Below, piece by piece: positions 1 through 64,000 of a stretch of 64,000 nucleotides of DNA. The stretch comes from Fidelibacterota bacterium (GTDB taxonomy: Bacteria; Fidelibacterota; UBA2242). Made by a program: the position numbers and the translations under genes. The notes beneath the pieces are model-generated. The model was not told where the DNA came from, did no database searches, and was given only the letters and a program-made list of their open reading frames with translations. Location: positions 10,596-74,595 of the forward strand of contig JADHWC010000001.1 of assembly GCA_016783665.1 (NCBI GenBank), read 5' to 3'. Every line of letters begins with the position of its first letter. Positions within the stretch are counted from its first letter, which is position 1.

Positions 1-78
1 AAAATGAAACAGGATAGTCATCCGGAACAGCAAGAAGAACCGAAACCGGAGAATAATTAATTATCAATAAGGACCGTT

Positions 79-2910
79 ATGGAGATTTTGAAAAATAACA
101 AAGAAAAAGTTATTCTGGCGTTACTAACATTTTTCCTCAGCTGGATTGTATATATGGATACTTTGGCGCCGACCGTTTCTTTCTGGGACTGCGGTGAATT
201 CATTGCCACATCATACACCCTTGGTGTGCCGCACCCCCCGGGAAGTCCGCTGTACCTGTTAATCGGTCGTTTCTTTTCGATGCTTCCGATTGGAAATGAT
301 ATTGCCTACCGTGTAAACCTGATGTCACCGATTGTCAGTTCTTTTGCCGTAATGTTTCTGTTTTTAATCATTGTACAATTGCTGAAGAGCTGGGGGCAAC
401 CGGTGAAACCCCTTCAAAAAATTGCGGTCTATGGCGGCGCGTTTATTGGCGCTATGACCTTTGCGTTTACCGACAGCCACTGGTTCAATGCGGTAGAGGC
501 GGAAGTGTATTCTTATTCTACATTTCTGACGGCAATTGTTGTCTGGCTGATCCTGTTTTGGGAACAGCGCTCCGATAAACCCGGGCACGAAAGATATCTG
601 TTGTTAATCGCCTATATCATGGGTCTGGCAATGGGTATTCACTTATTAAATCTGCTGGCAATCTTTTTCATTGCTTTGATCATTTATTTCAAACGCACGA
701 AAATCTCCAATATCGTCTGGCTGGTCGCTGATGTCATTATCGGAGTGGCTGTTGTTTCAATTCTGTTCCTGTTTTGGCGTACGGTTATTACTGATTCATT
801 TTCTGCACAGGCTGTTTTGACTATTGGCTCCTTTTTAGGTATCTATATTCCGCTATTTCTCAGAACAAAAAGCGAACGGTTTAAGGAACATAGCAGAACT
901 GTATTGATGGCAGTTACTGCTTCCGGTGTGTTTCTTTTGATTAATAGCGGCGTCATTCGTGGACTACCTAAAATTGCCGATAGCTTTGGTACCGGTAGTA
1001 CGGGTATATTTGCTGTGGGTGTTACGATTTTATTGGTTTTTGCGGCGACAGCCTGGGCAATCCGCAAGAAACATCATATAGCGTCGCTGGCATTAATGTC
1101 ACTGGTGTTGATAATTGTAGGATATTCTTCCTATGCAACAATTTTTATTCGCAGCAATCAGAATCCGGCTATTGATGAAAACGATCCTGAAACGACGCAG
1201 CAAGCGGTTGCCTATCTGGAACGCGAGCAATATGGCAGACGCGATTTTACGGATATCTTTGATAGGGCGAAATGGAAACCAGAAAAAAAACACCTCTATA
1301 AAAATTCCATGGACTTTTTCTGGAATTATCAGATAAAAAAAATGTATATCCGTTATTTTAACTGGCAGTTTGTCGGAAGAAAAGACGTGAATGTCGATCC
1401 CTTCCAGTTCTTTCTGCCATTTCCGTTCCTGATCGGATTGTATGGGTTGCTGGTTCATTTTAATAAAGATAAAAACAAGGCGCTCTCGATACTGACGTTG
1501 TTCTTGTTTACAGGTTTAATGATTGTGTTGTACCTGAACCAGGATGATCCACAACCCCGTGAAAGGGATTATTCCTATGTCGGATCCTTTTTTGCATTTG
1601 CCATCTGGATTGGTATTGGCACCACCGCCCTGATCAGTCATATTACCGAGTTAAAAAACACGAAATTGCGAAAGCCGCTAAGCTATATTGTTACGGCCGT
1701 TCTATTGATTGTATTGCCGATTAATGTCTTGAGGGCAAATTACCACGAGCACAGCCGCAAGGGAAATTTTGTCGCCTGGGACTATTCCTTTAACCTTTTA
1801 CAGAGTTGTGAGCCCGACGGGATCATCTTTACCAATGGCGATAATGATACATTCCCGCTGTGGTACATGCAGGAAGCGGAAGGCGTCCGCAAAGATGTGC
1901 GAGTCGTCAACCTGAGCCTCCTGAATACGCCCTGGTATATCAAACAGTTACGAAATAACGAGCCAAAAATCCCGATTGGTCGTTTGAGCGATTCGGACAT
2001 TGAGAGACTGACGGTTATTCCATGGAAAAAATCCAAAGTAAAGATATCGCCGCCACCCGGAAGTGATCTTCCACAAATTGAGTGGGAATTAAAACCCACT
2101 ATCATGGGGCAGGGCTTACGGGTGCAGGATATTATGATATTGCAGATTCTTGAAGCATCAAAATGGAAACGTACGATCTACTTTGCCACAACCGTATCAC
2201 CCAGCAACCGTCTCGGAATGGATGATTTTCTCCAGATGGAGGGCTTGACATTTCGTATTCATCCGCAAAAAGTGAAGCGCACCGATATCGACCGGATTGA
2301 AAATAATCTTTTAAATGTCTATAGATACCGGAATCTGAACAATCCGAAAGTCTATTTTAATGATACTATCACAAAACTCGTTGGCAACTACCGGGCGGCA
2401 TTTTTCCAGGTTGCTGTCAACAGGTTTTATTCCGGCGACAAAGATAAGATGCTCGCAGTATTGGACTCTATGGAAGTGCGTCTGCCTGAATCCTGTTTGC
2501 CGATCAGGAACGAAGATACTTATCTGCAATTAGGTATGTTGTATCATGAGGCGGGCAGGTCTGAAGATCTGCGAAAACGTCTGGATAAATTAATGAGCGG
2601 TCGGCGGTTAAGCGCCAAAAAGAAAACAAAATACGCCAGTATTTATTACCAATACCTCAAAGATATCGAAACCTCCCGATCAATTCTTGAACCTGTTTAT
2701 GAAGAAAACCCGAATGATGTTGAGCTAATCAGTTTATTGATCAAGCTTTATGAGGAATCTCAGGATTATAGTAGCGCAACCCGCGTTTTAGATAATTGGC
2801 TCACCGCTCATCCGAATGATAAAGGCGCCGAATCGATGCGGGACCAGTATCGGTTGAAAATACCGAAAATATCGGCGGATTCCCTCGTTGTTCCTCAAAA
2901 GATTGATTAA
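79..2910 (+). CDS. DUF2723-family polytopic membrane protein (PMT/ArnT-like glycosyltransferase fold) with C-terminal TPR-like repeats
   Basis: 943-aa ORF. Contains the motif WDCGEF...LGVPHPPGSPLY and about a dozen hydrophobic helices typical of DUF2723. The C-terminal ~300 aa are soluble with TPR-like repeats (LQLGMLYHEAGRSEDL, LIKLYEESQDYSSATRVL). Confidence 0.7.
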   Translation: MEILKNNKEKVILALLTFFLSWIVYMDTLAPTVSFWDCGEFIATSYTLGVPHPPGSPLYLLIGRFFSMLPIGNDIAYRVNLMSPIVSSFAVMFLFLIIVQLLKSWGQPVKPLQKIAVYGGAFIGAMTFAFTDSHWFNAVEAEVYSYSTFLTAIVVWLILFWEQRSDKPGHERYLLLIAYIMGLAMGIHLLNLLAIFFIALIIYFKRTKISNIVWLVADVIIGVAVVSILFLFWRTVITDSFSAQAVLTIGSFLGIYIPLFLRTKSERFKEHSRTVLMAVTASGVFLLINSGVIRGLPKIADSFGTGSTGIFAVGVTILLVFAATAWAIRKKHHIASLALMSLVLIIVGYSSYATIFIRSNQNPAIDENDPETTQQAVAYLEREQYGRRDFTDIFDRAKWKPEKKHLYKNSMDFFWNYQIKKMYIRYFNWQFVGRKDVNVDPFQFFLPFPFLIGLYGLLVHFNKDKNKALSILTLFLFTGLMIVLYLNQDDPQPRERDYSYVGSFFAFAIWIGIGTTALISHITELKNTKLRKPLSYIVTAVLLIVLPINVLRANYHEHSRKGNFVAWDYSFNLLQSCEPDGIIFTNGDNDTFPLWYMQEAEGVRKDVRVVNLSLLNTPWYIKQLRNNEPKIPIGRLSDSDIERLTVIPWKKSKVKISPPPGSDLPQIEWELKPTIMGQGLRVQDIMILQILEASKWKRTIYFATTVSPSNRLGMDDFLQMEGLTFRIHPQKVKRTDIDRIENNLLNVYRYRNLNNPKVYFNDTITKLVGNYRAAFFQVAVNRFYSGDKDKMLAVLDSMEVRLPESCLPIRNEDTYLQLGMLYHEAGRSEDLRKRLDKLMSGRRLSAKKKTKYASIYYQYLKDIETSRSILEPVYEENPNDVELISLLIKLYEESQDYSSATRVLDNWLTAHPNDKGAESMRDQYRLKIPKISADSLVVPQKID

Positions 2911-2924
2911 GACTGCGGGGCTGT

Positions 2925-3968
2925 TTGAATCACGCTGACACTGAAATAACAGTCGTCATTCCCCACTATAACGGTGAAGATCTTCTTCGGGACTGCTTTG
3001 CCTCATTATTTCGATCAACGGAACTTCCGATACGGGTAATATTGATCGATAATGCCTCCACTGATGGCAGTGTTGCTATAGTGGAGAAAGAATTTCCGTC
3101 AGTACGGATCATCAAACTGGATCGAAACCGGGGTTTTGCCGGTGGATGCAACGCCGGTATTCAGGCGGTAACGACTCCTTTCGTACTTATTTTAAATAAC
3201 GATACTATTCATGAATTCGGCTGGATTGAACGATTATTAGTGAAATTGCAATCCGATAAATCTCTGGCGGTCGTTCAGCCCAAGCTTTTATCCTACCAGG
3301 ACAGAGAATATTTTGATTATTCCGGAGCCTGTGGCGGCGAGATGGATATATTCGGTTTTCCCTTTGCCCGGGGACGGATCGTGGAGCTGGTGGAAAAAGA
3401 TGAAGGACAGTATGATCATCTTTCCGACCGCATCTTCTGGGCATCGGGAACTGCCTTTTTAGCCCGGACTGATGTAGTTAAAAAAGCGGGTTTGTTTGAT
3501 GAATCCTTTTTTGCTCATATGGAAGAACTCGATCTTCAGTGGCGGATCCAGCTGATGGGACATTCTATTGCAATTGAGCCGAACGCTGTGATCTGGCACC
3601 GTTCAGGCTTTACTCTCGGCGCTGAATCGCCTTTTAAAAAATACCTAAATCACCGCAACAGCCTGTTAATGCTTTCATCCAATTACCGTTTTTTATTGAC
3701 ACTCTATATTTTTCCCATACGGTTGTTGCTGGATTATCTGGCGCTGATGTATTCAATTATTAAATGGGACAGCGGCAGGGTCACTGCAATTATCAAAGCC
3801 CATATATGGATACTGACACATCCGGGTAAAATTTATCGGAAACGCAAACTGGCTAATTCCATTCGATCTGTTTGCGATAAAAAGATCATAGATCGTCTGT
3901 ACCACGGTTCTATTGCACTTGGGTTTTATCTGTTCGGGAAACGCCGGTTTATGGATATTTTAAAATGA
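2925..3968 (+). CDS. Family 2 glycosyltransferase
   Basis: N-terminal VVIPHYNGEDLL...LIDNASTDGS and DxD-like region, characteristic of GT2 (GT-A fold). It starts 15 nt after the upstream gene, suggesting an operon with it. Confidence 0.8.
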   Translation: MNHADTEITVVIPHYNGEDLLRDCFASLFRSTELPIRVILIDNASTDGSVAIVEKEFPSVRIIKLDRNRGFAGGCNAGIQAVTTPFVLILNNDTIHEFGWIERLLVKLQSDKSLAVVQPKLLSYQDREYFDYSGACGGEMDIFGFPFARGRIVELVEKDEGQYDHLSDRIFWASGTAFLARTDVVKKAGLFDESFFAHMEELDLQWRIQLMGHSIAIEPNAVIWHRSGFTLGAESPFKKYLNHRNSLLMLSSNYRFLLTLYIFPIRLLLDYLALMYSIIKWDSGRVTAIIKAHIWILTHPGKIYRKRKLANSIRSVCDKKIIDRLYHGSIALGFYLFGKRRFMDILK

Positions 3969-3979
3969 TATCCTGCTGC

Positions 3980-4825
3980 TTACGGTTTGACAATTCTTTT
4001 GTAAATCTCTTCATTATCGGGATTTAGAGCGATAATTTTATCAAATTGTTTTGGTGTTCCGAAATCCCGGATAAACTTGGCAATATCACGAGCATGAATA
4101 TCCAGAAATACATGGGTGTACCGTTCCCGGGCATTCTGTTCAAACATTTTGTCAATATGGTCAAGCATTTTTGTAATAGATTTAGGGACCTCCGTGGTCT
4201 TTTCCTGATCGATCAGATCGATGGCATGCCAGTAATAATATTTTGCGAGACGGTAATCCCGCAGACGCAGAATTTCATCCAACTCCTGAATCCGTTGTTT
4301 CCAGCCGTGAGGACGTTCGGAGATCTGTCCGCGGGTGGCAATATCCCGGGCTCTTTCATAAATACTATTTCCGCCCAATGGGTCATAGGTGTCGAGTTCT
4401 CCGGCAATTAACATGAATGCAAAAAAATCGAATGTGCCAGTGAGTGAATGAATCATATCGGAATGCATCAATGGATCATTGGTATTGTAAACAAATTTGA
4501 AATTTTTTTCGAAAAAACGCTGGTCCCCGGTTTCATTGGAAATAAACATCTGTGCCGTGAAAACTTTTTCGAACCCGCTGCTGTTTGCGCTCTGGGGAAA
4601 CATGCTGATCTTCATGGGTATCTCAATTCCATAAGTATTTTCAATCCAGTCATAATTCTCAAAGTAAGGCGGTATCAATTGCTTCAGTATTCTAAGATCA
4701 TTTCGTTCTGTTTCGGGCATGCGGTCGATGGAAATTTCAACAAACACGTCGATAAACTGCGCCTGGATTGTGGATAACATGAAAATAATAAAGATTGCTG
4801 AAAGAATTTTGAAAGATTTCATCAC
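3980..4825 (-). CDS. Hypothetical secreted protein
   Basis: 281-aa ORF with an N-terminal signal peptide (MMKSFKILSAIFIIFMLSTIQAQ). No motif recognised. Convergent with the GT2 gene. Confidence 0.5.
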   Translation of the reverse strand: MMKSFKILSAIFIIFMLSTIQAQFIDVFVEISIDRMPETERNDLRILKQLIPPYFENYDWIENTYGIEIPMKISMFPQSANSSGFEKVFTAQMFISNETGDQRFFEKNFKFVYNTNDPLMHSDMIHSLTGTFDFFAFMLIAGELDTYDPLGGNSIYERARDIATRGQISERPHGWKQRIQELDEILRLRDYRLAKYYYWHAIDLIDQEKTTEVPKSITKMLDHIDKMFEQNARERYTHVFLDIHARDIAKFIRDFGTPKQFDKIIALNPDNEEIYKRIVKP

Positions 4826-5032
4826 TTGATTTCCCTCACTTTCAGGTATTAAAATGTTTCGTAAAATCAGGATGTTTATAGATATGGTAATTCAACATGG
4901 TCTATTTTAAATATACAAAATTCCTGAGACAGTTGAAAATAACATTCCGAACTAATTATCTATCTTTTAATTGAATTTTACGGATTTTCTGTTTATTCTT
5001 ACTTATGAGCAAAATGTTTAACCGGAGTAGCA

Positions 5033-6502
5033 ATGAAAAATGAACAAAACACATACCAGCCTTCCGTTAGAATGCTGAAAATTGTTGTAAGCATTCTGGC
5101 GCTCTACCTTATGACTGGAAATTTATTATACGCACAGAAGCGTATTACCAGGGAAGATCGACCAAAATGGGTTGATAAAGTAAACCCTGGTGTTTACGTT
5201 GGAATATCTCATCGTTTTCCCGATGAAACCGATGCCCGCGCCGATGCCCTTGCCGATGCCAGACGACAGATCATCGAGACATTAGGAGGCATCATTGAAA
5301 GCGAATTCGTGGATGAGATTGTGGAATCCAGTGGCGAGATCACGACGGATAATGCCTTTACCAGTTCCCGAATCAAGGTGGTTTCCCGCAATATTATTTC
5401 GGTAAAACCCGATGAAGTTTTTGTGGAAAAATGGAAAATCCGAGAGGGGTTCAAATCGAGAATCGAATACCAGGTCTTTGTCGCTGTTCCCTTTTCCGAA
5501 GAAAAACACCACAGGTTCATGAAAGAACTTGTAGATGAAACTGTCAATCTGGGTGAAAAACGCTTCAAAGAATCACTCGAACTGGCTCAACGTGGACAAA
5601 TACTGTTGGCCCTGGACCAGATGCAAACCGTCCGGTCGAATGTTCTGCCGATGACGAAAATAACCGGCTTATCGCCGAAAGACCTCAGCTTGCTGAATAG
5701 TTTTAAAGAAAAAGTACAGGCAATGATGGAACAGATTCCCGGTAGTGTCCGAATCGAAGGAATGGGCGGAAACCAATCGGCGAAGATGGGTCTGCCGGTG
5801 GCGGAGCCGTTGGATATATCCGTGTTCTGGCTGGATGGAGTTCAAAAATATCCATTGCCTGATTTGAGTGTGAGTTTCAGCGTGATAAACGGCAAAGCGA
5901 CTCTGGAGCCCCGGGATAAAACCGATAAGCACGGTAAAGCATCCTGTACTGTAAAAAACATCGCATCCGCCGGAAGGATAGAAGTTCAGGCAAACATACA
6001 TTTCCCTGAGGGGCTGGGAATTGCCAATAACCAATTTACATTTACGCTGCTTCCTGATAATAAAATCATGGTCAAAATCCTGGAAACAAATCTTGATAAA
6101 CCGGCTGACATTTCCTATCTGGAAAACGCGCTGCTCGAACAATTGACAACTGCCGGTTTTCAGGTCATAGAGAATAATCCGTTTAATCAATTGACAGAAA
6201 CTGAAATAAACGCCGAAGCTCCCGAAAAGATTGCCGAGTTAGTCATCAATTCCGGTGTTGATCTGGTGATTTTGGGCAGTATTGCATCAGATCAGACAAA
6301 CAAGATCCAGGACGGATTCTTTTTCGCACGAGCCAGAGGCACGCTCAAAGTTTATAATATTCAACGCAAATCGGTCGTTGGCAATTATATGATCGAGGAT
6401 AAAAATGCCGGAAATTCCGAAGAAAACGCCGGTTCCAAGGCGATTAAAAAAGTCAGCGATCAGCTGATTGAACAGATGCTGACCGAAATAGGGCTGAAGT
6501 AA
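5033..6502 (+). CDS. Hypothetical secreted/lipoprotein-like protein
   Basis: 489-aa ORF with a signal-peptide-like N-terminus (LKIVVSILALYLMTGNLLYAQ) and an Ala-rich amphipathic stretch (ARADALADARRQIIETLGG) reminiscent of LPP20-type lipoproteins. Function unknown. Confidence 0.5.
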   Translation: MKNEQNTYQPSVRMLKIVVSILALYLMTGNLLYAQKRITREDRPKWVDKVNPGVYVGISHRFPDETDARADALADARRQIIETLGGIIESEFVDEIVESSGEITTDNAFTSSRIKVVSRNIISVKPDEVFVEKWKIREGFKSRIEYQVFVAVPFSEEKHHRFMKELVDETVNLGEKRFKESLELAQRGQILLALDQMQTVRSNVLPMTKITGLSPKDLSLLNSFKEKVQAMMEQIPGSVRIEGMGGNQSAKMGLPVAEPLDISVFWLDGVQKYPLPDLSVSFSVINGKATLEPRDKTDKHGKASCTVKNIASAGRIEVQANIHFPEGLGIANNQFTFTLLPDNKIMVKILETNLDKPADISYLENALLEQLTTAGFQVIENNPFNQLTETEINAEAPEKIAELVINSGVDLVILGSIASDQTNKIQDGFFFARARGTLKVYNIQRKSVVGNYMIEDKNAGNSEENAGSKAIKKVSDQLIEQMLTEIGLK

Positions 6503-6772
6503 ACGGTTTTTCGTATCGACAGTTGGTATAAATGAAAAGATAATCCGGCGTTATGTTGAAATGCCGGGAAAGAAAGACACAGTAAAAGCGGATCTTTGAT
6601 TGTGAGAGGAGCTACATCTGTAAAGGCGTGGGTATCTATTACCATAAAAACAAGACCCTGAAAGCGATTATCCGTGGAAACTAATTGAAATGTGACTGGT
6701 TGGCATACTTTAAAACACAAAATCTCACCCTCTTTTAACAGGCTTCTCCGGCTCTTGTGGAAATGCTTTTAA

Positions 6773-7912
6773 TTACCGAAAAAGACTTAAATACTCATCA
6801 AAGGTATAGATACGGTTGCGTTTACCACCAGTAACTTCACGCAAAATCCCCAGGTTGATAAAATCATCAATCAACCCATTTGCAGTTATTGGCGTCACTC
6901 CCAACACTTCAGCAACTTCAGAACCTGTTACTGAAGGCTTGGTATATAAATAACTCAGTAACTGTTTTGCCCTGGGAACTTTCCTCTCCAGCCGAAGAAT
7001 TGTCTGTCCCTCAAGCCTCTCTTTAAGTGCGAGGACACTCTGCAGGGTCTGAATTCCTGTCTTGGCAGTTTCGGTAACTGCAGCCAGGAAGAATTTAATC
7101 CAATGAATCATTCGATTGGATTCTGTCACAAATCGCAGATTATCATAATACAGACTCCGATGTTTCTCAAAATAGGATGATAAGTAAAGAACCGGTTTAG
7201 CCAGGATTCCCTCGCCGATCAGATAAAGTGGAATTAACAGGCGCCCAATCCTGCCATTTCCATCTAAAAACGGATGGATCGTTTCAAATTGGTAATGAGC
7301 AATAGCGATTCGGATCATATTTGGGACCGCGATATTGTCATTATGTAAAAAGTATTCCAGATCTGTGATTAAATCCGGAACAGATGTATGAACCGGTGGA
7401 ACAAATATAGCATCCGTTGGCGTAGCGCCACCAATCCAGTTCTGGCTTTTACGAAATTCACCCGGATGTTTGTTTTTACCACGAACACCAGACATTAGCA
7501 CTCGGTGAGTATCCCGAATCAATCTGGACGATAACGGCAGTTTCGCCAACCTATCTACAGCATAATTCAGCGCATTGATGTAATTATTAACCTCCTGCCA
7601 ATCATCCCGCTTTGCCGGTTGGATGTCTTTCTCATCCATGATAGCTTCATCTATATCGGTTCGTGTGCCTTCAATACGGCTGGAGCTGGTCGCTTCTTTG
7701 ACCACGTGCATCCGGATAAAGATATTGACATCCGGTACATAGAGCGAAAATGCATTCAATTCCCCTAATTTGAATACCGCCTGCTCCAACAGAGTATCAA
7801 TAGTAGGTTCAGACCATGACCATTCATGGTTTATCCCGGCTGGCTGAAAACTCCGATAGCCAGTCTGCTGCTGGTAAGTTCCTGCATTGAAATCTTTAAT
7901 GTTCATTGTCAC
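6773..7912 (-). CDS. fic: Fic family protein (AMPylase-type) with internal inhibitory helix and C-terminal wHTH
   Basis: Canonical Fic motif HPFLDGNGRIGRLL. Upstream (S/T)xxxE(G/N) inhibitory motif SSRIEG. C-terminal region resembles a winged helix. Confidence 0.85.
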   Translation of the reverse strand: MTMNIKDFNAGTYQQQTGYRSFQPAGINHEWSWSEPTIDTLLEQAVFKLGELNAFSLYVPDVNIFIRMHVVKEATSSSRIEGTRTDIDEAIMDEKDIQPAKRDDWQEVNNYINALNYAVDRLAKLPLSSRLIRDTHRVLMSGVRGKNKHPGEFRKSQNWIGGATPTDAIFVPPVHTSVPDLITDLEYFLHNDNIAVPNMIRIAIAHYQFETIHPFLDGNGRIGRLLIPLYLIGEGILAKPVLYLSSYFEKHRSLYYDNLRFVTESNRMIHWIKFFLAAVTETAKTGIQTLQSVLALKERLEGQTILRLERKVPRAKQLLSYLYTKPSVTGSEVAEVLGVTPITANGLIDDFINLGILREVTGGKRNRIYTFDEYLSLFR

Positions 7913-7937
7913 CTCAGACTATAATGAGATCTATCGC

Positions 7938-8023
7938 TATTATAGTATAGCGACAAATACTATAATAAGCAATGTGTATTTATAGTATGCGTGGCAATAT
8001 TATAGCAGGGTGAATTATTATAG
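7938..8023. promoter_or_regulatory. Array of five TATTATAG-core motifs at ~20 bp periodicity (one inverted), including palindrome CGCTAT-N6-ATAGCG
   Basis: Copies lie at 7938-7945, 7960-7967 (inverted), 7977-7985, 7997-8005 and 8016-8023, in the 201-nt spacer between the hsdM stop and the fic start. Reading on the minus strand, this is upstream of fic. Confidence 0.35.
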
Positions 8024-8113
8024 CCCGTTGCTAAAACAAGTTTATCGACGGAAGAAATTCAGAGATGGGTGACACCTGTGAAAAATAGCGGGTTGGCAGA
8101 GAAATTACTTAGT

Positions 8114-9559
8114 TTACAGTTCCTCCACAATCCCCCGAAACTGCTCTAACGCCGCTTCGAGGTTATCCGCTATCTCAGCCGCCAGAATATCTGGATCGGG
8201 CAGGTTTTCCATATCTTCCAGACTTTCATCTTTCAGCCAGAAGATATCCAGACTGACTTTATCTCGCTGAATCAGTCCTTCATAGGTGAAAGATTTGAAT
8301 CTCTCGGTTTCGGTACGGGCATGACGGTTTTTGGGGTTGTAGCATTTAACGAAGTCATCCAGATCGGATTTGGTCAGTGGATTTGTCTTCAGTGTGAAGT
8401 GTTTATTCGTTCGTAAATCGTAAATCCACAGCTTCTCGGTCCATGCTTTTTCACTGGCGGGTCTACGGTCGAAGAAGATCACATTCGCCTTGACGCCCTG
8501 GGCATAGAAAACACCTGTTGGCAGCCGAAGTAGTGTATGAATATCGTAATCGCTGAGCAGTTTGCGGCGAACCGTTTCACCGGCGCCACCTTCGAATAAC
8601 ACATTATCCGGTACCACAACAGCGGCACGACCATTGATCTTCAGTAATGATTTAATATGCTGGACAAAGTTCAGCTGCTTATTGGATGTAGTAGCCCAGA
8701 AGTCCTGGCGTTCGTAGGTAATTGATTCCCGTATCGCTTTGCCGTCGCCATTCACAATAGTAATACTGCTTTTCTTGCCGAATGGTGGATTGGTAAGGAC
8801 CATATCGTAACGTTCAGTACCGACCGATTCCAATGAATCCTTAACAGCAATAGGGCTTTCATCACCACCGATCCCGTGCAAATACAGATTCATGACACAA
8901 AGACGAGCGACCGAATCGGCAATTTCGATACCATAGAGCGCTTCATGACGTAGGTGTCGTTTCTGGTCTTTATCCAGTTTGTGATGATGAGAAATATAGT
9001 CATGGGCGGAAATTAAAAAGCCACCGGTACCACAAGCCGGGTCCATAATCGTTATTCCCGGCTCAGGATGCATAACCTTAACAATTGCATTGATCAATGA
9101 ACGTGGGGTAAAGTACTGACCGGCGCCACTCTTAACATCCTCAGCGTTTTTCTGTAATAATCCTTCGTAGGTTTCGCTTTTTACATCAACATCTAATCCA
9201 AGCCAGGTTTCCTCATCAATTAACCTGATTAATCGTCTTAGTTTTGCAGGATCTTGTATTTTATTTTGTGATTTGCGGAAGATAACACCGATAATACTTG
9301 GTTCCTTCCCTAGTTTTTCTAATAGGTGTCGGTAGTGGATTTCCAGTTCATCGCCGTCTTTATTCCGCAGGCTTTCCCAGTTGCATTCCGAGGGTACCCT
9401 GGATTTACGATTAAAGGGTGGCTTCGTCTGTTCGTCATCCATTTTCAGGAACATGAGATAAGTTAGTTGCTCGACATAATCACCATAACTGACACCATCA
9501 TCACGGAGCACATTGCAATAATTCCAGAGTTTTGATACTAAGGCTGCTGCATCGGTCAT
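8114..9559 (-). CDS. hsdM: Type I restriction-modification system methyltransferase subunit HsdM (N6-adenine MTase)
   Basis: 481 aa. AdoMet motif I IMDPACGTGGFL. Catalytic motif IV NPPFG (TNPPFGKK). N-terminus typical of HsdM (MTDAAALVSKLWNYCNVLRDDG). Confidence 0.9.
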   Translation of the reverse strand: MTDAAALVSKLWNYCNVLRDDGVSYGDYVEQLTYLMFLKMDDEQTKPPFNRKSRVPSECNWESLRNKDGDELEIHYRHLLEKLGKEPSIIGVIFRKSQNKIQDPAKLRRLIRLIDEETWLGLDVDVKSETYEGLLQKNAEDVKSGAGQYFTPRSLINAIVKVMHPEPGITIMDPACGTGGFLISAHDYISHHHKLDKDQKRHLRHEALYGIEIADSVARLCVMNLYLHGIGGDESPIAVKDSLESVGTERYDMVLTNPPFGKKSSITIVNGDGKAIRESITYERQDFWATTSNKQLNFVQHIKSLLKINGRAAVVVPDNVLFEGGAGETVRRKLLSDYDIHTLLRLPTGVFYAQGVKANVIFFDRRPASEKAWTEKLWIYDLRTNKHFTLKTNPLTKSDLDDFVKCYNPKNRHARTETERFKSFTYEGLIQRDKVSLDIFWLKDESLEDMENLPDPDILAAEIADNLEAALEQFRGIVEEL

Positions 9560-9561
9560 AT

Positions 9562-10368
9562 TTAATGTATTCCTATTTTGGAATTCATCACTGAAAAGAG
9601 ATTCTTATTCAGATAATCAAAGGTCTGTTTTATATCATAATCAATACCCTGACGTATCAAACCAGCAGTATCACTCCGGAAATCCGGATCTGAAATCTTA
9701 TCATGAACATTGTCAATATATTCTTCTTTTTGGATTGTTAATTCATTATGGCTAATAAATGCATCGAAAGCGTGTAATATGTTTTTCACATTGATGCTCT
9801 GATAATTCAGGCTATACCAGAGATCAAAAAGATCACGTCCCTTTTTTCGCTGAAATAATGCCCTCATTTTCGAGCCCAGTAGTTCTTCAATCGAATATGT
9901 AACCAGATTTCCCTGCCCGGTAAACCAGCGGGATTCAACTTTATAAGGCAGTGACTGGTAGCCAAATACTGTAAAATGCTCACGGCAATTGATTTCGATT
10001 TTTAAACGTAGTTGTTCTGTTGGAGGCGTTTCCGATTCAAAGCGATAGATCAGAGTAGTATTCCGCTTTTTTCGCTTACGAATCGGTTCACCGAGGTAAT
10101 GGAGCACTTCCCGAAACCGATCGATGGTCTCACCCACCGGTTCGGCGTTCATCTGAACCAGGTCAATATCTTCAGAATAGCGGGCTGCCGGTGGTAGAAA
10201 AAGCTTGTGTAAAGCAGTGCCGCCGCGAAAAGCTACTTTCTGACAGAGAATAGGGTCATTAAAAATATCAATTACCGCTCGGCTTATGATCAGGTCCTGC
10301 TCGATCATCTCTGGAGATCGCCACGGTGCGATACTGCGCCATGCATCTATAAAAGGCCGGGGAATCAT
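9562..10368 (-). CDS. abiEii: AbiEii/AbiGii-family nucleotidyltransferase toxin (DUF1814, type IV TA / abortive infection)
   Basis: 268 aa. Family hallmark FRGGTALHKLFLP...RYSEDIDLV. The ORF overlaps the upstream abiEi-like gene by 4 nt (ATGA), consistent with translational coupling. Confidence 0.7.
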   Translation of the reverse strand: MIPRPFIDAWRSIAPWRSPEMIEQDLIISRAVIDIFNDPILCQKVAFRGGTALHKLFLPPAARYSEDIDLVQMNAEPVGETIDRFREVLHYLGEPIRKRKKRNTTLIYRFESETPPTEQLRLKIEINCREHFTVFGYQSLPYKVESRWFTGQGNLVTYSIEELLGSKMRALFQRKKGRDLFDLWYSLNYQSINVKNILHAFDAFISHNELTIQKEEYIDNVHDKISDPDFRSDTAGLIRQGIDYDIKQTFDYLNKNLFSVMNSKIGIH

Positions 10369-11174
10369 AAATCCGTCTCAATTTGAGTATTCACGTTGAT
10401 CTTCCATCGGTTTCTGGATTTGCTGGAAGTTCCTTTCTTAGCGGTATGTAATAGATTATGACGTTTGATTTTGCTTTTTACAACTTCATACAATCTGTCT
10501 GCCAAAGACTGAAATTCCAATTCATATTCCATAAGATAACCGAGTCTTTGTATTACGGCAATCGGAATACTGTCGTCAATTACTTCATGGAACTTTGCCG
10601 GGTCTAAGACTTCACACAGTTCCTGGAGCATAGTTGCCACCCGGTTCATTCCACCAATGCGATTGACATAAAGTAACAGATCAATGGCAGTTAATTCCGG
10701 TGACGAGACATTGACATAACCGGTGAGGGTCTTTTTCTGGGCCAGACCAGCCGCAGGTATTTTCGATTTCACCATAAAGTTGATCTTGACTCCAGCTGCA
10801 AGTAATGGGCGCTGAACCGGTCTGACGGTAATTACATAGGATTCCTGGGGCCGCTGATGAGCTGCGCCATGCATTGCCGCCGCGCTTAAAAGCCCGACAT
10901 AATAGGGTTTCTCCAAATGATGCATTAAATCATCAATAAACTGGATGGCTGGAAGCACACCATGAGCGGAATATTCCGGCGGGATTATGATATAAAACCC
11001 TTTGTAAACCGAACGGGTGCGCCCCTTTTTCCGGAGTCGTTGCAATCCAATCTTAATGGCATTCTCTGACACCTTAAAATACGATTTCACCTCTGCTAAT
11101 GTAAAGGTATATCGTCCCTTAGACCGCAATTGGTCTATATATTTATCCAGATAATTATAACTTAAGTGTTCCAT
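10365..11174 (-). CDS. abiEi: AbiEi-family antitoxin / transcriptional regulator (N-terminal wHTH)
   Basis: 269 aa, immediately upstream of and overlapping the AbiEii gene. Basic wHTH-like N-terminus (FTLAEVKSYFKVSENAIKIGLQRLRKKGR). Length and position typical of AbiEi. Confidence 0.55.
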   Translation of the reverse strand: MEHLSYNYLDKYIDQLRSKGRYTFTLAEVKSYFKVSENAIKIGLQRLRKKGRTRSVYKGFYIIIPPEYSAHGVLPAIQFIDDLMHHLEKPYYVGLLSAAAMHGAAHQRPQESYVITVRPVQRPLLAAGVKINFMVKSKIPAAGLAQKKTLTGYVNVSSPELTAIDLLLYVNRIGGMNRVATMLQELCEVLDPAKFHEVIDDSIPIAVIQRLGYLMEYELEFQSLADRLYEVVKSKIKRHNLLHTAKKGTSSKSRNRWKINVNTQIETDL

Positions 11175-11427
11175 TTATCACCATATAACGTTTCGTTTGC
11201 GTAAAGTATCACTTTGTGACTATTATTGCAAATGAAATGTCATGTATCACAGAGAATAACAATTAAATTCACGATAACATACTCCATGTTAACGTGCGTT
11301 ACAAGTGTTAATATAAAGTGTTTTTATGCAATAGTTATCACGGAACGATAATTCCTGCAATAAATTACTCACGGAATCCATAGCCATTTATAACGCCTCG
11401 TTTGCAATACCTATAACATTGTGACCA

Positions 11428-11532
11428 TTAACGCAAACTGGACGGGACGGTTGCTTTAATGTTATATCTCTCGTCACGGAGCACGTTGCAATAGTTCCAG
11501 AGTTTCGATACTAATGTTGCTGCGTCGGTCAT
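11428..11532 (-). pseudogene. Remnant of an hsdM 5' end (first 20 codons) fused to unrelated sequence
   Basis: Nucleotides 11473-11532 are ~90% identical to 9500-9559, the true hsdM start. They would translate MTDAATLVSKLWNYCNVLRD versus MTDAAALVSKLWNYCNVLRD, followed by divergence and a stop after 34 codons. The ATG overlaps the KAP NTPase stop as ATGA. Confidence 0.6.
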
Positions 11533-13772
11533 TTAACATTTTCCTTGTTATTTTTATTTTCATCAGGATTAGTTATAGATTCTTTCTCTTTCAACATTGC
11601 TTTATAAAATGCCGCAAACTGAAAGGCGACTTTTTTATTATCATCAATATCTTGTGCTCCATAAAGCCAAGCCTTTTCAGCCTTGTCGAGTTTGTCTCCA
11701 TATATGGATTTCAGCTGTGTAAATAAAACTTGTGGATCGATTAATTTAATTATTTTATCGAATGTCTCTCTTCGAAAACTTACCTTGCCAGTCGTTCTAT
11801 TATTTAAATCATCAATAGTCGTAAGAAAAATCGATAAAAATATGACTACATTGTAATGATCCTTACTAAACGTTGAATGTAAATAGCGGGTAAGTTCTTC
11901 TTTGTCGCCCCAATTGTACCAGTACCAAATTAGTTCTTCTGCTTCTTTTCCATATTCAATATAAAATATTTTCGAACCAGAGATAGTTATTATTCTTGAT
12001 AACAATAGTGCATTTAACTCTTTTATCTGCTTATCTGACAACAAGGATTTATCCGGTTTACTTTTATCATCATTCGTGAGCTCATAAAAGCACTTAAGAG
12101 AATATGTTACAGGTTCACTTTTTTCTATAATATCTATAATGGTCGAATAAAATGCATCTTCGGTTTTAGCATTTAATAATAAATCGTGAATTAATGATGA
12201 TGCTAAATATTGTGGTGAGCGTAAAAAAGCAGATTCGCTTGAAGTTGGTAAAAGATCACCAATCTCTGACAGTGCTTTTGATAATTTCAATGAATTGTTG
12301 TTTTGCACCTTATCTTTATACGGCATGAGTTTAAAAAGTACTTTATTAACATTCTTTTTATCTACTATGAAACGTAGTTCTTTGACAATATCTTCTACTT
12401 CTAATTTAGGAATACTTGTTATAAAATTCTCTATAGTAGTATCTGATACATCATCTTTAGGAACAGAGTAACTAAAGTATCTCTGAAAATAATCTTTGGA
12501 TGCGATCCGTTTTTCCTTATACCATTCTTCACTCGCTGGATTTGAAATATCCATCTCTGAAAGAATGCTAGGTATTTGCGGAAATAGAAATGTGATTAAT
12601 GATTTGGCAGATGCATTTTCAATCTCATTGTATGATATTAATGCTTCATCAATTGTATTTTGAGCATTCTTCCTTAATTCTTGTGTTGATTCTAAAAATC
12701 CTCGCGTTCCAAGAAATAAGTTCGAATTATTCCTAATAGAATCATATAATTGAGGATAGAATACACGAATTGCTTCAATTAACAATAAATCTACAAGGTT
12801 CACTTCCCCCTTTAACACAGTAGCAGCAAAACGAATCACGTTTGCATATCTTTTACATAAACGGGGGGTAGTAATTCTCACAGAAAGATCATTTATAACA
12901 ATCTGCCAATAGGGCTGTAACATTTGTCGATTAAATGTAACATTTGAATCATATAAAGCATTATTCACTTCTAATTCAAAGAATTCTAATAGAGTAAACC
13001 TTGGAATTTGAGGCGCTTTAATAGGTATTTGTACAATCTTTTCTAAAAAACTATAACCAGCTTTTATATCGTCCTTATTATTACCGTATTTCTCTGTTAG
13101 TGCTGAAGCGACCATTCTATCATCAAATGCAAGAATATATATTAAATTATCGAATCCTGCTGTTAATTTAACTAACTTAAAAACTGCATGTATCTCATCC
13201 TTGTCGAGCCTGTCAATGTCATCCATAAAAATTACTACGCACTTCTTATTATCTCTAAGGATCCCTTCAAACTTCGTCTTTAAAGTGTCTGGATTATTGC
13301 CAGACATCATCCTACCAACCTTAGTAAGTGTTCCTCCAACGGGAATCGATACACCTGGCCCACTTATATCTAAAGGTAAAATGACTTCCGCGTATTTCTC
13401 AAGAATTTCACCAATCTTTTCTTTCCCCCCTAATTTAATATTTAATGTTTCCCTTAATACTGAGAAGAACATCATAATGAGTTGTTTGTCATCTTCAAAT
13501 CTCCAAGGATTGAATTTTATTGGAATAATAAATTCAGTCTCATTCAATGCGTATTCAATTAAATTTAGTATAGATGTTTTACCATCACCCCATGGTCCTA
13601 ATATACTTATGACCATATTACTGGTATCTTTTCTATTAATTATTGTTTGTGCTATCTTCTGTGCAAATGGCCAGCGATTGAATTTATCTTGTTTTGGGGT
13701 TTGAATTGGTAAATCGGATACATATTCAATTGGTTGAGTTATATTATCATCTTCCATAGAGTTAACCTGCAT
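11529..13772 (-). CDS. KAP-family P-loop NTPase
   Basis: 747 aa. Walker A ILGPWGDGKTS. Walker B hhhhDDIDR (VVIFMDDIDRL). Long helical C-terminal region typical of KAP NTPases. Markedly lower GC than the flanking hsdM and hsdR. Confidence 0.8.
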   Translation of the reverse strand: MQVNSMEDDNITQPIEYVSDLPIQTPKQDKFNRWPFAQKIAQTIINRKDTSNMVISILGPWGDGKTSILNLIEYALNETEFIIPIKFNPWRFEDDKQLIMMFFSVLRETLNIKLGGKEKIGEILEKYAEVILPLDISGPGVSIPVGGTLTKVGRMMSGNNPDTLKTKFEGILRDNKKCVVIFMDDIDRLDKDEIHAVFKLVKLTAGFDNLIYILAFDDRMVASALTEKYGNNKDDIKAGYSFLEKIVQIPIKAPQIPRFTLLEFFELEVNNALYDSNVTFNRQMLQPYWQIVINDLSVRITTPRLCKRYANVIRFAATVLKGEVNLVDLLLIEAIRVFYPQLYDSIRNNSNLFLGTRGFLESTQELRKNAQNTIDEALISYNEIENASAKSLITFLFPQIPSILSEMDISNPASEEWYKEKRIASKDYFQRYFSYSVPKDDVSDTTIENFITSIPKLEVEDIVKELRFIVDKKNVNKVLFKLMPYKDKVQNNNSLKLSKALSEIGDLLPTSSESAFLRSPQYLASSLIHDLLLNAKTEDAFYSTIIDIIEKSEPVTYSLKCFYELTNDDKSKPDKSLLSDKQIKELNALLLSRIITISGSKIFYIEYGKEAEELIWYWYNWGDKEELTRYLHSTFSKDHYNVVIFLSIFLTTIDDLNNRTTGKVSFRRETFDKIIKLIDPQVLFTQLKSIYGDKLDKAEKAWLYGAQDIDDNKKVAFQFAAFYKAMLKEKESITNPDENKNNKENVK

Positions 13773-15501
13773 TTAATTTGTTTATATGTTTTTTCCTCTC
13801 CAGCAACTCACTGGCAGGTTCACCTGCCTGCCGCGTCCGTCCGGCGGCTATCTCTCGCTTTAACCATTTGCGCCCAAAGCCGGTCTTTAAATCCTTTTCT
13901 CGTTTAACTGCTGCTTCACGTGTATTGAATTCTTCCCAATGAACAAGTTTAACCGGTGGATAATGTTTAGTCCAATCAGCACCTTTTCCTTGTATATGTT
14001 CTATCCAACGCTTCTCAATATCATTGGTCTGTCCGATATAGTGACTACCATTGGAACATTCGAATACATAAACGAACAAGCGATCAGGCCGCGGCGCAGG
14101 CAGGTCATTTGGATCCTGCGGCACCAACTTCCCCTCAAAGGCCCGCTTCAGGATAGACTGACGCAGGGATTGGGAACGCTTGAGTTCAGCGTAGATGATT
14201 TGTTCCGATTCATCAATTATTGAAAATAGTCTGTCTAATTCTTTAAGTATTACGTTTTGTTCATCAATTGGCAATAACGGTACAGGAATAGATTTTAGAT
14301 CCTTTACTCCTTTCACGTTAGGAATTGCTGAACCAGTGGAATTTGCAAATATTCTATTTTGGAAATACGGTGATCTAAATAATTGGATAAAAAAAGAATC
14401 ATTATATATATTTCTATTTATTCGTACTCTTAATAGAGCTTGATTTATTATTCCTTCTTGAAAATCATTAGGAATTTGAGTTATTCTACCCAAAGACACA
14501 CCAGAACAACTTATTAAAAAGTCACCTGCTCTTACAGCAAATGCTTTCATTTCTTGATATTTCATTTCATCAATGAAATAACGAGTAAAAGAACAATCAT
14601 CGTTTATTGGACAATATTGTTCATATACTTTATAGCCAGATTTTACAAACATTGATTTCTTTAAAGAGCTACCGAATGGTCCTCTTTTAAATGCTCCTTC
14701 ATCATTTGATAAAATATCTTCCCAAGTAGCCCACACCCACCCCTCAGGCAATTCCGGCAGATTGGAAGTATCAATTGGCTTGGGCGGCTTGTACTTCTTG
14801 CCCAGGCGCTGTTTGCGCTCTGCCTGAATCCGTTCCAGGAGTGCGGATGCCGGCTCAATCTGGTTTGCGTTTTCCCGTCTCCATTCTTCCGTGAGTTTGC
14901 CTTCCACAGCGGCCTTGAGAACTGATTGACGGTACTGCTTCAACAGGGCTTTGGCTCTCTGCAGGGCGTCAATACCGGCGTCAAATTTGGTGAAGAGTTC
15001 CTCGATCTTAGCAACGATGCGCTGCTGTTCGGGGAAGGGGGAAAGGGGAATTTCGAAATTGCCGAGTTCCCTTGTACTGATATTAGGTTGTGCAGCACCA
15101 TATGCATTTTTCAGAATGTCTCTTCTAATAATTGCTAAATAATGGTAAATATAGTCTTGAGTCACATATTTTTGATCTAATACTCGTAACCGACCAACAC
15201 GTTGATTGAGTAAGGATACCCTGTCAATTCGATATTTACCATATTTACCAGTTGTTGCACCTGAAAGAGCAATAACAATGTCATTTGGTTTTAATATAAA
15301 TTCTGGATAGGAATCAACATTTGTCTCATCCAAGTACACTGTTTTTTCATCGAAACTTACACACTCATTTTCTATGTTTGAGATTCGAAGCAATGGAATA
15401 CCAGATGATTTATAGTCCTTACTTTTAAAAGCATAACCACCACGAATTTCGCATATTTGATCAAAAGGTATTTGAGTCCAGTTGTTAGGTAATCTACTCA
15501 T
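13762..15501 (-). CDS. hsdS: Type I R-M specificity subunit HsdS with C-terminal YhbQ-like GIY-YIG nuclease domain (fusion)
   Basis: 579 aa. Two target-recognition domains separated by the conserved central helix (LFTKFDAGIDALQRAKALLKQYRQSVLKAAVEGKLT) and a distal conserved helix (LDRLFSIIDESEQIIYAELKRSQSLRQSILKRAFEGKLV). Residues ~474-545 (nt ~13867-14082) read FVYVFECSNGSHYIGQTNDIEKRWIEHIQGKGADWTKHYPPVKLVHWEEFNTREAAVKREKDLK, a GIY-YIG/URI domain of the YhbQ (COG2827) type. Confidence 0.85.
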   Translation of the reverse strand: MSRLPNNWTQIPFDQICEIRGGYAFKSKDYKSSGIPLLRISNIENECVSFDEKTVYLDETNVDSYPEFILKPNDIVIALSGATTGKYGKYRIDRVSLLNQRVGRLRVLDQKYVTQDYIYHYLAIIRRDILKNAYGAAQPNISTRELGNFEIPLSPFPEQQRIVAKIEELFTKFDAGIDALQRAKALLKQYRQSVLKAAVEGKLTEEWRRENANQIEPASALLERIQAERKQRLGKKYKPPKPIDTSNLPELPEGWVWATWEDILSNDEGAFKRGPFGSSLKKSMFVKSGYKVYEQYCPINDDCSFTRYFIDEMKYQEMKAFAVRAGDFLISCSGVSLGRITQIPNDFQEGIINQALLRVRINRNIYNDSFFIQLFRSPYFQNRIFANSTGSAIPNVKGVKDLKSIPVPLLPIDEQNVILKELDRLFSIIDESEQIIYAELKRSQSLRQSILKRAFEGKLVPQDPNDLPAPRPDRLFVYVFECSNGSHYIGQTNDIEKRWIEHIQGKGADWTKHYPPVKLVHWEEFNTREAAVKREKDLKTGFGRKWLKREIAAGRTRQAGEPASELLERKKHINKLNAG

Positions 15502-15520
15502 GCTGTCAGCGCCTCATTCA

Positions 15521-16669
15521 TCAGGCACAATTCCGTATTTCTTCCAGGTAGTTCTCAGCATAGTATTGATCCGGTATTGATTGTGAAACTATATCTTTTA
15601 GTCTGTTTAAGTAACTGGGAGACAAAAGATCATTATGCTGGAGGATACCAACGATGATCCCCGGATGGAGATGCAAATACTCAGCAGTATCATATATCAA
15701 TCTCTGCTGAATATAGCCAGTCTTCAATTCAAAGATGTCTATTATTGCCTTTGATTTTAGTAATTCAGATGCGAACTCGTTGGCTTCCTGTTCTGTCGTG
15801 CCTGCCTGGTTTCTCTCTTCCACGTTATCAATAAAGAAATCCTCCGCGGTATTCAGATGTCGCAGGACATGGGCGATTTCATGAGCAATTGTGAACCAAA
15901 AGTTGTCGTTACGATCATAGCGTTTAGTATATACGATGACAGGGTTTTCGCCGTCGAGAAATGAAGCGCCATCGGTATAGGTTTTTTGCAGATGACTGAG
16001 GACAAAGAATTTGACGCCGCATTGTTCAAGAGCACCGGTAAATGCCGCGATTCCATCATCCCGAACCGTATATGTGTGAATTTGTGAAGCCAGCAGTTTC
16101 AGGGCAGGTTTATCGTATTCCGACGATTCATATATTTTGGCGCTGCGCTGTGCCATTCGATACCAACATAGTGCATAATTGTTGTTAAAACGGCCATATG
16201 CTGAGGATTTACGAAATTGAGGTAAAAGTTTGTCATTGAAGAAATCAAAGGACAAATCCTGTGTATTCCAGAATCGCTGAACCTCTTTTACGAATTGTTC
16301 AAGATTGCTTCGTGCGCAAATCCAGTCCTTTTTAACCATCTCCTGAATCGGCATATACTTATAAATGTTGGCTTTCAGTTCAACCATAGCTTCTTTTTGC
16401 GATTCTTCTTGTAATTGGAGTCTGTACATCGAATCCAGATTCAGCCAGTACTGCGGAGATTGTCCAAAGGTTTTACTAAGCAGACGAGCGGTTTCCGGGG
16501 TAATGGATTGTTTGTTTTTAATAATCATGTTAATAGATTTGATATTCATGCCCAGAATATCAGCCAAATCTTCCTGGCGCCAACCCCGTTCATCTAACTC
16601 TTCCCGGATGAATTCGCCGGGACCAATGTTAATAAAAGGTTGCAGAGTATTGACCATTTTAATCACCAT
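15521..16669 (-). CDS. higA: HigA-like antitoxin: XRE-family HTH fused to ImmA/IrrE (COG2856) zinc metallopeptidase domain
   Basis: 382 aa. N-terminal HTH (EDLADILGMNIKSINMIIKNKQSITPETARLLSKTFG). HEXXH motif FTIAHEIAHVLRH plus downstream EQEANEFASELL, typical of ImmA/IrrE. Overlaps the upstream small toxin-like ORF by 11 nt. Confidence 0.75.
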   Translation of the reverse strand: MVIKMVNTLQPFINIGPGEFIREELDERGWRQEDLADILGMNIKSINMIIKNKQSITPETARLLSKTFGQSPQYWLNLDSMYRLQLQEESQKEAMVELKANIYKYMPIQEMVKKDWICARSNLEQFVKEVQRFWNTQDLSFDFFNDKLLPQFRKSSAYGRFNNNYALCWYRMAQRSAKIYESSEYDKPALKLLASQIHTYTVRDDGIAAFTGALEQCGVKFFVLSHLQKTYTDGASFLDGENPVIVYTKRYDRNDNFWFTIAHEIAHVLRHLNTAEDFFIDNVEERNQAGTTEQEANEFASELLKSKAIIDIFELKTGYIQQRLIYDTAEYLHLHPGIIVGILQHNDLLSPSYLNRLKDIVSQSIPDQYYAENYLEEIRNCA

Positions 16670-16970
16670 AATGCTTGGATATTTCTAATAGCGTTACTTT
16701 TTTGAAGATTTTATCTTTTACTTCCCATTCAACATCAAATTCGAGCCGCCACTGTTTATTAAGTCTGACCGAATAGCGGTTTTTAAATCCTTCGAGACGT
16801 TCAAAGTGCAGGGATTTTGAATTCCAAAGATCGTAAATTGTGTCAGAAGCCTCAAGCGACCTAACGCGCATCAAGAACTTTCTCTTGATTTCTTCTGTTA
16901 GTCTTGGCCTACGACATTTTCTTGATGTGTATAAATTTAATAGGTTTTTGTTCCCAAATTCGATATTCAA
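16659..16970 (-). CDS. higB: HigB/RelE-superfamily toxin-like protein (killer protein)
   Basis: 103 aa. C-terminal pattern LEGFKNRYSVRLNKQWRLEFDVEW...KVTLLEISKHY resembles HigB (…GxxxGxWSxRxNxxWRxxF…DYH). Directly upstream of the HTH-ImmA gene in the toxin-first order typical of higBA. Confidence 0.6.
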   Translation of the reverse strand: MNIEFGNKNLLNLYTSRKCRRPRLTEEIKRKFLMRVRSLEASDTIYDLWNSKSLHFERLEGFKNRYSVRLNKQWRLEFDVEWEVKDKIFKKVTLLEISKHYGD

Positions 16971-17017
16971 AAAGTACCTATAGTATATACGTTATTCGTA
17001 ACATTCGCAAGTTAATT

Positions 17018-17034
17018 ATTACGCCATACGTAAT
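17018..17034. promoter_or_regulatory. Inverted repeat ATTACG-N5-CGTAAT upstream of higB-like gene (candidate operator)
   Basis: Perfect 6-bp inverted repeat arms in the 79-nt gap between the hsdR stop and the higB-like start. A second small TACG-N5-CGTA repeat lies at 16988-17000. Confidence 0.25.
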
Positions 17035-17049
17035 ATTGTTAATCAGTAT

Positions 17050-19812
17050 TTAAGAAGTCAACACCCTGTTTAATTCATCTAAAATAGTGCTGAACTGTTC
17101 TCCAAATACTTGATACGCTTTCATCAAGCCGCCGCGATCATAAAAGGGCACGTTGTCAAAGTCATCTACTTCGATCTCCACGCTGGTGGCAATGTGGTCT
17201 TTGATCATCTTCAGCCATTCCAGCTGTTCCGGGCTGAAGTCGTTGCCTGCTTTACGCTGATTTTCCAGCCAGTTCTCAAAGCGCTGATCGATACTCTGAT
17301 AGAAGGGCGTCAACTGCTCCTCTTTACCCAAACCGTAGCGAATCAATGAAATCAGATCGGTGAGCAGTTTATCCGGTCCCCGCCGCCGTACCCGGTCCTT
17401 ATCCAGCTGCTCAAATGCAAACCAGACCCGGTCGGTATTCAAGTTGTAGGGCGGGTTCTCCATCCGTTTTGCCAGTTCTTTGATCATCTCGTAAGTCAGA
17501 TGACGTTTATCATAAGGTTGATTGTAGATGATCTGAAGCGCCGTGATCTCATCCTGATTGGCTTGCATGAATTCCCGGAAGGATTTGATGAGGACATTAG
17601 CCTTCTTTTTAGCATCACTGTCATAGCCGGCGGATACAACATTATCTATACTGACAGTATCAATGGTTTGTTCATTGCGCTGCTTTAGTTCAATGAGTTT
17701 ATTCCTGAACTTCGGATCGTCAAATACTTCGCAGGCATCCCTGGTAAGTTCGTCCGCAGCCTGTTTTATCTGTTCCCCGGAAGGTGAATCTGTCTGAAAT
17801 AGCGTTTTTGCTTTTTCTGTTTGAATATCAGGATCCACGGCATCCAGTAATTGATTGCTTATAGCGGTTAATAATTTACCGCCGGAAACGTCTTCCAATT
17901 CCTTTTGCTGCTCTTTATCTAATTGCAGGTTCAGGCGTGACAGGCGTCCGGCAAGCGATTTAATTGTATCTTCATCCCGTGCGCCAAAGGCGATCTGCTG
18001 GATCAGTTTATTAAATGGAACTGTGCGTTTGCGCTCCAGCGGTTTGGAATCAATTTTCACCGATTCCGTAACACCAACTGCATCTACTACAATAAAATGG
18101 GTTTTATCACGAGTATCCGGAGTTACTGCCACAAGGTCGGTACTGGAAATGACTCTTGTACCGCGCCCGATCATCTGTTCAAAGTACAGCCTGGATTTGA
18201 TATTCCGCATGAATAGCAGACATTCCAGGGGTTTAATATCCGTTCCGGTGGAGATCATATCCACAGTTACGGCAATACGAGGATTATAGGAGTTCCGGAA
18301 ACTGGCAATCAGGTTTTCCGGCGTGTCGCCAGTGGTCTTGTAAGTGATCTTCTTGCAGAAGTCATTACCTTTATCGAATTCCTGCCGGGTTATCTGAACG
18401 ATATTCTCGGCGTGAGCATCATCTTTAGCAAAGATGAGGGTCTTGGGAACTTCCGTTCTGCCGGGGAATATCTCAGTGTACAGTTTATCACGGAAAGTGC
18501 GGATGACCGTACGTATCTGATCGACAGAGACTACTTCCCGGTCTAATTGCTTTTCGGTATAGACAATGTCCTCATCCAGTTGTTCCCAGCGCTTTTCCCG
18601 TGTGTACCGGTCTTGCTTCGCAACCCAGAAACCGGCGTCGATTTTACTGCCCTGCTCTGTAATCTGAGTTTGAATACGATATACTTCAAAACCGACATTC
18701 ACCCGGTCGGCAACCGCCCGCTCATGGTTATATTCCATGACCAGGTTTTTATTGAAGAATCCAAAAGTCTGCTTGGAGGGTGTAGCCGTCAATCCAATGA
18801 TAAAAGCATCAAAATATTCCAGCACCTGTCGCCATTGGTTATAAATCGACCGGTGACATTCATCAGTGATGATGAAATCAAAGGTTTCTATCGGGATTTG
18901 CGGATTGTAAACGACTTCTTTTGGTGGAATAGTTTCGTCAGTAACATCGTACAGGGAAAGTTCTTCCAAGTCGTCTTCAATGGGTTCGCCTCTGAGCATA
19001 CTGTAAAGGCGCTGAATTGTTGTAATACAGACTTTATTGACCGGATCAATTACGTTAGATGAAAGCAACTGAACATTATATAATTCAGTGAATTTCCGTC
19101 CGTCGTCAGGAGTGATATATTGAGCAAACTCACCGCGAGTCTGGCGTCCCAGAGTTTTACGATCCACCAGAAAAAGGATGCGTTTCGCCCTGGCAAATTT
19201 GATCAGGCGATAGACAAACGATACCGCTGTAAAGGTCTTACCACTGCCGGTAGCCATCTGGATTAGTGCCCGTGGACGCGCATTCCGGAAAGAGTGGTCA
19301 AGGTTAGCTATCGCTTCCACCTGGCATTGACGGAGTCTGTTGGTCAGTAGCGGTGGTAATTGCCGTAAGCGCTTCCTGAGTGTGACAGACTCATTCAGAT
19401 ACTCCTGAAGCGTTTCCGGTCGGTGAAAATTGAATACGCGCCGGGATCGTGGACTGGGATCACGTTCATCGGTAAAATATGTCTCAATACCCGTACTTTC
19501 ATAAGTGAATGGTAACGGTGATTGAACATGTGGTATTTTGTCCGGGAAGTTGTGACCGTATTTTATCGATTGCTCATGAACGCCACTGAGTGTGGTGCCT
19601 TCCGGCTTGGCTTCAACAACACCGGCACCTTGACGGTCTATGAATAATACATAATCAGCAGGACCGGCATTAGTCGGGAACTCCCGAACGGCAACGCCTA
19701 ACCCGACACCGAGATTAATAGCTTTAACGTCCTGTATAATCCATCCTGATTGAGTTAACAGTTGATCGATATGTTGGCGCGCCAGTTCTTCAGGCGTCAT
19801 TTTTGGTTGCAC
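17050..19812 (-). CDS. hsdR: Type I restriction enzyme R subunit HsdR (SF2 helicase/translocase + nuclease)
   Basis: 920 aa. Walker A MATGSGKTFTAV. DEAH box ITDECHRS. HsdR-type N-terminal domain and C-terminal helical domain. Confidence 0.9.
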   Translation of the reverse strand: MQPKMTPEELARQHIDQLLTQSGWIIQDVKAINLGVGLGVAVREFPTNAGPADYVLFIDRQGAGVVEAKPEGTTLSGVHEQSIKYGHNFPDKIPHVQSPLPFTYESTGIETYFTDERDPSPRSRRVFNFHRPETLQEYLNESVTLRKRLRQLPPLLTNRLRQCQVEAIANLDHSFRNARPRALIQMATGSGKTFTAVSFVYRLIKFARAKRILFLVDRKTLGRQTRGEFAQYITPDDGRKFTELYNVQLLSSNVIDPVNKVCITTIQRLYSMLRGEPIEDDLEELSLYDVTDETIPPKEVVYNPQIPIETFDFIITDECHRSIYNQWRQVLEYFDAFIIGLTATPSKQTFGFFNKNLVMEYNHERAVADRVNVGFEVYRIQTQITEQGSKIDAGFWVAKQDRYTREKRWEQLDEDIVYTEKQLDREVVSVDQIRTVIRTFRDKLYTEIFPGRTEVPKTLIFAKDDAHAENIVQITRQEFDKGNDFCKKITYKTTGDTPENLIASFRNSYNPRIAVTVDMISTGTDIKPLECLLFMRNIKSRLYFEQMIGRGTRVISSTDLVAVTPDTRDKTHFIVVDAVGVTESVKIDSKPLERKRTVPFNKLIQQIAFGARDEDTIKSLAGRLSRLNLQLDKEQQKELEDVSGGKLLTAISNQLLDAVDPDIQTEKAKTLFQTDSPSGEQIKQAADELTRDACEVFDDPKFRNKLIELKQRNEQTIDTVSIDNVVSAGYDSDAKKKANVLIKSFREFMQANQDEITALQIIYNQPYDKRHLTYEMIKELAKRMENPPYNLNTDRVWFAFEQLDKDRVRRRGPDKLLTDLISLIRYGLGKEEQLTPFYQSIDQRFENWLENQRKAGNDFSPEQLEWLKMIKDHIATSVEIEVDDFDNVPFYDRGGLMKAYQVFGEQFSTILDELNRVLTS

Positions 19813-19920
19813 TTTCGAGTTAGATTAATCATGTTCGTATCAATCGTTGCATTTTAATTAATGCAGTGGATATATGCAACTGAAAACAGTTATTCAGATA
19901 TTGCTTTTAAAAGCCATTCG

Positions 19921-19940
19921 CTGAACAGTGCCCTGTTCAG
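19921..19940. promoter_or_regulatory. Perfect palindrome CTGAACAG-TGCC-CTGTTCAG ~110 nt upstream of hsdR start
   Basis: 8-bp arms with a 4-nt spacer, visible directly. Contains a GAAC-N8-GTTC core. Candidate operator in the hsdR promoter region. Confidence 0.3.
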
Positions 19941-20209
19941 ATTGGGGTTATCCAGGAATTTGTCGAGGTTCTGGGGCTGTATAAAAATACATGTGAAATC
20001 AGGGGAAAAAGGTGAAACTAATGAGATCTAACTTGCTCTCTAACAGGAATCTATGATGATTAATCTGTTCTGATGGGCAGAGAAACTTCCCCTTTTCGAC
20101 GAGAGAGAATTGTTAAAAATTTTGAAATTTTACATGGTACTTTTGAACGAAAATGGGCATTCGACAGTAAAACTCTATCTCTGTAAGTTGTTGATTGTCA
20201 ATTGCTTGT

Positions 20210-20257
20210 TGGTAGTACCCCGAGCAGGACTCGAACCTGCAACCCTCTGCTTAGAAG
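20210..20257 (-). other. tRNA-like 3' fragment (T-arm + 3' acceptor strand), possible att remnant
   Basis: The minus strand reads ...GCAGGTTCGAGTCCTGCTCGGGGTA...CCA. A T-stem/loop with the GGTTCGAGTCC signature and a 3' acceptor strand are present. No matching 5' acceptor strand, D-arm or anticodon arm lies upstream, so it is not a complete tRNA. Confidence 0.4.
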
Positions 20258-20281
20258 ATATTTGGTTTGTTAACGGGTGAG

Positions 20282-20313
20282 AAAATTCCGTATACGTCGT
20301 ATACGGAATTTTT
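20282..20313. terminator. Perfect 15-bp inverted repeat AAAATTCCGTATACG-T-CGTATACGGAATTTT followed by T run (bidirectional terminator-like hairpin or operator)
   Basis: Visible perfect palindrome. A-run on one side and T-run on the other, giving a U-tract in either orientation. Lies in a ~1 kb non-coding spacer at the island boundary. Confidence 0.4.
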
Positions 20314-20793
20314 AATAGATTTCTCGTCTATTAATTAAAACGCTGTGCAATTCATTTTAAGTATGTTAATTCAAAAATTTTACCACTGATTATTGTAAAC
20401 AAAGAGGTTGATTTTTATATCCAAATCTGACTCTAATTATAGAGATTGGTTATGTGCTAAGCAGAATATTTCTGTAGAATGGCGTGGATTTGATTGACAG
20501 TTTTATTAATGGGTAGTTTATCAAGTTTTTCTGACGATTGATTATCTTTATCTCTAGTTTCAAAGATCTGTTTTAAGTAATCCATTGGAAATTTTAAATA
20601 AATTTCGGAGGTGGTGTGAAGCCCGGCGGCGTGGTTTATTAGGAATTTATTAAGTAGATTAATAAGAAGTGAGCTTCCGGCATTTTTGAAAATTAATTAC
20701 GCGGGTTTCAAAAAGTGGAATGAATAATTTGATATAACTGATTATATTATGTTCAGGTGATAGATGGATTACATTCAGAGAAATAAGAGTTAA

Positions 20794-23694
20794 ATGAATA
20801 ATAAGCATCATAGAAATTGTTTCACCTTTAATCTGTTTATCCTGATCTGTCTATTAATATCCGCCAAACTCCTTGCTTCCGGGCAGATATATTTAAGTTC
20901 ATCAAACCTCCCGATTGTAAAAATCGATACTTATGGTCAGGAAATACAATATACTGAATATATTGTTGCAGACATGAAAATCATCTGGAATGGCGATGAT
21001 GAACGTAATTATCCGGATAATCCTCCGAATGATTATGATGGACGAATTGAAATAAAGACGAGAGGTCACTCATCATATTACTTTTTTCCTAAAAAACAGT
21101 ACCGTATAGAAACGCAGGATTCCCTGGGAAATAATCTGAATGTATCTCTCTTGGGGCTTCCTGCTGAAAATGATTGGATTCTATATGGTCCCTATTCTGA
21201 TAAAAGTCTTATCAGGAATGTCTTAGCTTATACTCTGGCGGCTGAGATTAATGACTATGCTCCCCGAACAAAATTCTGCGAATTGATGCTGAATGGAGCT
21301 TATCTGGGCGTATATGTATTCACCGAAAAAATCAAAAGAGATGACAGCCGGGTTAATATCACAAAATTGCTTCCTGAAGAAAACAGCGAACCGGAAATTA
21401 CGGGTGGATACATTTTTAAAAGAGACCGAGTAGATGATGGAAATATATCGATCCGGTTGAATACCGGTCTTGAACTGGTAATTACCGAACCTGATGAAAA
21501 AAGTATATCAATCTCTCAAAAGGCCTGGCTGAAAAAATATTTGAATGATTTTGAATCGGCACTATATAATTCGAATGGTAAATATAGAGATTATATTGAT
21601 GTACTTACCTTTGTAGATAATTTTCTGATTGTTGAATTTACTAAAAATATTGACGGTTACCGTTTATCGACTTATTTTTATAAAGATAGAAATGAGAAGA
21701 TAAAAGCCGGCCCGGTCTGGGATTATAATTTGTCCTTTGGCAATGCGGATTATAATGACGGCTGGTCAACTGAGGGATGGTACTATCCTCTAATATGGGA
21801 AATGGAAGTCTATTGGTTTGACGATCTTATAAATGATCCCGAATTCAATAATCTATGTGCAACGAGATGGCAGGAACTCCGTCAGAACACCTTAAACATT
21901 CCTCATATTTTTTCTCTGATAGATGAGTGGGTTGAGCTACTAAGTGAATCACAGGAACGTAACTTTTCACGATGGGCCATACTCGGATTGTATATCTGGC
22001 CTAATCCGGGATATTCTGAATCCGGTAATTACGGTTTTGTTTCTCCGACCAGTGGAGCGCCAAGCTCCTGGATAGAAGAAATTGAATATATTAAGGATTT
22101 TATTTCGGAAAGAGTTCAATGGATGGACGAACAGTTTGGAGTAAAATTTACAGAATTACATTTAGAAATACGGGAAAACGGGTGGGGCAAGATTATTTAT
22201 AATGATAAACTAATATCAGACTATTTACACGTTGGAGTTTTTCCGACAGATTCGCTATTGTCAATTAGAGCAGAACCAGCTTCAGGGTACCGATTTATCC
22301 GGTGGGAAGAAACTAATCTGGGGAATGAATCTATTAATTTGATAAGTAAATGCGCTATCTGGAAATATTTGGATAACGGAACCGATCAGGGAACGGACTG
22401 GCGGGAATTAATATTTAATGATTCCGAATGGAAAGAAGACGCTGCGGAACTGGGTTATGGGGACGGAGATGAAGCTACGGTGATTTCCTATGGTCCTAAT
22501 TCTAATCAAAAATATATTACTACCTACTTCAGGAAAACCTTTACAATATCTGATGTTGATAATACTGATAAATTAACTTTGGAATTGCTTAGAGATGATG
22601 GAGCGATAGTCTATCTTAATGGAAGTGAGGTAGTCCGCTCAAATATGCCTGGAGGTGTAATTTCTTATAATACTCTTGCATCTGACTACATATCGGGGGA
22701 GAATGAAAAGATATTTCATAAGTATTCAATTAATCCTGATTATTTACTGGAAGGAAATAATGTAATCGCTGTGGAAGTCCATCAGGCGACACTGTCTAGC
22801 TCCGATCTCAGTTTTGACTTCAGATTATCAGCAGAAAAAATAATGGGGAACGAGAATGAAATAATCAGTACGGATCGTGAATTATGCTGCATTCTGACAA
22901 ATGATAACTCATTAATAACGGCAGTCTTTGAACCGGATGAAACAAATACCGCTTCTATTTTAATTAATGAAATATTAGCCAGCAATGATTCTTGTAATAT
23001 TGATAATTTTGGTGAATATGAGGACTGGATTGAAATTTTTAATTGTGGTGATTTACCTTTTGATATTGGCGGTCTTTATTTTTCCGATGATTTGGAGAAC
23101 CCGAAATTATATCAGATACCCACTAATGTATCTCACTTGACGACTGTCAAGCCTGATAGTTTTTTGATTTTATGGGCTGATAGTGACACATCTCAGGGCG
23201 CTTTACATTTGAATTTTAAATTGGATAAGTCCGGTGAATCCTTAAGTATAACCCGTATTAGTAACGGTGAAATAAATTATATTGATTTGCTATATTATCT
23301 GAAACAGAATACGGACGTCTCATATGGCCGTCTTCCCGATGGCAGTAATAATTGGTGTAATTTTTCCGTACCTACTCCCGGATATAGCAATAGATCTGTA
23401 GCAACCGATTATCGGCAATCCGGTTTGCCACGCGACTTTGCCCTTGAACAGAATTATCCAAATCCTTTTAACGAGCGCACGAATATTTCCTATCAGTTAC
23501 CCTATTCTACCCATGTGAATATTAGTATATATAATATGTTAGGGCAGTTAGTAAAAACCCTTGTAAATGGAAATAAAGAGGCGGGATTTTATACCGTTAA
23601 TTGGGACGCGGCTGGTGTAAGCTCCGGTTTGTACTTATATACAATTCAAGCCGGCGATTTCTCGGAAATTAAAAAGTGTATATTTATGAAATAA
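20794..23694 (+). CDS. Secreted CotH-kinase-domain protein with lamin-tail domain and T9SS C-terminal sorting domain
   Basis: 966 aa. Signal peptide. N-terminal CotH-like region (KKQYRIETQD...DKSLIRNVLAYTLAAEINDYAPRTKFCELMLNGAYLGVYVFTEKIKRDD). Conserved GYGDGDEATVISYG...NVIAVEVHQ beta-sandwich module. Lamin tail domain (EYEDWIEIFNCGDLPFDIGGLYFSDD). T9SS CTD (NYPNPFNERTNISYQLP...GLYLYTIQAG...KKCIFMK). Confidence 0.8.
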   Translation: MNNKHHRNCFTFNLFILICLLISAKLLASGQIYLSSSNLPIVKIDTYGQEIQYTEYIVADMKIIWNGDDERNYPDNPPNDYDGRIEIKTRGHSSYYFFPKKQYRIETQDSLGNNLNVSLLGLPAENDWILYGPYSDKSLIRNVLAYTLAAEINDYAPRTKFCELMLNGAYLGVYVFTEKIKRDDSRVNITKLLPEENSEPEITGGYIFKRDRVDDGNISIRLNTGLELVITEPDEKSISISQKAWLKKYLNDFESALYNSNGKYRDYIDVLTFVDNFLIVEFTKNIDGYRLSTYFYKDRNEKIKAGPVWDYNLSFGNADYNDGWSTEGWYYPLIWEMEVYWFDDLINDPEFNNLCATRWQELRQNTLNIPHIFSLIDEWVELLSESQERNFSRWAILGLYIWPNPGYSESGNYGFVSPTSGAPSSWIEEIEYIKDFISERVQWMDEQFGVKFTELHLEIRENGWGKIIYNDKLISDYLHVGVFPTDSLLSIRAEPASGYRFIRWEETNLGNESINLISKCAIWKYLDNGTDQGTDWRELIFNDSEWKEDAAELGYGDGDEATVISYGPNSNQKYITTYFRKTFTISDVDNTDKLTLELLRDDGAIVYLNGSEVVRSNMPGGVISYNTLASDYISGENEKIFHKYSINPDYLLEGNNVIAVEVHQATLSSSDLSFDFRLSAEKIMGNENEIISTDRELCCILTNDNSLITAVFEPDETNTASILINEILASNDSCNIDNFGEYEDWIEIFNCGDLPFDIGGLYFSDDLENPKLYQIPTNVSHLTTVKPDSFLILWADSDTSQGALHLNFKLDKSGESLSITRISNGEINYIDLLYYLKQNTDVSYGRLPDGSNNWCNFSVPTPGYSNRSVATDYRQSGLPRDFALEQNYPNPFNERTNISYQLPYSTHVNISIYNMLGQLVKTLVNGNKEAGFYTVNWDAAGVSSGLYLYTIQAGDFSEIKKCIFMK

Positions 23695-23963
23695 AGAAAC
23701 GTTTTAACCAAAGAATTCCTCCGGGCTTGCATCGGGAAAGTTCATTGTTAACAGGACGTGTATAAAGAAGGTGTAAAAGTTAAAATATGGTTTTGGCAAA
23801 ATAGTCAAACGAATATTTATCAATAAATTAACAAAGCTATATGTGATTATCATTTTGATAATAATCGTTTTGGAATATTAATAATCAAAGGTTATATTCA
23901 TTTGTATGAAATATATGGTACCTAAAAATTATGGATATTAAATAGTAAAAAGTCACAGATAAA

Positions 23964-25286
23964 ATGGTTACGAAGAATCGATATGAAAGATATAATATAT
24001 TATTCGCAGTATTCATTTTTGCGATTATACTTATTTTGGTTTATAACCTGATTTTACTAAACAAAGATAGATTTAGTTCTGAATCAACAACCAAACTATA
24101 TTTTGCTGATAATATGTCAGCGGCTCATTTAAAAATAATTCAAGAATTCAACAAATTATATTCCGGTAAGATTGAAATAGTCCCGATTGACCTGCCTTTT
24201 ACAAAATTTACTACGAATGAAAGAAAAGAGCTAATAGCTCGATCACTTCGAAGCAAAGATAGTCACATCGATATTTTTGCAGTTGATTTGATATGGGTTC
24301 CTAGATTTGCTAAATGGGCGGAACCTCTTTCTCTGTATTTTTCGCAAAAAGGCCTGTCGAAAATATTGTCTTATGCTCTCTCCACATGCTATTATGAAAA
24401 TAAATTAGTTGGGATTCCGCTTTATTTAGATATTGGTGTGATGTACTACCGTCGCGATATAATATGTAAATATCCCAATAGTTTAGAATTAGAAAAAAAA
24501 CTTAAAAATTCTATTTCCTGGAAGGAATTTATTCAATTAGGATTCAAACAAAAAACGAACAGACCCTTTTACGTATTTCAAGGAGATAGTTATGAAGGCT
24601 TAATCTGTAATTATCTTGAAGTATTTGGTGGAAACGGCGGCAGGCTTTTGACTAATAATAATCTGCAGATTAATTCAATCAAGGCGCAGGAAAGTTGCCA
24701 ACTAATGGTAGATTTGATTTGGAAGTATGATTTTTCTCCTAAGCTGGTTACGAGTTTTAATGAGAACGAGACTTATTATTATGCTTTGGGGAATGATGTC
24801 CCATTTTTTAGGGGTTGGGCAAGTGCTTTGAAGAATATATATGTATCTTCCGTGGATTCTAATAAGGTTCAATATCTTGAAGCTACTACTTTACCCCATT
24901 TCAAAGGGCATCAACCATCGTCAGTTTTTGGAGGATGGAATTTGATGATTTCTAAGAATTCGACAAAGAAAAAGGAGGCTTTAGAGTTTTTAAAGTACAT
25001 TTTGTCTGAAGAAGCGCAGAAGACTCTGTTTGAAACGTCTGGCTTATTACCCATTCTTACGAAAATTTACTATGATGAAATATTGATTGAAAACTATCCA
25101 TATTTTCCGTATTTACTGTCGCTTATAGAGCAAGGGATTCATAGACCACCATTAGTTGATTATACAAAAATTTCTGATATACTTTCATATCACATAAATA
25201 AAGCATTGAAGAAAGAATTATCTGTAGAAGATGCATTGCAACAGGCCGTAGAAATGATCGAATCAAAAAAAGTATTTGTTAGGTGA
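23964..25286 (+). CDS. Membrane-anchored extracellular solute-binding protein (ABC sugar-binding family 1 fold), likely sensor partner of adjacent kinase
   Basis: 440 aa. Single N-terminal TM anchor (NILFAVFIFAIILILVYNLILL) rather than a lipobox. SBP family-1-like segments (KIEIVPIDLPF, DIFAVDLIWVPRFAKWAEPL). No ABC permease or ATPase nearby. Followed by the histidine kinase and response regulator. Confidence 0.65.
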   Translation: MVTKNRYERYNILFAVFIFAIILILVYNLILLNKDRFSSESTTKLYFADNMSAAHLKIIQEFNKLYSGKIEIVPIDLPFTKFTTNERKELIARSLRSKDSHIDIFAVDLIWVPRFAKWAEPLSLYFSQKGLSKILSYALSTCYYENKLVGIPLYLDIGVMYYRRDIICKYPNSLELEKKLKNSISWKEFIQLGFKQKTNRPFYVFQGDSYEGLICNYLEVFGGNGGRLLTNNNLQINSIKAQESCQLMVDLIWKYDFSPKLVTSFNENETYYYALGNDVPFFRGWASALKNIYVSSVDSNKVQYLEATTLPHFKGHQPSSVFGGWNLMISKNSTKKKEALEFLKYILSEEAQKTLFETSGLLPILTKIYYDEILIENYPYFPYLLSLIEQGIHRPPLVDYTKISDILSYHINKALKKELSVEDALQQAVEMIESKKVFVR

Positions 25287-25336
25287 AATTTTGCCTTTTG
25301 TAGTATCTTAACGGTAAAGGTATTTTCTGGAATAAA

Positions 25337-26812
25337 ATGAAGTTCTTGAAAAGATTCTCACAGCATAATTTTGAAGTAAAGCATATTATCATTCTTTTCG
25401 TGGTTCTTGTAACTTTTCAGGTTGTTATATCCTATTTACATAAAGTTTCTATGAGTAATCTTATTACACAGACAATGGACTTATATAAAAAAGATTCCGC
25501 TGAAAGATTAGCAAATCTAACCGCAACTTCTCTGGAATTATTATTAGAACAAAGTTTGTTTGATCAAGAAAAAAGCCTCGAGAAAAGGCGTGAAATTATT
25601 CAAGCGTTTAATATTCTTCTGAATCAACAAACCCTGCAACAAAATGTAGATGAATTATGTCTGATATTTACATCGGAAGGTAAAACCTTTGCTATTGACG
25701 AGGGTGTATGGCTCTATAATTTCATTTTTCACTATGAAATTCCGGAAGCCCCCGATAAATGGTTTTATAATGAGGCGATTCACCGTTATCAGCAAATTGC
25801 CCGGGAAATAGAAGATACGGAACAGATATTTTGTAATTGGGATAATATTCAATCCTTTCATGTTCTTGTGCCCTTAGTGTTGAAAGGAGAATACGAAGGC
25901 GTTGTTTATATGAAAATAACGCCGGATGTCAGCCATATCACCCGGGAAATTTCAACGGTTTACGATGAAACCGGCATTATTTTTACTGCGCTAATTTTAT
26001 TTGGTCTTCTCGCCATGTTTTACATTACATCCTACACGGTTAAAGAACGCGATTTAGCCCAGGAACAGCTGTTCAAGGAGCGGGAACTACAGATTAAAAA
26101 GGATATTGCCCATCAGAAAGAAGCGCTTTTTACCAAGCGTATTTATCATGCTCATCACAAAGCCGAAAAAATCATGGGATTTATCAAAGATGAGATTCGC
26201 TTATTGACGGATAAAAATATTGAGAAATTCAAATATATTGTTACCCGGTATTCAAATTTTATTTCCCGGGTTATCTACGATATGAAGTGGTATGAACCAC
26301 CGCTTCACGCGACCCGTAATCCGTTATTCAATACGGATATCAATAAGGTAATCGAGTTTTTAGTTGAATATATTTTCAAACGTGTTTACAGCGAACACAG
26401 CGCTTATGAGTTTGTGCTTGATTTAGATAAAAACGTTCCAAAAGTACATATTAATGAGTATGTGGTCTGGGAAATTTTAGAGCCGTTGATTCAGAATAGT
26501 ATTGATCACAATAAAGAGAAAAATATTACTATTACCATTCGAACAAAATACCATAAAGAAGAGAAATACTCGGAAATTAGATTGAGTGATAATGGTAAGG
26601 GTATTACTCCGAAACTATTAAAATGTAATAAGAAAGGGTTAAAGGAGATATTTCTTGAACATACGTCCACCAGGGAGAATGCCCCCAATTCCGGTTATGG
26701 TTGCTATATTTCCTATGAATTAAGTGCTAAACGCTGTGGTTGGATAATAGATGCAGAGAATCTTGACGCTGGCGGTTGTGTGATAATTATCAAAATTCCT
26801 ACTAAAAATTAA
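25337..26812 (+). CDS. Sensor histidine kinase (two TM helices, periplasmic sensor domain, HATPase_c)
   Basis: 491 aa. TM1 IIILFVVLVTFQVVISYL. TM2 IIFTALILFGLLAMFYITSY. HATPase_c N-box (LIQNSIDHN), G1 (DNGKGI) and G2 (GYGCYIS). Confidence 0.75.
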   Translation: MKFLKRFSQHNFEVKHIIILFVVLVTFQVVISYLHKVSMSNLITQTMDLYKKDSAERLANLTATSLELLLEQSLFDQEKSLEKRREIIQAFNILLNQQTLQQNVDELCLIFTSEGKTFAIDEGVWLYNFIFHYEIPEAPDKWFYNEAIHRYQQIAREIEDTEQIFCNWDNIQSFHVLVPLVLKGEYEGVVYMKITPDVSHITREISTVYDETGIIFTALILFGLLAMFYITSYTVKERDLAQEQLFKERELQIKKDIAHQKEALFTKRIYHAHHKAEKIMGFIKDEIRLLTDKNIEKFKYIVTRYSNFISRVIYDMKWYEPPLHATRNPLFNTDINKVIEFLVEYIFKRVYSEHSAYEFVLDLDKNVPKVHINEYVVWEILEPLIQNSIDHNKEKNITITIRTKYHKEEKYSEIRLSDNGKGITPKLLKCNKKGLKEIFLEHTSTRENAPNSGYGCYISYELSAKRCGWIIDAENLDAGGCVIIIKIPTKN

Positions 26813-26827
26813 TAAGGATATAAAGAT

Positions 26828-28270
26828 ATGATTTCCAATACGATTCAAATACTTGTAATTGAAGATGAAGAATTTGATGTACGGCGGATCATAAATACCG
26901 TCAAACCCTATGAAAAGATCATTATTTCCGATATTGTTTCCAGTGGTGTTGATGCGATCAATCTTATTTCTCAAAAGAAGAATTATTACGATGTCGTTAT
27001 CATGGATTTACAGATTGCCGGTGGGATAATGGGTGAAGAACTGATTCAGGAAATCAAGAAAATCAGCCCGCTGACCCAGATAATCGTTGTCACTAAAAAA
27101 ACTATTCACCAAACCGATTTTGATTTTGCCAAACGCCTGATTCAGGCTGGCGCATTCTGGTTTTGTACCAAGTATCCCGGGGATATAGAGACCTACATTT
27201 ATCAACCTACCGATTTTATTCTCAGTATTGTGAATGCTTATGAAAAGAAACAGTTGGAAATTAAGCATCTAAATTCTAAAAAGAAATTAACCAAAAATGT
27301 TCAGGACATTCTTGCTAATAAGATAATTATCGGAGAATCACCTGTAATACAGACGTTAAAAGAACAGCTTCAGCAGTTCGCTGAGACAAACGCCAATATA
27401 TTGATTTATGGAAAATCCGGCACAGGAAAAGAATTGGTTGCCACAAATATCCATTATCTCAGTAATCGGAGTTTGGAAAACTTTATCCCAATCAATTGCG
27501 GGAGTATTCCAAGGGAGTTAATCGAAAGTGAATTGTTCGGATTTGAAAAAGGGTCCTTTACAGGCGCCCAGGAAAGCAGACCGGGATTATTTGAAAGAGC
27601 CAATGAGGGCACGATTTTTCTCGACGAAATTTCGGATTTTCCTTTATCTGCTCAATCGAAGTTATTGAGAGTATTGCAAGATGGTCAAATTGACAAGATC
27701 GGGCGAAAGAAAAGTTATAAAGTCGATGTCCGGGTTATTTCCGCGACCAATAGAGACCTTGAAAAAATGGTAACTGACAAAAAATTCCGTGAAGATCTAT
27801 ACTACAGATTAAATGTTCTACAGATTTACGTTCCATCTCTTGAAGAGCGAAGAGAAGATATTCCCAGATTAGTTGAGTACTACTTAAACCGCTACAGCGC
27901 TGAGATGGGAAGATCCGCACCTGGGTTTGAATCCGGAGCAATGGAAATTTTAACGAATTACTCATGGTCGGGAAATATCCGGCAGTTACAGAATGTAGCT
28001 CAACGCATTTTGTTTCTCAGTAAGGAAAAAATATCCAAAGATTCGGTTATCAGTGCGATTGGAATGAAAATGACGATTGAGGACCATAAACAGCCTTATA
28101 ATTTCGATATGGAACATATACTGCCATTAAAAGAAATTGAACGGCAGTTTCGTAAAGACTATTTAAAATTTGTAAGAAGTCACTGTAAAACCGATGCCGA
28201 AGCTGCCCAAAAACTGGATCTGGCGCCGCCGAATTATTTCCGTATCTCCAAAGAACTAGGTCTAAAATAG
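26828..28270 (+). CDS. Sigma-54-dependent response regulator (NtrC family: receiver + AAA+ sigma-54 activator + Fis-type HTH)
   Basis: 480 aa. Receiver domain with phospho-acceptor context DVVIMDLQIAGG. Walker A YGKSGTGKE. GAFTGA-type motif (GSFTGAQ). Arginine-finger region. C-terminal HTH. Confidence 0.85.
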   Translation: MISNTIQILVIEDEEFDVRRIINTVKPYEKIIISDIVSSGVDAINLISQKKNYYDVVIMDLQIAGGIMGEELIQEIKKISPLTQIIVVTKKTIHQTDFDFAKRLIQAGAFWFCTKYPGDIETYIYQPTDFILSIVNAYEKKQLEIKHLNSKKKLTKNVQDILANKIIIGESPVIQTLKEQLQQFAETNANILIYGKSGTGKELVATNIHYLSNRSLENFIPINCGSIPRELIESELFGFEKGSFTGAQESRPGLFERANEGTIFLDEISDFPLSAQSKLLRVLQDGQIDKIGRKKSYKVDVRVISATNRDLEKMVTDKKFREDLYYRLNVLQIYVPSLEERREDIPRLVEYYLNRYSAEMGRSAPGFESGAMEILTNYSWSGNIRQLQNVAQRILFLSKEKISKDSVISAIGMKMTIEDHKQPYNFDMEHILPLKEIERQFRKDYLKFVRSHCKTDAEAAQKLDLAPPNYFRISKELGLK

Positions 28271-28416
28271 TTCTCAATTGTTGTGTAGTACTCTATCCAA
28301 AAAAGTTTATAAAATGATAAGCCGGAGTTATTATTTTAATAACGAAATCTGTTGATATCAAACACCAGCTTAATACTTCCCCCAATAAAGCAATCCGTGT
28401 AGAATTAATTTTTGCT

Positions 28417-28431
28417 TGGCTTACTTTTTGT
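28417..28431 (+). promoter_or_regulatory. Candidate sigma-54 (-24/-12) promoter TGGC-N7-TTGT upstream of symporter gene
   Basis: TTGGCTTACTTTTTGT has the GG and the -12 TTG at correct sigma-54 spacing, though TTGT replaces the consensus TTGC. About 45 nt upstream of the 28475 start and adjacent to the sigma-54 activator gene. Confidence 0.25.
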
Positions 28432-28474
28432 CTATAAGTGTTCTGATGGTGTTTTCAAGTATAAATAGAGGAAT

Positions 28475-30100
28475 ATGTTTCGGTATTTAGAGAATATTGA
28501 TATTTTTCTGCTTTTTTTGTATTTTGGAGGCGTTATGCTTGTGGGATTATATTTTTCCCATCGGGAAAAAACGCCTACGGAATATTTTCTGGCCGGACGG
28601 AATGTCGGATGGATTGCAATCGGTTCCTCATTATTTGCCACCAATATATCCAGCGAACATTTCATCGGTTTGGCGGGCTCCGGAGCCAGCAGTGGTCTGG
28701 CTGTAGGACATTTTGAGTGGATGGCTGTTTTTTTTGTATTGGTGCTTGGATGGGTGTTTGCACCTTTTTATCTCAAGTCCGGGGTATTCACAGTGCCGGA
28801 ATTTTTTGAAAGACGGTTTAATAAATCCAGCCGCATGTATCTGACCACAGTTTCGATTGTTGCTTACATCTTAACAAAAATATCCGTAACACTGTTTGCC
28901 GGTGGAATACTGCTCAATCAGATCCTTGGTTGGAATATGATTACTTCTGCCATCGTGATGGTGATAATTACAGGCATTTATACGATTGCGGGCGGTCTTA
29001 GCGCGGTCATTTATACAGAATTAATCCAAACCGTTATTTTAGTTGGCGGAGCAATGCTGCTGACGATACTGGGACTAAATGAAGTTGGCGGACTGCGGGG
29101 CTTGCAAGCCGCTTTACCGGCTGACTATTTTAGTATGTTCAAACCGGCAAGCCATCCTGAATTTCCCTGGACAGGCATTGTTTTCGGGGCGCCAATTTTG
29201 GCTGTATGGTACTGGTGCACCGATCAGGTGATTGTCCAGCGTGTGCTCAGTGCGAAAAATATTCAACACGCCCGCAGCGGCGCCATCCTTGCCGGTTTTT
29301 TGAAAATATTACCGGTGTTCATTTTGATTTTACCCGGAATGATCGCTCTGGCATTATTTCCCGGTATCAGGGGTGATGAAGCTTATCCCACATTGGTAAT
29401 AAGTCATTTATTGCCTGTGGGTGTACGTGGGATAGTAATCGCCAGTTTATTAGCTGCGTTAATGTCTTCACTGGCAAGTACTTTTAATAGTAGCTCTACA
29501 CTCATTACTATGGATTTTTATAAGCAGTTTCGACCGGATGCCAACGGCAGGGAACTGGTTTTGATTGGTCGATTGGCGACAACAGCATTGGTTATTTTCG
29601 GGATTTTATGGGTGCCGCTTATTCGCAGTATCAGCAGTCATCTGTTTATTTATCTGCAAAGTGTCCAGGCCTATATCAGCCCGCCAATTGCGGCAGTGTT
29701 TATTTGTGGAATATTTATAAAACGGGTTAATGGTAAAGCCGCGATTGTGTCTCTCGTCAGTGGCGGGATATTAGGAGCATTGCGCCTGATTCTGGAAATA
29801 CTCAGTAAAAAAGAGATAATGAATTTTGGAATGATGCAGTGGTATGCAGATATGAATTATCTTCATTTTGCAATCTTTCTTTTTGGTATTTCATCGGCAA
29901 TTGTAGTCTCGGTTAGCCTGCTGTCGGAAAAACCGGGGAATCACAAACTGGAAGGATATACTTTCACTAAAATGAAGGATCTGAAGGATGCCATTGCGGG
30001 AGATAGTAGACGTAGAAATCCGGTTTGGGATAAATTGAATATTGCATTTTCCATAGTACTAATTCTTACAATTCTTAGTCTTTGGGGTGTGTTTTTTTAA
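28475..30100 (+). CDS. Sodium:solute symporter family (SSS/SGLT-like) transporter
   Basis: 541 aa, ~13-14 TM helices. N-terminal signature EYFLAGRNVGWIAIGSSLFATNISSEHFIGLAGSG typical of SSS family sugar/solute symporters. Confidence 0.85.
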   Translation: MFRYLENIDIFLLFLYFGGVMLVGLYFSHREKTPTEYFLAGRNVGWIAIGSSLFATNISSEHFIGLAGSGASSGLAVGHFEWMAVFFVLVLGWVFAPFYLKSGVFTVPEFFERRFNKSSRMYLTTVSIVAYILTKISVTLFAGGILLNQILGWNMITSAIVMVIITGIYTIAGGLSAVIYTELIQTVILVGGAMLLTILGLNEVGGLRGLQAALPADYFSMFKPASHPEFPWTGIVFGAPILAVWYWCTDQVIVQRVLSAKNIQHARSGAILAGFLKILPVFILILPGMIALALFPGIRGDEAYPTLVISHLLPVGVRGIVIASLLAALMSSLASTFNSSSTLITMDFYKQFRPDANGRELVLIGRLATTALVIFGILWVPLIRSISSHLFIYLQSVQAYISPPIAAVFICGIFIKRVNGKAAIVSLVSGGILGALRLILEILSKKEIMNFGMMQWYADMNYLHFAIFLFGISSAIVVSVSLLSEKPGNHKLEGYTFTKMKDLKDAIAGDSRRRNPVWDKLNIAFSIVLILTILSLWGVFF

Positions 30101-30121
30101 GATGGGGAAGCAGGTTTTATT

Positions 30122-31189
30122 ATGAGAAAATCGGTCTGGTTATTTTTAATTCTTGTGGTAATTTTTACGATCGTCATATGTTTTATTTTACCTTTAAAAA
30201 TTCCGTATAAATTAAAAACACCGGGAAAAATTTCGACACGTTTTGAGTGGCTGGTTACAAAAACTCAGGACAACCAGATCGTATCAACTTTACATGATCA
30301 TTCGACCGGGGCAATTCTCAACCAGCGGATATTTCAGTTTGAAAGAAATGATATTATTAACTATCAGCAAACGTCTGGTCACAATTGGCAACAGAGTGTG
30401 GTGGAAAATGATACAATCGCATTTATTCGTTCCAACGAATTAGAGCGACAAATGGAGGAACTATTTGGCGAGCTGCAGGTCGCCAAAGCGACTCTCGATT
30501 TATACCATGCCGGGGAAAAAGAATCTGTCATTGAGGAAGCTCGTAAAAAGATTGATTATGAACGGGGAAGAGCAGATGAGCAACGGCGTGTTGTCAGCCG
30601 TTTACGTTCATTACGCGAACAGAGCCTTATTTCGGACGAAGAATTTGAAAGCGCTGAGAATCGGCAGGAACTCTTCGAAATACGAGTAGAATTGGCAGAA
30701 GCGAAAATGCTGACCGTATCGACAGGAGCACAGCCGGAATTAATTCGAGCCGAAGAGTTTCATGTTCAGTCTCTCCAATCTCAATTACAACTGTTAAGAA
30801 AGCGAATATCGGCATTAAATTTGGTCAGTCCGATAGGTGGAAAATTGATATTTTATCATGACAGCGACACACTTTTTTCAGTTCGTGACCTGTCGGAATT
30901 TTGTGTATTTATACCGGTTCCCCATTCCAAATATTCATATCTTGCTTCAGGTCAAAAAATTGAAGTGATTATACCGGAAAGTAATTCCTTATTCACCGGG
31001 CGGGTTATAGAAATATCACCCGAAGTTCGATTGTTAAACAATAAACAAGTAGTGTTTGTTGTTGCAGCGCTTGATGTTCAAACGCCAGGTCCGATGACCG
31101 GGTCGATTGTAAATGTCAGAATTCATACTGAGCCTGTTTCATTATCGGAATATTTGGGGAGAATCTTAAGAACAGTAACGTTTAATTAA
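30122..31189 (+). CDS. HlyD-like membrane fusion/periplasmic adaptor-type protein (N-terminal TM, long coiled coil, C-terminal beta domain)
   Basis: 355 aa. N-terminal TM anchor, ~100-aa heptad-rich segment, then LNLVSPIGGKLIFY resembling the HlyD hhAPxDGxV motif. Stop is 1 nt before the VTC gene start. Confidence 0.45.
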   Translation: MRKSVWLFLILVVIFTIVICFILPLKIPYKLKTPGKISTRFEWLVTKTQDNQIVSTLHDHSTGAILNQRIFQFERNDIINYQQTSGHNWQQSVVENDTIAFIRSNELERQMEELFGELQVAKATLDLYHAGEKESVIEEARKKIDYERGRADEQRRVVSRLRSLREQSLISDEEFESAENRQELFEIRVELAEAKMLTVSTGAQPELIRAEEFHVQSLQSQLQLLRKRISALNLVSPIGGKLIFYHDSDTLFSVRDLSEFCVFIPVPHSKYSYLASGQKIEVIIPESNSLFTGRVIEISPEVRLLNNKQVVFVVAALDVQTPGPMTGSIVNVRIHTEPVSLSEYLGRILRTVTFN

Positions 31190-31190
31190 T

Positions 31191-31997
31191 ATGCATAGAC
31201 GACGTGAATTTAAATACCTGGTACCAAAGGATCGTTTAAACGAATTCCGATCAGTTATTGCACCTTATGTAGAAAAAGATCAAAATCTTGACTTAAACAA
31301 CTTACTTGATTACAAGGTAAATAGTATTTATTTTGATACGGGGCATTTGAGTTTTTATAAAGAGAAATTGGCAGGGTTGAAACTCCGCAAGAAATTTCGA
31401 ATTCGAAGCTATAATAAACAGACTGAAGACTCGATCGTATTTGTCGAAATTAAACAGAAGGAAGAAAATATCATTAGTAAGAACCGGGCGCCGGTTTATT
31501 ATCGAGATATCAAGCAATTTCTGATATGGGGAAATATTGATCAACATGTTCTGAGTGATGGAAAATTTCCAAATGCCCACAGTGATGCCAGAAAGTTTTT
31601 ATATTATTATTTTGGGAAAAACCTTGTTCCCGTCGTACTGATCGTTTACGATCGTGAAGCCTATCATAGTAAATTTAATCCTGACTTACGCATAACATTT
31701 GATAAAAATATTCGCAGTAAGGTTTGTACTTCGACAGATGAATTATTCACGAAGTATAAGACTGAATATGTTTTAAGAGATTATTTTGTGCTTGAAATAA
31801 AGTTTTATTCCGGTTACCCGCTCTGGTTGAGAAAAATTGTCCAGAAGTTCTCTTTGCAACAACGATCTGTATCGAAATATTCTCACTGTGTCGACAGGCA
31901 TATTGATGAATTGGATATGCACTTTAAACGCTCATCCTATGAATGGGCAAAAGAATATTATTTAAAAAATGATTTTATCAATGAGGAAGTTATATAA
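31191..31997 (+). CDS. VTC-domain (CYTH-like triphosphate tunnel / polyphosphate polymerase-like domain) protein
   Basis: 268 aa. REFKYLV...VNSIYFDTGHLSFYKEK...LRKKFRIRSYN...VFVEIKQKE matches the VTC domain pattern (E-K-[FY]... SlYFDt ... R.R.Y ... E.K.K). Confidence 0.7.
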   Translation: MHRRREFKYLVPKDRLNEFRSVIAPYVEKDQNLDLNNLLDYKVNSIYFDTGHLSFYKEKLAGLKLRKKFRIRSYNKQTEDSIVFVEIKQKEENIISKNRAPVYYRDIKQFLIWGNIDQHVLSDGKFPNAHSDARKFLYYYFGKNLVPVVLIVYDREAYHSKFNPDLRITFDKNIRSKVCTSTDELFTKYKTEYVLRDYFVLEIKFYSGYPLWLRKIVQKFSLQQRSVSKYSHCVDRHIDELDMHFKRSSYEWAKEYYLKNDFINEEVI

Positions 31998-32671
31998 TGT
32001 TTAATGGATTCGAGAACCTGTTTGTGTATTCCATAAATCCCGGACAAGTCATCGTGAATATGGTAATAGCGTTTATCTGTGGGTTTTTAATTTCCATAAT
32101 TTATCGCTGGACATATTCCGGACCGACTTATTCGGTTACTTATCTCAATTCTCTAATTGTTTTATCCATGATCACCAGTATTGTCATAATGGTAATTGGC
32201 AATAATCTTGCCCGGGCGTTTGGGTTGGTAGGCGCCATGTCGATCATCAGATTTCGGACTGCTATTAAAGATACACAGGATATTGTTTTTATTTTCTTTT
32301 CGTTAGCGGTTGGGATGGCGTCCGGTGTTGGGATGCATCTGATTGCCCTGTTCGGTGTGTTGTTGATTGGCGCGGTTTTCATTGTATTATCCAAAACGCA
32401 ATTCGCCTATCCGTTACGAAAAGAGCTGTTGGTACAGTTTTCCTATAAATCCGGTAGTGAGGGAGAAACGCCATATCTTACCGTATTTAAGAAATATTGT
32501 AAAAGCAGTAGTTTGATCAATGTCAAAGCAATTGGTGGAAAAGGTAATATTGAGATATCCTATTATGTACATTTACACCAAAAAGATCAAAGTAAAGAAT
32601 TTGTCAGCGAGTTGAAAAATATTCCTGGTATCGATTATGTCAATCTATTATTTGATGAAGAAAAATTTTAA
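31997..32671 (+). CDS. DUF4956-family membrane protein
   Basis: 224 aa. 3-4 TM helices. Signature ARAFGLVGAMSIIRFRTAIKDTQDIVFIFFSLAVGMASG. ATG overlaps the VTC stop codon (TAATG), consistent with coupling. Confidence 0.7.
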   Translation: MFNGFENLFVYSINPGQVIVNMVIAFICGFLISIIYRWTYSGPTYSVTYLNSLIVLSMITSIVIMVIGNNLARAFGLVGAMSIIRFRTAIKDTQDIVFIFFSLAVGMASGVGMHLIALFGVLLIGAVFIVLSKTQFAYPLRKELLVQFSYKSGSEGETPYLTVFKKYCKSSSLINVKAIGGKGNIEISYYVHLHQKDQSKEFVSELKNIPGIDYVNLLFDEEKF

Positions 32672-32687
32672 TTTGTGGGAGTTTAAA

Positions 32688-34928
32688 ATGAATTTTACAC
32701 AATCTTTGATGATCGTAGTGATGAGTTTTATGGTGCTTATTTCGGGTTGCCAAAAAGGTGATAACCTGACCATTGATATTGAGGTGAAAAAATTAATTTC
32801 TCAGATGACCCTTGAAGAAAAAATCGGACAAATGACTCAATTGACTATTGATAGTGTTTCTAAAGTGAAAGGCACGGAATCCGATTTGCATCAAATTGAT
32901 CTGGCAAAATTAGAAGAGGCTATTATTGAATATCATATTAGTTCAATACTTAATGTTTATGATGCTGCTTATACTCTGGATTATTGGCATGAGATCATTA
33001 ATCAGATTCAAGATATTGCAACGAAGAAAACCCGCCTGGGAATACCGATAATATACGGCATAGATGCAATTCATGGGGCTAATTATATCGTTGGAGCAAC
33101 TATATTTCCTCAATCTATCGGTATGGCAGCAACCTGGAATCCGGAGTTGGTCAGGAAAGAGGGTGAAATTACTGCTACTGAGACCAGGGCGTCCGGAGTT
33201 CCATGGAATTTTAATCCCGTTTTAGGTTTAGGTCGTCAACCTTTATGGCCAAGATTATTTGAAACCTATGGAGAGGATGTTTATTTGGCATCTGTAATGG
33301 GGGCAGAATATGTTAAAGGGTTACAAGGTAATGATATTTCCAATCCTGAGAAAGTTGCAGCCTGCGCGAAACATTACGTCGGTTATAGTTTTCCTCTTTC
33401 CGGTAAGGATCGTACTCCCGCCTGGATACCCGAGAGAATGTTGCGGGAACTTTTTTTGCCGACTTTTAAATCTGCAATTGAAGCGGGCGCTGCTACCGTT
33501 ATGGTAAATAGTTCTGAGATTAACGGAATACCAGTTCATTCCAGCTATTATTTATTGACGGAAGTGCTTAGAAATGAATTAGGCTTTGATGGTTTTGTTG
33601 TGTCGGACTGGAATGATATTAATAATTTGTATCTCCGTGAAAAAGTAGCCGCAACTCAAAAAGAAGCGGTTAAAATGGCTGTCATGGCTGGCGTAGATAT
33701 GAGTATGGTGCCTTATGATTTTAGCTTTTATGAACTTTTGTTAGAGTTAGTTAATGAAGGTGTTGTGCCTGAATGGAGAATTGACGAGGCGGTTACAAGA
33801 ATTCTTAAAGTTAAATTTGAACTTGGACTTTTTGAAAGTCCTTATCCCAATGTAAAATTAAAGAAAAAATTCGCATGTGGTAAATTCAGAAAAGTAAACT
33901 TGCAAGCGGCAAGAGAGGCAATTACCCTTCTTAAAAATGATAGCAGGTTGTTGCCCTTATCAAAAGACAAAAAAATATTTATAACCGGACCTACTGCAAA
34001 TTCGCTTTCAGTTATGAATAGCGGGTGGACAATAACCTGGCAGGGAGATCAAGAAGATCTGTATCCAAAGAGTAAGAAAACGATTTTGCAAGCTGTTGAG
34101 AACAAAGCTGGAGCCAAAAATGTGACTTATTTACCCGGGGTTACATTTGATAAAGAAATTGATATAAATGCAGCTGTAAAGGCGGCAAGAAATTCAGATG
34201 TTGCTATTGTCTGTATAGGTGAGAATCCCTATTGTGAACTTATTGGAAATATTGACGATTTAACCATGACTCAATCGCAATTAAAGCTAGCGAAAGCGAT
34301 AGAAGAAACGGGTGTTCCTGTTGTACTTGTTTTGGTAGAAGGGCGTCCCCGGATTATTAACGGCATTGTGGACGATGTAGATGCTATCTTAATGGCGTAT
34401 TTACCGGGAATGGAAGGTGGTTCTGCAGTAGCAGATGTTCTTTTTGGAGACTTTAATCCTTGTGGAAAACTACCGATTACTTACCCGGGATATACGAACT
34501 CCCTGATGTGCTATGACTATAAAAACAGTGAAATTTCAGAAATAAATGATTATGACGCCCAATTTCCATTTGGCTATGGTTTAAGCTATACAAAATTTGA
34601 GTACAGTGACTTAAAATTGGATAAAGCAGAGATAAATGAGAGTGATGAACTAAACGTTCAAGTCACTGTAAAAAATACAGGTGAAATTACCGGCAAGGAA
34701 GTAGTACAACTATATGTCAGCGACCTGGTTGCTTCTGTAACCCCATCGGTTAAACGGCTTAAACGATTTTCAAAAATATTGCTTGAACCGGAAGAAGCTA
34801 AAACTGTAAATTTCACTCTTTACAAAGACGATTTATCTTTCATTGGCAGAGAGAATGTTCGGATTGTTGAGCCGGGTGAATTTGTGGTAAGTGTGGCGGA
34901 TTTAACTGCCCAATTCAAGTTGAAATAA
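32688..34928 (+). CDS. Glycoside hydrolase family 3 beta-glucosidase (BglX-like), lipoprotein
   Basis: GH3 nucleophile region GFVVSDWNDI. Typical KHYVGYS region and C-terminal FnIII-like domain. Start moved to the ATG at 32688 (lipobox LISGC, upstream GGGAG RBS) rather than 32637, which overlaps the preceding gene. Confidence 0.85.
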   Translation: MNFTQSLMIVVMSFMVLISGCQKGDNLTIDIEVKKLISQMTLEEKIGQMTQLTIDSVSKVKGTESDLHQIDLAKLEEAIIEYHISSILNVYDAAYTLDYWHEIINQIQDIATKKTRLGIPIIYGIDAIHGANYIVGATIFPQSIGMAATWNPELVRKEGEITATETRASGVPWNFNPVLGLGRQPLWPRLFETYGEDVYLASVMGAEYVKGLQGNDISNPEKVAACAKHYVGYSFPLSGKDRTPAWIPERMLRELFLPTFKSAIEAGAATVMVNSSEINGIPVHSSYYLLTEVLRNELGFDGFVVSDWNDINNLYLREKVAATQKEAVKMAVMAGVDMSMVPYDFSFYELLLELVNEGVVPEWRIDEAVTRILKVKFELGLFESPYPNVKLKKKFACGKFRKVNLQAAREAITLLKNDSRLLPLSKDKKIFITGPTANSLSVMNSGWTITWQGDQEDLYPKSKKTILQAVENKAGAKNVTYLPGVTFDKEIDINAAVKAARNSDVAIVCIGENPYCELIGNIDDLTMTQSQLKLAKAIEETGVPVVLVLVEGRPRIINGIVDDVDAILMAYLPGMEGGSAVADVLFGDFNPCGKLPITYPGYTNSLMCYDYKNSEISEINDYDAQFPFGYGLSYTKFEYSDLKLDKAEINESDELNVQVTVKNTGEITGKEVVQLYVSDLVASVTPSVKRLKRFSKILLEPEEAKTVNFTLYKDDLSFIGRENVRIVEPGEFVVSVADLTAQFKLK

Positions 34929-34966
34929 ATTCTTATAAACAAAAATGACGAGGATTTTGGGAGAAT

Positions 34967-37900
34967 TTGGCATATAAAATATTTCAACGTTGCTTCTTTT
35001 TGCTGCTTTTTATGACTGGTTTTTTTCAGGTCTTGACCGCCCAGTCGGTAGTTATTAATGAAGTAATGTCCGCTAATGTCAATACCATCAGTGATGAAGA
35101 CGGTGAATTTCCCGATTGGATCGAATTGTATAATCCGGCTAATATCGCTGTAAGTCTTGCCGGATATTCTCTTTCGGATGACAGTAGTGATCTGCAAAAG
35201 TGGATTTTGCCGGAAGTCGTTCTGGAGCCGCACGGCTATTTACTTGTCTTCGCCTCAGGGAAGGATCGTAATGAATATATTTCTTACTGGCAGGCTGAAA
35301 TAACCGCCGGGGATGTCTGGAAGTACCGTATTGGAGATTCAGAACCTCCGGCGGACTGGAGCGCCTTAACTTTCGATGATGCGAATTGGCTGGAAGGACC
35401 GACCGGAATCGGCTATGGCGATGACGATGATGCGACCGTCATTTCGGCTACGAACTCGGTATATATCCGAAAAACGTTTTATATCGCGGATGTTAACGCT
35501 GTCCGGGCGGCCCTGCTGCATGTGGATTATGACGATGCCTTTATTGCCTATTTAAACGGGACGGAAATTGCCCGGGCAAACATCAGCGGCGATCATCCAC
35601 CGTACAATCAGCCGGCGGATACATATACCGAACCAAAAATTAGATATGGTGGAAAGCCGGAGCAATTCCGGATTGATTCTCTAAAAAATATAATCACTGA
35701 AGGATCGAATGTTCTGGCGATCCAGGTACATAACAGCAGTCTAGAATCTTCCGATTTGACCATTATTCCGTTTTTAACACTTGGATTACAATCCGAACCA
35801 CCAGCGCCAAGAGCGCCGGATGATTTATTGGAAATACGCCCCTATTATTTGCACACAAATTTTAAAGTAAATTCACAAGGTGAAAATATTTATCTGATCG
35901 GCGAGCAGGGAATAAAACTGGATGAAGTTAATCCGGGCAATATGCCCAATGACGTTTCTTATGGGCGTTATCCCGATGGTACTTCCAATTGGTATTATTA
36001 CAGTAATACAACTCCCGGTGGACCCAACAATGGCTCGGGATATCAACGAGTCGGATCCTGTGTTTATTTTTCATTGCCGGGCGGACTGTATAATTTTCCG
36101 ATTACGCTTGAACTGACTGCGGAAAATCCTTCCGCAACCATATACTACTCATTAGACGGCTCTGTACCTTCAGAATCGTCGTTGGTATATTCCAGCCCAC
36201 TTGATATCAATGAAAGTAAAGTAGTTCGTGCAAGCAGTATTGAAACAGACGCTCTTGAAAGTCCGATAATGACGAATACTTATATCGTGGGACAACAGCA
36301 CAATCTGGCGATTATATCGCTTGCAACCGCACCGGAGAATCTCTGGGATCCGGACAGCGGTATTTACGTCATGGGTCACAATGCCTCGTCTGAGTTGCCC
36401 TTTTATGGCGCGAATTTCTGGCAGGACTGGGAACGACCGGTGCATATTGAATTTTTTGAGCCTGATGGTCAGATGGGGTTCTCAATGGATGCCGGCATGA
36501 AAATATTCGGGGGCTGGAGCCGGGTGAAACCGCAAAAACCGCTGGCGCTATTTGCCCGTCGAAGATATGGATTTAATGAGATAGATTATCAGGTATTCCC
36601 GGAATTACCCATAAAGCGATTTCAGGCTCTGGTTCTGCGTAATTCCGCCAATGACTGGGAATATACGATGTTCAGAGATGCGATGATGCAGAGCCTGGTG
36701 GAAGGCACGCATATAGATCTGCAGGCTTATCGTCCGGCGGTTGTCTATTTAAACGGCGCATATTGGGGGATTCATAATATCCGGGAGAAAATCAACGAGC
36801 ATTATATTGCCTCACATTACAATATTGATCCTGATAATCTTGATTTATTGGAAAACAGAAGCGTTCCGTTACAGGGCGACGCCGAACATTATACCGCATT
36901 GGAAAATTACATTTCCACTCACGATTTGAGTATCCCTGCAAACTACGAGTATGTTCAATCTCAAATGGATATTCAAAATTTTATCGATTACCAGACTGCC
37001 CAGATCTTTTTTGATAACCGTGACTGGCCCGGAAATAATCTCAAATACTGGCGGGGAAAAAAGGCAACCGGCAGGTGGCGCTGGATACTGTATGACACGG
37101 ATTTCGGATTTGGATTATATAATCCCACAGCTTATCTATTAAACACCCTTGAATTTGCTACTGCCACTAACGGTCCGGATTGGCCCAACCCAGCCTGGTC
37201 GACGCTTTTTCTAAGGAAATTATTGGAAAATAAGGAGTTCAAAATCGGATTTGTCAATCGATTCGCCGACCTGTTGAATACAAATTTCAAAAGCGATCTG
37301 GTATATCAAAAAATTGAATATTTTAAAAACCTCATTGAGTCGGAAATGCCAAATCATTTTGGGCGCTGGCAAGAAGGACTCGGATGGTACTCGCTTAACG
37401 TCTGGTATTATCATATCGAAACCTTAAAGACCTTTGCGAAATTTCGACCGGCTTATGTTACCGCGCATATTATCGGCAAGTTTCACTTAAATGGTGTGGT
37501 GGTCGTTAAAATCCAACACTTGTCGGCAGCCGGGAAAGTCAGAATAAACAGTATTCTTGTTGACGACGATTTATGGACGGGGAATTATTTTAAAGGAGTA
37601 CCCGTAGAGCTGGAGGCAATTCCCCGACCGGGTTATCGGTTTATTGAGTGGCAGGGGATTGATAATTACAATCTGAATCCGGTCAGGATTGTTCCTTCTG
37701 AGGCGCTGGATATTACAGCGGTTTTTGAGATTGACAGCGGTTACACAGGGGAGATTGTCATAAATGAGATAAACTACCATTCTCACCCTGATTTTGATTC
37801 CGGTGACTGGGTTGAACTTTACAATGCGTCGGAGATTGAAAAGAATTTAAGCGGCTGGATCTTCAGGGATTCCAATGCTGAAAATCAATTCGTAATTCCG

Positions 37901-38524
37901 GAAGGTGTGGTTTTAAATCCGGGCGGGTTTCTGATTTTGTCAAATGATACGTCGAAATTCAGAACTCAATTTCAGTCGGCAGGTAATGTCTGTGGAAATT
38001 TTGAATTCAACCTGAGTAACTCCGGTGAAACAATCATGCTGTATAATCACGCCGGTTATTTAGTGGATTCCGTCTGTTATGACGACGAGGCGCCCTGGCC
38101 TGTCGGGGCTGATGGTGGCGGTACAACACTCTCCCTGATCGACCCGGGACTGGATAATTCCAAACCGGAAAATTGGGGAATATCATCCGGTTATGGAACA
38201 CCCGGAATTCCCAACATCATTTCCGCTATCGATGATAATCGTGCTATAATTTTTGATACTTACTCTATGGGCTTAAATTTTCCCAACCCTTTTAATTCAA
38301 CGACGATAATTCCGCTAAATGTCGAACACACGAGTAATGTTCAAATATTGATCTTTAATGTTAACGGACAACTTATGGATAATCTATTTCAGGGACGCCT
38401 CCAGCCGGGGAGTTATAATTTCTGCTGGAAACCAACCGCCCTTTTACCTTCGGGTATATACTTTTATCAAATTGTAAAAGGTTGTAACATACCCGTTACA
38501 AAAAAAATGCTATTTCTAAAGTAA
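34967..38524 (+). CDS. Secreted LTD-CotH-LTD multidomain protein with chitobiase-C-like Ig domain and T9SS C-terminal sorting domain
   Basis: 1185 aa. Signal peptide. Lamin tail domain 1 (EFPDWIELYNPANIAVSLAGYSLSDD). GYGDDDDATVIS...NVLAIQVHN module. CHB_HEX_C-like segment (ATIYYSLDGSVPSESSLVYSSPLDI). CotH core (FARRRYGF...AVVYLNGAYWGIHNIREKINEHY). Lamin tail domain 2 (DSGDWVELYNASEIEKNLSGWIFRD). T9SS CTD (LNFPNPFNSTTIIPL...GIYFYQI...KKMLFLK). Confidence 0.85.
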   Translation: MAYKIFQRCFFLLLFMTGFFQVLTAQSVVINEVMSANVNTISDEDGEFPDWIELYNPANIAVSLAGYSLSDDSSDLQKWILPEVVLEPHGYLLVFASGKDRNEYISYWQAEITAGDVWKYRIGDSEPPADWSALTFDDANWLEGPTGIGYGDDDDATVISATNSVYIRKTFYIADVNAVRAALLHVDYDDAFIAYLNGTEIARANISGDHPPYNQPADTYTEPKIRYGGKPEQFRIDSLKNIITEGSNVLAIQVHNSSLESSDLTIIPFLTLGLQSEPPAPRAPDDLLEIRPYYLHTNFKVNSQGENIYLIGEQGIKLDEVNPGNMPNDVSYGRYPDGTSNWYYYSNTTPGGPNNGSGYQRVGSCVYFSLPGGLYNFPITLELTAENPSATIYYSLDGSVPSESSLVYSSPLDINESKVVRASSIETDALESPIMTNTYIVGQQHNLAIISLATAPENLWDPDSGIYVMGHNASSELPFYGANFWQDWERPVHIEFFEPDGQMGFSMDAGMKIFGGWSRVKPQKPLALFARRRYGFNEIDYQVFPELPIKRFQALVLRNSANDWEYTMFRDAMMQSLVEGTHIDLQAYRPAVVYLNGAYWGIHNIREKINEHYIASHYNIDPDNLDLLENRSVPLQGDAEHYTALENYISTHDLSIPANYEYVQSQMDIQNFIDYQTAQIFFDNRDWPGNNLKYWRGKKATGRWRWILYDTDFGFGLYNPTAYLLNTLEFATATNGPDWPNPAWSTLFLRKLLENKEFKIGFVNRFADLLNTNFKSDLVYQKIEYFKNLIESEMPNHFGRWQEGLGWYSLNVWYYHIETLKTFAKFRPAYVTAHIIGKFHLNGVVVVKIQHLSAAGKVRINSILVDDDLWTGNYFKGVPVELEAIPRPGYRFIEWQGIDNYNLNPVRIVPSEALDITAVFEIDSGYTGEIVINEINYHSHPDFDSGDWVELYNASEIEKNLSGWIFRDSNAENQFVIPEGVVLNPGGFLILSNDTSKFRTQFQSAGNVCGNFEFNLSNSGETIMLYNHAGYLVDSVCYDDEAPWPVGADGGGTTLSLIDPGLDNSKPENWGISSGYGTPGIPNIISAIDDNRAIIFDTYSMGLNFPNPFNSTTIIPLNVEHTSNVQILIFNVNGQLMDNLFQGRLQPGSYNFCWKPTALLPSGIYFYQIVKGCNIPVTKKMLFLK

Positions 38525-38628
38525 TTTTGAATAGAATAAAACCCCGATCAGGTTATGATTCAATTATTAATTAGATAAGAGAAATGTTATTAATATGATA
38601 ATAAATTTAAGGAGGCAATGATTAAGAT

Positions 38629-38808
38629 ATGGCGGATATATTCATCAAATTAAAAGTATATGGTTTGGCTTGGTTTTTGTTATTTATTACTGTGATGAGC
38701 ACTATCACATATAAAATTTACAAAACAAATTGCATTATAACTGTTGGTTGGAATCCGGGTGTTTTTGCCGGTTTCAATCCATTATATCGAGAAATAATAA
38801 CAAATTAA
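38629..38808 (+). CDS. Possible 59-codon small membrane protein (not in ORF track, below length cut-off)
   Basis: AAGGAGG Shine-Dalgarno 13 nt upstream of the ATG. Encodes MADIFIKLKVYGLAWFLLFITVMSTITYKIYK... with one predicted TM helix. The stop overlaps the AAGGAGG RBS of the next gene. No homology recognised. Confidence 0.2.
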   Translation: MADIFIKLKVYGLAWFLLFITVMSTITYKIYKTNCIITVGWNPGVFAGFNPLYREIITN

Positions 38809-38819
38809 AGGAGGCGAAA

Positions 38820-41360
38820 GTGAAGAAACAGTTGCTAATGATTGCGGTATTAGTACTTGCCGTCGGTATTAGTTACGGACAAGTTATCAATACCTTTGAT
38901 GTGGAGCCTGATACGACATTTTGGGCATTTTTTATGGGTGATAATGCCAGCGCCGATTCCAGCGCTGTGGATCATTCCATTGTTACCGATCCGGTTTATG
39001 AAGGCGCCGGGGCTATGAAATTAGAGTATAGCGCCCACAACTCTGAATCATGGGGCGGATTCAGTAAAATTGAACACTGGCATCCGGATTCCAATGCCAC
39101 TTATGATTTTACCGGATATGATTCCATCTCTTTCTGGTATTACAATGCAGTCCCTCAGTCAGCGGCAGGGAAAGTACATTTGAGATTTAATCTGCATGAT
39201 GTCAGCAATTCGGAAGAGGGCAACAAAACTTACGATGTGAACCAGGTCGAGTATTATTATTCCTTTCATTACATCCTTGATAATGCGCCTGGTTGGAATG
39301 AGATCAAAATGCCCCTGGTCGGAAATGACTCCTGGGATGGTAATGGTTTCAATCTGACTGGTTGGGCGGGAATTACCGGAAATGCCCTGCTGGATAAGGA
39401 TAAGATCAAAGGCTTTTCAGTTGAATTTTCAATCAGTGGTGGTGGAGATGGAGATCGGTCTTACGGAACAATTATTTTGGATCATCTGATATTAAAGGGT
39501 GTTGCTAAAATTGACCTGGTGTTCTTCAACGGTATGAATATTCCCGGAAGCGTCGGACTTTGGAATGGCTGGGGCGGCGGCAGCTATGAAATTGCCGAAG
39601 GTATGGGAGATGTTGAAGGAACCAACGCTTTGCTATGGAACACACCTCCGAATGACTGGGCAGTATGGGATGGTCTGGTTTGGTCTTTTGCCGAACCCAA
39701 AAACATGGCTCCCTCCTGGCATTCGGACAGCCTAACCTTTAAGATCAAAGCTGATACCGGTCTTGACTCTCTGAAGCTGGTCATCAGTGATGACGATATG
39801 GACGGTGAGGGTTCTGATCTGGAATATGAGGCTTTCTATATGTTGCATGAGGGCGAAGTCGGATATGACGGTACCTGGAAGACCGTAACACTGGCACTGG
39901 AAGATTTCGATCGGAATGGCGGCGGCTGGAACGCATCAACCAGTTCTATGCAATATGATACACTTATGGATTCCAGCCGAGTTAAGAATTTTAAAATTCT
40001 GATCGGAAGTGTTAATGCAGTCGGCAAAGTGGTCTATCTGGATGATATTTGGACCGGCACTCCAGTGTTTGATTGGGTTGGCACTGAAGAAGTACAAGGT
40101 GTTGATGCAGTTCAGTCCACTGAATTTTACAACCTTGTCATCTGGCAGGATAATGTCGGAGAATCGGGTGAATCTTATAATGTATACGCTAGTCGGCAGC
40201 CGATAACAGACGTTATGGATACTAACGTGGAAATGATAGCTAAGGGAGTTCTTGAAGGAACCCAGAATGCTATCCATTATATCTATTATCCTCTCGAAGA
40301 TAATGAAATGACTTATTATTATGCCGTTGTTTGTATTGATGCATCCGGTAATGACGGTCCCGCCGGTGTTTCCGGAGCAATTGTCAATACCGCCAAAGGT
40401 ATTCCAACTATTTCACTGGATGTTCCAGCCGGTTTTGCGGTGGATGGCGTTTTTACTGAGTGGTGGGACAGTGATATTAAACCCTGGGTATTGAAACCTG
40501 AAACCGATAACGTTGCAGTTGGTACAATAAATGATAGTCTGGATTTGATGGCAACGGTTTACCTCGCTATTGATGATGACTATCTGTACGTAGCCGCCGA
40601 CGTTATTGATGATGTCTATAATTTTGGCGCTGGTGAATGGTGGAACCAGGACGCCTTTGAGTTTTTCATCGGACTTTATAATTCAAGGGGTTCAAAACAT
40701 ACCAGCAATAAGAGAGGATCGGAACCGGATTATAAACTACAATTTCATGAAAACGGAATTATCAATGAATATGTAGGCAATACTATCTGGACTGTTGATG
40801 ATGATAATTATCATCTGGAGAATTTTAGCGGAGTGGATTATGTCATTGAAGCTAAAATACCGTTAGATTCAATTGCAGGTCCTGACGATGATCGTTTTCA
40901 TCCGGTTCGCGGTATGCGGATACCGATTGAACTGTATTTTCATGACAATGATGGGGCATGGGACGGAAACCTGGCATGGTCGCCGTTTAATACGGATCTG
41001 GCCTGGCAATCACCGACCCAGTGGAGTCATACCTGGATCGGCGACACCATGGACGTCGTTGGCACTTCAATCGATCTTACCGATTCCAGAATAATTAAAT
41101 CCTATAGGTTAGAACAGAACTATCCGAATCCGTTCAATCCCACAACCCGGATCGAATACACAATTCCTCATGGTGGTCAAGTGTCTTTACAGGTATTCAA
41201 TATGCTTGGTCAGAAAGTTGCTGATTTGGTTAATGAATATCAAAGAGCAGGGAAATACAATATCGCCTGGAATGCATCGGATGTTCCTTCCGGCGTCTAT
41301 TTCTATAGGATTCAATCCGGAGTATTTAATCAAACTAAAAAGATGTTGCTTGTGAAATAA
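38820..41360 (+). CDS. Secreted CBM9-like / beta-sandwich multidomain protein with T9SS C-terminal sorting domain
   Basis: GTG start at 38820 preceded by AAGGAGG, followed by signal peptide KKQLLMIAVLVLAVGISYGQ. The track ORF start at 38730 lacks a signal peptide. CBM9-like segment (LYVAADVIDDVYNFGAGEWWNQDAFEFFIG). T9SS CTD (LEQNYPNPFNPTTRIEYTIP...GVYFYRIQSG...KKMLLVK). Confidence 0.6.
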   Translation: MKKQLLMIAVLVLAVGISYGQVINTFDVEPDTTFWAFFMGDNASADSSAVDHSIVTDPVYEGAGAMKLEYSAHNSESWGGFSKIEHWHPDSNATYDFTGYDSISFWYYNAVPQSAAGKVHLRFNLHDVSNSEEGNKTYDVNQVEYYYSFHYILDNAPGWNEIKMPLVGNDSWDGNGFNLTGWAGITGNALLDKDKIKGFSVEFSISGGGDGDRSYGTIILDHLILKGVAKIDLVFFNGMNIPGSVGLWNGWGGGSYEIAEGMGDVEGTNALLWNTPPNDWAVWDGLVWSFAEPKNMAPSWHSDSLTFKIKADTGLDSLKLVISDDDMDGEGSDLEYEAFYMLHEGEVGYDGTWKTVTLALEDFDRNGGGWNASTSSMQYDTLMDSSRVKNFKILIGSVNAVGKVVYLDDIWTGTPVFDWVGTEEVQGVDAVQSTEFYNLVIWQDNVGESGESYNVYASRQPITDVMDTNVEMIAKGVLEGTQNAIHYIYYPLEDNEMTYYYAVVCIDASGNDGPAGVSGAIVNTAKGIPTISLDVPAGFAVDGVFTEWWDSDIKPWVLKPETDNVAVGTINDSLDLMATVYLAIDDDYLYVAADVIDDVYNFGAGEWWNQDAFEFFIGLYNSRGSKHTSNKRGSEPDYKLQFHENGIINEYVGNTIWTVDDDNYHLENFSGVDYVIEAKIPLDSIAGPDDDRFHPVRGMRIPIELYFHDNDGAWDGNLAWSPFNTDLAWQSPTQWSHTWIGDTMDVVGTSIDLTDSRIIKSYRLEQNYPNPFNPTTRIEYTIPHGGQVSLQVFNMLGQKVADLVNEYQRAGKYNIAWNASDVPSGVYFYRIQSGVFNQTKKMLLVK

Positions 41361-41375
41361 CAATAACTATTTTTC

Positions 41376-41414
41376 GATGGGGTATGGATCTAACGAACCA
41401 TACCCCATCTTTTC
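41376..41414 (+). terminator. Rho-independent terminator (12-bp perfect stem GATGGGGTATGG / CCATACCCCATC, 10-nt loop, TTTTC tail)
   Basis: Hairpin directly visible 16 nt after the stop at 41360. Confidence 0.6.
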
Positions 41415-41518
41415 ACAAGATATTTGAGACTTTTTCTACATTGATTAAATGGAATATTTCCGCAATATTTCATCTAAATTTTAGGGTAGCGATAAGAACC
41501 GTTTAGAGGGAAAATCGT

Positions 41519-44263
41519 ATGGGTAGTTTTAAAAATAAAAATATATTAGCAGGATTTTTAATCCTGTTTGTCATTTTAGTTGCTATTCCGACTTTTGGTC
41601 AAACAACAGGTAAAATTTCCGGAAAAGTGTTTGATCAAAAAACCGGTGATCCGCTACCGGGAACTAACGTAATTGTTGAGGGGACCTCTTACGGCGCAGC
41701 AGCGGACGAGAGCGGTGATTTCTATATCATTAATCTCAGTCCGGGTATCTATACAGTCAAAGTCCAGATGATCGGATATAAACCAATAATTGTTCAAAAC
41801 CTTCGGGTTTCCATTAACCGCACGGAATATTTGGAAATTAAAATGGAATCAACCGTTATTGAAGGAGAGACAGTTGTTGTTACGGCACGAAAAATATCGG
41901 TTCGCAAAGATCAGACCAGTACCGTAAAAAATGTATCAAGTGATGAAATCGAGATGTTGCCTATCGAAAGTATTTCCGATGTTGTATCCATGCAGGCGGG
42001 GGTAGTAAAAGGACATTTTAGAGGAGGGCGCCAGACGGAAGTTTCGTATATGATTGATGGAATTCCCGTGGATGAAGGTTTTGGCGGAGAAGGACGCTCG
42101 GTTGATCTTGAGCCGGAGACTATTCAGGATCTTGAGGTTATTACAGGCACTTTTAATGCTGAATACGGCAAAGCCATGAGCGGTATTGTTAATGTAGTCA
42201 CAAAAAAAGGAAGCAACGAGTTTCACGGATCGGCTTCCGCCGCACTGGCCAATTATTTTACGCGCAATACAGATATTTTTAGCGGACTCAAATCATCGGA
42301 AATAACCCGGAATCAGGATTATAAAATCAATTTAAACGGTCCGATTTTAAAAAATAAACTATATTTCCTGATGAACTACCGCTATCAGGATAATAAAAAC
42401 CATCTAAACGGAATAAGACGTTTTAACGTTGATGACTTCAGCTATTTTGTGGCTGATGACCTCGCAATGTGGTATTCGGAATATAATGGAGACAGCGCCT
42501 ACGTGCCTATGAATCGCAATATCAATGAATCTTTTATGGGTAAATTATCTACTGATTTGTTTAGAAATTTTAAAATATCAGCGATGTATACATTAAATAA
42601 AGACGAATGGCATCAATATGATCATATGTATAAATACGATCCCGATGGACGCGCCATTCCTCAAAGATTATCAAAAATGTATGCCTTTAATATTAATCAC
42701 ATGTTATCAAATTCACTCTTTTATGAATTGAAACTTTCGTACGTGGATAATTATTACGGTAATTATGTTTTTGAAAATCCGCTCGATTCGGGCTATGTGC
42801 ATGATGCGTACAGTCAGAGTGATGGACCGGGATTTTTTACCGGAGGACAGGATAAGTTCCATACAGAGCGAACGATGATTGATAAAAACGCCAAGTTTGA
42901 CGTCACCTGGCAAATGAATAAACATCACAGTTTTAAAACCGGATTTCATTATACCGGGTATATTATAGATGGTAAAGTGATGGAAATTCGTAATAAATAT
43001 GCCGATACTGAAGAAGAGGGGCTCTTTGAAATCCGTTTTATAAACGGTAAACCCAAAATTATATATCCTTATTATGAGCCGATTGTTTTACATGACACAA
43101 CGATTTATTCGGATATTATCTATGTCGAGCCAAAGGAGTATGCGGCATATTTTCAAGATAAAATGGAATTCGATAATATGGTCATTAATTTGGGAATCCG
43201 ATATGATTATTTTGATCCCAATAAAAGATATCCCTCTCAGTGGCGAAACCCGGCCAACCAGATGAGATTCCCTGGTAATCCCGAGAAGATGTCGAACTAT
43301 GTCTATGCTAAACCCAAAACCCAGATCAGTCCGCGTTTTGGATTATCTTACCAGTTGGGCAATGCGGCGGTTTTGCATTTTAGTTACGGTCATTTTTTCC
43401 AGATGCCGCCCGGATATGCATTATATTCTGGTAATTCTTACCGAATTTCACCGACCGACTATGTTACAATTCTTGGAAACCCCACAATTAATGCTCAAAA
43501 AACCGTTACCTACGAAATTGGACTCTGGCAGGAACTTGTGAGTGATATGGACCTAGACGTAGCGCTTTTTTACAGGGATATTTATGATCTCCTTAGTACA
43601 AAGATAGTGAGTACCTATAATCAAACCGAATATGGTCTTTATACAAATAAGGATTATGGAAACGCCAGGGGGCTTGAAATAAAATATAAGTGGTACTATC
43701 ATAACTTCTCGTTAAATCTGAATTATACCTTACAATATACGCGCGGGAATGCCGATAATCCGCAACAGACTTTTAACCGCGCCGGCAATAGTATGGATCC
43801 GATCAGCCAGATGATTCCAATGTCCTGGGATCAAAGGCATACGTTGAATGTTACAGCCGGATATAATACCGCCAAATATGGCGCGACATTGACCGGTTAT
43901 TACAATTCAGGTACGCCCTATACATGGTCGCCGGTGGGGAACAGTATTTTGTTCAGGGTTAATTTAACGCCGAATAATTCCTGGCAACCGGAACAATATA
44001 ATTTTGATTTTAACGGATATTACAATTTGAATATTTCTAAAAAGTTTAAGACAAAATTAACTCTGACGGTTTATAATTTATTCGATCGCCTGAATGAGAA
44101 CTGGGTCAATAATCAGACCGGTCGAGCCTATACTGCAATCGTCAGAGATACGGATATTGCGAGTCATAGAAGCGATTTCAATGATTTCTATGACATAATA
44201 CACAATCCGGGTATGTATGCAGCGCCACGCTTAGTCAAGATTGGATTGGGAATAGATTTTTAA
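41519..44263 (+). CDS. TonB-dependent outer-membrane receptor with N-terminal carboxypeptidase-regulatory-like (CarbopepD_reg) domain
   Basis: 914 aa. Signal peptide. CarbopepD_reg beta-sandwich (GKISGKVFDQKTGDPLPGTNVIVEGTSYGAAADESGDFYI). Plug domain (TVVVTARK...IQDLEVITGTFNAEYG). Long beta-barrel ending in a terminal aromatic residue (...GLGIDF). Confidence 0.75.
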   Translation: MGSFKNKNILAGFLILFVILVAIPTFGQTTGKISGKVFDQKTGDPLPGTNVIVEGTSYGAAADESGDFYIINLSPGIYTVKVQMIGYKPIIVQNLRVSINRTEYLEIKMESTVIEGETVVVTARKISVRKDQTSTVKNVSSDEIEMLPIESISDVVSMQAGVVKGHFRGGRQTEVSYMIDGIPVDEGFGGEGRSVDLEPETIQDLEVITGTFNAEYGKAMSGIVNVVTKKGSNEFHGSASAALANYFTRNTDIFSGLKSSEITRNQDYKINLNGPILKNKLYFLMNYRYQDNKNHLNGIRRFNVDDFSYFVADDLAMWYSEYNGDSAYVPMNRNINESFMGKLSTDLFRNFKISAMYTLNKDEWHQYDHMYKYDPDGRAIPQRLSKMYAFNINHMLSNSLFYELKLSYVDNYYGNYVFENPLDSGYVHDAYSQSDGPGFFTGGQDKFHTERTMIDKNAKFDVTWQMNKHHSFKTGFHYTGYIIDGKVMEIRNKYADTEEEGLFEIRFINGKPKIIYPYYEPIVLHDTTIYSDIIYVEPKEYAAYFQDKMEFDNMVINLGIRYDYFDPNKRYPSQWRNPANQMRFPGNPEKMSNYVYAKPKTQISPRFGLSYQLGNAAVLHFSYGHFFQMPPGYALYSGNSYRISPTDYVTILGNPTINAQKTVTYEIGLWQELVSDMDLDVALFYRDIYDLLSTKIVSTYNQTEYGLYTNKDYGNARGLEIKYKWYYHNFSLNLNYTLQYTRGNADNPQQTFNRAGNSMDPISQMIPMSWDQRHTLNVTAGYNTAKYGATLTGYYNSGTPYTWSPVGNSILFRVNLTPNNSWQPEQYNFDFNGYYNLNISKKFKTKLTLTVYNLFDRLNENWVNNQTGRAYTAIVRDTDIASHRSDFNDFYDIIHNPGMYAAPRLVKIGLGIDF

Positions 44264-44319
44264 GAATGTCCAAAAAGTGGGATGGAGATCAAATGATCAC
44301 ATTAGGAGGTCAGTCATCA

Positions 44320-47300
44320 ATGAAGAAAATGTCTAAAATATTCCTGTTTATACTTGCTTGTCTGCTATTGAGCAGTATTATATATGGTCAGGGTAAACTT
44401 TATGAAGGTCCCGATGACCCGGCTGCAGATCCGGCGGCTATTCGCGAAGGATATATGACCGGCAACCGCGTGCTTTTATATTTTCGGAATACAACTCAGC
44501 TGTCCGATTGGCCGAAAGTGGAAGTATCCAAGTGGCCGAATACCTATGAAGGCACTAAAATGGTTGATGGTATCGGACTCTTGATCGGCGCACAGGTTTT
44601 TATTACTCAGGATACGGTGCCCGTAACTGATCCGACGCAGCGAATTTTATTGAACGCTCAGCATAAGCTGGACACCCTGTATTTTCTACAGACCCATTAT
44701 CGTGAAGAGATGGATCGCGATCCGACTGGGCAGATTGAATGGGGACTATATCCGGTTTTTGGGTATTTTAATGAAAATAGTGAGTACCCTGCTATGAGCA
44801 ATTTACCAAACTCATGGCCGACCGCTGGCTGGCCGGCTTCGGGTGACCAGTTGCAATGGCAAGGGGAATGGGATGGCAGATTTGGGCGCGGTGTGATCTA
44901 TGCCGATCTGGAAACCTATTTTGTAGCCAACGATGCCCAGGATCAGGAGTATTTAGGGCCTGAAGATATAGTAAAATATTATCCCCGCCCGGAACGTAAA
45001 ATCGGGGATAAGCGCCCGTCGGTTACAGTTCAATATGGAAAACCCTGGGGTGGGATTGGTATTCGCGTCGAGCAGCGTGGTTTTCAATGGAATAATCCTC
45101 AGGCGCGGGATGCGATTTTCTGGGAATACAATATTGCCAATATCTCGGATTACGATCTTCCGGAAATGGCTTTTGGATATTGGGTGGATAATGCTATCGG
45201 TGACAATGTCGCCGGCGCCGGTGATGATGATGAACTGGGCTTCTTTGACAGGAAAATCGATTTGGCATATTCCTGGGATATTGACGGCATTGGTCAGGGT
45301 GGTTATCCGACGGGAATAATGGGATTTGCCTATCTGGAAAGTCCGGGACTTGCTTATGATGAGATTGATAATGATGAAGATGGATTAGTTGATGAAAAGC
45401 GGGATAACCCTGCCGGAAATATAATTGGACCGACAGTTGGTATTGCCGTTCTATCTGATTTTCTGGAATTTTATCGTTTAACCGAAGAGGATCTACGCGA
45501 TCATTACGAAGGCGATGAAGATCAGGATTGGCAAGATGGTGAAGACCTGAACGGGAATGGGATTTATGATGTCGGCGAGGATGCCGGCGATGATGTCGGG
45601 CTGGACGGCGTCGGTCCATCGGAATTGAATTATACCGGTCCCGATCCCGGTGAATGCAATCATATGCCGGATTATACCGAGGATGGCTGTGAGCCTAATT
45701 TTGCCGCTACCGATGTCAGTGAATCGGATATGGTGGGCTTGACCTCTTTTCAGTTGTTTCCGATTCAGCCGCACCGACCTCCTTATACCAAGTGGTTCCG
45801 CAATGATAAATCCATGTGGGAGGTCGTCGGCTCGGATACACTGATTGAGTATCTTGGCAATATCTCTAATCTTGTGGAAACCTTTGCATCCGGACCATTT
45901 CCGCTTTATCAGGGGCGCACCGAGCGTATTTCAATGTCGGAGTTACATTCTTTTGATCCGCTTGAAGGGCTGAGTTCCGATGAATACTCTGCACCGGCGT
46001 TGTTTGAATTAAAGCGCATCGTGCAGGTGATTTATGAAAAGGATTACCGTTTTGCCCAGCCGCCGAAAATGCCTACCCTGACGGCTACAGCCGGCGACGG
46101 GAAAGTGATCTTAACCTGGGATGATATTGCCGATACGAAAACACGGGATCCCTTTGTAGGAAATGTAAACGATTTTGAGGGCTATAAACTATTCCGTGCT
46201 ACAGACAAAAAAATGTCTGACGCCGAAGTGATTACTGACGGTTACGGTACGCCTATGTTTAAGAAGCCGATTTTTCAGTGTGATATTAAAGACGACCGCA
46301 CCGGTTTTACGGATTTTGGGCTGGTGAATGGCATGGGTTATAACCTGGGTACTGATTCCGGAATTAGACATTATTTTATTGATACAAACGTCCAGAATGG
46401 GCGGACTTATTATTATGCAATCGTAGCCTATGATTACGGCGCTCCACATATCGGGCCCGGCATTTCACCTTCCGAAAATAATATCATTATTGAATTAGAC
46501 GAGGCGGAAGAAATCAGAAATACAACGAAAAACGTCCAAATTGTGACGCCCCATCAACGGGCGGCAGGTTATGTGCCAGAAGATATTCAAATGGATTTAA
46601 ACGATGATATTATCGGAACGGGAACAGTTGTTCCGGAAATTCTGGCAAAAAACAGTCTGAAACCGGGACACTTATATAAAGTTAGCTTTGGCTTGGATAC
46701 TCTTGGCGTTATTGACAAATATGATCATGGAGTTTATTATACCAATAATAGTATAAATGTTTTTGATGCAACAGATTCTGTCGTCATTTACAAGGAAAAT
46801 CCGGATAGGTTTCCCGGAACGAATCTCGTATATGACGATACTCTCGATAACTGGTATATCAATACTCTCAATGTGATCAATACCGATGTGTTCGACGGTT
46901 TACGGTTGAATATTCAAATATCAGTAAGAACAGCCACCTTTGATTATGGAAATTCCGGCTGGATTGTCGGAAGCTCGCCAATCAATGTCACTCCTACAAA
47001 ACGGGAGTCCAAATTTTTCTCCTGGGATTACGATATCATTTTCAGTGATGAAGTCAAATATACAGGGCAGGGAAGCGCCTCACGAATTCGAGATGTCAAC
47101 GATACTCAGATTCGACGGGATTTGCTGACGACGGAAGACTTCAATTTCTACGTAGTCAATAAAACGTTTACTGATTCGGTGGAAGTTCTTGATATGGTTG
47201 TGCATGATCTGGATAAAAACAGTCAGTTTGATATATTAACCGATAAAATCTATGTTGGGCCGCTTAACTCAGATGGTAAATGGGCCGGCGCCGTATTTGC

Positions 47301-47775
47301 CATTGATTTTATCGGAACTTTCGGAGATAGTACCCTCCTTCCTCAACCCGGAGACGTTTATCATGTAACTTTTAACCGACCTTTCTTTAAAACAGACTCA
47401 ATTGCGTTTACCGTGGCGACTTACGATTCTCTGGATAAACAAGACCTTAAATATACCATGAAAGATATTAAAGTTGTCCCCAATCCCTATGTGGCAACTA
47501 ATGCCATGGAACCATCGGTTGCAAACTGGTTTTTAAATCAGCGCCGGCGCTTATTGTTTACCAATTTACCGGCTCAATGCACGATTAAAATATTTACCGT
47601 CAGTGGTGTTTTAGTGGACAAAATTGATGTAAATAATAATTCCGACGACGGTATCGCGCACTGGGATATGCTGACCAGTGAAAATCTTGAGATCGCCGCG
47701 GGAATGTATATATATCACGTGCAGTCCAAGTTGACTAACGATGAGAAGGTTGGCAAATTCGCCGTAATAAAATAG
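44320..47775 (+). CDS. Large secreted calcium-binding (Asp-rich, thrombospondin-type-3/dockerin-like repeat) protein with divergent T9SS C-terminal sorting domain
   Basis: Start moved to ATG 44320 (AGGAGG RBS, signal peptide MKKMSKIFLFILACLLLSSIIYGQ). Asp-rich loops (DNDEDGLVDE, DEDQDWQDGEDLNGNGIYDVGEDAGDDVGLDG). C-terminal ~100 aa (VVPNPYV...CTIKIFTVSGVLV...IAHWDMLTSENLEIAAGMYIYHVQ...KFAVIK) parallels the CTD pattern NPF / beta-strands / G-Y-Y / terminal K. Confidence 0.6.
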   Translation: MKKMSKIFLFILACLLLSSIIYGQGKLYEGPDDPAADPAAIREGYMTGNRVLLYFRNTTQLSDWPKVEVSKWPNTYEGTKMVDGIGLLIGAQVFITQDTVPVTDPTQRILLNAQHKLDTLYFLQTHYREEMDRDPTGQIEWGLYPVFGYFNENSEYPAMSNLPNSWPTAGWPASGDQLQWQGEWDGRFGRGVIYADLETYFVANDAQDQEYLGPEDIVKYYPRPERKIGDKRPSVTVQYGKPWGGIGIRVEQRGFQWNNPQARDAIFWEYNIANISDYDLPEMAFGYWVDNAIGDNVAGAGDDDELGFFDRKIDLAYSWDIDGIGQGGYPTGIMGFAYLESPGLAYDEIDNDEDGLVDEKRDNPAGNIIGPTVGIAVLSDFLEFYRLTEEDLRDHYEGDEDQDWQDGEDLNGNGIYDVGEDAGDDVGLDGVGPSELNYTGPDPGECNHMPDYTEDGCEPNFAATDVSESDMVGLTSFQLFPIQPHRPPYTKWFRNDKSMWEVVGSDTLIEYLGNISNLVETFASGPFPLYQGRTERISMSELHSFDPLEGLSSDEYSAPALFELKRIVQVIYEKDYRFAQPPKMPTLTATAGDGKVILTWDDIADTKTRDPFVGNVNDFEGYKLFRATDKKMSDAEVITDGYGTPMFKKPIFQCDIKDDRTGFTDFGLVNGMGYNLGTDSGIRHYFIDTNVQNGRTYYYAIVAYDYGAPHIGPGISPSENNIIIELDEAEEIRNTTKNVQIVTPHQRAAGYVPEDIQMDLNDDIIGTGTVVPEILAKNSLKPGHLYKVSFGLDTLGVIDKYDHGVYYTNNSINVFDATDSVVIYKENPDRFPGTNLVYDDTLDNWYINTLNVINTDVFDGLRLNIQISVRTATFDYGNSGWIVGSSPINVTPTKRESKFFSWDYDIIFSDEVKYTGQGSASRIRDVNDTQIRRDLLTTEDFNFYVVNKTFTDSVEVLDMVVHDLDKNSQFDILTDKIYVGPLNSDGKWAGAVFAIDFIGTFGDSTLLPQPGDVYHVTFNRPFFKTDSIAFTVATYDSLDKQDLKYTMKDIKVVPNPYVATNAMEPSVANWFLNQRRRLLFTNLPAQCTIKIFTVSGVLVDKIDVNNNSDDGIAHWDMLTSENLEIAAGMYIYHVQSKLTNDEKVGKFAVIK

Positions 47776-47820
47776 AAGATATGGGTATCTATGATGACTG
47801 TGGGAATGAAAGGTGATAAA

Positions 47821-48891
47821 ATGAGATTTGGAAATTTATTTAAAAGTCTAATAATATTGGCGCTGTTGACTTATATAGTAAGTCCGCAATTATATGCACA
47901 AAAACCTTACCGGGTAGGTACGACAGCAGCAAACTTTCTAGAAATTGGCGTCGGCAGCGATGGAAATGCGATGGGAGAAGCCTATGTCAGTATGGTTGGT
48001 AAATTATCCTCAATCTACTGGAATCCTGCCGGTCTGGCGTTTATGCGACAGAACGAAGCCCTGTTTATGTATCAACCCTGGATCGTAGATATTAACTCGT
48101 CCAGCGCTGCCTTTGCATATCTGCTTCCCTCTGTCGGTACGCTGGCATTTGGATTCAATCACGTGGGCTATGGCGATATGGAAGTTACCACTTTAGAATC
48201 GCAGGATGGAACGGGTGAATTTTTCAACGCTAATGATTATAATTTTACCGTTACATATTCTAGGAAACTGGCTCAGTGGTTTGCTTTTGGAGCTTCGGCT
48301 AAATATATCAGCTCGCAAATCTGGCATACCAACGCCAGCGCCATGGCAATCGACATCGGCGTTATTGTAAATTCCGGTTTTTTCTCGGTCACCGGGAAAA
48401 AGAATGACGGCATGCGGATTGGAATGAGCATCTCAAATTATGGCACGAAAATGCAATATAACGGCATGGATTTGTTATTCCCAATTGATATTCTGCCCGA
48501 TGAAGCCGGGAATTACAGCGCGGTCAAGGGGCAATTTAAACCGCAAGAATGGGAACTGCCGTTGATTTTCCGGATCGGCGTATCGGTGCAGCCTATCGTT
48601 TTTAGAAATCAGCGCTTGACGCTTGCCGTCGATGCCTTACATCCAAACAACAATGCCGAATCGGTTAACGTAGGCGCCGAATATGAAATGACGATTCCCG
48701 GAACGGGCAGTTTTAGTCTGCGAGCGGGTTACAAATCGCTTTTTATGGAAGAAACTGAATTTGGAATGACTTTCGGTGGCGGACTGCTGTTACGGTTTAT
48801 GAATAATCTGGGGTTAAAGGTCGATTATGCATTTAAGCCGGTCGGAATCCTTGGAAATACACATTCATATACGCTGGGACTAATTTTTTAA
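47821..48891 (+). CDS. porV: PorV/LptO-like (FadL-fold) outer-membrane beta-barrel protein, T9SS-associated
   Basis: Start at ATG 47821 (signal peptide MRFGNLFKSLIILALLTYIVSPQLYAQ). Mature N-terminus GTTAANFLEIGVGSDGNAMGEAYVSMVGKLSSIYWNPAGLAFM matches the PorV/PorQ-family signature. Ends with aromatic-rich beta strands (...YTLGLIF). Confidence 0.6.
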   Translation: MRFGNLFKSLIILALLTYIVSPQLYAQKPYRVGTTAANFLEIGVGSDGNAMGEAYVSMVGKLSSIYWNPAGLAFMRQNEALFMYQPWIVDINSSSAAFAYLLPSVGTLAFGFNHVGYGDMEVTTLESQDGTGEFFNANDYNFTVTYSRKLAQWFAFGASAKYISSQIWHTNASAMAIDIGVIVNSGFFSVTGKKNDGMRIGMSISNYGTKMQYNGMDLLFPIDILPDEAGNYSAVKGQFKPQEWELPLIFRIGVSVQPIVFRNQRLTLAVDALHPNNNAESVNVGAEYEMTIPGTGSFSLRAGYKSLFMEETEFGMTFGGGLLLRFMNNLGLKVDYAFKPVGILGNTHSYTLGLIF

Positions 48892-48963
48892 CCGACCAAT
48901 CAAAAAATAAATTAACTAAATTTTGATATGATTGATTTAAGAATTATGCCCTTGAGGCACTTA

Positions 48964-48992
48964 CCCCCAATCCTGTTTTGGGGGTCTTTTTT
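48964..48992 (+). terminator. Rho-independent terminator (CCCCCAA...TTGGGGG stem, T7 tail)
   Basis: GC-rich hairpin ACCCCCAATCCTGTTTTGGGGGT followed by CTTTTTT, ~70 nt after the PorV-like stop. Confidence 0.55.
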
Positions 48993-49026
48993 AAAAGTTA
49001 ACCACTTTTTAGCAATTTGAGGATTT

Positions 49027-50553
49027 ATGAAATACGGATTGAGATTACCGCAATACTCTTTATTAATGTCTGTTTTTGGAGTAATACTGTTTTTCAGTTG
49101 TAGCGAGAAGGAAGATCAAATACCTGACGAAAAAATTCTTGCCAGAATCGGGAATAAAACTATCGCGGTCAATGAATTTATACGCCGGGCTGAACACACT
49201 ATCCGACCAGCTTATTGCAAACAGGATAATTATATTCATAAAAAGATCATTTTGAATTCCCTGATCGCGGAAAAACTTTTTGCGCTGGAAGCGGGCTTGG
49301 ATAATGAATTAGTTAAGAATGAAGAGTTCCGGAATTATATCCGGGGCAGGCAGGAACAGGCTATGCGCCAGTACTTTTACTACGACAGAGCCTATAATAA
49401 AGTCGAACCCGATACCGCCGAGATTAAAAGAGTTTATAAACTTGCCGGAAGAATCTACAGGATTCAGTATCTGCGTCTGCCCGATGAGAATTCCGTATCT
49501 GCCTTTATGAAACTTCATAGAGAGGGTGGAATACCGTTCGATTCATTGGCGATGGATATTTTAGGCGATTCAACCATACCGGAGCGTCAAATCAATTTTA
49601 ACGATGATCTGAGCAACGAGTTTTTCGATCTTTTTTATTCGAAGCCCCTGGAAAAGGATCAATTGATTGGTCCGGTTAAAAATGAAGATGACAGCTTTTT
49701 GATAATGAAAGTCGCCGGCTGGAAGACCCGGGTCGTCATTAGCGATAAAGAAATTAAACAACGGTGGAATGATGTCCGCGATAAATTAAAAAATATTGCA
49801 GCAAACCAGCTGTATAATCAACAAGTCTCCGAACTGATGAAAGGGAAAAGATTAAAATTTACCGAAGATACATTCTATCAACTTACGGATATTCTGGCGC
49901 CGCTATACATGAAAAACATACAGGATAAAAAAGAGGCATTCAACCAGAAGTTCTGGAAAAAAGAGGTGGAGGTTGATTTTGACACCACCTATGACCAGAG
50001 CATTGAATCACTTCGGCACAAACCGTTATTTACGCTGGATGGAATTGTGTGGACTGTCGCTGATTTTGAAAAAGCCTTACAGTCCCATCCGCTGGTTTTT
50101 CGCAAGCGTCAATTCAGCAGTAAGGAATTTCCCGAGCAATTTAAGTATGCCGTTGCGGACCTGGTTCGGGATATCCAGATCAACCGGGAAGCCTACAAGG
50201 TGGGTTATAATAATGTTCCCGTTGTTAAAAATTATGCCAACATGTGGCATGATGATCTGGTGTCTATGCACTGGCGAAATGAATACCTTAAACGAGCTGG
50301 GTTTCAGGGCAATTTCGGAGATAATTATATGGAAGCGATTGAAGATTATCTGAATCCTTATGTGGATAGTCTTCAACAAAAATATAGTGATCTTATAGAA
50401 ATTAACACCGATGCTTTTGAAAAAATTGATCTTACTAATATTGATATGTTTGCAATTCAGAGAAATGTGCCTTATCCGATTGTCAGTCCGAGTTTTCCCA
50501 TTTTAACAACGGATAATAAGTTGGATTATGGTAGAAAAATGATTATTGAATAA
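49027..50553 (+). CDS. Hypothetical lipoprotein (possible SurA-N-like chaperone region)
   Basis: 508 aa. Lipobox-like LFFSCS. ILARIGNKTIAVNEFIRRAE resembles SurA/PpiD N-terminal chaperone segments. No catalytic motif found. Confidence 0.4.
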   Translation: MKYGLRLPQYSLLMSVFGVILFFSCSEKEDQIPDEKILARIGNKTIAVNEFIRRAEHTIRPAYCKQDNYIHKKIILNSLIAEKLFALEAGLDNELVKNEEFRNYIRGRQEQAMRQYFYYDRAYNKVEPDTAEIKRVYKLAGRIYRIQYLRLPDENSVSAFMKLHREGGIPFDSLAMDILGDSTIPERQINFNDDLSNEFFDLFYSKPLEKDQLIGPVKNEDDSFLIMKVAGWKTRVVISDKEIKQRWNDVRDKLKNIAANQLYNQQVSELMKGKRLKFTEDTFYQLTDILAPLYMKNIQDKKEAFNQKFWKKEVEVDFDTTYDQSIESLRHKPLFTLDGIVWTVADFEKALQSHPLVFRKRQFSSKEFPEQFKYAVADLVRDIQINREAYKVGYNNVPVVKNYANMWHDDLVSMHWRNEYLKRAGFQGNFGDNYMEAIEDYLNPYVDSLQQKYSDLIEINTDAFEKIDLTNIDMFAIQRNVPYPIVSPSFPILTTDNKLDYGRKMIIE

Positions 50554-50582
50554 AATAATTTGAATGGGGTTAAAAGAGTAAA

Positions 50583-52379
50583 ATGAAGAAAATCACACTC
50601 CTGTTCTTTCTATTTTTATCTTTTGGAATGGGTAAAGAATTTAAAGGCGCCGAGCTGCGGACAAAAGACACATTTACCTACGGGCGTTTTGAGGTGAATT
50701 ATAAAGCATCCAAAGGCGCCGGACATACGTCAACTTTTTTCACCTATCACGAATTGGGTAGCGCAGGCATTGCCGATTGGAACGAACTGGATATTGAGAT
50801 AATAGGTCGATATACTGATGATATTCAGTTTAACGCCATTACTCCGGGACAAAGTAACCATGAACATCATCAGTGGTTGAGATTCGATCCCACGGTCGGC
50901 TTTCACACTTATGCATTTGAATGGACGCCTGAATATGTCGCCTGGTTTGTTGATGGCGAGGAGGTTTACCGTCAGACCGGTGAACATGTGGCTACCCTGG
51001 ATAAGGATCAAAAGATCATGATGAATATCTGGCCTCCGGCTTATGCATCTTGGGTAGGCGTTTTGGATAACCGCATGTTGCCGTTCTTTGCTTACTACGA
51101 TTGGGTGAGTTATGCGTCTCATTCTCCAGGAGCCGGGAATTCGGGAACCGGTAATAATTTCACCTTTCAGTGGCGTGACGATTTCGATGAATGGGATACG
51201 AATCGCTGGGCTAAAGCTTCACATACCTGGGATGGAAATAACAGCGACTTTGTACCTGATAATTGTGTGTTCCGGGACAGTAAAATGGTTCTCTGTTTAA
51301 CGGACGCCGACAATATCGGTTATGTTGACCACAATACACCGTTTATGCTTTGGGCGAGATACGATTCCGATACCGTTACCGTGATGTTTTCTGAAGAAAT
51401 AACTTTAGAAAGCGCTGAGAAAGTCTCCAATTACCGCATCACCGGGGTTACTATCACCCAGGCGTTATCACAACCGGATCACCGGTCGGTTAAATTAGCA
51501 GTTACCGGAATTGATCCGGAAAATACATACAGTGTTGTGGCGCTGGGAATAAAAGATATTTCGCCAACTCCAAATACATTAATGGGGCAATCCCTGAATA
51601 TCCAGATGCCGCCGAAGTGGAATTACCCTCTGAAAATCAATATTGGGGGTGATGCTTACAGTGAATGGCGGGGTGACCAGAATTGGTCTGATGATAGGGA
51701 TTATGGACAAATCGGTGGCGCTGACGGTCATTTTCCCGGACAATCGATTTCAGGAACAACGGATGATGTAATCTTCCAATCGGAGCAAAGGGGGCTCGTA
51801 AAATACCAGGTTCGGCTTCCCCGGGGGAGATATAATGTATCGCTGATGATGTCTGAAAATTATTTCAATGAATCCGGGAAACGGATTTTTGATATCAATG
51901 TTGAAGGAATCTATATCGCCCGGAATCTGGATTTGTATGCCGAAGTCGGCGCACATGCGGCATATACCATAGCCGTAAACGATATTGTTGTACAGGATGG
52001 GATTCTGGATATTCATTTTGGTAATATTATTGATTACAGCTTACTGAATGGACTGATTATCGAAGAGGTGCCGACGGCTGTGGATGATGGAAGTTCCACA
52101 ATTAGCGATGAATTTTACCTGGGGCAGAATTTCCCGAACCCCTTCAATCAAAGGACAACATTTCGTTTTAGAGTGCCACGGGATTCAAAAGCCTCGATAT
52201 CAATTTTTGATATGCGCGGCTCAAAAGTCGAATCTTTTTTGAATGAAAACCTTGCCGCCGGTAGCTATGTAAAGACCTGGAATGCCCCGGTTTCCAGCGG
52301 AATATATTTTTATAAACTTGATGTATCTTCACAAGGTAGAGTCTTTAGCGATATAAAGAAGATGGTATTACTTAAATAA
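50583..52379 (+). CDS. GH16 beta-glucanase (licheninase-like) with malectin-like CBM and T9SS C-terminal sorting domain
   Basis: GH16 catalytic motif ExDxxE as NELDIEIIG. Malectin-like segment (KINIGGDAYSEWRGDQNWSDDRDYGQIGGADGHF...RIFDINVEGIYIARNLDLYAEVG). CTD (LGQNFPNPFNQRTTFRF...GIYFYKLD...KKMVLLK). Confidence 0.8.
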   Translation: MKKITLLFFLFLSFGMGKEFKGAELRTKDTFTYGRFEVNYKASKGAGHTSTFFTYHELGSAGIADWNELDIEIIGRYTDDIQFNAITPGQSNHEHHQWLRFDPTVGFHTYAFEWTPEYVAWFVDGEEVYRQTGEHVATLDKDQKIMMNIWPPAYASWVGVLDNRMLPFFAYYDWVSYASHSPGAGNSGTGNNFTFQWRDDFDEWDTNRWAKASHTWDGNNSDFVPDNCVFRDSKMVLCLTDADNIGYVDHNTPFMLWARYDSDTVTVMFSEEITLESAEKVSNYRITGVTITQALSQPDHRSVKLAVTGIDPENTYSVVALGIKDISPTPNTLMGQSLNIQMPPKWNYPLKINIGGDAYSEWRGDQNWSDDRDYGQIGGADGHFPGQSISGTTDDVIFQSEQRGLVKYQVRLPRGRYNVSLMMSENYFNESGKRIFDINVEGIYIARNLDLYAEVGAHAAYTIAVNDIVVQDGILDIHFGNIIDYSLLNGLIIEEVPTAVDDGSSTISDEFYLGQNFPNPFNQRTTFRFRVPRDSKASISIFDMRGSKVESFLNENLAAGSYVKTWNAPVSSGIYFYKLDVSSQGRVFSDIKKMVLLK

Positions 52380-52409
52380 CTGAAAAATATTATAAGGGAA
52401 CAAACAGTC

Positions 52410-54611
52410 ATGAAATCCACTTTCAAATTTTTAGTCACACTTGCTTTTATCATTACAATAATTTTGGGTCAGCATCTCAAGGATGTTGAAATCGAAGTAA
52501 AAGTTAATGACCTGCTTCACCAAATGACCTTCGCCGAAAAGGTTGGGCAAATGACCCAGTTCAGCGGCACGAATAAGCGGTATGAGCAGATGATCCGGGA
52601 AGGAAAAATCGGATCCTTACTGAATGTCATTGGTGCTGAAGAGAATAATCGTCTTCAGAAAATAGCAGTGGAAGAATCCCGTCTCGGAATTCCGCTGGTT
52701 ATTGGTCTTGATGTGATTCACGGATACCGGACGATATTTCCGATTCCTCTTGCGGCTTCGGCGAGCTGGGATACCGTTTTAATTCGTAAAGCTGCTGAAA
52801 TCGCAGCAAAAGAAGCGGCATCCGCCGGAATTCACTGGACTTTCGCGCCAATGGTGGATATTGCCAGGGATGCTCGTTGGGGAAGAATTGCGGAAGGCGC
52901 CGGAGAAGATCCATTTTTGGGTTCTGCAATGGCAAGAGCACAGGTCTTAGGATTTCAAGGGAAAAGTTTAGCAGATCCTTTAACTCTCTTAGCATGTGGG
53001 AAACACTTTGTTGCTTATGGGGGTGCTGAAGGTGGAAGAGATTACAATACGGTTGATATTTCTGAACGAACACTGAGAGAGATTTATTTGCCACTTTTTA
53101 AAGCGGCGGTTGACGCCGGTGTGGGTACGCTTATGAGCGCCTTCAATGAAATCGGCGGCGTTCCTGCTTCCGCTAATCAATTCACCTTACAAACAATTCT
53201 TAAAGGAGAATGGGGATTTGACGGTTTTGTCGTCAGTGACTGGAATTCCATTGGTGAACTGGTTGCTCACGGCATTGCTAAAGATCGATTGGAAGCCGGA
53301 GTTAAGGGATTAACCGCCGGTGTCGATATGGATATGGAGGGACGCTGTTATACAATTGATATGGAAGCGCTCGTTGCTGATGGAACATTATCGGAAGAGT
53401 TAATTAACGATGCTGTTCGACGGATATTACGAATCAAGTTCAAGTTAGGACTGTTTGAGCATCCCTATATTGATGAAAGCATACAAAAAGAATTGATCCT
53501 GCATCAGGATCACATTCAGACGGCGTTGGAGTTGGCGCGGGAATCCATTGTTCTTCTGAAAAATAAAAGGGACATCTTGCCTTTAAACAGGAAAGAGCTT
53601 AATACAATTGCGCTCATTGGACCTTTAGCGGATGATAAAGATGCACCGCTCGGTACCTGGAGATGTCAGGGAAAACAGGAGGATGTGGTCACTGTTTATG
53701 AAGGATTGAAAAATAAGTTGGGCGATGAGGTGAAAATAATTTATGCCAAAGGTTGTGACGTCAAAAACAATAGTCGAACCGAATTTAATAAGGCAATTAA
53801 GGTTGTCCGCAAAGCCGATATTGTCGTGATGGTGATGGGTGAAAGCGCCGATATGAGTGGTGAAGCGGCATCCCGGGCTGATCTGAGTTTACCCGGTGTT
53901 CAGGCTGAATTATTAAACGCAATCGCTGAAACAAACAAACCGGTTGTACTGGTTTTAATGAATGGCAGACCTCTGACGCTGAGCAATGTGGAATCGAAAG
54001 TGACTGCCATTGTGGAAGCCTGGCATCTCGGAATACAGCACGGGAATGCGGTTGCCGATGTATTAGTTGGTGATTATAATCCTTCTGGGAAATTAACGGC
54101 AACGTTTCCCAGATCGGTGGGTCAAATACCAATTTATTACAATCATAAAAATTCCGGAAGGCCGAATAATCCTTCGGATAAATTTACCTCAAAGTACATA
54201 GATTTACCATCTTCACCCTTGTATCCATTTGGATATGGACTCAGTTATACGAAATTCAAATATTCTGATATTAAAGTGCTAAATAATCGCTTATTATCTT
54301 CAGATGAATTAGTCGTGAGTGTCAATGTGAAAAATGTGGGGAAACGCGATGGTGATGAAGTTGTTCAACTCTATATTCGGGATATGGTAGGCAGTGTTAC
54401 CAGACCGGTCAAGGAATTAAAAGGATTTCAACGTGTGGCTTTAGAGGCAGGTGAACAAAAAACCGTTCAGTTTCGGGTGCCGGTGCAGGAACTGAGGTTT
54501 TATGATTCGGATATGAAATACACAGTAGAACCCGGTGATTTCAGCGTTATGATCGGCGGAAATTCTGTAGAAGGGTTGACAGCGAATTTTAAAGTTATTA
54601 GTTTGAAATAG
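52410..54611 (+). CDS. Glycoside hydrolase family 3 beta-glucosidase (BglX-like)
   Basis: 733 aa. Signal peptide. GH3 nucleophile region GFVVSDWNSI. C-terminal FnIII-like domain. Confidence 0.85.
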   Translation: MKSTFKFLVTLAFIITIILGQHLKDVEIEVKVNDLLHQMTFAEKVGQMTQFSGTNKRYEQMIREGKIGSLLNVIGAEENNRLQKIAVEESRLGIPLVIGLDVIHGYRTIFPIPLAASASWDTVLIRKAAEIAAKEAASAGIHWTFAPMVDIARDARWGRIAEGAGEDPFLGSAMARAQVLGFQGKSLADPLTLLACGKHFVAYGGAEGGRDYNTVDISERTLREIYLPLFKAAVDAGVGTLMSAFNEIGGVPASANQFTLQTILKGEWGFDGFVVSDWNSIGELVAHGIAKDRLEAGVKGLTAGVDMDMEGRCYTIDMEALVADGTLSEELINDAVRRILRIKFKLGLFEHPYIDESIQKELILHQDHIQTALELARESIVLLKNKRDILPLNRKELNTIALIGPLADDKDAPLGTWRCQGKQEDVVTVYEGLKNKLGDEVKIIYAKGCDVKNNSRTEFNKAIKVVRKADIVVMVMGESADMSGEAASRADLSLPGVQAELLNAIAETNKPVVLVLMNGRPLTLSNVESKVTAIVEAWHLGIQHGNAVADVLVGDYNPSGKLTATFPRSVGQIPIYYNHKNSGRPNNPSDKFTSKYIDLPSSPLYPFGYGLSYTKFKYSDIKVLNNRLLSSDELVVSVNVKNVGKRDGDEVVQLYIRDMVGSVTRPVKELKGFQRVALEAGEQKTVQFRVPVQELRFYDSDMKYTVEPGDFSVMIGGNSVEGLTANFKVISLK

Positions 54612-54626
54612 GGAGAAAATTAACCG

Positions 54627-55487
54627 GTGAAAATTTTGAACAGTAAAAATATCGCTTTACTCATAAGCATTATTGCTATTATTGGTTGTGCTCAGAATAA
54701 TGCAATCACCAAGAACAATGATGAAAACGACTCTATCCCGGTTCCCGATGGCTGGGAACTGGTCTGGAACGATGAATTTGACGGAGATACGATTGATTTT
54801 GATAAGTGGGAACATGAGGTCAATGCCCATGGCGGGGGCAACAATGAATTGCAATATTACACCGACCGGTCACAAAATTCCCGGGTTAAAGATGGATTGT
54901 TGACTATTCAGGCATTGAAGGAAACCTTTACAGGCCCGGAAGGCGCCCGGGAATATACATCTGCCAGATTGCGCACTAAAAACAGGGGTGATTGGAAGTA
55001 CGGGCGGTTCGAGGTCAGGGCCAAACCGCCCTACGGTCGGGGACTTTGGCCGGCGATCTGGATGCTGCCGACCGATTGGATTTATGGCGGCTGGGCTGCC
55101 AGTGGCGAGATCGATATTATGGAGTTGGTTGGTCATGATCCCGCAACTGTTTACGGAACGCTGCATTACGGAGGAGCTTATCCCGACAATGTCCATACGG
55201 GAGCTTCATATAAACTCGGTTTTGGCAATTTTGCTCTGGATTTTCATGTTTTTGCATTGGAGTGGGATGCTACGGAAATACGTTGGTATGTTGACGATAG
55301 TCTCTATCAGATACAAACGGAGTGGTATTCACAGGGTAATGATTACCCGGCGCCTTTTAACCAGCGTTTTCATTTGCTGCTGAATGTAGCGGTAGGCGGA
55401 AACTGGCCCGGCAATCCCGATAATACTACATCTTTTCCGCAGAGAATGGAAGTTGACTATGTGCGCGTATACCAAAAAACAGACTAA
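54627..55487 (+). CDS. GH16 laminarinase-type beta-1,3-glucanase lipoprotein
   Basis: 286 aa. GTG start. Lipobox IIGCAQ. Catalytic motif GEIDIMELVG (ExDxME form typical of laminarinases). WPAIWMLP region. Confidence 0.8.
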   Translation: MKILNSKNIALLISIIAIIGCAQNNAITKNNDENDSIPVPDGWELVWNDEFDGDTIDFDKWEHEVNAHGGGNNELQYYTDRSQNSRVKDGLLTIQALKETFTGPEGAREYTSARLRTKNRGDWKYGRFEVRAKPPYGRGLWPAIWMLPTDWIYGGWAASGEIDIMELVGHDPATVYGTLHYGGAYPDNVHTGASYKLGFGNFALDFHVFALEWDATEIRWYVDDSLYQIQTEWYSQGNDYPAPFNQRFHLLLNVAVGGNWPGNPDNTTSFPQRMEVDYVRVYQKTD

Positions 55488-55488
55488 A

Positions 55489-57327
55489 ATGAAAACTTCT
55501 CGTTTTGGGTTTCTGGCGCTTGCTTTGGTAATCACACTTTTTAGTGTGACATGTAATGAAAACACCAAGCCTTTGACCGACGAGACGGAAATTTATAAAA
55601 ATCCAAAATATTCAATCGATGAGCGCATAAATGATTTGCTGTCACGAATGACTTTGAGTGAAAAAATCGGTCAAATGATCCAGATTGACCGTGGCTTCCT
55701 TGAGAAAGAGAGCGATATCAAGGACTATTTTATCGGCAGTATTTTAAGCGGTGGCGGCTCATCGCCTTCGCCTAATGAACCTTCAGTCTGGGCGGATATG
55801 GTTGATAATTTCCAGAAACAGGCAATTAGTACACGTCTGGGGATTCCGCTGATTTATGGCATTGATGCCGTGCATGGTCACAATAATGTGCACGGTGCGG
55901 TCATTTTTCCCCATAATATCGGAATGGGCTGTACACGAAATCCTGAATTAATTCAACAGGCAGCGAGAGTGACGGCGAGGGAGGTTGCCGGGACGGGAAT
56001 CCACTGGACCTTTTCACCCTGCATTGCCGTGGTCAGAAATGAGCGCTGGGGGCGAACCTATGAAGGATTTGGAGAAACCCCGGAATTGGCGGAAATGATG
56101 GCTGAAGCGGCGGTCAGGGGCTATCAGGGAGATGATCTTTCCGACAACACCTCGATCTTAGCTTGCGCCAAACATTTTCTCGGCGATGGCGGCACAACTG
56201 ATGGCCACGATCAGGGAAGCACCGAGGTTGACGAAGCCACTATGCGACTCCTGCATCTGCCGGGTTATATTTCGGCGGTGAATGCCGGAACGGGTTCGAT
56301 CATGGCGTCTTATAACAGCTGGAATGGTGAAAAAATGCACGGTAATCAATATTGGTTGACGACTGTGCTGAAAGAGGAACTGGGTTTCGAAGGCTTTCTC
56401 GTTTCCGACTGGAGCGGGATCGATCAGTTACCCGGTGATTTTGCCAGTGATATAGAGACGGCGGTGAATGCCGGTATTGATATGGTAATGTTGCCGCAGC
56501 GATACAAGGAATTTATGCTGACGACGCTTGATCTGGCGAATCAGGGCAAAATTTCGATAGAACGGATTGATGATGCAGTCTCCAGAATATTACGGATGAA
56601 ATTCGCTCTCGGACTTTTCGAATCGCCCTTTACCGACCGCTCGCTTACCGGTACAATCGGTTGCCAGGAACATCGGAACGTTGCCCGGGAGTGTGTTCGC
56701 CAATCGCTGGTGTTATTGAAAAATGAAAATAGCACATTACCGATTGCCGATAGCGTAACCCATATTCATGTAGCGGGGAAAAATGCCGATAATCTGGGCC
56801 ATCAATGCGGCGGCTGGACGATTTCCTGGGGGGGTGGATCCGGCAATATTACCATCGGGACTACGATTTTAGAAGCCATCCGGCAACGCGCGGGCACAGG
56901 GGTAGAGGTAACCTTTTCCAGTGATGGTCTTGGGGCGAGGAATGCGGATGTTGCCATTGCCGTGATCGGGGAGACTCCCTATGCCGAAGGAAGTGGCGAT
57001 CGCAGCGATCTGAGTCTTTCATCGGAGGATATTTCAACCGTAATTAATCTGAGGTCTTTTGGTATTCCCACGATTGTCGTGCTTATTTCCGGTCGACCGA
57101 TGATTTTAGATAATATAGTGCTTTACAGCGACGCACTTATCGCTGCCTGGCTGCCGGGAACAGAGGGGCAAGGCGTTGCCGATGTGTTGTTCGGCGATTT
57201 TGCACCGACCGGGAAATTATCCCACACCTGGCCGCGCAGCATGAGCCAAATACCGATTAACTATGGCGACATTGATTATGACCCGTTGTTTGAATACGGG
57301 TTTGGATTAACATTTCCAAAAAAATAA
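55489..57327 (+). CDS. Glycoside hydrolase family 3 (beta-glucosidase/exo-glucanase type)
   Basis: Start moved to ATG 55489 (signal/lipoprotein-like MKTSRFGFLALALVITLFSVTC, directly after the upstream stop). Nucleophile region GFLVSDWSGI. Conserved KHFLGDGG. Confidence 0.8.
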   Translation: MKTSRFGFLALALVITLFSVTCNENTKPLTDETEIYKNPKYSIDERINDLLSRMTLSEKIGQMIQIDRGFLEKESDIKDYFIGSILSGGGSSPSPNEPSVWADMVDNFQKQAISTRLGIPLIYGIDAVHGHNNVHGAVIFPHNIGMGCTRNPELIQQAARVTAREVAGTGIHWTFSPCIAVVRNERWGRTYEGFGETPELAEMMAEAAVRGYQGDDLSDNTSILACAKHFLGDGGTTDGHDQGSTEVDEATMRLLHLPGYISAVNAGTGSIMASYNSWNGEKMHGNQYWLTTVLKEELGFEGFLVSDWSGIDQLPGDFASDIETAVNAGIDMVMLPQRYKEFMLTTLDLANQGKISIERIDDAVSRILRMKFALGLFESPFTDRSLTGTIGCQEHRNVARECVRQSLVLLKNENSTLPIADSVTHIHVAGKNADNLGHQCGGWTISWGGGSGNITIGTTILEAIRQRAGTGVEVTFSSDGLGARNADVAIAVIGETPYAEGSGDRSDLSLSSEDISTVINLRSFGIPTIVVLISGRPMILDNIVLYSDALIAAWLPGTEGQGVADVLFGDFAPTGKLSHTWPRSMSQIPINYGDIDYDPLFEYGFGLTFPKK

Positions 57328-57357
57328 AAATCAATTGATGTAAAAAACAGGAATATA

Positions 57358-59346
57358 ATGAAACGAATTATTATTAATATCATTTTCCTGGTTGTTTTAG
57401 CCTTTCAACCCGCTTTTGGTTTTTTCAAAACTCTGGGGCTGGATATTGTTGATTCCGACGGGAACAAATTTATACTGAAAGGCTACGGACTTGGCGGCTG
57501 GCTGGTTCCCGAGGGTTATATGCTGCATGTACCGGGCTATGGTTCACCAACATCAATACGCAATAAAATTATCGATCTCATCGGCGAAGATGGCACTAAT
57601 GAGTTTTTTGAGCTCTACCGTAAAAATTACGTGGCTGAAAAAGATATTGAGTTGATAGCTGAGTGGGGTTTCAATTCGATTCGCCTGCCCTTTCATTATC
57701 AGTTATTTTCGCCGATCGACTCACCCGGAGTTTTCATTGAAGATGGTTTTGAAATCATCGACACGTTGCTGGTCTGGTGTAAAAATAATAATCTCTATTT
57801 GATTCTCGATATGCACTGCGCTCCCGGTGGTCAGAACGACGGCAATATCAGTGACAGCGATGGGGAAGCCAAACTCTGGACGATTCCCTCTAATCAGGAG
57901 CGTACCATCGAGATTTGGAAACGGATTGCTGAACGCTATGCCAGTGAAGAATGGATTGTCGGTTACGATCTGCTGAATGAACCGGTTTTACCACCCGGAT
58001 TCAGTGGCGCCGATTTGCGCGATTTTTATATTCGGTTAAAGGATGCGGTTCGTGAAGTAGACTCTAATCATATCATTTTTATTGAGGGTAACTGGTATGC
58101 GACGGATTTTAACGGTTTGACTCCGCGCTTCGATGCGAATATGGTGTATGCGTTTCACAAGTATTGGAATGAAACCGATCTGGCTTCAATCCAAACCTAC
58201 CGAAATATGCGCCTCCAGAGCATTACTCCTCTCTGGTTGGGCGAAACCGGCGAGAACTCCAATCCCTGGTTTTATGAGACCGTGCAGCTGATGGATCAGC
58301 AGAATATTGGTTGGAATTGGTGGGCGCACAAGAAATTCAATACGATTACCAGTCCACTATCGGCAGTGATTCCTTCTGAATACCAGCAGATTATTGATTA
58401 CTGGAAAGGCAATGCTGCCAGACCGTCGGCAGAATTTGCCCGCACGGCTTTATTTAAAATGGCTTCAAAACTCGAACTGGACAGATGCGAACTCCATTCC
58501 GATGTCATTGCCGCTATAACGGATCCGGATTTTGGGATTACCTCCAAACCCTTTAAAGTTCATATTGTACCTGGTACGATAATGGCAGTTGATTACGACT
58601 ACGGTACGAATGGAATTGCCTATCACGACGTTGAGTTCAAAAAGATACGCTGGGATGCCGATCAGCCCTGGAATAAAGGGTATCAGTATCGCAATGATGG
58701 GGTGGATATAGAAAAAAGCAGCGTACTTGGCGCGAATGATTATAATATTGGCTGGATCGAAGATAATGAGTGGGTCAGATATACGGTCGAAATCGTCTAT
58801 TCCGGGAAATATAATATAGATTTCAGCGTCGCCGGTACTTCAAGCAACGGCAGAATACAGATGAAAGTTGACGGTCAGATTGTGTTGAACACGCTAATTG
58901 TACCTGACACAGGCGGCTGGCAAAACTGGCAGAAAATAACCGAAAACGGTGTCTATTTGCCTAAAGGAACGCATGTTATTGAAATACTGTTTCTGAGGGG
59001 GGGATTTAATTTTCAGAAGATGGAATTTACTTCTGCGGATAATTCCATTATTGAGAAGGTGACGTCCTATTTATATCTCGGGAAAAATTATCCCAATCCC
59101 TTTAACGATCAGACGACAATCCCGATTGTTTTGACCAGACCTAGCGAAGTGAAACTCAACATTTTTGATCTTCAGGGGAAGCTGGTGCGAAATCTTTACG
59201 GCGGTAAGATGGTTCAGGGGTTAAATGAATTGTTTTGGGACGGTAGGGACAACACGAGTAACCGGGTAAGTGCCGGCGTTTACTACTACCAGATCACCGT
59301 GGATACGACGAATATAAAAGTCAAACCGATGCTTTATCTTAAATAA
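57358..59346 (+). CDS. GH5 endoglucanase with CBM6/35-like domain and T9SS C-terminal sorting domain
   Basis: GH5 acid/base LLNEP and nucleophile WLGETGE. Beta-sandwich CBM-like segment (WVRYTVEIVYSGKYNIDFSVAGTSSNGRIQMKVDGQ). CTD (LGKNYPNPFNDQTTIPI...GVYYYQI...KPMLYLK). Confidence 0.75.
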   Translation: MKRIIINIIFLVVLAFQPAFGFFKTLGLDIVDSDGNKFILKGYGLGGWLVPEGYMLHVPGYGSPTSIRNKIIDLIGEDGTNEFFELYRKNYVAEKDIELIAEWGFNSIRLPFHYQLFSPIDSPGVFIEDGFEIIDTLLVWCKNNNLYLILDMHCAPGGQNDGNISDSDGEAKLWTIPSNQERTIEIWKRIAERYASEEWIVGYDLLNEPVLPPGFSGADLRDFYIRLKDAVREVDSNHIIFIEGNWYATDFNGLTPRFDANMVYAFHKYWNETDLASIQTYRNMRLQSITPLWLGETGENSNPWFYETVQLMDQQNIGWNWWAHKKFNTITSPLSAVIPSEYQQIIDYWKGNAARPSAEFARTALFKMASKLELDRCELHSDVIAAITDPDFGITSKPFKVHIVPGTIMAVDYDYGTNGIAYHDVEFKKIRWDADQPWNKGYQYRNDGVDIEKSSVLGANDYNIGWIEDNEWVRYTVEIVYSGKYNIDFSVAGTSSNGRIQMKVDGQIVLNTLIVPDTGGWQNWQKITENGVYLPKGTHVIEILFLRGGFNFQKMEFTSADNSIIEKVTSYLYLGKNYPNPFNDQTTIPIVLTRPSEVKLNIFDLQGKLVRNLYGGKMVQGLNELFWDGRDNTSNRVSAGVYYYQITVDTTNIKVKPMLYLK

Positions 59347-59347
59347 A

Positions 59348-60394
59348 TCAGGGCAGCTGAATCAGAGCATTTAGTAATTGTTGCCTCCATTTTCCTGCCG
59401 AAGCGTCATAAGCGCCAAAACCGGAACAAAATTCCCAATAAGCCCAACTAAACTCATTTTGCTTACATTGGTTAACCACATAGCCGGTCCAGAGAGACCG
59501 CGAATTCATATCGGCTTTGCTATAGGTGCCGAATTCGCCAATATATATCGGTCGATTGTGAACATCCGCCCAGGTTTTTATTTTAGAAAAATGTTGACTC
59601 AATTCCTCGCGTTGTTGTACTGTTGCCGACCAGGTAGTGCCCAGCCAGGCATCACTGCCAGCAACCCATTCGGCGCCTTGGTGAGTGAATGTGAAGGGTT
59701 CGTAATAGTGAACAGTTACGATTAGATTATTCTCATCTTCCGGCAGGGATAATTGGTTTAGAGCGCTAATCCCGCCCCAACCGGCAGTGCCGATTATGAT
59801 TGTGCGATTGGGGTTTGTTTCCCGGATGATATTGATCGCTTCGGGGAAATATTGGTTCCAAAGCTCAGCTGTGAAGTTATCGTGGGGTTCGTTTAATACT
59901 TCAAAAACAAGAATGTTGGGAAAATCTTTGAAGTGAGCGCCAATTTGTTGCCAGAGAGAGAGAAAACGTTCTTTATGCTCAGCGGGTTGCTGAAATATCT
60001 CTTCATAGTGATGAATGTTAATGACAACATACAAATCATTATTGAGAGCCTGATTAACAACATGATAAACTCTACTTAAAAATGACGGTGTAATTGTATA
60101 GGGACTGTCAATAGCGGCATGAGTTGACCAGCGTATGGGAATTCGAACGGAATTGAATCCGGCGTTTTTCATAATAGAAAAATAGTCATCCCGGATTGTG
60201 ATTCCCCAATCGCCTTCATTGGGCGCCTCCAGGGCATTGCCCATATTAATTCCCGGAAGTAAATGAGAATTCACTTCAAAGGGATCAACTTCGGATTCTG
60301 CTTCAGGTTTAGGATGGGTGTTTGAGTTAGAGACACACATGAACAGGAATAAGGTAATAAACAGCGTGGTTATAATTATTCTTAAAGATTTCAT
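59348..60394 (-). CDS. GH5 endoglucanase (cellulase family), secreted
   Basis: 348 aa. Signal peptide. Acid/base VFEVLNEPHD. Nucleophile IYIGEFGT. Confidence 0.8.
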   Translation of the reverse strand: MKSLRIIITTLFITLFLFMCVSNSNTHPKPEAESEVDPFEVNSHLLPGINMGNALEAPNEGDWGITIRDDYFSIMKNAGFNSVRIPIRWSTHAAIDSPYTITPSFLSRVYHVVNQALNNDLYVVINIHHYEEIFQQPAEHKERFLSLWQQIGAHFKDFPNILVFEVLNEPHDNFTAELWNQYFPEAINIIRETNPNRTIIIGTAGWGGISALNQLSLPEDENNLIVTVHYYEPFTFTHQGAEWVAGSDAWLGTTWSATVQQREELSQHFSKIKTWADVHNRPIYIGEFGTYSKADMNSRSLWTGYVVNQCKQNEFSWAYWEFCSGFGAYDASAGKWRQQLLNALIQLP

Positions 60395-60415
60395 AATATT
60401 TCAATATTAGTGAAA

Positions 60416-60451
60416 AAAGACGTTATTCGCAATGCAACAAATAATGTCTTT
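60416..60451 (-). terminator. Hairpin (12-bp stem with one mismatch, AAAGACGTTATT / AATAATGTCTTT) with flanking A/T runs, likely terminator of the symporter gene
   Basis: Located 19 nt downstream (minus-strand sense) of the stop at 60470. T-run on the minus strand. Confidence 0.45.
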
Positions 60452-60469
60452 TTCGGTTTTCAATTCATT

Positions 60470-62041
60470 TTACCAGAACCTTATATAAATGACGGCGAGA
60501 ATAGCAAAAATGCCGATAGCGCCAACATTAAAGATATTATCGGTATGGAATAATCCTTTGTCTGCTTTAATGGCTTTGGGATCATCGCCCCTGGATTCGA
60601 TCAGGGTAATGACAACTACAATGGAACTCAATAGCAGGAACACAACGCCCATACGGTTCAGAAAAGGTAGGCTGGGAATCAATGCTTTAATTCCAATAGA
60701 TAAAGGAATGGTCAATACTGCCGCCCAGAGAGCTGAATTGGCAGTGGCTTTTTTCCAAAATAGTCCGAAGATGAAAATAGCGAAAATGCCGGGACTAATG
60801 AAGCCGGTAAATTCCTGGATGAACTGAAACGCCTGTTCAAGGGATGAAAGCGTCGGAGCGATCAATACCGCAATGACTAACGCCACGGCGCTGGCAATTC
60901 GTCCGGTCAAGACCAACTGGGATTCCGAAGCATCCTTTTTAATCAATTGCTTATAAATATCCATTGAAAAAATGGTTGCGGTACTGTTGACCATGGAACT
61001 CAAAGAAGATACGATGGCGGCGATTAATGCGGCAAACGCCAGACCTTTGAACCCTATGGGTACAAAAGTGCTCAACAGCCAGGGATAGGCTTCGTCGGGT
61101 TTTGCGATGTCGGCTTTAAGAACGAAGGCAACGATGCCGGGAATTACCACGATTAACGGTGTGAGGATTTTCAGATAACCGGCGAACATCAGACCGCGCT
61201 GAGCCTCATTGATGTTTTTAGCGGCCAGGGCGCGTTGGGTAATGTATTGGTTACAGCCCCAATAAAAGAAATGCGCCATCCACATGCCTCCTAATAAGAC
61301 GCCAAGACCAGGCAACTCTTTAAAGTTTGGATTGGATTTATCCAGAATCATATCAAATTTTTCCGGCGCTTGACGGACCAAATCTACGAATCCTGCGAGA
61401 ACACCATTGCCACCACTGACGGCATTCAAGGCGAAAAACGTGGTGACCAATCCACCGGCAATTAATATGGTTACTTGTACGACGTCGGTCCATGCCACGG
61501 CTTTTAAACCTCCGTAGATAGTATAGAGCGCCGAAAAAACGGCTAAGCCGAGAATACCATAGTACAACGGAATTCCCATAATTGTCCGCAGAGCCAGAGC
61601 GCCGAGATAGAGCACGGAAGTTAAATTCACAAAGACATAGAGCAGCAGCCAAAAGACCGCCAAACCGGTGCGAACACGATGGTCATAACGGATTTCCAGC
61701 AGCTGTGGCATGGTATAAATACCCTCCTTGAGAAAAATGGGGAGGAAAAATTTAGCAATGACGATCAAAGCGATGGCGGCGGTCCATTCATAGGTGGCGA
61801 TTCCCAGACCGATTACATACCCTGAACCGGACATTCCGATAAACTGCTCGGCGGAAATATTGGCGGCGATTAGCGAGGCGCCGATCGCCCACCAGGGCAA
61901 GGATTTACTTGCCAGGAAATAATCGCTGGAATCCTTTTTGTGCCCTTTTTTCTCACGGGAGACCCAAAGTCCCAGGGAAATGATAAATACGATATAACCG
62001 ATAAATACAAAATAATCCAGAGTTGAAAAATTCATGCTCAA
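60470..62041 (-). CDS. Sodium:solute symporter family (SSS) transporter
   Basis: 523 aa, ~13 TM helices. N-terminal DYFLASKSLPWWAIGASLIAANISAEQFIGMSGSG signature. Confidence 0.85.
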   Translation of the reverse strand: MSMNFSTLDYFVFIGYIVFIISLGLWVSREKKGHKKDSSDYFLASKSLPWWAIGASLIAANISAEQFIGMSGSGYVIGLGIATYEWTAAIALIVIAKFFLPIFLKEGIYTMPQLLEIRYDHRVRTGLAVFWLLLYVFVNLTSVLYLGALALRTIMGIPLYYGILGLAVFSALYTIYGGLKAVAWTDVVQVTILIAGGLVTTFFALNAVSGGNGVLAGFVDLVRQAPEKFDMILDKSNPNFKELPGLGVLLGGMWMAHFFYWGCNQYITQRALAAKNINEAQRGLMFAGYLKILTPLIVVIPGIVAFVLKADIAKPDEAYPWLLSTFVPIGFKGLAFAALIAAIVSSLSSMVNSTATIFSMDIYKQLIKKDASESQLVLTGRIASAVALVIAVLIAPTLSSLEQAFQFIQEFTGFISPGIFAIFIFGLFWKKATANSALWAAVLTIPLSIGIKALIPSLPFLNRMGVVFLLLSSIVVVITLIESRGDDPKAIKADKGLFHTDNIFNVGAIGIFAILAVIYIRFW

Positions 62042-62356
62042 ATCCTCACGTTTATGGTTGAATAATTAATTCTTATTTGATATATGATTGAGTTGATGCG
62101 GGATGGTGATGGTTTAAGTGGTAGCATATATTTCATTACAGGCTAAGGAACAAAAATTGAGCCATGTTGTGTTGGTTTTTGAATTTATTTTCATTTCGTT
62201 GTAGCTATACAATTTTCCTGTAAGAATCAAGAGATAATAATAAAAATTGGAATTTTAATTGTTATATAAAATCTTGATTTTGGAGTTTTAATATTTTGAA
62301 ATTATCAAAAAGATAAGTTTTTATTATCAATTTGAAAATTGGTTTACGCCTTACGA

Positions 62357-64000
62357 TTATTTTAGCAGAACCATTTTGTTTGAAAGTGAAGAAGTATCCG
62401 TTTGTAATTTGACAAAATAGATACCGCCGGGATTCTCCCCGGCATCCCAATGAACATTATGATATCCTGCAGCCGTCGGTTTATCTACCAGCGTTGCGAT
62501 GGTTTGTCCCAAAAGATTGTGAATGGTTATGGTAACTCTTTGGGAGACGGGTAACGCATATGATATGGTAGTGCCCGTATTGAAGGGGTTGGGGTAGTTT
62601 TGGAGCAACTGAAAGTGGTTCGGAATTTCCGGGCTGTCAGAATTCGATGGAATAAGATCTTTTGACGCAATTGCGTTGGCCCAATCGCCCCGGAAAATTA
62701 TCTTCTGGTCGTAAATCCGCCTGGAAAATTCACCGTACCGGATGGAAAACCCGGCGCCTACTGTAACTACCCGGGCATTGGCTTCAACAGAAAAGGCGTC
62801 GGTAAAAGACCATGAACCATCCTGCAGATTAATCGTTGTTGAGCGGGCTTCACCGGGGGCAAAGCCGATATGGGGGAAATAGGCATAATCCAAGCGATTG
62901 TTATCTATAGTGAAAGGCGAGTGGCTGGCGATTTTAGCGATAATATGTATCTGACTGGTGGAGGTTAAATCAGTTGGTATGACCGAAAGATCCAAAGAAG
63001 GCAAGACGATGGTTTCCTTGCTGAGCAGCAGGGAAATTGACTCCGACTTTAGCAATACATGCTGCTGATTATAAAATCGAAAATCCAGCACCAGGTCTTG
63101 AAGACTGTCGGCAGACAAGTAATCGATTTTTGCAGTATAGTATTCCGGCAAATTACTGGTTACGAAGAGAGCAGTTTCGCCCACACTTACGGCAAGGCTG
63201 TCAACTTCCGGCATGAGGAAGAGCTCAATGGGGATATCTGCGACATATATCTGTTGATTGCGGGGTTCTGTAATGATGGCGCGATTGTATTCCGCGAAGG
63301 CGTTCCATACCGGGCGGGGTGCTCCTTCATCGGAACCCGGATTACTGTCGAATTCGATTAGACCAAACCATTCTTCAGGGCTGTTGTCGTGAGTATAGGC
63401 GTCGCCGCCTTTCCACCAGCCGTCGTGGTATTGAAAAACACAGCCACCTTGTGCGCCGCCGTCGATCATGCTGCGGTACATGAAAAGGTCGCCAACAGTT
63501 TGTTGGGTTAGAGTATTGCCGCCGTAGCCGTATTCTTCCGAAAAAGGACCGGGCGAGACGGATAAACCGAATTCAGTGACAATAAAAGGCATATCCATTG
63601 AACGATTTTGTTTTAAATATTCGCAAAATCCCGCATAGCCATGAATGTTGCTGATAAGGACCGGGTTATAGATGTAAAGATTATAGGCACCTATCTGGAA
63701 CAGATCGCTGCGGATATAATCACCGACAGTCGTATTTGATACAGATACGGGAATTCCCGGATGTTTCTGCTGTATAATATTGATGATCCCTTGCCAGAGA
63801 GTAATCAAATTTTCCGGACCACCATTATACACATCTTCAACCAGGGGTTCGTTCATAATCAGGTAGCCTATGATGCAGGAGAAGTTCTTCGAGTATGTCA
63901 GAACATCGGTTACGTGATCGAAGGTGTTATAAATGAAGGTCGGATCGCCGTAATCGCCATGGGGATCAATCCAGATGCCGAATAGAATTTTTAAACTCGA
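62357..64000 (-). CDS. Glycoside hydrolase (clan GH-A TIM-barrel, NEP motif) with T9SS C-terminal sorting domain; 5' end lies beyond window
   Basis: The frame stays open from 63856 to the window edge at 64000 (…GIWIDPHGDYGDPTFIYNTFDHVTDVLTYSKNFSCIIGYLIMNEPLVE…), so the track's M at 63856 is internal and the true start is outside the window. C-terminal CTD (LLQNYPNPFNTGTTISYALP...GIYFVKLQ...NKMVLLK). Confidence 0.6.
   Translation of the reverse strand, partial: SSLKILFGIWIDPHGDYGDPTFIYNTFDHVTDVLTYSKNFSCIIGYLIMNEPLVEDVYNGGPENLITLWQGIINIIQQKHPGIPVSVSNTTVGDYIRSDLFQIGAYNLYIYNPVLISNIHGYAGFCEYLKQNRSMDMPFIVTEFGLSVSPGPFSEEYGYGGNTLTQQTVGDLFMYRSMIDGGAQGGCVFQYHDGWWKGGDAYTHDNSPEEWFGLIEFDSNPGSDEGAPRPVWNAFAEYNRAIITEPRNQQIYVADIPIELFLMPEVDSLAVSVGETALFVTSNLPEYYTAKIDYLSADSLQDLVLDFRFYNQQHVLLKSESISLLLSKETIVLPSLDLSVIPTDLTSTSQIHIIAKIASHSPFTIDNNRLDYAYFPHIGFAPGEARSTTINLQDGSWSFTDAFSVEANARVVTVGAGFSIRYGEFSRRIYDQKIIFRGDWANAIASKDLIPSNSDSPEIPNHFQLLQNYPNPFNTGTTISYALPVSQRVTITIHNLLGQTIATLVDKPTAAGYHNVHWDAGENPGGIYFVKLQTDTSSLSNKMVLLK

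What the first reader, a model, noticed from the sequence alone, without database searches (positions are those of the whole stretch)
8114..19812. Type I R-M operon used as a scaffold for embedded defence modules (HigBA-like, KAP NTPase, AbiEi/AbiEii)
A single minus-strand gene array reads hsdR - higB-like - HTH/ImmA antitoxin - hsdS(GIY-YIG) - KAP NTPase - abiEi - abiEii - hsdM. Junctions are tight or overlapping (11-nt, 11-nt and 4-nt overlaps, and an ATGA overlap), so these are probably co-transcribed. A toxin-antitoxin pair, an abortive-infection pair and a KAP NTPase sit inside one restriction system. This looks like an integrated multi-layer anti-phage island. The KAP NTPase position between hsdS and hsdM is not a classical arrangement. 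It may mark a functional partnership, for example an NTPase sensing restriction failure.
Basis: partly seen in the sequence, partly recalled or inferred. Interest (0 to 1): 0.6.

Follow-up and report, generated by a model that had tools for sequence, protein, structure and literature searches.

The report
Defence genes nested in restriction operon
A type I restriction-modification operon of an uncultured Marinimicrobia bacterium has collected three separate anti-phage cassettes between its own genes, which is a known kind of 'defence islet'; the unexpected part is a 282-base nuclease-coding mobile insert sitting in-frame inside its specificity gene.

Summary
The minus-strand array is real, and profile searches support every domain call. 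The order is hsdR, higB-like, HigA-HTH/M78 peptidase, hsdS, PifA-like KAP NTPase, abiEi, abiEii, hsdM. A SoFic gene follows, outside the given range.

The junctions are less uniform than stated: KAP-abiEi is 354 nt and hsdR-higB is 79 nt.

In 80 relatives of this hsdM, the normal operon is a compact hsdR-hsdS-hsdM. The S-M junction carries extra genes in 25 of 63 loci and the R-S junction in 8 of 42, and the cargo is varied TA and defence genes. Embedding in type I R-M is already published ('guilt-by-embedding'), so this is a new instance of a known kind.

The proposed KAP-restriction partnership is not supported. Among 80 KAP relatives, only 2 sit inside hsd operons.

Two observations go beyond the finding:
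- Copies of the hsdM 5' end (window 11470-11532; three copies in relative L001) mark cassette stacking by recombination between hsd operons.
- The 'GIY-YIG fusion' is a precise 282-nt in-frame insertion. Its ends are conserved and base-paired. The same module sits inside many unrelated proteins (HsdS, HsdR, Ogt, MsrB and others). I found no description of such an element family.

The parts
17050..19812 (-). hsdR, the type I restriction subunit (EcoAI/EcoEI-like); first gene of the operon
   Evidence: Pfam ResIII 2e-37, EcoEI_R_C 2.5e-40, HSDR_N. PADLOC REase_I 7e-54. NCBIfam matches EcoAI-type and PRK11448 models, both below their cut-offs.
16659..16970 (-). higB-like gene (RelE-fold toxin family), 103 aa from a TTG start; first gene of the cassette in the hsdR-hsdS junction
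   Evidence: PF05015 8.9e-9, covering residues 4-80 of the 103-aa form. No PADLOC PD-Lambda-2_A match even at E<=10. The gene pair is syntenic in L092 and L096.
15521..16669 (-). HigA-type HTH fused to an ImmA/IrrE M78 peptidase (PD-lambda-2 B-like)
   Evidence: HTH_3 8e-11, Peptidase_M78 1.6e-10. PADLOC PD-Lambda-2_B 9.5e-45. TIGR02607 HigA 51.9 bits against a cut-off of 47.7.
13762..15501 (-). hsdS specificity subunit with two target-recognition domains, interrupted near its 3' end by the GIY-YIG element
   Evidence: Methylase_S 5.7e-28, two stretches. PADLOC Specificity_I 6e-104. Tail alignment with the L001 and L092 HsdS.
13822..14104 (-). 282-nt in-frame GIY-YIG (Slx1/UPF0213-type) insertion element with base-paired termini (5' CCTGCCTGCGCCGCGGCC ... 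GGACGCGGCAGGCAGG 3'). The exact ends are ambiguous by 1 nt.
   Evidence: Absent from the hsdS of L001 and L092. Twelve independent copies are all 282 nt. Terminal stem 97.9% paired with 3 compensatory pairs. Arms have pS 0.23 against 0.85 in the interior. The module is found inside many unrelated proteins.
11529..13757 (-). PifA-like KAP-family P-loop NTPase (742 aa from the conserved Met; the ORF extends to 13772); low G+C cargo
   Evidence: KAP_NTPase 1.9e-44. PADLOC PifA 2.8e-78 over 6-700 of 720 profile positions. GC 0.317 against 0.41-0.46 for the neighbours. 24-25% identity to IncF-plasmid P-loop proteins over aa 20-440. Relatives are mostly stand-alone.
11470..11532 (-). Remnant of the hsdM 5' end (21 codons, MTDAATLVSKLWNYCNVLRDE). 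Its ATG overlaps the KAP stop (ATGA). It is a scar of an earlier KAP-hsdM junction.
   Evidence: 54 of 62 nt identical to the real hsdM start at 9559. 96.8% identical to the hsdM start of L001. L001 has such copies after KAP, after abiEii and at hsdM itself.
11175..11469 (-). Upstream region of the abiE cassette: a probable promoter/operator with two GTGATAC-containing direct repeats. About 140 nt of it travels with abiE in other loci.
   Evidence: Direct repeats at 11201-11212 and 11239-11250. Promoter-like hexamers at 11250-11222 and 11181-11154, though such sites are not above chance across the region. Conserved with L091 and L092 upstream of abiEi.
10365..11174 (-). abiEi (antitoxin/autorepressor of the AbiE type IV TA / abortive-infection pair)
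   Evidence: AbiEi_1 2e-30, AbiEi_4 4e-5. PADLOC AbiEi 2.5e-95.
9562..10368 (-). abiEii (nucleotidyltransferase toxin); shares a 4-nt ATGA overlap with abiEi
   Evidence: AbiEii 1.3e-32. PADLOC AbiEii 4e-103. Junction.
8114..9559 (-). hsdM, the type I methyltransferase subunit; last core gene of the operon
   Evidence: N6_Mtase 3.6e-68, HsdM_N 5e-15. PADLOC MTase_I 4e-197.
6773..7912 (-). SoFic-like Fic AMPylase with a C-terminal wHTH, 201 nt downstream of hsdM (outside the given range). It is preceded by repeated CTATAAT/ATTATAG motifs.
   Evidence: Fic_N and Fic. PADLOC SoFic 1.1e-113. NCBIfam SoFic below cut-off. Repeats at 7915-8023.

Best explanation
**What it is.** This is a type I R-M operon of an EcoAI/EcoEI-like family. 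Its native layout is a compact, overlapping hsdR-hsdS-hsdM. Its two internal junctions act as recombination hot-spots where self-contained defence or TA cassettes accumulate.

**What it has collected.**
- A HigB-like / HigA-HTH-M78 pair in the hsdR-hsdS junction.
- A PifA-like KAP NTPase and then an AbiEi/AbiEii pair in the hsdS-hsdM junction.
- A SoFic gene follows hsdM.
- A 282-nt GIY-YIG mobile element has inserted in-frame into the tail of hsdS.

**How it works.** The modules are inferred to act independently. R-M cuts unmethylated incoming DNA. AbiE, the PifA-like NTPase, the HigB/M78 pair and SoFic are abortive-infection or toxin-type back-ups. Embedding gives co-inheritance and probably read-through co-expression.

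**How it was built (inferred).** Assembly was stepwise, by recombination between different hsd operons through the conserved hsdM 5' end. KAP once abutted hsdM directly with an ATGA overlap. Later an abiE-hsdM segment from another operon was joined in at hsdM codon 21, leaving a 21-codon hsdM stub.
For: **Shown:**
- All domain assignments hold.
- Among 80 loci with 68-85% identical HsdM, the usual layout is hsdR(-4)hsdS(-11/-4/-1)hsdM. Inserts longer than 300 nt occur in 25 of 63 S-M junctions and 8 of 42 R-S junctions.
- The cargo there is diverse and rich in defence and TA genes: MNT/HEPN, AbiE, HTH-M78, HepT, PIN, Schlafen/AlbA_2, PtuA-like ATPases, HamA+UvrD, RhuM and IS200.
- L092 has the same layout without KAP or GIY-YIG. 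L001 has KAP+abiE plus an extra DrmD-like helicase cassette and no hsdR.
- hsdM 5' stubs follow each cassette in the window and in L001. The stubs break off at different points, 62 nt and 75 nt.
- KAP has a foreign G+C of 0.317.
- KAP relatives are stand-alone in most genomes.
- There are no terminator-like sites at gene ends on the coding strand.
- The locus is reproduced in independent assemblies.

**From the literature:**
- Embedding in type I R-M is frequent, and 96.7% of embedded genes are co-oriented (10.1101/2024.01.29.577857).
- TgvAB and DarTG2 are tested examples.

**Inferred:** independence of the modules, co-transcription, and the order of insertion events.
Against: - No expression, methylation or phage data exist for this uncultured organism.
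- The promoter and terminator scans are uninformative for this lineage.
- hsdM stubs were found in only 4 of 82 loci, so most insertions leave no scar and the recombination route may not be general.
- PD-lambda-2 needs a third gene for defence, and that gene is absent here. The HigB/M78 pair may therefore be a plain TA or a regulator rather than a defence system.
- The GIY-YIG insertion could impair HsdS.
Confidence: 0.8

Rival explanations
1. Integrated system. The KAP NTPase, and perhaps AbiE, is a functional partner of the type I enzyme. For example, it might sense failed restriction or stalled HsdR translocation and then trigger abortive infection.
For: - The genes are co-oriented and tightly spaced with hsdS.
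- KAP sits within an hsd operon in a second family, L011.
- The embedded TgvAB system protected better within the whole T1RM cluster than alone.
Against: - Only 2 of 80 KAP loci are embedded and 6 of 80 lie near a type I system.
- Neighbours of KAP relatives are heterogeneous.
- None of the other 80 hsdM-family loci has KAP.
- L092 has the same operon without KAP.
- KAP's G+C is foreign.
- The full-length match is to PifA, a stand-alone exclusion protein.
Confidence: 0.07
2. Decaying scaffold. The R-M system has been inactivated by the insertions (hsdS interrupted by GIY-YIG, hsdM 5' end rearranged). The locus is then only a graveyard or landing pad for mobile cassettes.
For: - An hsdM remnant is present.
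- A mobile element sits inside hsdS.
- L001 lacks hsdR and has a half-size hsdS.
- L173 shows a fragmented hsdM next to an element-bearing hsdS fragment and an IS21.
Against: - hsdR, hsdS and hsdM are full-length ORFs that match their profiles end to end.
- The GIY-YIG insert is in-frame, in the flexible tail after the conserved AFEGKL helix.
- A complete hsdM follows abiEii with a 2-nt spacer.
- The identical locus persists in several samples.
Confidence: 0.1
3. Assembly or binning chimera. The cassettes come from different genomes and were joined through the repeated hsdM 5' sequence.
For: - The window has two copies of the hsdM 5' end, 87% identical.
- Some contigs carrying this hsdM begin 22 nt upstream of it (L085, L087, L088).
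Against: - The full array was assembled identically in ENA and Logan assemblies of different samples (L081, L082, L083).
- The KAP-stub-abiE junction is conserved in the independent genome L001.
- The longest exact match between the two copies is too short to mislead an assembler.
Confidence: 0.03

Closest known systems
Defence genes embedded in type I R-M operons ('guilt-by-embedding', Payne et al. 2024, bioRxiv 10.1101/2024.01.29.577857)
   Same: Known and candidate defence genes are nested between hsd core genes in the same orientation. Several cassettes can occupy one host system.
   Different: - That survey's main text does not name AbiE, PifA/KAP, PD-lambda-2 or SoFic as examples.
- Here both junctions are occupied, with three cassettes, a flanking SoFic and recombination scars (hsdM stubs).
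TgvAB in the Vibrio cholerae VPI-2 type I R-M cluster (PMC11411939) and DarTG2 in the EPEC RptR-R-M island (PMC12255303); PrrC in EcoprrI (mentioned)
   Same: A self-sufficient second defence system sits between hsdS and hsdR or hsdM, and acts independently of restriction.
   Different: - The cargo differs.
- The core order differs: R-S-M here.
- Nothing has been tested experimentally here.
- No RptR-like regulator was identified.
PD-lambda-2 of E. coli (Vassallo et al. 2022, PMC9519451)
   Same: A HigB-like gene is followed by an Xre-HTH fused to an M78 peptidase. The B component matches the PADLOC model at 9.5e-45.
   Different: - The third component, which PD-lambda-2 needs for defence, is absent.
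- The A component does not match the PADLOC A model.
PifA of the F plasmid (phage T7 exclusion)
   Same: The match to the PADLOC PifA profile runs the full length, with an N-terminal KAP-type P-loop domain. The size is similar (742 aa).
   Different: - Only 24-25% identity to IncF-plasmid homologues, and only over the N-terminal 56%.
- Chromosomal and embedded in an hsd operon.
- Trigger and effector are unknown.
Slx1-like GIY-YIG domain inserted in HsdR MCA0838 of Methylococcus capsulatus (Dunin-Horkawicz et al. 2006, PMC1564403)
   Same: A GIY-YIG domain of the Slx1/UPF0213 type is inserted inside a type I R-M subunit and is absent from a close homologue.
   Different: - That paper reported a single case and judged it a recent insertion.
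- Here the insert is a fixed 282-nt unit with conserved base-paired termini.
- It occurs in hundreds of protein clusters and about twenty unrelated host families.
Inteins, homing-endonuclease introns and Rickettsia palindromic elements (own knowledge)
   Same: - In-frame insertion into conserved sites of host genes, as for inteins.
- A nuclease of a homing-endonuclease family.
- Palindromic ends and translation as part of the host protein, as for Rickettsia palindromic elements.
   Different: - No intein junction residues: the insert starts with Leu and is followed by Gly, Glu or Lys.
- No ribozyme match in Rfam.
- Unlike Rickettsia palindromic elements, it encodes a conserved enzyme domain.

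Membership tests
Type I restriction-modification system | HsdR with an SF2 helicase/translocase core plus a nuclease N-domain | tested here: met
   ResIII, SWI2_SNF2, Helicase_C, HSDR_N, EcoEI_R_C. PADLOC REase_I.
Type I restriction-modification system | HsdM N6-adenine methyltransferase and HsdS with two target-recognition domains, in one co-oriented cluster | tested here: met
   N6_Mtase 3.6e-68 and HsdM_N. Methylase_S in two stretches. All genes on the minus strand.
Type I restriction-modification system | Bipartite-site methylation and ATP-dependent restriction | not testable with these tools
   Needs a methylome or biochemistry.
Defence systems embedded in type I R-M | Non-hsd genes lying between hsd core genes on the same strand, with the position recurring in related operons | tested here: met
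   25 of 63 S-M junctions and 8 of 42 R-S junctions are occupied in the hsdM family, and the cargo is dominated by defence and TA domains.
AbiE (type IV TA / abortive infection) | AbiEi (wHTH plus AbiEi_1 domain) followed by the AbiEii nucleotidyltransferase in an overlapping bicistron | tested here: met
   Pfam and PADLOC matches at 2.5e-95 and 4e-103. 4-nt ATGA overlap.
AbiE (type IV TA / abortive infection) | Toxicity neutralised by AbiEi; phage abortive phenotype | not testable with these tools
   An experiment is required.
PD-lambda-2 | Component B: Xre-HTH fused to an M78 peptidase | tested here: met
   PADLOC PD-Lambda-2_B 9.5e-45 over 57-376 of 402 profile positions.
PD-lambda-2 | Component A: HigB-like protein matching the family model | tested here: inconclusive
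   Pfam HigB-like_toxin 8.9e-9, but no PADLOC hit at E<=10.
PD-lambda-2 | Component C (P4-antitoxin-like), required for defence | tested here: not met
   Only 19 nt separate the HTH-M78 gene from hsdS, so there is no third gene. The requirement is stated in PMC9519451.
HigBA type II toxin-antitoxin | HigB toxin encoded upstream of a HigA HTH antitoxin | tested here: met
   PF05015. TIGR02607 HigA above its cut-off. Toxin-first order with an 11-nt overlap or a 1-nt spacer.
HigBA type II toxin-antitoxin | Antitoxin is a small stand-alone HTH protein | tested here: not met
   382 aa, with a C-terminal M78 peptidase domain.
PifA (KAP NTPase phage exclusion) | Full-length similarity to PifA, including the KAP P-loop domain | tested here: met
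   PADLOC PifA 2.8e-78, residues 18-691 against profile positions 6-700 of 720. KAP_NTPase.
PifA (KAP NTPase phage exclusion) | Exclusion of phage triggered by specific phage proteins | not testable with these tools
   An experiment is required. Direct identity to plasmid homologues is only 24-25%.
SoFic | Fic_N plus Fic domain protein matching the SoFic model | tested here: met
   PADLOC SoFic 1.1e-113. NCBIfam equivalog scores 166 bits, below its cut-off of 550.
Intein (considered for the GIY-YIG insert) | Cys/Ser at the first residue, His-Asn at the end, Cys/Ser/Thr as the first downstream residue | tested here: not met
   Inserts begin with LPAPRP and end with RQAG. They are followed mostly by E (28), G (25), Y (7), D (6) or K (6), and by T in only 3 of 83 cases.
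Self-splicing intron with a homing endonuclease (considered for the GIY-YIG insert) | Ribozyme core; the ORF need not be in frame with the exons | tested here: not met
   No Rfam match in 6500-20900. The insert is 94 codons in 72 of 83 inserts from the protein search and 282 nt in all 12 DNA copies, always in-frame and without stops.
Transposon with terminal inverted repeats (considered for the GIY-YIG insert) | Inverted terminal sequences conserved at the nucleotide level | tested here: met
   A 16-bp terminal pairing is 97.9% kept, with 3 compensatory pairs. Synonymous differences are 0.23 in the arms against 0.85 in the interior.
Transposon with terminal inverted repeats (considered for the GIY-YIG insert) | Encodes a recognised transposase; target-site duplication | tested here: not met
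   The only coding content is a 94-aa GIY-YIG domain. No duplication is visible at the filled site when compared with the empty site.

The most novel reading that the evidence does not exclude
The 'GIY-YIG fusion' in hsdS is one copy of an undescribed family of minimal mobile elements.

**Features of the unit:**
- It is a fixed 282-nt unit with no start or stop codon of its own.
- It inserts between the second and third base of a host codon, so that it is translated as a 94-residue Slx1/UPF0213-type nuclease domain inside the host protein.
- Its two ends are conserved at the nucleotide level and pair with each other exactly at the insertion boundaries.

**Targets:** the conserved regions of HsdS are its main home (69 of 110 representative hosts). 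It also sits in conserved D|G turns of unrelated proteins, including Ogt, MsrB, pterin dehydratase, TfoX, HsdR, trigger factor and TrmD.

**Possible mechanism (inference only):** the structure-specific nuclease it encodes may recognise the hairpin or junction formed by its own ends, in DNA or RNA, to excise or copy the element.

**Possible consequence:** cutting in the hsdS conserved regions could also drive shuffling of target-recognition domains.
Probability: 0.45. Interest if true: 0.8.

Novelty: new member of a known kind. Interest (0 to 1): 0.5.

Why it matters
**The island.** It adds a well-resolved example to the known rule that type I R-M operons act as landing pads for other defence genes. 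This case involves three cassettes, both junctions and recombination scars. It shows one concrete route for stacking: recombination between hsd operons through the conserved hsdM 5' end. It also removes a tempting but unsupported idea, that the KAP NTPase works with the restriction enzyme.

**The GIY-YIG element.** The larger potential value lies here. If it is confirmed as a mobile, translated-through nuclease cassette with paired ends, it would be a new way for a selfish nuclease gene to persist inside essential and defence genes. It would also be a possible driver of HsdS specificity shuffling. Finally, it would explain many odd 'GIY-YIG fusion' annotations in metagenomic proteins.

Tried and rejected
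- **Terminator and sigma-70 promoter scans.** Counts were not above shuffled controls, and the promoter type of this lineage may differ. They give no evidence for or against a single transcript.
- **Rfam over 6500-20900.** Only one sub-threshold chance hit. No riboswitch, intron or known RNA.
- **tRNA scan.** None found, so there is no tRNA-linked island boundary.
- **Transmembrane check of KAP by hydropathy.** The maximum 19-residue mean is 1.33. There is no convincing membrane helix, unlike tmn-type KAP proteins.
- **PD-Lambda-2_A model against the HigB-like protein at E<=10.** No hit, so I do not file the pair as PD-lambda-2.
- **hsdM 5' stubs as a general signature.** Found in only 4 of 82 loci, so rejected as a universal mechanism.
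- **phmmer 'hsdS' hits next to KAP in L059 and L061.** They are GIY-YIG matches, not HsdS, and were excluded from the R-M count.
- **Search for the 94-aa insert in the plasmid collection.** Only distant stand-alone UPF0213 proteins.
- **Literature searches for an in-frame GIY-YIG element.** Only the single HsdR case from 2006. One search failed on syntax.
- **Intein and intron readings of the insert.** Both rejected; see the membership tests.

Full report
**1. Observation**

ORF listing shows an uninterrupted minus-strand series from 19812 down to 8114, continuing to 6773. Pfam, PADLOC and NCBIfam support each call:
- hsdR: ResIII, EcoEI_R_C; EcoAI-like.
- A 103-aa HigB-like protein.
- A 382-aa protein with a HigA-type HTH (TIGR02607, above cut-off) fused to an M78 ImmA/IrrE peptidase. 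It matches PADLOC PD-Lambda-2_B at 9.5e-45.
- hsdS with two target-recognition domains and a GIY-YIG domain.
- A KAP P-loop NTPase that matches the PADLOC PifA profile end to end (2.8e-78).
- abiEi and abiEii.
- hsdM.
- A SoFic-type Fic protein, just outside the given range.

Junctions:

| Junction | Spacing |
|---|---|
| hsdR to higB | 79 nt |
| higB / HTH-M78 | 11-nt overlap |
| HTH-M78 to hsdS | 19 nt |
| hsdS / KAP | 11-nt overlap as an ORF; more likely a 4-nt spacer |
| KAP to abiEi | 354 nt |
| abiEi / abiEii | ATGA overlap |
| abiEii to hsdM | 2 nt |
| hsdM to SoFic | 201 nt |

The hsdS/KAP spacer is preferred because the Met at ORF position 6 is invariant in 33 homologues and is the annotated start.

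The source is a Candidatus Marinimicrobia MAG. The same arrangement occurs in independent assemblies from different samples. The array is therefore real, but it is not uniformly tight.

**2. The native operon and its hot-spots**

I fetched 80 metagenome loci whose HsdM is 68-85% identical to the window's and located hsd genes in them with phmmer.
- The family layout is hsdR-hsdS-hsdM. hsdR/hsdS usually overlap by 4 nt, and hsdS/hsdM by 1-11 nt.
- The hsdS-hsdM junction holds more than 300 nt of extra DNA in 25 of 63 loci. The hsdR-hsdS junction does so in 8 of 42. Six loci have both occupied.
- The 57 cargo ORFs carry MNT/HEPN, HepT, PIN, AbiEi/AbiEii, HTH+M78, Schlafen AlbA_2/HATPase_c_4, PtuA-like ABC ATPases, HamA with a UvrD helicase, RhuM, ORF6N and IS200 transposase domains.

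This matches what has been published for type I R-M generally:
- Payne et al. describe frequent embedding, with 96.7% of embedded genes co-oriented.
- TgvAB in V. cholerae and DarTG2 in EPEC are tested cases.
- A survey of hsdS invertons lists Fic, RhuM and GIY-YIG genes between core genes.

The 'scaffold' reading is right, but it is not new.

**3. KAP is cargo, not a partner**

The KAP protein has at least 1589 relatives at E<=1e-10 among the 8000 candidates scored. I examined 80 genome loci with 10-kb flanks.
- Only L001, L009, L011, L013, L040 and L069 have two or more type I genes nearby.
- KAP lies between hsd genes only in L001 (68% identical KAP, the same lineage of events) and in L011 (a different, M-first operon).
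- A Pfam scan of 115 immediate neighbours found Methylase_S twice. The commonest neighbours were DHH/DHHA1 phosphoesterases (7) and phage-type integrases (5).
- No other member of the hsdM family has a KAP gene.
- L092 has hsdR-higB-HTH/M78-hsdS-abiEi-abiEii-hsdM without KAP.
- KAP's G+C is 0.317 (GC3 0.249), against 0.41-0.46 for the hsdR, hsdM and abiE genes.
- It has no convincing membrane helix.
- It is 24-25% identical to IncF-plasmid P-loop proteins over residues 20-440.

I therefore read it as a distant, stand-alone PifA-like exclusion gene acquired horizontally.

**4. How the stack was built**

Immediately after KAP, and overlapping its stop by ATGA, lies a 21-codon copy of the hsdM start (window 11470-11532, MTDAATLVSKLWNYCNVLRDE).
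- It is 54/62 nt identical to the real hsdM start at 9559.
- It is 96.8% identical to the hsdM start of L001.

L001 carries hsdS(half)-KAP-stub-abiEi-abiEii-stub-DrmD-like SNF2 helicase-513-aa protein-hsdM. Its stubs are 62 nt and 75 nt long.
- Each cassette is thus followed by an hsdM 5' copy.
- The break points differ, which argues against one site-specific recombinase.
- It argues for repeated joining of 'cassette + hsdM' segments from other hsd operons: homologous on the hsdM side and illegitimate on the other.

Stub-to-stub recombination would delete a cassette. The window equals an L001-like array without the DrmD cassette.

About 140 nt upstream of abiEi travels with the pair in L091 and L092. 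It contains two GTGATAC direct repeats and promoter-like hexamers, so abiE probably brings its own autoregulated promoter.

Stubs were seen in only 4 of 82 loci: the window, L001, L156 and L160. This is therefore one route, not the rule.

**5. Likely functioning**

*Shown:* the gene content and its modular, exchangeable nature.

*Inferred from the families (own knowledge):*
- R-M restricts unmethylated DNA.
- AbiEii is a nucleotidyltransferase toxin held by AbiEi.
- PifA-type proteins abort infection on sensing phage proteins.
- In PD-lambda-2 the HTH-peptidase is the toxic part and the HigB-like protein neutralises it. The third gene needed for defence is missing here, and the A model does not match, so I file the pair only as PD-lambda-2 A/B-like.
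- SoFic is a Fic AMPylase defence.

No coding-strand terminator-like site lies at a gene end. This is compatible with read-through but does not prove it.

**6. The GIY-YIG 'fusion' is a discrete in-frame element**

*Position in HsdS.* HsdS of L001 and L092 end ...AFEGKLVPQDPADEPAS(V/E)LLER.... The window reads ...QDPND[LPAPRPDRLFVY...GRTRQAG]EPASELLER....

*Same module in other proteins.* Its homologues have the same LPAPRP...GR(T/A)RQAG borders and lie inside unrelated proteins.
- In Ogt the sequence is PCHRVIRSD[insert]GxxGxY, so removing the insert restores the active-site motif.
- In MsrB it is GHVFPD[insert]GP.
- Other hosts include pterin dehydratase, TfoX, HsdR and HsdS.

*Scale of the family.* An exhaustive search of 1.8 billion cluster representatives gave 431 clusters at E<=1e-10.
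- All of the top 150 contain essentially the whole module, at varied internal positions in proteins of 100-1101 aa.
- Of 110 scanned, 69 are HsdS. The rest include DUF1156, HsdR, HsdM, type III Mod, trigger factor, TatD, QueC, TrmD, ArgRS and others.
- The insert is 94 aa in 72 of 83 cases.
- The residue before it always has an NNC codon (D 56, G 11, and S, N, H, T, A, R). This fits an element that starts with C at codon position 3.

*Nucleotide-level evidence.* Twelve independent DNA copies are all exactly 282 nt.
- Their termini (5' CCTGCCTGCGCCGCGGCC ... GGACGCGGCAGGCAGG 3') are nearly invariant, although the interiors are only about 60% identical.
- Synonymous differences are 0.23 in the arms and 0.85 in the interior.
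- Interior non-synonymous differences are 0.28, so the protein is under purifying selection.
- The arms pair over 16 bp starting exactly at the boundaries. 97.9% of cells are paired, three pairs show compensatory double changes, 0-1 of 500 shuffles reach the observed values, and slid controls give 28-53%.
- RNAalifold finds the same terminal stem on its own.

*Fold.* AlphaFold of an Ogt+insert protein gives pLDDT 87, with the insert as a separate alpha/beta domain. Foldseek matches the host part to Ogt/AGT structures and the insert to UPF0213 proteins and Slx1.

*What it is not.* It lacks intein junction residues and has no Rfam ribozyme match.

*Prior art.* The only precedent I found is a single Slx1-like GIY-YIG insertion in HsdR MCA0838, noted in 2006. 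Four other literature searches found nothing.

*Mechanism.* This is inference only. A structure-specific nuclease acting on the hairpin formed by its own ends, or plain homing with a tolerated loop insertion, are both open.

**7. Verdict**

The assigned finding is a genuine, well-formed example of a known phenomenon, and its most speculative claim (KAP partnership) is not supported. The hsdM stubs add a small mechanistic insight. The GIY-YIG element is the item most worth following up.

Noticed in passing
window 13822-14104 (-); also L097:9629-9910, L170:3184-3465, L173:4130-4411, L174:2187-2468, L176:1926-2207, L177:530-811, L178:818-1099, L179:277-558, L180:234-515, L181:315-596, L182:133-414: A 282-nt in-frame GIY-YIG element with conserved, base-paired termini is inserted in hsdS and in many unrelated genes. 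Apart from one HsdR case noted in 2006, I found no description of it.
   Followed up: yes
window 11470-11532 (-); L001:12208-12270, 14181-14255, 19003-; L156:7710-7832; L160:1854-2099: Partial copies of the hsdM 5' end lie upstream of the real hsdM, each following an embedded cassette. They look like scars of recombination between hsd operons. They could also mediate cassette loss.
   Followed up: yes
window 7913-8113: The hsdM-SoFic spacer holds four or five copies of a CTATAAT/ATTATAG palindromic motif (25-nt and 21-nt imperfect inverted repeats). This may be an operator for the C-terminal wHTH of SoFic.
   Followed up: no
L085, L087, L088: Three independent contigs carrying the identical hsdM begin exactly 22 nt upstream of its start codon. 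This suggests that the population varies in what lies upstream of hsdM, giving an assembly-graph branch at the hot-spot.
   Followed up: no
L001:14313-18986: In the closest relative, a DrmD-like SNF2 helicase (PADLOC DrmD 4e-265) and a 513-aa protein with no Pfam domain lie between abiEii and hsdM. That locus has no hsdR and only a half-size hsdS, so it resembles a helicase-methylase (Hma/DISARM-like) hybrid.
   Followed up: partly
DHH/DHHA1 genes among the neighbour ORFs of alignment A7 (individual loci not identified): Seven of the 115 immediate-neighbour ORFs of KAP/PifA-like relatives encode a DHH/DHHA1 phosphoesterase. This may be a two-gene KAP+DHH system.
   Followed up: no
L059:12229-13014, L061:12229-13014 (Pseudomonas): In these loci the KAP relative is followed directly by a 261-aa protein with an N-terminal GIY-YIG domain of another subfamily. 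In the window, a GIY-YIG domain lies directly upstream of KAP. This is probably coincidence, but I did not test it.
   Followed up: no
proteins P0170, P0186, P0201, P0215: Some proteins match the GIY-YIG module in two stretches. In P0186 the two copies are directly tandem (…GRTRQAG|LPAPRPGK…). P0170 is an HsdS.
   Followed up: no
L173:2555-8636: An element-bearing hsdS fragment sits after an hsdM broken into three ORFs and next to an IS21-type transposase pair. This is an example of a decaying type I locus that carries the element.
   Followed up: no
window 16659-16970 (-): Automatic gene calls in public assemblies start the higB-like gene at an internal ATG (70 aa). The Pfam alignment needs the 103-aa form, which starts at TTG, so the deposited annotation probably truncates it.
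   Followed up: partly

Follow-up and report, generated by a model that had tools for sequence, protein, structure and literature searches.

Many anti-phage systems are embedded in Type I RM, BREX and similar operons, and new systems are now discovered by way of this placement. The locus described here raises the question of how such arrays are assembled. The beginning of its hsdM gene is present twice, once as the start of the functional gene and once as a short remnant, with an abiE cassette between the two copies. We asked what the remnant is, which hsdM allele it came from, and which recombination events could have left it behind.

The Type I operon and its second hsdM start

In the window, that is, the whole 64-kb stretch of DNA analysed here, the operon lies on the minus strand in the order hsdR-hsdS-hsdM, with several defence cassettes embedded in it. 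A HigB-like toxin ORF and an HTH/Peptidase_M78 gene (15521-16970) lie between hsdR (17050-19812; EcoEI_R_C type) and hsdS (13762-15501), which has a GIY-YIG domain inserted in its C-terminal tail. They are followed by the gene of a PifA-like KAP-family P-loop NTPase (11529-13772), by abiEi (10365-11174; 269 aa) and by abiEii (9562-10368; 268 aa), which overlaps abiEi by 4 nt (10365-10368) and stops 2 nt ahead of the hsdM ATG. The hsdM gene (8114-9559; 481 aa) encodes a Type I methyltransferase (N6_Mtase 3.6e-68, HsdM_N; MTase_I 4e-197), and a SoFic-like Fic gene (6773-7912) lies downstream of it. The hsd genes, the KAP gene, the abiE pair and the Fic gene were recognized by Pfam and PADLOC, the latter with matches to PifA-like (2.8e-78), AbiEi (2.5e-95), AbiEii (4e-103), SoFic (1e-113) and PD-Lambda-2_B-like (9.5e-45) families. 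For the abiE pair, Pfam returned AbiEi_1 (2e-30), AbiEi_4 (4e-5) and AbiEii (1.3e-32), and the pair has the architecture of an AbiE type IV toxin-antitoxin system, with an AbiEi protein (wHTH plus AbiEi_1) and an overlapping AbiEii nucleotidyltransferase gene. The embedded genes thus fall into defence or toxin-antitoxin families and are predicted to be anti-phage. The locus is flanked in the window by ordinary chromosomal genes. The window yielded no tRNA gene, the flanking ORFs tested gave no match to an integrase or recombinase family, and the cassette genes scanned against Pfam gave none to a recombinase or transposase family. For the KAP protein, one source gives a Candidatus Marinimicrobia MAG as its origin. 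The interval 9300-11800 contained no known RNA families, terminators or tRNAs.

Comparison of the window with itself (repeat search and alignment) delimited a direct repeat of 62 nt in two copies, at 9498-9559 and 11471-11532, with 55/62 identical positions (89%). Both copies lie on the minus strand in the same direction, and the copy at 9498-9559 is the 5' end of the functional hsdM gene. When the second copy was searched against the full window (blastn-short), positions 9501-9559 were found with E = 3e-15 and the runner-up had E = 0.63; within the window, the motif TGGAAYTAYTGYAAY is confined to the two repeat copies. The second copy begins at 11532 with an ATG that overlaps the KAP stop codon as ATGA, and its peptide MTDAATLVSKLWNYCNVLRDE... 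shares 20/21 residues with HsdM (MTDAAALVSKLWNYCNVLRDD). The homology, which covers hsdM codons 1-21, breaks off sharply at nt 62, beyond codon 21, and the tail that follows is unrelated to HsdM. The resulting ORF (11428-11532, minus strand) has 34 codons, 21 of them HsdM-derived and 13 unrelated, compared with 481 in hsdM; it stops within an operator-like palindrome (palindrome A) and lacks the functional domains. With its start context, 62 nt of coding homology and unrelated tail, this 105-nt ORF is probably a non-functional hsdM 5' stub. The identical 34-aa product is called in five other contigs, and the 13-codon tail is not conserved in the stubs of other loci.

The repeat might have continued beyond the ATG on its upstream side, in which case the stub block would be a piece of an abiEii-hsdM junction; this candidate extension gave a local alignment score of 27 (p ~0.007-0.017 against random windows). 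It was rejected because unrelated A-rich gene tails (hsdS 3' ends) score alike (24-29).

These results agree with much of the preliminary description of the locus, which had reported the recurrence of the hsdM start at ~90% identity, the near-identical residues followed by a stop after 34 codons, and the ATGA overlap with the KAP stop. Its gene calls for hsdM, the KAP NTPase and the abiE pair were likewise upheld by Pfam and PADLOC, whereas the leader between the stub and abiEi, given as ~250 nt, measures 296 nt (11175-11470).

Origin of the stub and of its neighbours

The comparison sequences, all from metagenome assemblies, comprised 80 genome loci and about 100 other loci. The stub differs from the hsdM gene of the window at seven positions (nt 9, 16, 18, 27, 39, 48 and 60), six of which are third codon positions (binomial p ~0.007 for at least 6/7). 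This bias indicates that the two copies diverged as working coding sequence in different genomes and not by decay after a local duplication. The stub was 60/62 identical to the hsdM 5' end of locus L001, compared with 55/62 for the hsdM of the window itself, and the L001 HsdM protein is 95% identical to that of the window. These comparisons show the likely donor of the stub to be a different, L001-like hsdM allele, in line with the proposal of the preliminary description that the donor was a related but distinct hsd locus and that the repeat is no fresh target-site duplication.

In L082, the stub differs from that of the window only by four clustered synonymous changes (nt 39-51), and the surrounding 300 nt are identical. 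All four L082 states occur in other hsdM alleles, and the patch looks like a short gene-conversion tract. Locus L045 contains a whole second gene, hsdM-Mrr, the first 260 nt of which are 95% identical to the neighbouring hsdM, whereas the two tandem paralogues share 64% aa identity over the hsdM-homologous part. The synonymous patch of L082 and the homogenized 5' end of L045 indicate that hsdM 5' ends recombine. Across the KAP-abiE region, identity between the window and L001 alternates between ~60% and 100%, which points to repeated recombination. In three Logan assemblies (L090, L092 and L093), the contig breaks off 22 nt upstream of hsdM. We considered cassette polymorphism as the cause and rejected it because a strain SNP at that place (window versus L001) explains the breaks equally well.

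Window-type contigs, L001/L095, L082-85 and L179 have an identical junction, CGTGACGA|GAGATATAAC, and the KAP gene lies upstream in all of them. In L179, whose KAP is 89% identical, the gene that comes after the stub and the first palindrome is a DUF6577 gene and not abiEi. Locus L175 (KAP 89% identical in amino acids, 92% in nucleotides) has the order hsdS, KAP, a 160-aa partner ORF, 'ATGAC' with an operator-like palindrome (palindrome C), abiEi and abiEii, and no stub was found in its KAP-abiE interval. We conclude from these two arrangements that the stub belongs to the upstream KAP block and not to abiE. A small partner ORF follows KAP in relatives and is missing in the window. Moreover, the last ~50 nt of the window's KAP gene (11533-11582) show no homology with the 3' end of KAP in L175 or L176, so that the KAP-stub joint is itself recombinant. 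The abiE pair has other neighbours as well: the closest abiEi relatives (80-82%; L096-L098) adjoin the hsdS stop and have no more of the window's leader than its last ~75 nt, and abiE-hsdM adjacency is widespread in the hsdM clade of the window. With same-orientation homology, an abrupt end and alternative arrangements in relatives (L175, L096-98 and L179), the sequence comparisons confirmed the prediction that the stub is a true recombination scar at a junction between embedded defence cassettes.

The leader between stub and abiEi, on the minus strand as well, is a mosaic of three segments, each with a different distribution among relatives. The proximal segment (11175-11245) consists of 'ATGAC', palindrome C (11195-11235) and the abiEi 5'UTR. 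It is common to L096-L098 and L175, where it is the only part of the leader present, after the hsdS stop in the former and after the KAP partner ORF in the latter. Palindrome C, just upstream of abiEi and conserved in these loci, is a candidate AbiEi operator. A promoter-like site (11250-11222) overlaps the segment and palindrome C as a consensus match only; promoter-like matches in 9300-11800 were not above shuffle expectation. Judged by these distributions, the abiE cassette has its true 5' edge at the 'ATGAC'-palindrome C segment (11245), 225 nt away from the stub. The middle segment (11246-11384) occurs only in window-type and L001/L082-type contigs; a third operator-like palindrome can be seen in it by eye at ~11324-11362. 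The distal segment (11385-11470) comprises the stub tail, palindrome A (11398-11438) and a vestigial 'CGTTATAAATG' start region, and is 92% identical in L179. It parallels the palindrome C/abiEi start region and looks like the leftover of a putative operator, 5'UTR and start of another abiEi-like cassette. The KAP-abiEi interval is thus a stack of at least three junction leftovers, the debris of several events.

This mosaic bears on the reading of the preliminary description, in which abiEi-abiEii entered an ancestral KAP-hsdM arrangement in one step, with the hsdM start as homology arm, and thereby duplicated the hsdM 5' end. Such an entry could have taken place through a Campbell-type circle carrying the hsdM 5' end and abiE, or through a double crossover with a stub-bearing donor. 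It would account for direct repeats that flank exactly the leader plus abiE and for the ATGA overlap of KAP stop and stub start; the divergence of the copies fits a foreign donor allele, and L001 compared with the window resembles the addition of a further cassette at the abiEii-hsdM junction. However, it is weakened by the identical stub junction that leads into DUF6577 in L179 and by the stub-less KAP-partner-abiE order of L175, and neither the cassette boundary at 11245, distant from the stub, nor the non-homologous KAP 3' end beside the stub is expected from it. KAP-hsdM adjacency, the pre-insertion state that the preliminary description had pointed to, was absent from all six KAP homologue contexts examined, in which relatives have the small partner ORF instead. 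Loci with abiE elsewhere, which it had also considered, do exist, as the hsdS-adjacent cassettes of L096-98 demonstrate. The role of the hsdM start as homology arm is doubtful since the join at nt 62 is non-homologous and a crossover within the arm would not by itself leave a truncated copy. An 11-nt identity is a poor substrate for homologous crossover given the minimal homology lengths, and 11 nt is the longest perfect run between the two copies in the window; this speaks against the repeat as a crossover substrate today, and loss of abiE through recombination of the repeats should be rare. The comparisons thus do not support abiE as the inserted module, and we regard its one-step insertion as unlikely.

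Stubs in other loci and the proposed joining events

We scanned HsdM homologues in one genome per species, which yielded 80 loci from many bacterial and archaeal phyla, and queried each locus with its own hsdM 5' end. The common gene order in these loci is hsdR-hsdS-hsdM, and cassettes sit between hsdS and hsdM; more than 300 nt of other genes separated the two in 35 of the 64 loci where both were visible. Stubs of the hsdM 5' end were detected in 8/80 loci from several phyla. L001 has two stubs of 62 and 75 nt, the first followed by abiE, the second adjoining abiEii and followed by an SNF2 + 513-aa cassette. Single stubs precede a Fic gene in L026 (~66 nt), RhuM in L058 (~69-72 nt), a small Fic gene in L066 (about 60-78 nt), and HipA_2 + DUF3037, the latter unrelated to DUF3800, in L073 (~133 nt). 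L045 contributes its whole second hsdM-Mrr gene, and in L002 and L004 stubs of 11-15 nt are fused in frame to a RhuM-Fic gene. In addition, the metagenome scan revealed a 69-nt stub between abiEii and a RhuM-Fic gene in L108, whose relative L109 is without stub.

All stubs were direct, and no reverse-strand match at E<0.01 was found in the 80 loci. They were confined to loci with a long hsdS-hsdM gap: 7/12 at >=2164 nt, 0/23 at 300-2164 nt and 0/29 at <=300 nt (hypergeometric p ~1e-4, with a cut-off picked after viewing the data). The stub was flanked by two cassettes wherever both neighbours were visible; L066 begins at a contig end. We conclude that stubs mark cassette-to-cassette joints in stacked arrays. 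This recurrence, together with the origin of the window's stub from a distinct hsd locus, bears out the view of the preliminary description that the repeat is a footprint of cassette shuffling.

The stubs of L058 and L066 continue in frame into the final 33-42 codons of an hsdS gene. The hsdS remnant of L058 is 88% identical to the C-terminus of its own HsdS (E = 1.7e-31), and its stop overlaps the start of the next cassette. Such hsdM 5'|hsdS 3' chimeras are the signature of a head-to-tail join of two hsdS...hsdM segments. No hsdS 3' similarity was found after the stub of the window, so that the head-to-tail model is demonstrated only in loci other than the window.

Six independent joints have their hsdM-side breakpoint in codons 20-26 (nt 62, ~66, 69, ~72, 75 and ~75-78). 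Further breakpoints, at 11-15 nt and ~133 nt, fall outside this range, and the joints differ from one another. On the partner side, the breakpoints are heterogeneous, lying in an hsdS 3' remnant, in a leader or inside a cassette ORF. Detection bias accounts only in part for the scarcity of very short stubs, because stubs of 11-15 nt were detectable. The clustering at codons 20-26 possibly reflects the end of a low-degeneracy patch, the only stretch of homology that diverged hsdM genes could use; alternatively, longer HsdM N-terminal fragments may interfere and be selected against, or longer repeats may be unstable.

Taken together, we consider one illegitimate join combined with homologous exchange between different hsd loci to be the best explanation of the scar, with a probability of roughly 0.7. 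A segment, resident or donor, that ended just inside the hsdM gene of a different allele would have been fused without homology to the front of another cassette-hsdM unit, and the remainder of the exchange would have been finished by ordinary homologous recombination in hsdM, hsdS or hsdR. The route may have been homology-facilitated illegitimate recombination; alternatively, [hsdS 3'-cassette-hsdM 5'] units may have been joined head to tail or duplicated in tandem before their cassettes were swapped. For the hsdM 5'|hsdS 3' joints, tandem duplication is one possible source; others are Campbell-type integration of a second locus with a subsequent deletion, and an illegitimate join made directly between an incoming and a resident locus. 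The present abiE cassette with its 'ATGAC' and palindrome C may then have been placed downstream of, or exchanged into, a pre-existing KAP-stub structure. As no locus in the state immediately before the join was found among those examined, we infer the direction and order of these events, and likewise their enzymology. Random illegitimate joins leave the clustering at codons 20-26 unaccounted for, which counts against this explanation.

The clustering would be accounted for if the low-degeneracy hsdM 5' patch (codons ~10-25, ...LWNYCNxLRDD...) and the conserved hsdS 3' tail were universal homology handles. Cassettes would then be mobile without a recombinase and become swapped and stacked among Type I RM operons across phyla, and stubs, in some cases hsdM::hsdS mini-ORFs, would be selected minimal handles that relay translational coupling from cassette to cassette. 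We think it improbable that this holds. A simpler form of the handle idea, in which the stub rides with the downstream mobile cassette, was considered and rejected, since the SNF2 cassette is stub-less in L183 and since KAP remains constant while the downstream gene varies. The SNF2 homologue of L183 (70%) is stacked after a DUF3800 gene, and the cassette also occurs outside hsd loci (L184-187), with one homologue there at 68%.

Selection could also have acted on the stub as a small ORF, either as a coupling adaptor or leader peptide that hands ribosomes from the KAP stop to the downstream cassette, or as an element that tunes expression. The ATGA overlap with KAP suits such a role, as does a 34-aa product that does not vary between the window, L001 and L082-85, all differences in L082 being synonymous; the flanking non-coding leader, however, is as conserved (98-100%) as the ORF, so that this conservation is uninformative on selection for the peptide. 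Elsewhere, the end of the stub ORF coincides with the start of the next gene or is no more than 15 nt from it (L058, L073, L108 and the second stub of L001), or the ORF is fused in frame to the next cassette gene (L002, L004, L096 and L175), which makes occasional co-option of stub ORFs for translational coupling plausible there. The stub of the window, in contrast, stops 254 nt before abiEi, which has a promoter-like and operator-like region of its own. Its tail is unshared, as the tails of different stubs are unrelated, and stacked cassettes do without any stub in L183 and L175. From the distance to abiEi, the unshared tail and the equally conserved non-coding DNA nearby we conclude that a functional role for the window's stub ORF is unlikely, and selection as the origin of the stub appears distinctly improbable.

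Comparison with known systems

A precise joining system would offer another account of the clustered breakpoints. The hsdM 5' patch could be a dedicated recombination site for a site-specific enzyme acting in trans, with the stub as an attL-like half site. Six independent junctions that break at hsdM codons 20-26, the constantly direct orientation of the stubs and their recurrence in several phyla are compatible with this, but their breakpoints range from 11 to ~133 nt without being identical, and the partner-side breakpoints are heterogeneous. Single-stranded folding of the 62-nt repeat was no better than that of shuffles (z = +0.95 and +1.37) and gave no hairpin. Neither the cassette genes scanned nor the window flanks tested contained a recombinase or transposase recognized by Pfam, there was no tRNA, and the stub keeps with the upstream gene and not with the supposedly mobile cassette. 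We consider such a site highly improbable. Chance similarity of AT-rich sequence or an assembly artefact has nothing beyond the AT-richness of the region in its favour and is already refuted, as the preliminary description had expected for chance, by the E value of 3e-15 against 0.63 for the next match and by the same structure in diverged relatives and in contigs of at least five independent assemblies from different samples, where 100% identity of the stub excludes an artefact.

PrrC and the Campylobacter rlo genes are examples of genes embedded in Type I RM operons. More broadly, defence genes embedded in such operons have been described under the term 'Guilt by embedding', with 96.7% of the embedded genes in the same orientation (Payne et al. 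2024, bioRxiv 10.1101/2024.01.29.577857). TgvAB in VPI-2 of Vibrio cholerae is an embedded defence example as well (PMC11411939). The window is similar in that its HigB-like/M78, KAP/PifA-like, AbiE and SoFic genes lie on the same strand, interleaved with hsdR, hsdS and hsdM. As far as searched, the Payne and TgvAB papers deal with which genes are embedded and not with the route, whereas the stubs described here are a footprint of the embedding process. A limited search of the literature yielded no prior account of hsdM remnants at embedded cassettes, nor of how embedding happens.

Integrative elements that enter gene ends, for example those of tRNA genes, leave partial duplications of the target gene at attL and attR. 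The window resembles them in that a direct repeat of the target-gene end flanks the insert, with an intact replacement copy and a dead fragment. It differs in its imprecise breakpoints, in that neither an integrase nor a tRNA gene was found, and in the linkage of the fragment to its upstream neighbour. In integron cassette arrays, cassettes are handled by the IntI integrase and folded attC sites. The arrays studied here have in common with integrons that promoter-proximal, mostly promoter-less cassettes are placed in the same orientation beside a conserved site, and the serial stubs of L001 fit this likeness. Unlike in integrons, no IntI was found in the cassette genes and flanking ORFs scanned, there is no attC-like fold, the junctions are heterogeneous, and the 'site' is the coding 5' end of hsdM. 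A dedicated site-specific system is unlikely, since no recombinase was found in the genes scanned, the repeat gave no hairpin and the joints are non-identical.

Phase-variable Type I hsdS shufflons, or epigenetic invertons, also have repeated hsd fragments within one Type I locus, as products or drivers of recombination (PMC7672463). They involve inverted repeats in hsdS and an invertase and switch specificity; the repeats of the present locus, in contrast, are direct and lie in hsdM, their longest identical run is 11 nt, and no recombinase was found. They are too diverged for shufflon-type switching in the window.

A likeness to the proposed joining events is also found in processes that combine homology with imprecise joining. 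Homology-facilitated illegitimate recombination was reportedly described by de Vries and Wackernagel in 2002, and the join points of tandem duplications are a subject of the literature on bacterial duplications. The homologous side provided by the hsd genes and the sharp non-homologous joint of the window match the former, and the L058 and L066 chimeras fit head-to-tail joining. The clustering at codons 20-26 is not predicted by either mechanism, and the mechanism is deduced here from its products only.

The stub of the window is in itself an ordinary kind of feature, and the practical consequence for this locus is small: the stub is a dead fragment, and repeats as diverged as these would not cause abiE to be lost frequently. 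The recurrence of stubs, the chimeras and the clustering of breakpoints possibly represent a general pattern. Junctions are physically recorded in the window's stub, in the second stub of L001, in the hsdM::hsdS chimeras of L058 and L066 and in the hsdM::RhuM-Fic fusions, which are in frame. As a set, these records indicate that growth of the arrays takes place by the joining of segments from different hsd loci beside the hsdM start; no recombinase was detected in the examined cassettes. Should a large survey confirm the clustering, this would provide a testable rule for the stacking of defence cassettes, and hsdM 5' stubs would be a simple sequence signature by which cassettes can be delimited. 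Through the recurrence of stubs, the chimeras and the breakpoint clustering, the scar offers useful clues to the assembly of embedded defence arrays.

Probable exchange at hsdM 5' ends

The related locus L045 carries two hsdM genes in tandem (7913-9937 and 9992-11470), the upstream one encoding a 674-aa protein fused to an Mrr_cat nuclease domain. The first 260 nt of this upstream gene are 95% identical to the adjoining hsdM, whereas its hsdM-homologous part shares only 64% amino acid identity with the window HsdM query, indicating gene conversion of the 5' end.

A shorter tract was found in the truncated hsdM 5' copy, or stub, of four comparison loci (L082-L085; e.g. L082 3552-3656). These stubs differ from the window stub (11471-11532, minus strand) at nt 39, 45, 48 and 51 only, a cluster of four synonymous changes within DNA that is otherwise identical. 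The pattern looks like a short gene-conversion tract, the source of which would be some hsdM allele.

Three Logan contigs from different runs (L090, L092 and L093) start identically at window position 9581, exactly 22 nt ahead of the hsdM start codon. Strain variation where abiEii meets hsdM is one possible cause; a mere SNP in the assembly graph would explain the shared start equally well.

Cassette genes in and around Type I RM operons

RhuM-Fic cassette proteins of four loci (L002 1221-2237; L004 2048-3055; L096 2087-2761; L175 from 8660) begin with MTDAA or MTDTA, the same first residues as HsdM. We conclude that this N-terminus is an 11-15-nt hsdM stub fused in frame to the cassette gene. 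The RhuM-Fic homologue of L108 has its own start in addition to a 69-nt stub, and that of L109 occurs without a stub.

Upstream of the stub in L026, genes for PRTase-CE/wHTH, a reverse transcriptase (RVT_1) and a PD-(D/E)XK nuclease (5116-8568) constitute a retron-like or DRT-like cassette within the Type I RM operon. A cassette of SNF2 and a ~500-aa protein is hsd-embedded in L001 and L183. In L184-L187 it lies outside any hsd operon, flanked by two arginine-repressor (ArgR) genes with arginine-biosynthesis genes alongside, and is followed by a 63-aa ORF unrelated to HsdM.

Between hsdR and hsdS the window carries an embedded gene pair (15521-16970, minus strand), in which a HigB-like toxin ORF (Pfam, 8.9e-9) runs into the start of an HTH_3/Peptidase_M78 gene (PADLOC PD-Lambda-2_B-like, 9.5e-45). 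This junction showed no detectable hsdS 5' stub.

The neighbouring hsdS (13762-15501, minus strand) carries a GIY-YIG nuclease domain (HsdS aa ~476-542) inserted in frame within the C-terminal tail, where it separates the region of the conserved ...LRQSIL..AF.G.L motif from the usual ...PASELLER... end. An hsdS-GIY-YIG fusion was likewise called in L183.

The KAP gene and the abiE leader

Relatives of the KAP/PifA-like NTPase gene are followed by a small ORF (L175 6481-6963; L176 6447-6953; L180 9242-9526; L182 9259-9843). In L175 and L176 this ORF overlaps the KAP stop, and its product of 160-174 aa is hydrophobic at the N-terminus. The window KAP gene (11529-13772) has lost this partner ORF, and its 3' end has been replaced.

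The abiE leader contains three related palindromes of ~37 bp (11195-11235, ~11324-11362 and 11398-11438) with the common half-site TTTGCnnTAATnGTCAC. Conservation with stub-less abiE loci is confined to the proximal palindrome. The distal palindromes look like leftover operators, at which AbiEi might still bind.

Follow-up and report, generated by a model that had tools for sequence, protein, structure and literature searches.

Why would the specificity subunit of a type I restriction-modification system contain a GIY-YIG nuclease domain? The question is posed by hsdS, an open reading frame encoding 579 amino acids (aa) on the minus strand (13762..15501, −) of the window, as we denote the whole 64,000-nucleotide stretch of Fidelibacterota DNA that was analysed. 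The preliminary description of this DNA had identified exactly this reading frame as an HsdS with a GIY-YIG domain and had ascribed to it a two-TRD architecture with both conserved helices, and our analysis agrees on each count. Methylase_S (Pfam) matched two stretches of the protein (E 5.7e-28), PADLOC assigned it to Specificity_I (E 6e-104), and the AlphaFold model (pLDDT 88.6), of which about 470 columns aligned with the full-length solved HsdS structures 1YF2, 2Y7C and 5YBB, contains long conserved helices at residues 156-200 (central) and 412-454 (C-terminal). Apart from an insertion, this is a complete two-TRD type I specificity subunit. The other genes of the system, hsdM (8114..9559, −; Pfam and PADLOC) and hsdR (17050..19812, −; intact, with HSDR_N, ResIII/SNF2, Helicase_C and EcoEI_R_C), are on the same strand as hsdS, but other defence genes lie between them. 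Very probably, HsdS is still functional despite the insertion, and restriction is, again very probably, still performed by HsdR.

Comparison with homologues delineates the insertion at both ends. The second conserved (coiled-coil) region of HsdS (14107..14271, −), which corresponds to model helix 412-454, ends at the insertion point (...SILKRAFEGKLVPQDPN); the motif ...SILKRAFEGKLVPQDPND is common to HsdS and its homologues. The native C-terminal tail (EPASELLERKKHINKLNAG; 13765..13822, −) follows the insertion, base 13822 being the third base of the Gly560 codon and coming from the host. Between Asp466 (D466) and Glu561 (E561) of the normal tail lies an element of 282 nt, or 94 codons (13823..14104, −), which lacks a promoter and start and stop codons of its own and on both sides of which the hsdS frame is continuous. 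Exactly at its two ends are inverted repeats, perfect over 10 nt plus 8/9 nt. The 5' terminal repeat (CCTGCCTGCGCCGCGGCCTG; 14085..14104, −; GC 0.85) is translated as (D)LPAPRP and the 3' repeat (...GGACGGACGCGGCAGGCAGG; 13823..13842, −; GC 0.80) as GRTRQAG, such that the GC-rich termini CCTGCCTGCGCCGCG.../...CGCGGCAGGCAGG are read as LPAPRP and RTRQAG. Directly 5' of the element is the host dinucleotide GA (14105..14106, −), which makes up the Asp466 codon together with the first C of the element and conforms to the target preference GA|YGR.

Excision of the element in silico yields cca aat ga|t gaa cct, that is, ...PNDEPAS..., as in a canonical HsdS tail. Exactly these 94 aa are missing from the closest HsdS homologues, which read ...QDPND|EPxSxLLER..., as in P0123 (...QDPND|EPVSVLLERIKHVNKLNVG). 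Among the 120 best HsdS homologues, 13 carry the element and the closest ones are empty; the homologue search found no empty allele near the hsdS of the window, the closest being 62% identical. The C-terminal tail is a dispensable part of an otherwise ordinary type I hsdS, and it is there that the element landed. The C-terminal fusion of about 75 aa in the preliminary description is thus correct as to the presence of a GIY-YIG domain but not as to its extent, which is 94 aa, or its placement, which is within the tail rather than after it. Likewise, what had been taken for a GC-rich tail is actually the 3' inverted repeat, the true tail having a GC content of 0.39, and of the proposed compositional mosaic only the difference between the TRDs (0.32-0.34) and the conserved region (0.56) stands, which is ordinary for hsdS. 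The GC content of the element interior, 0.41, equals the window mean.

The module encoded by the element belongs to the GIY-YIG family. A profile search, the check envisaged in the preliminary description, gave a significant match of PF01541 to HsdS residues 476-542 (13876..14076, −; E 1.2e-15, 58 bits against a cut-off of 22.6 bits), and the catalytic positions Y, Y, R, H and E of this core are intact: Y13, Y23, R33, H37 and E70 are invariant in the alignment of element copies (A1) and present in the window copy. In the AlphaFold model, the GIY-YIG fold, with its three-stranded sheet (strands 475-482, 487-492 and 516-525) and helices, takes up all 94 aa, and Foldseek matched the module to the UPF0213 structures 1ZG2 and 1YWL and to Slx1. 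Both this model and one of an Ogt carrying the module are confident, and in each the fold of the host can be recognised as well as that of the module. By sequence, the best solved relatives are again 1ZG2 (E 9.2e-15) and 1YWL (E 5.9e-14), which bears out the earlier label of YhbQ-like. The element shares its fold and the Y, Y, R, H, E pattern with the UPF0213/YhbQ proteins of the prokaryotic Slx1-like cluster (BH0048, 1ZG2; EF2693, 1YWL), and neither has the C-terminal Asn typical of homing endonucleases. However, UPF0213 proteins are products of free-standing genes (about 95-107 aa), whereas the element is embedded in other proteins without its own start or stop, and adds a conserved KTGFGRKWLKRE helix and repeat-encoded linkers.

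The element occurs in hundreds of bacterial proteins that are unrelated to one another. Near-identical, in-frame copies were found in more than 10 phyla, with hosts that include HsdS, HsdM, HsdR, other methylases, SNF2 helicases, Ogt, UvrB, DnaG, tRNA synthetases and MsrB; those verified with Pfam are UvrB, ArgRS, LeuRS, AlaRS, DnaG, TrmD, HsdR, HsdM, RecO, Type ISP and HPPK, and RibD_C, PduO and Pterin-4a are further hosts. The module is exactly 94 aa long in about 45 proteins of unrelated families, it is internal in nearly all of the best 150 matches out of 1.84 billion representative proteins, and all 62 genomic copies, again from more than 10 phyla, are in-frame inside long ORFs. A metagenome scan for which only the terminal repeats, not the encoded protein, served as the query produced lengths divisible by 3 in 79 of 80 cases and open reading in-frame in 78 of 80. 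Restriction-modification and defence genes account for 50-58% of the copies, and restriction-modification, defence-helicase or DNA-repair genes for 63-78%. The bias of 50-58% could reflect function, not only tolerance or horizontal transfer. Many different positions are occupied within HsdS, HsdM and HsdR, and in essential or single-copy genes the insertions adjoin conserved motifs (Ogt PCHRVIRSD|G, MsrB GHVFDD|G, tRNA synthetases, DnaG, UvrB). The nearest neighbour of a copy is often in a different host gene; in this data set, copies at different sites never exceeded 90% identity, and no mobility event was seen.

Selection was detected on both the protein and the ends. In the element interior, pS is 0.86 and pN 0.30, and synonymous-site entropy is 1.58 bits compared to 0.15-0.9 bits at the termini. 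The terminal stem is 85% paired, as opposed to 29-49% when slid, and 34 double-sided changes were counted in it compared to 11 ± 3 in shuffles, with none of 500 shuffles reaching 34. Selection on the core acts at the protein level; at the ends, synonymous sites too are conserved, and the two ends co-vary. Taken together, these observations establish the element as a discrete unit that recurs in unrelated genes, with both ends and protein under selection. Co-variation of the ends is also to be expected if one protein reads both ends as duplex DNA. Across the copies, the short motif GA|YGR is the preferred target. Removal of the element restores canonical motif lengths, and no target-site duplication was found in the flanks of the copies.

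Folded as single-stranded DNA (ssDNA), the element closes on its terminal stem (z = −2.7); stem mismatches of the G.T and A.C types occur in near-equal numbers, 45 vs 42, so that this count neither marks one strand as the folding one nor indicates folding itself. The same stem sequence also occurs in solo hairpins of 27/30 nt, with arms 4-6 nt apart, inserted in-frame: the lengths of all 25 are divisible by 3, and 22 of the 25 lie within long ORFs. One filled/empty solo-hairpin pair was found (L054/L073 vs L048). In these two related Bacteroidales copies, L054 and L073, complete hairpins flank the element. The window element has one half-hairpin at each end, and the two pair together. In one HsdS lineage (L003-L005), the end peptides are kept while synonymous changes erode the repeats, a pattern of substitutions that hints at protein-level value or domestication.

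We interpret the GIY-YIG domain of HsdS as one copy of a compact selfish element of 282 bp with GC-rich terminal inverted repeats, residing in-frame in a host gene, and assign this reading a probability of about 0.8. The host frame runs through both repeats and the 94-residue nuclease of the YhbQ/UPF0213 type, which presumably works for the element rather than for restriction. If Ssn/NTS is a guide, the end repeats would pair on ssDNA to form a hairpin with the nuclease gene in its loop, and the nuclease would recognise the hairpin of its own ends and cut ssDNA at the hairpin base. Such cutting would permit excision, transfer or recombination-mediated spread to new GA|YGR sites. In codon terms, these sites are Asp-Gly, Asp-Asp or Asp-Glu pairs, as are common in surface turns, and selection would spare only in-frame insertions divisible by three in tolerant loops, where the repeat-encoded peptides LPAPRP and RTRQAG could double as linkers. 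The 94 aa are probably retained in the mature host proteins. Because GIY-YIG enzymes are hydrolytic, insertion must depend on host functions, which counts against this reading.

Several other explanations have to be weighed against the selfish element. The preliminary description had suggested nicking at the recognition site or action independent of HsdR as the reason for the domain. In the general form of this idea, the module was recruited as an additional catalytic activity of type I or other restriction-modification complexes and is maintained for defence, for example by nicking DNA at the recognition site or close to it, by restricting independently of HsdR, or by restricting incoming DNA in single-stranded form. 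Such recruitment would fit the location of at least half of the copies in restriction-modification genes (63-78% when defence-helicase and DNA-repair genes are added), the invariant catalytic residues and purifying selection on the protein, the retention of the end peptides in one HsdS lineage as the repeats decay, and the role of SsnA as an ssDNA restriction factor in transformation (PMC11893778). Nevertheless, we consider it improbable given that the same element resides in ArgRS, LeuRS, AlaRS, TrmD, MsrB, HPPK, RibD_C, PduO and Pterin-4a, that its presence in HsdS is sporadic (13/120, with the closest homologues empty), that insertion positions differ widely within HsdS, HsdM and HsdR, that the operon has an intact hsdR, and that the ends are constrained at the nucleotide level and co-vary, for which a protein domain has no need. 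We find no support for a role of the domain in restriction, and the HsdS fusion may have a nuclease activity that is incidental or secondarily exapted. For the alternative that the preliminary description had also offered, a selfish GIY-YIG insertion hitch-hiking on hsdS, there is strong support in the inverted-repeat ends, the in-frame copies in dozens of unrelated hosts and the absence from the closest HsdS; thus, of its interpretation, the selfish reading holds and the catalytic one, as the reason for the domain, does not. A frameshift, mis-assembly or chimeric contig that joins hsdS to a small GIY-YIG gene, a possibility likewise raised there, can be practically dismissed: the frame is continuous, the HsdS tail resumes past the element, and the same gene with an identical 579-aa product is present on five contigs, assembled independently from different runs, and in an NCBI record, which argues against any assembly artefact or frameshift.

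A classical transposon, with double-stranded ends bound by an encoded or host protein and cut-and-paste movement without a hairpin or ssDNA intermediate, appears unlikely, if somewhat less so than recruitment for defence. Recognition of two identical duplex ends would equally explain the conserved, co-varying repeats, and G.T is not in excess over A.C; in contrast, target-site duplication is lacking, as is a separate DNA-binding domain in the 94-aa protein, and the in-frame solo hairpins of 27/30 nt, with arms 4-6 nt apart, have the same stem sequence. No GIY-YIG transposase is known, which also counts against this scenario. Of characterised systems, the nearest analogue works exclusively on hairpins of ssDNA (PMC11893778). 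A classical IS or MITE was rejected: terminal inverted repeats are present but target-site duplication is not, and the sole product is a GIY-YIG nuclease, not a DDE, HUH or serine/tyrosine transposase as in an IS, nor nothing as in a MITE. Highly unlikely, in our estimate, is an intervening sequence akin to an intein, an intron or a translational bypass and absent from the mature host protein, even though it would account for sites beside active-site motifs of essential genes, as with inteins, and the terminal stem brings both junctions together. The GIY-YIG fold occupies all 94 aa, leaving no HINT blocks; no splicing nucleophile is available, since the element begins with Leu and is followed by different residues in different copies (G, E, D, K, Q, A, H, Y and others); no relevant Rfam match was obtained for the element at E up to 10; the stem has no G.U bias; and the lengths divisible by 3 (79/80) and open frames (78/80) are to be expected only when ribosomes translate straight across both junctions. 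Accordingly, we rejected both an intein, with neither HINT blocks nor a Cys/Ser/Thr nucleophile at the element start or the +1 position, and a self-splicing intron or known RNA family, for want of an Rfam match and because the freely varying interior synonymous sites imply that there is no ribozyme core.

Resemblances to known systems, each partial, help to place the selfish element. IS200/IS605 and REP/RAYT combine hairpin-dependent ssDNA recognition, insertion by a short specific motif without target-site duplication, and solo palindromic repeats. The element resembles them in its short target motif, solo palindromes and lack of target-site duplication; for hairpin recognition on ssDNA, the likeness is only proposed. 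However, those systems employ HUH/Y1 transposases with covalent intermediates and a subterminal hairpin at each end, and disrupt or avoid genes. The element, by comparison, is translated within its hosts, where they are untranslated in genes, and its nuclease is a GIY-YIG enzyme. Inteins with homing endonucleases are likewise selfish in-frame insertions beside conserved replication, repair and translation motifs that encode a nuclease and keep the host frame, but the element has no HINT domain or junction nucleophile, such that no protein splicing is predicted, has inverted-repeat DNA ends, and has a short degenerate target in place of a long homing site. Rickettsia palindromic elements (RPE), reportedly described by Ogata and colleagues in 2000, are said to be palindromic selfish DNA inserted in-frame in coding genes, translated and tolerated on protein surfaces. 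By description, the element shares with them palindromic ends, in-frame insertion and translation in hosts, and the 27/30-nt solo hairpins behave alike. RPE are non-autonomous, Rickettsia-specific sequences of 100-150 bp with no known mobilising enzyme, whereas the element comes with a nuclease of its own and is found in many phyla.

The closest parallel, again by description, is with Ssn/NTS (CDD cd10448): a single-domain GIY-YIG nuclease of 94 aa, solo copies of the repeat and, possibly, a gene between hairpin repeats. SsnA of Neisseria meningitidis, a 94-aa single-domain GIY-YIG protein, confines its cutting to ssDNA adjacent to a hairpin repeat and accepts a hairpin built of two half-oligonucleotides (PMC11893778). 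Its gene has the cognate hairpin-forming repeat on both sides, an architecture described there as 'identical to IS' (Chenal et al. 2025, PMC11893778), and the NTS repeats occur as many solo copies, intergenic, with 2% inside genes (PMC11893778); IS200/IS605 and REP/RAYT are also discussed in that study (PMC11893778). In contrast to Ssn/NTS, each flank of the element is only half a hairpin, which places the nuclease gene in the loop; the repeats are translated rather than intergenic, and the whole unit sits in-frame inside host genes without expression signals; the repeat sequence is unrelated to NTS; and the closest solved relatives of its nuclease are UPF0213 proteins. A probable earlier sighting comes from Methylococcus capsulatus, where the type I HsdR MCA0838 has, inserted near residue 800, an Slx1-like GIY-YIG domain that a homologue with 80% identity lacks (Dunin-Horkawicz et al. 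2006, PMC1564403). Very probably, this domain represents a copy of our element; P0013 and L016, in the EcoEI_R_C region, offer a comparison. It was reported as a single curiosity, and the study described neither inverted repeats nor a unit length, a target site, a host range or solo hairpins (PMC1564403). Our literature search turned up no publication describing the element.

The reading that we consider most likely is therefore that of a selfish element, the nuclease of which would recognise the ssDNA hairpin of its own ends in the manner of Ssn/NTS. Whether it amounts to a previously undescribed autonomous class of mobile elements, for which we suggest the term 'coding hairpin element', is in our judgement an evenly balanced question. 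Members of such a class would lack expression signals, exist only as in-frame domain insertions and encode, in the hairpin loop, an ssDNA nuclease that recognises the same hairpin, with the 27/30-nt solo hairpins as non-autonomous derivatives. If this is the case, coding hairpin elements would be the long-missing autonomous counterpart of in-frame palindromic elements of the RPE type, and a natural source of nuclease-domain fusions in restriction-modification and repair proteins.

The 579-aa HsdS encoded on the minus strand at 13762-15501 contains Methylase_S in two Pfam stretches and, at residues 476-542, a significant GIY-YIG domain (E 1.2e-15; 58 bits against a cut-off of 22.6 bits), in agreement with the preliminary description. 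The nuclease domain had been described as a C-terminal fusion of about 75 aa; the domain stands, but it is an insertion of 94 aa, after which the protein resumes with its own tail. The insert spans 282 nt, or 94 codons, from 14104 down to 13823, starting with CCTGCCTGCGCCGCGG and finishing with CGCGGCAGGCAGG. These ends are terminal inverted repeats, made up of a perfect 10-nt pair and an 8/9-nt pair, that are translated as LPAPRP and RTRQAG, respectively. Removal of the 282 nt leaves cca aat ga/t gaa cct (here and below, the slash marks the insertion point), that is, ...PNDEPAS..., the canonical HsdS sequence, and there is no target-site duplication at this insert. Comparison with homologues identifies EPASELLERKKHINKLNAG, which follows the module, as the native HsdS tail: a 60% identical HsdS without the module (P0123) reads ...SILKRAFEGKLVPQDPND/EPVSVLLERIKHVNKLNVG uninterrupted, whereas the window protein reads ...SILKRAFEGKLVPQDPND(94 aa)EPASELLERKKHINKLNAG. 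The GC-rich stretch previously assigned to the tail is the 3' repeat of the element.

The closest full-length HsdS homologues lack the GIY-YIG domain and have an uninterrupted tail; the module is present in 13 of the 120 best homologues, always at the C-tail site or at another site in a conserved region. We found no near-identical empty allele of the window hsdS, the closest empty homologue being 62% identical, and no further copy of the element within the window. An isolated CCTGCCTGC 9-mer lies inside another ORF at 49346-49354, with no element or hairpin around it; we take this third CCTGCCTGC of the window to be a chance match. Because five metagenomic contigs, assembled independently, encode the identical 579-aa protein, a frameshift or chimera is ruled out, and no frameshift or stop separates hsdS from a small GIY-YIG gene. 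An AlphaFold model based on 25 homologues (pLDDT 88.6) keeps the HsdS architecture, with about 470 columns aligning with solved full-length HsdS subunits. In this model the module is a separate unit (strand, strand, helix, helix, strand, helix, helix) inserted in the tail, past the second conserved helix. The fold of the module resembles those of UPF0213 proteins and Slx1, and among solved structures the UPF0213/YhbQ proteins 1ZG2 (E 9e-15) and 1YWL come closest, so that the label 'YhbQ-like' was apt.

A search with the HsdS C-terminus showed that modules 55-77% identical to this one reside in proteins with unrelated Pfam domains, including Ogt, NUDIX, MsrB, RibD_C, PduO-type adenosyltransferase, Pterin-4a, Dus and Fic_N, as well as HsdR, in both its N- and its C-terminal domain. 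In about 45 of these proteins, the unit measures exactly 94 aa from Leu to Gly and is followed by further host sequence, and two RibD_C paralogues carry the module at different positions, each providing the empty site of the other. A scan of one genome per species yielded 119 loci in Aminicenantes, Desulfobacterota, Verrucomicrobiota, Planctomycetota, Nitrospirota, Acidobacteriota, Bacteroidota, Bipolaricaulota, many Patescibacteria and others, and all 62 full-length genomic copies are in-frame in long ORFs. When the element was computationally removed and the hosts were identified with Pfam, they included UvrB, ArgRS, LeuRS, AlaRS, DnaG, TrmD and RecO; the restriction-modification (R-M) proteins HsdR, HsdM, DUF1156 and Eco57I-type methylases and a Type ISP enzyme; and SNF2/NOV_C helicases, PD-(D/E)XK nucleases, HPPK, radical-SAM and AMP-binding enzymes. 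R-M genes account for 50-58% of the copies, a share that rises to 63-78% with the inclusion of defence helicases and DNA-repair genes. When 1.84 billion representative proteins were searched exhaustively, E-value thresholds of 1e-30 and 1e-10 gave 73 and 429 matching clusters, respectively, with the whole 95-residue query internal in nearly all of the best 150 representatives. Thus, the same unit with inverted-repeat ends recurs in-frame in unrelated proteins, which supports the selfish insertion that had been raised as one option for the GIY-YIG domain; the options involving a catalytic HsdS are not supported.

Several single genes carry two copies at different sites: one hsdS (L055) contains copies of 288 nt and 282 nt, and three proteins (P0241, P0255 and P0261) show two matched stretches each. 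In P0243-P0248, P0258 and similar representative proteins of about 610-630 aa, the module lies near the middle, at approximately residues 220-330 (compare L055 and P0055); this position may correspond to the central conserved region of HsdS and would then be a second insertion hot spot, homologous to the one in the C-tail.

The sequences flanking the element conform to a G (81%) A (73%) preceding it and a Y (81%) G (69%) R (82%) following it, so that the target, in phase, is Asp-Gly, Asp-Asp or Asp-Glu. Such junctions are seen in Ogt (PCHRVIRSD/GTIGGY), MsrB (GHVFDD/GP), HsdS (QDPND/EPAS) and HsdM (...ED/GEPFEEKM and ...HVPD/AWID), and removal of exactly one unit restores canonical motif lengths. 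The elements nearest in sequence often reside in different host genes (PduO and another host, 0.77; Dus and HsdS, 0.74; a methylase and a helicase, 0.78); the HsdS-tail copies, by contrast, group together. This pattern of sequence similarity is suggestive of movement from gene to gene as well as of spread or inheritance inside a gene family.

A search for the two end repeats 245-275 nt apart, with no coding requirement, returned at least 120 matches in metagenomes and zero in viral contigs, and hence no evidence for phage carriage of the element. Among the 80 metagenome loci examined, the length (282, 279, 285, 288, 291, 294, 297, 300 or 303 nt) was divisible by three in 79, and 78 were open throughout and in-frame with the host ORF on both sides; the two loci that deviate appear to be decayed copies. 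The outer repeats are unchanged in the variants of 279 and 285-303 nt (loci L085-L164), of which those of 297-300 nt are found repeatedly at the ...HVPD/AWID... site of HsdM and in Eco57I-type methylases. The strictness with which the length is a multiple of three and the frame is kept open argues for ribosomes passing through the element and for retention of the 94 aa, as a domain insertion that the host protein tolerates. The residues at the junctions exclude classical protein splicing; Rfam, which returned nothing relevant for the element region, excludes known ribozymes. In a model of Ogt with the module beside the PCHRV active site (pLDDT 86.8), the part preceding the insertion, the only segment aligned, superposes on solved alkyltransferases at 1.2-2.6 A.

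The ends and the core of the element appear to evolve under different constraints. At third codon positions, entropy amounts to 0.15-0.9 bits over the outermost ~13 nt of either end, compared to 1.58 bits in the interior and 1.33 bits in the equally conserved peptide KTGFGRKWLKRE; constraint thus acts on the nucleotide sequence at the termini and on the protein in the core. Synonymous differences in the interior are saturated (median pS 0.86; pN 0.30), and the catalytic Tyr, Tyr, Arg, His and Glu are invariant among copies. Because RNAalifold returned no structure for the full 282-nt alignment, the terminal stem was defined by pair-frequency scanning, which pairs columns 1-9 with 274-282 and 12-20 with 265-273. 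Across 46 distinct copies, 85.4% of the cells pair, compared to 29-49% with a slid partner; both-sided changes occupy 34 cells as opposed to 11.1 +/- 2.8 in shuffles (0 of 500 reach 34), and compensatory substitutions occur at eight stem pairs. Folded as single-stranded DNA, the window element is closed by the terminal stem in both the minimum-energy and the centroid structures (z = -2.7). G.T and A.C mismatches are balanced in the stem (45 versus 42) and hence point neither to an RNA-specific structure nor to one strand over the other.

Taken alone, the co-variation would also fit recognition of two identical ends as duplex DNA. What ties the element to the logic of the Ssn nucleases, which we consider its best functional analogue, is a set of three observations: hairpins without the nuclease gene, related nucleases flanked by complete hairpins, and a hairpin located inside a repeat. 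The solo hairpins, CCTGYCTGCGTGC-loop-GCACGCAGRCAGG, carry the stem sequence of the element and occur in-frame in coding sequences of related loci; each of the 25 has a length of 27 or 30 nt, and thus one divisible by three, and 22 of the 25 lie inside long ORFs, encoding peptides such as TCLRATHRQ and PVCVQRTGR. A filled and empty pair is apparent in the HsdR region, where L054 and L073 (both at 3422-3448) read VVFEKS(TCLRATHRQ)E... and L048 reads VVFEKSKKED. The solo hairpins look like non-autonomous derivatives of the element, similar to Rickettsia palindromic elements (RPE). In Bacteroidales, relatives of the nuclease that are about 60-65% identical (L043, L048, L053, L054, L061-L066 and L073, at about 2940-3300) are in-frame within the N-terminal region of HsdR (...SRFMAW(PVCVQRTGR...GIY-YIG...)...LETLINGML...), with a complete hairpin in front and without the standard 3' repeat. 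One of these loci, L064, belongs to the cultured Tangfeifania diversioriginum DSM 27063, a possible experimental handle. At L035 (3270-3296), a solo hairpin sits inside the 3' repeat of a full element, ...GGTCG(CCTGCCTGTGCGTAGCACGCAGACAGG)GGCGCGGCAGG..., and therefore elements target each other's ends. A module-free HsdS, P0125, contains ...QDPTDLPAAELL... at its C-terminus, either the footprint of an excised element or a plain substitution, and, further on, ...EAPVCQQAGRR..., which resembles a solo-hairpin peptide.

SsnA of Neisseria meningitidis is a 94-aa single-domain GIY-YIG protein that cuts only single-stranded DNA, a few nucleotides from the hairpin repeat NTS, even when the hairpin is built from two half-oligonucleotides; its gene typically is flanked by NTS-type repeats, an arrangement described as 'identical to IS' (PMC11893778). 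In-frame or fused copies, however, are not mentioned in that study (PMC11893778). By analogy, the element would be a hairpin with a nuclease gene in its loop, and its own product would recognise this hairpin on single-stranded DNA. Cleavage could lead to insertion via host ligation or repair or, alternatively, via recombination through the conserved flanks in the course of transformation or conjugation. We expect the window HsdS to function normally and HsdR to carry out the cutting; even so, tethering of an active nuclease might cause side effects, or the nuclease might have been exapted in some lineages. A lineage of copies in Desulfobacterales hsdS (L003, L004, L005 and L007), along with L002, L041, L055 and L060, starts with TTTACCTGC... 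and finishes with ...ACAAGGCAGGCAGG. Synonymous changes of CTG to TTA and of ACG CGG to ACA AGG weaken its terminal stem, whereas LPAP... and ...RTRQAG are preserved at the peptide level, as in L003-L005; these may be immobilised or domesticated copies.

The host operon itself is broken up by other defence modules. This type I R-M operon, on the minus strand at 8114-19812, comprises, in order, hsdR (17050-19812), a HigB-like toxin (16659-16970), an HTH plus M78 peptidase gene matching PD-Lambda-2_B (15521-16669; E 1e-44), hsdS, a KAP NTPase matching PifA (11529-13772; E 3e-78), AbiEi/AbiEii (9562-11174) and hsdM (8114-9559): a defence island nested within an R-M operon. No tRNA gene adjoins it within the window. 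The hsdS stop codon and the first in-frame ATG of the PifA-like ORF fall in an 11-nt overlap (13762-13772); public gene calls start the NTPase 5 codons further in.

In 2006, a GIY-YIG domain was reported at about residue 800 of the Methylococcus HsdR, absent from an 80%-identical homologue, and its 'extraordinary evolutionary mobility' was pointed out (PMC1564403). In the literature covered, from which most subscription journals are absent, we came across no account of the unit or of its inverted repeats, in-frame rule, target, host range or solo hairpins. We rate the element as combining features of Ssn/NTS-type hairpin-nuclease units, RPE-type in-frame palindromic elements and intein-like in-frame parasitism, and suggest that the underlying phenomenon is of greater interest than the original finding. 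To our knowledge, the enzyme mobilising in-frame palindromic elements has been unknown since 2000, and the present element links them with the newly characterised Ssn hairpin nucleases.

For annotation, the implication is that hundreds of 'X-GIY-YIG fusion' proteins, including HsdS, HsdM, HsdR, methylases, Ogt and tRNA synthetases, should not be counted as designed bifunctional enzymes, and that 'guilt by association' fails for them. On the practical side, single-stranded DNA tools could draw on the many enzyme/hairpin pairs that the family has in nature, and its insertion points chart naturally where well-studied enzymes tolerate insertions. The parasitic strategy is minimal: the element borrows the transcription, the translation start and the translation stop of its host, and its ends double as DNA recognition sites and peptide linkers. 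The target consists of codon pairs typical of surface turns, and the element therefore fits even single-copy essential genes of reduced genomes. For protein evolution, such insertion represents a ready route by which nuclease domains are welded into defence proteins, where later exaptation could follow.
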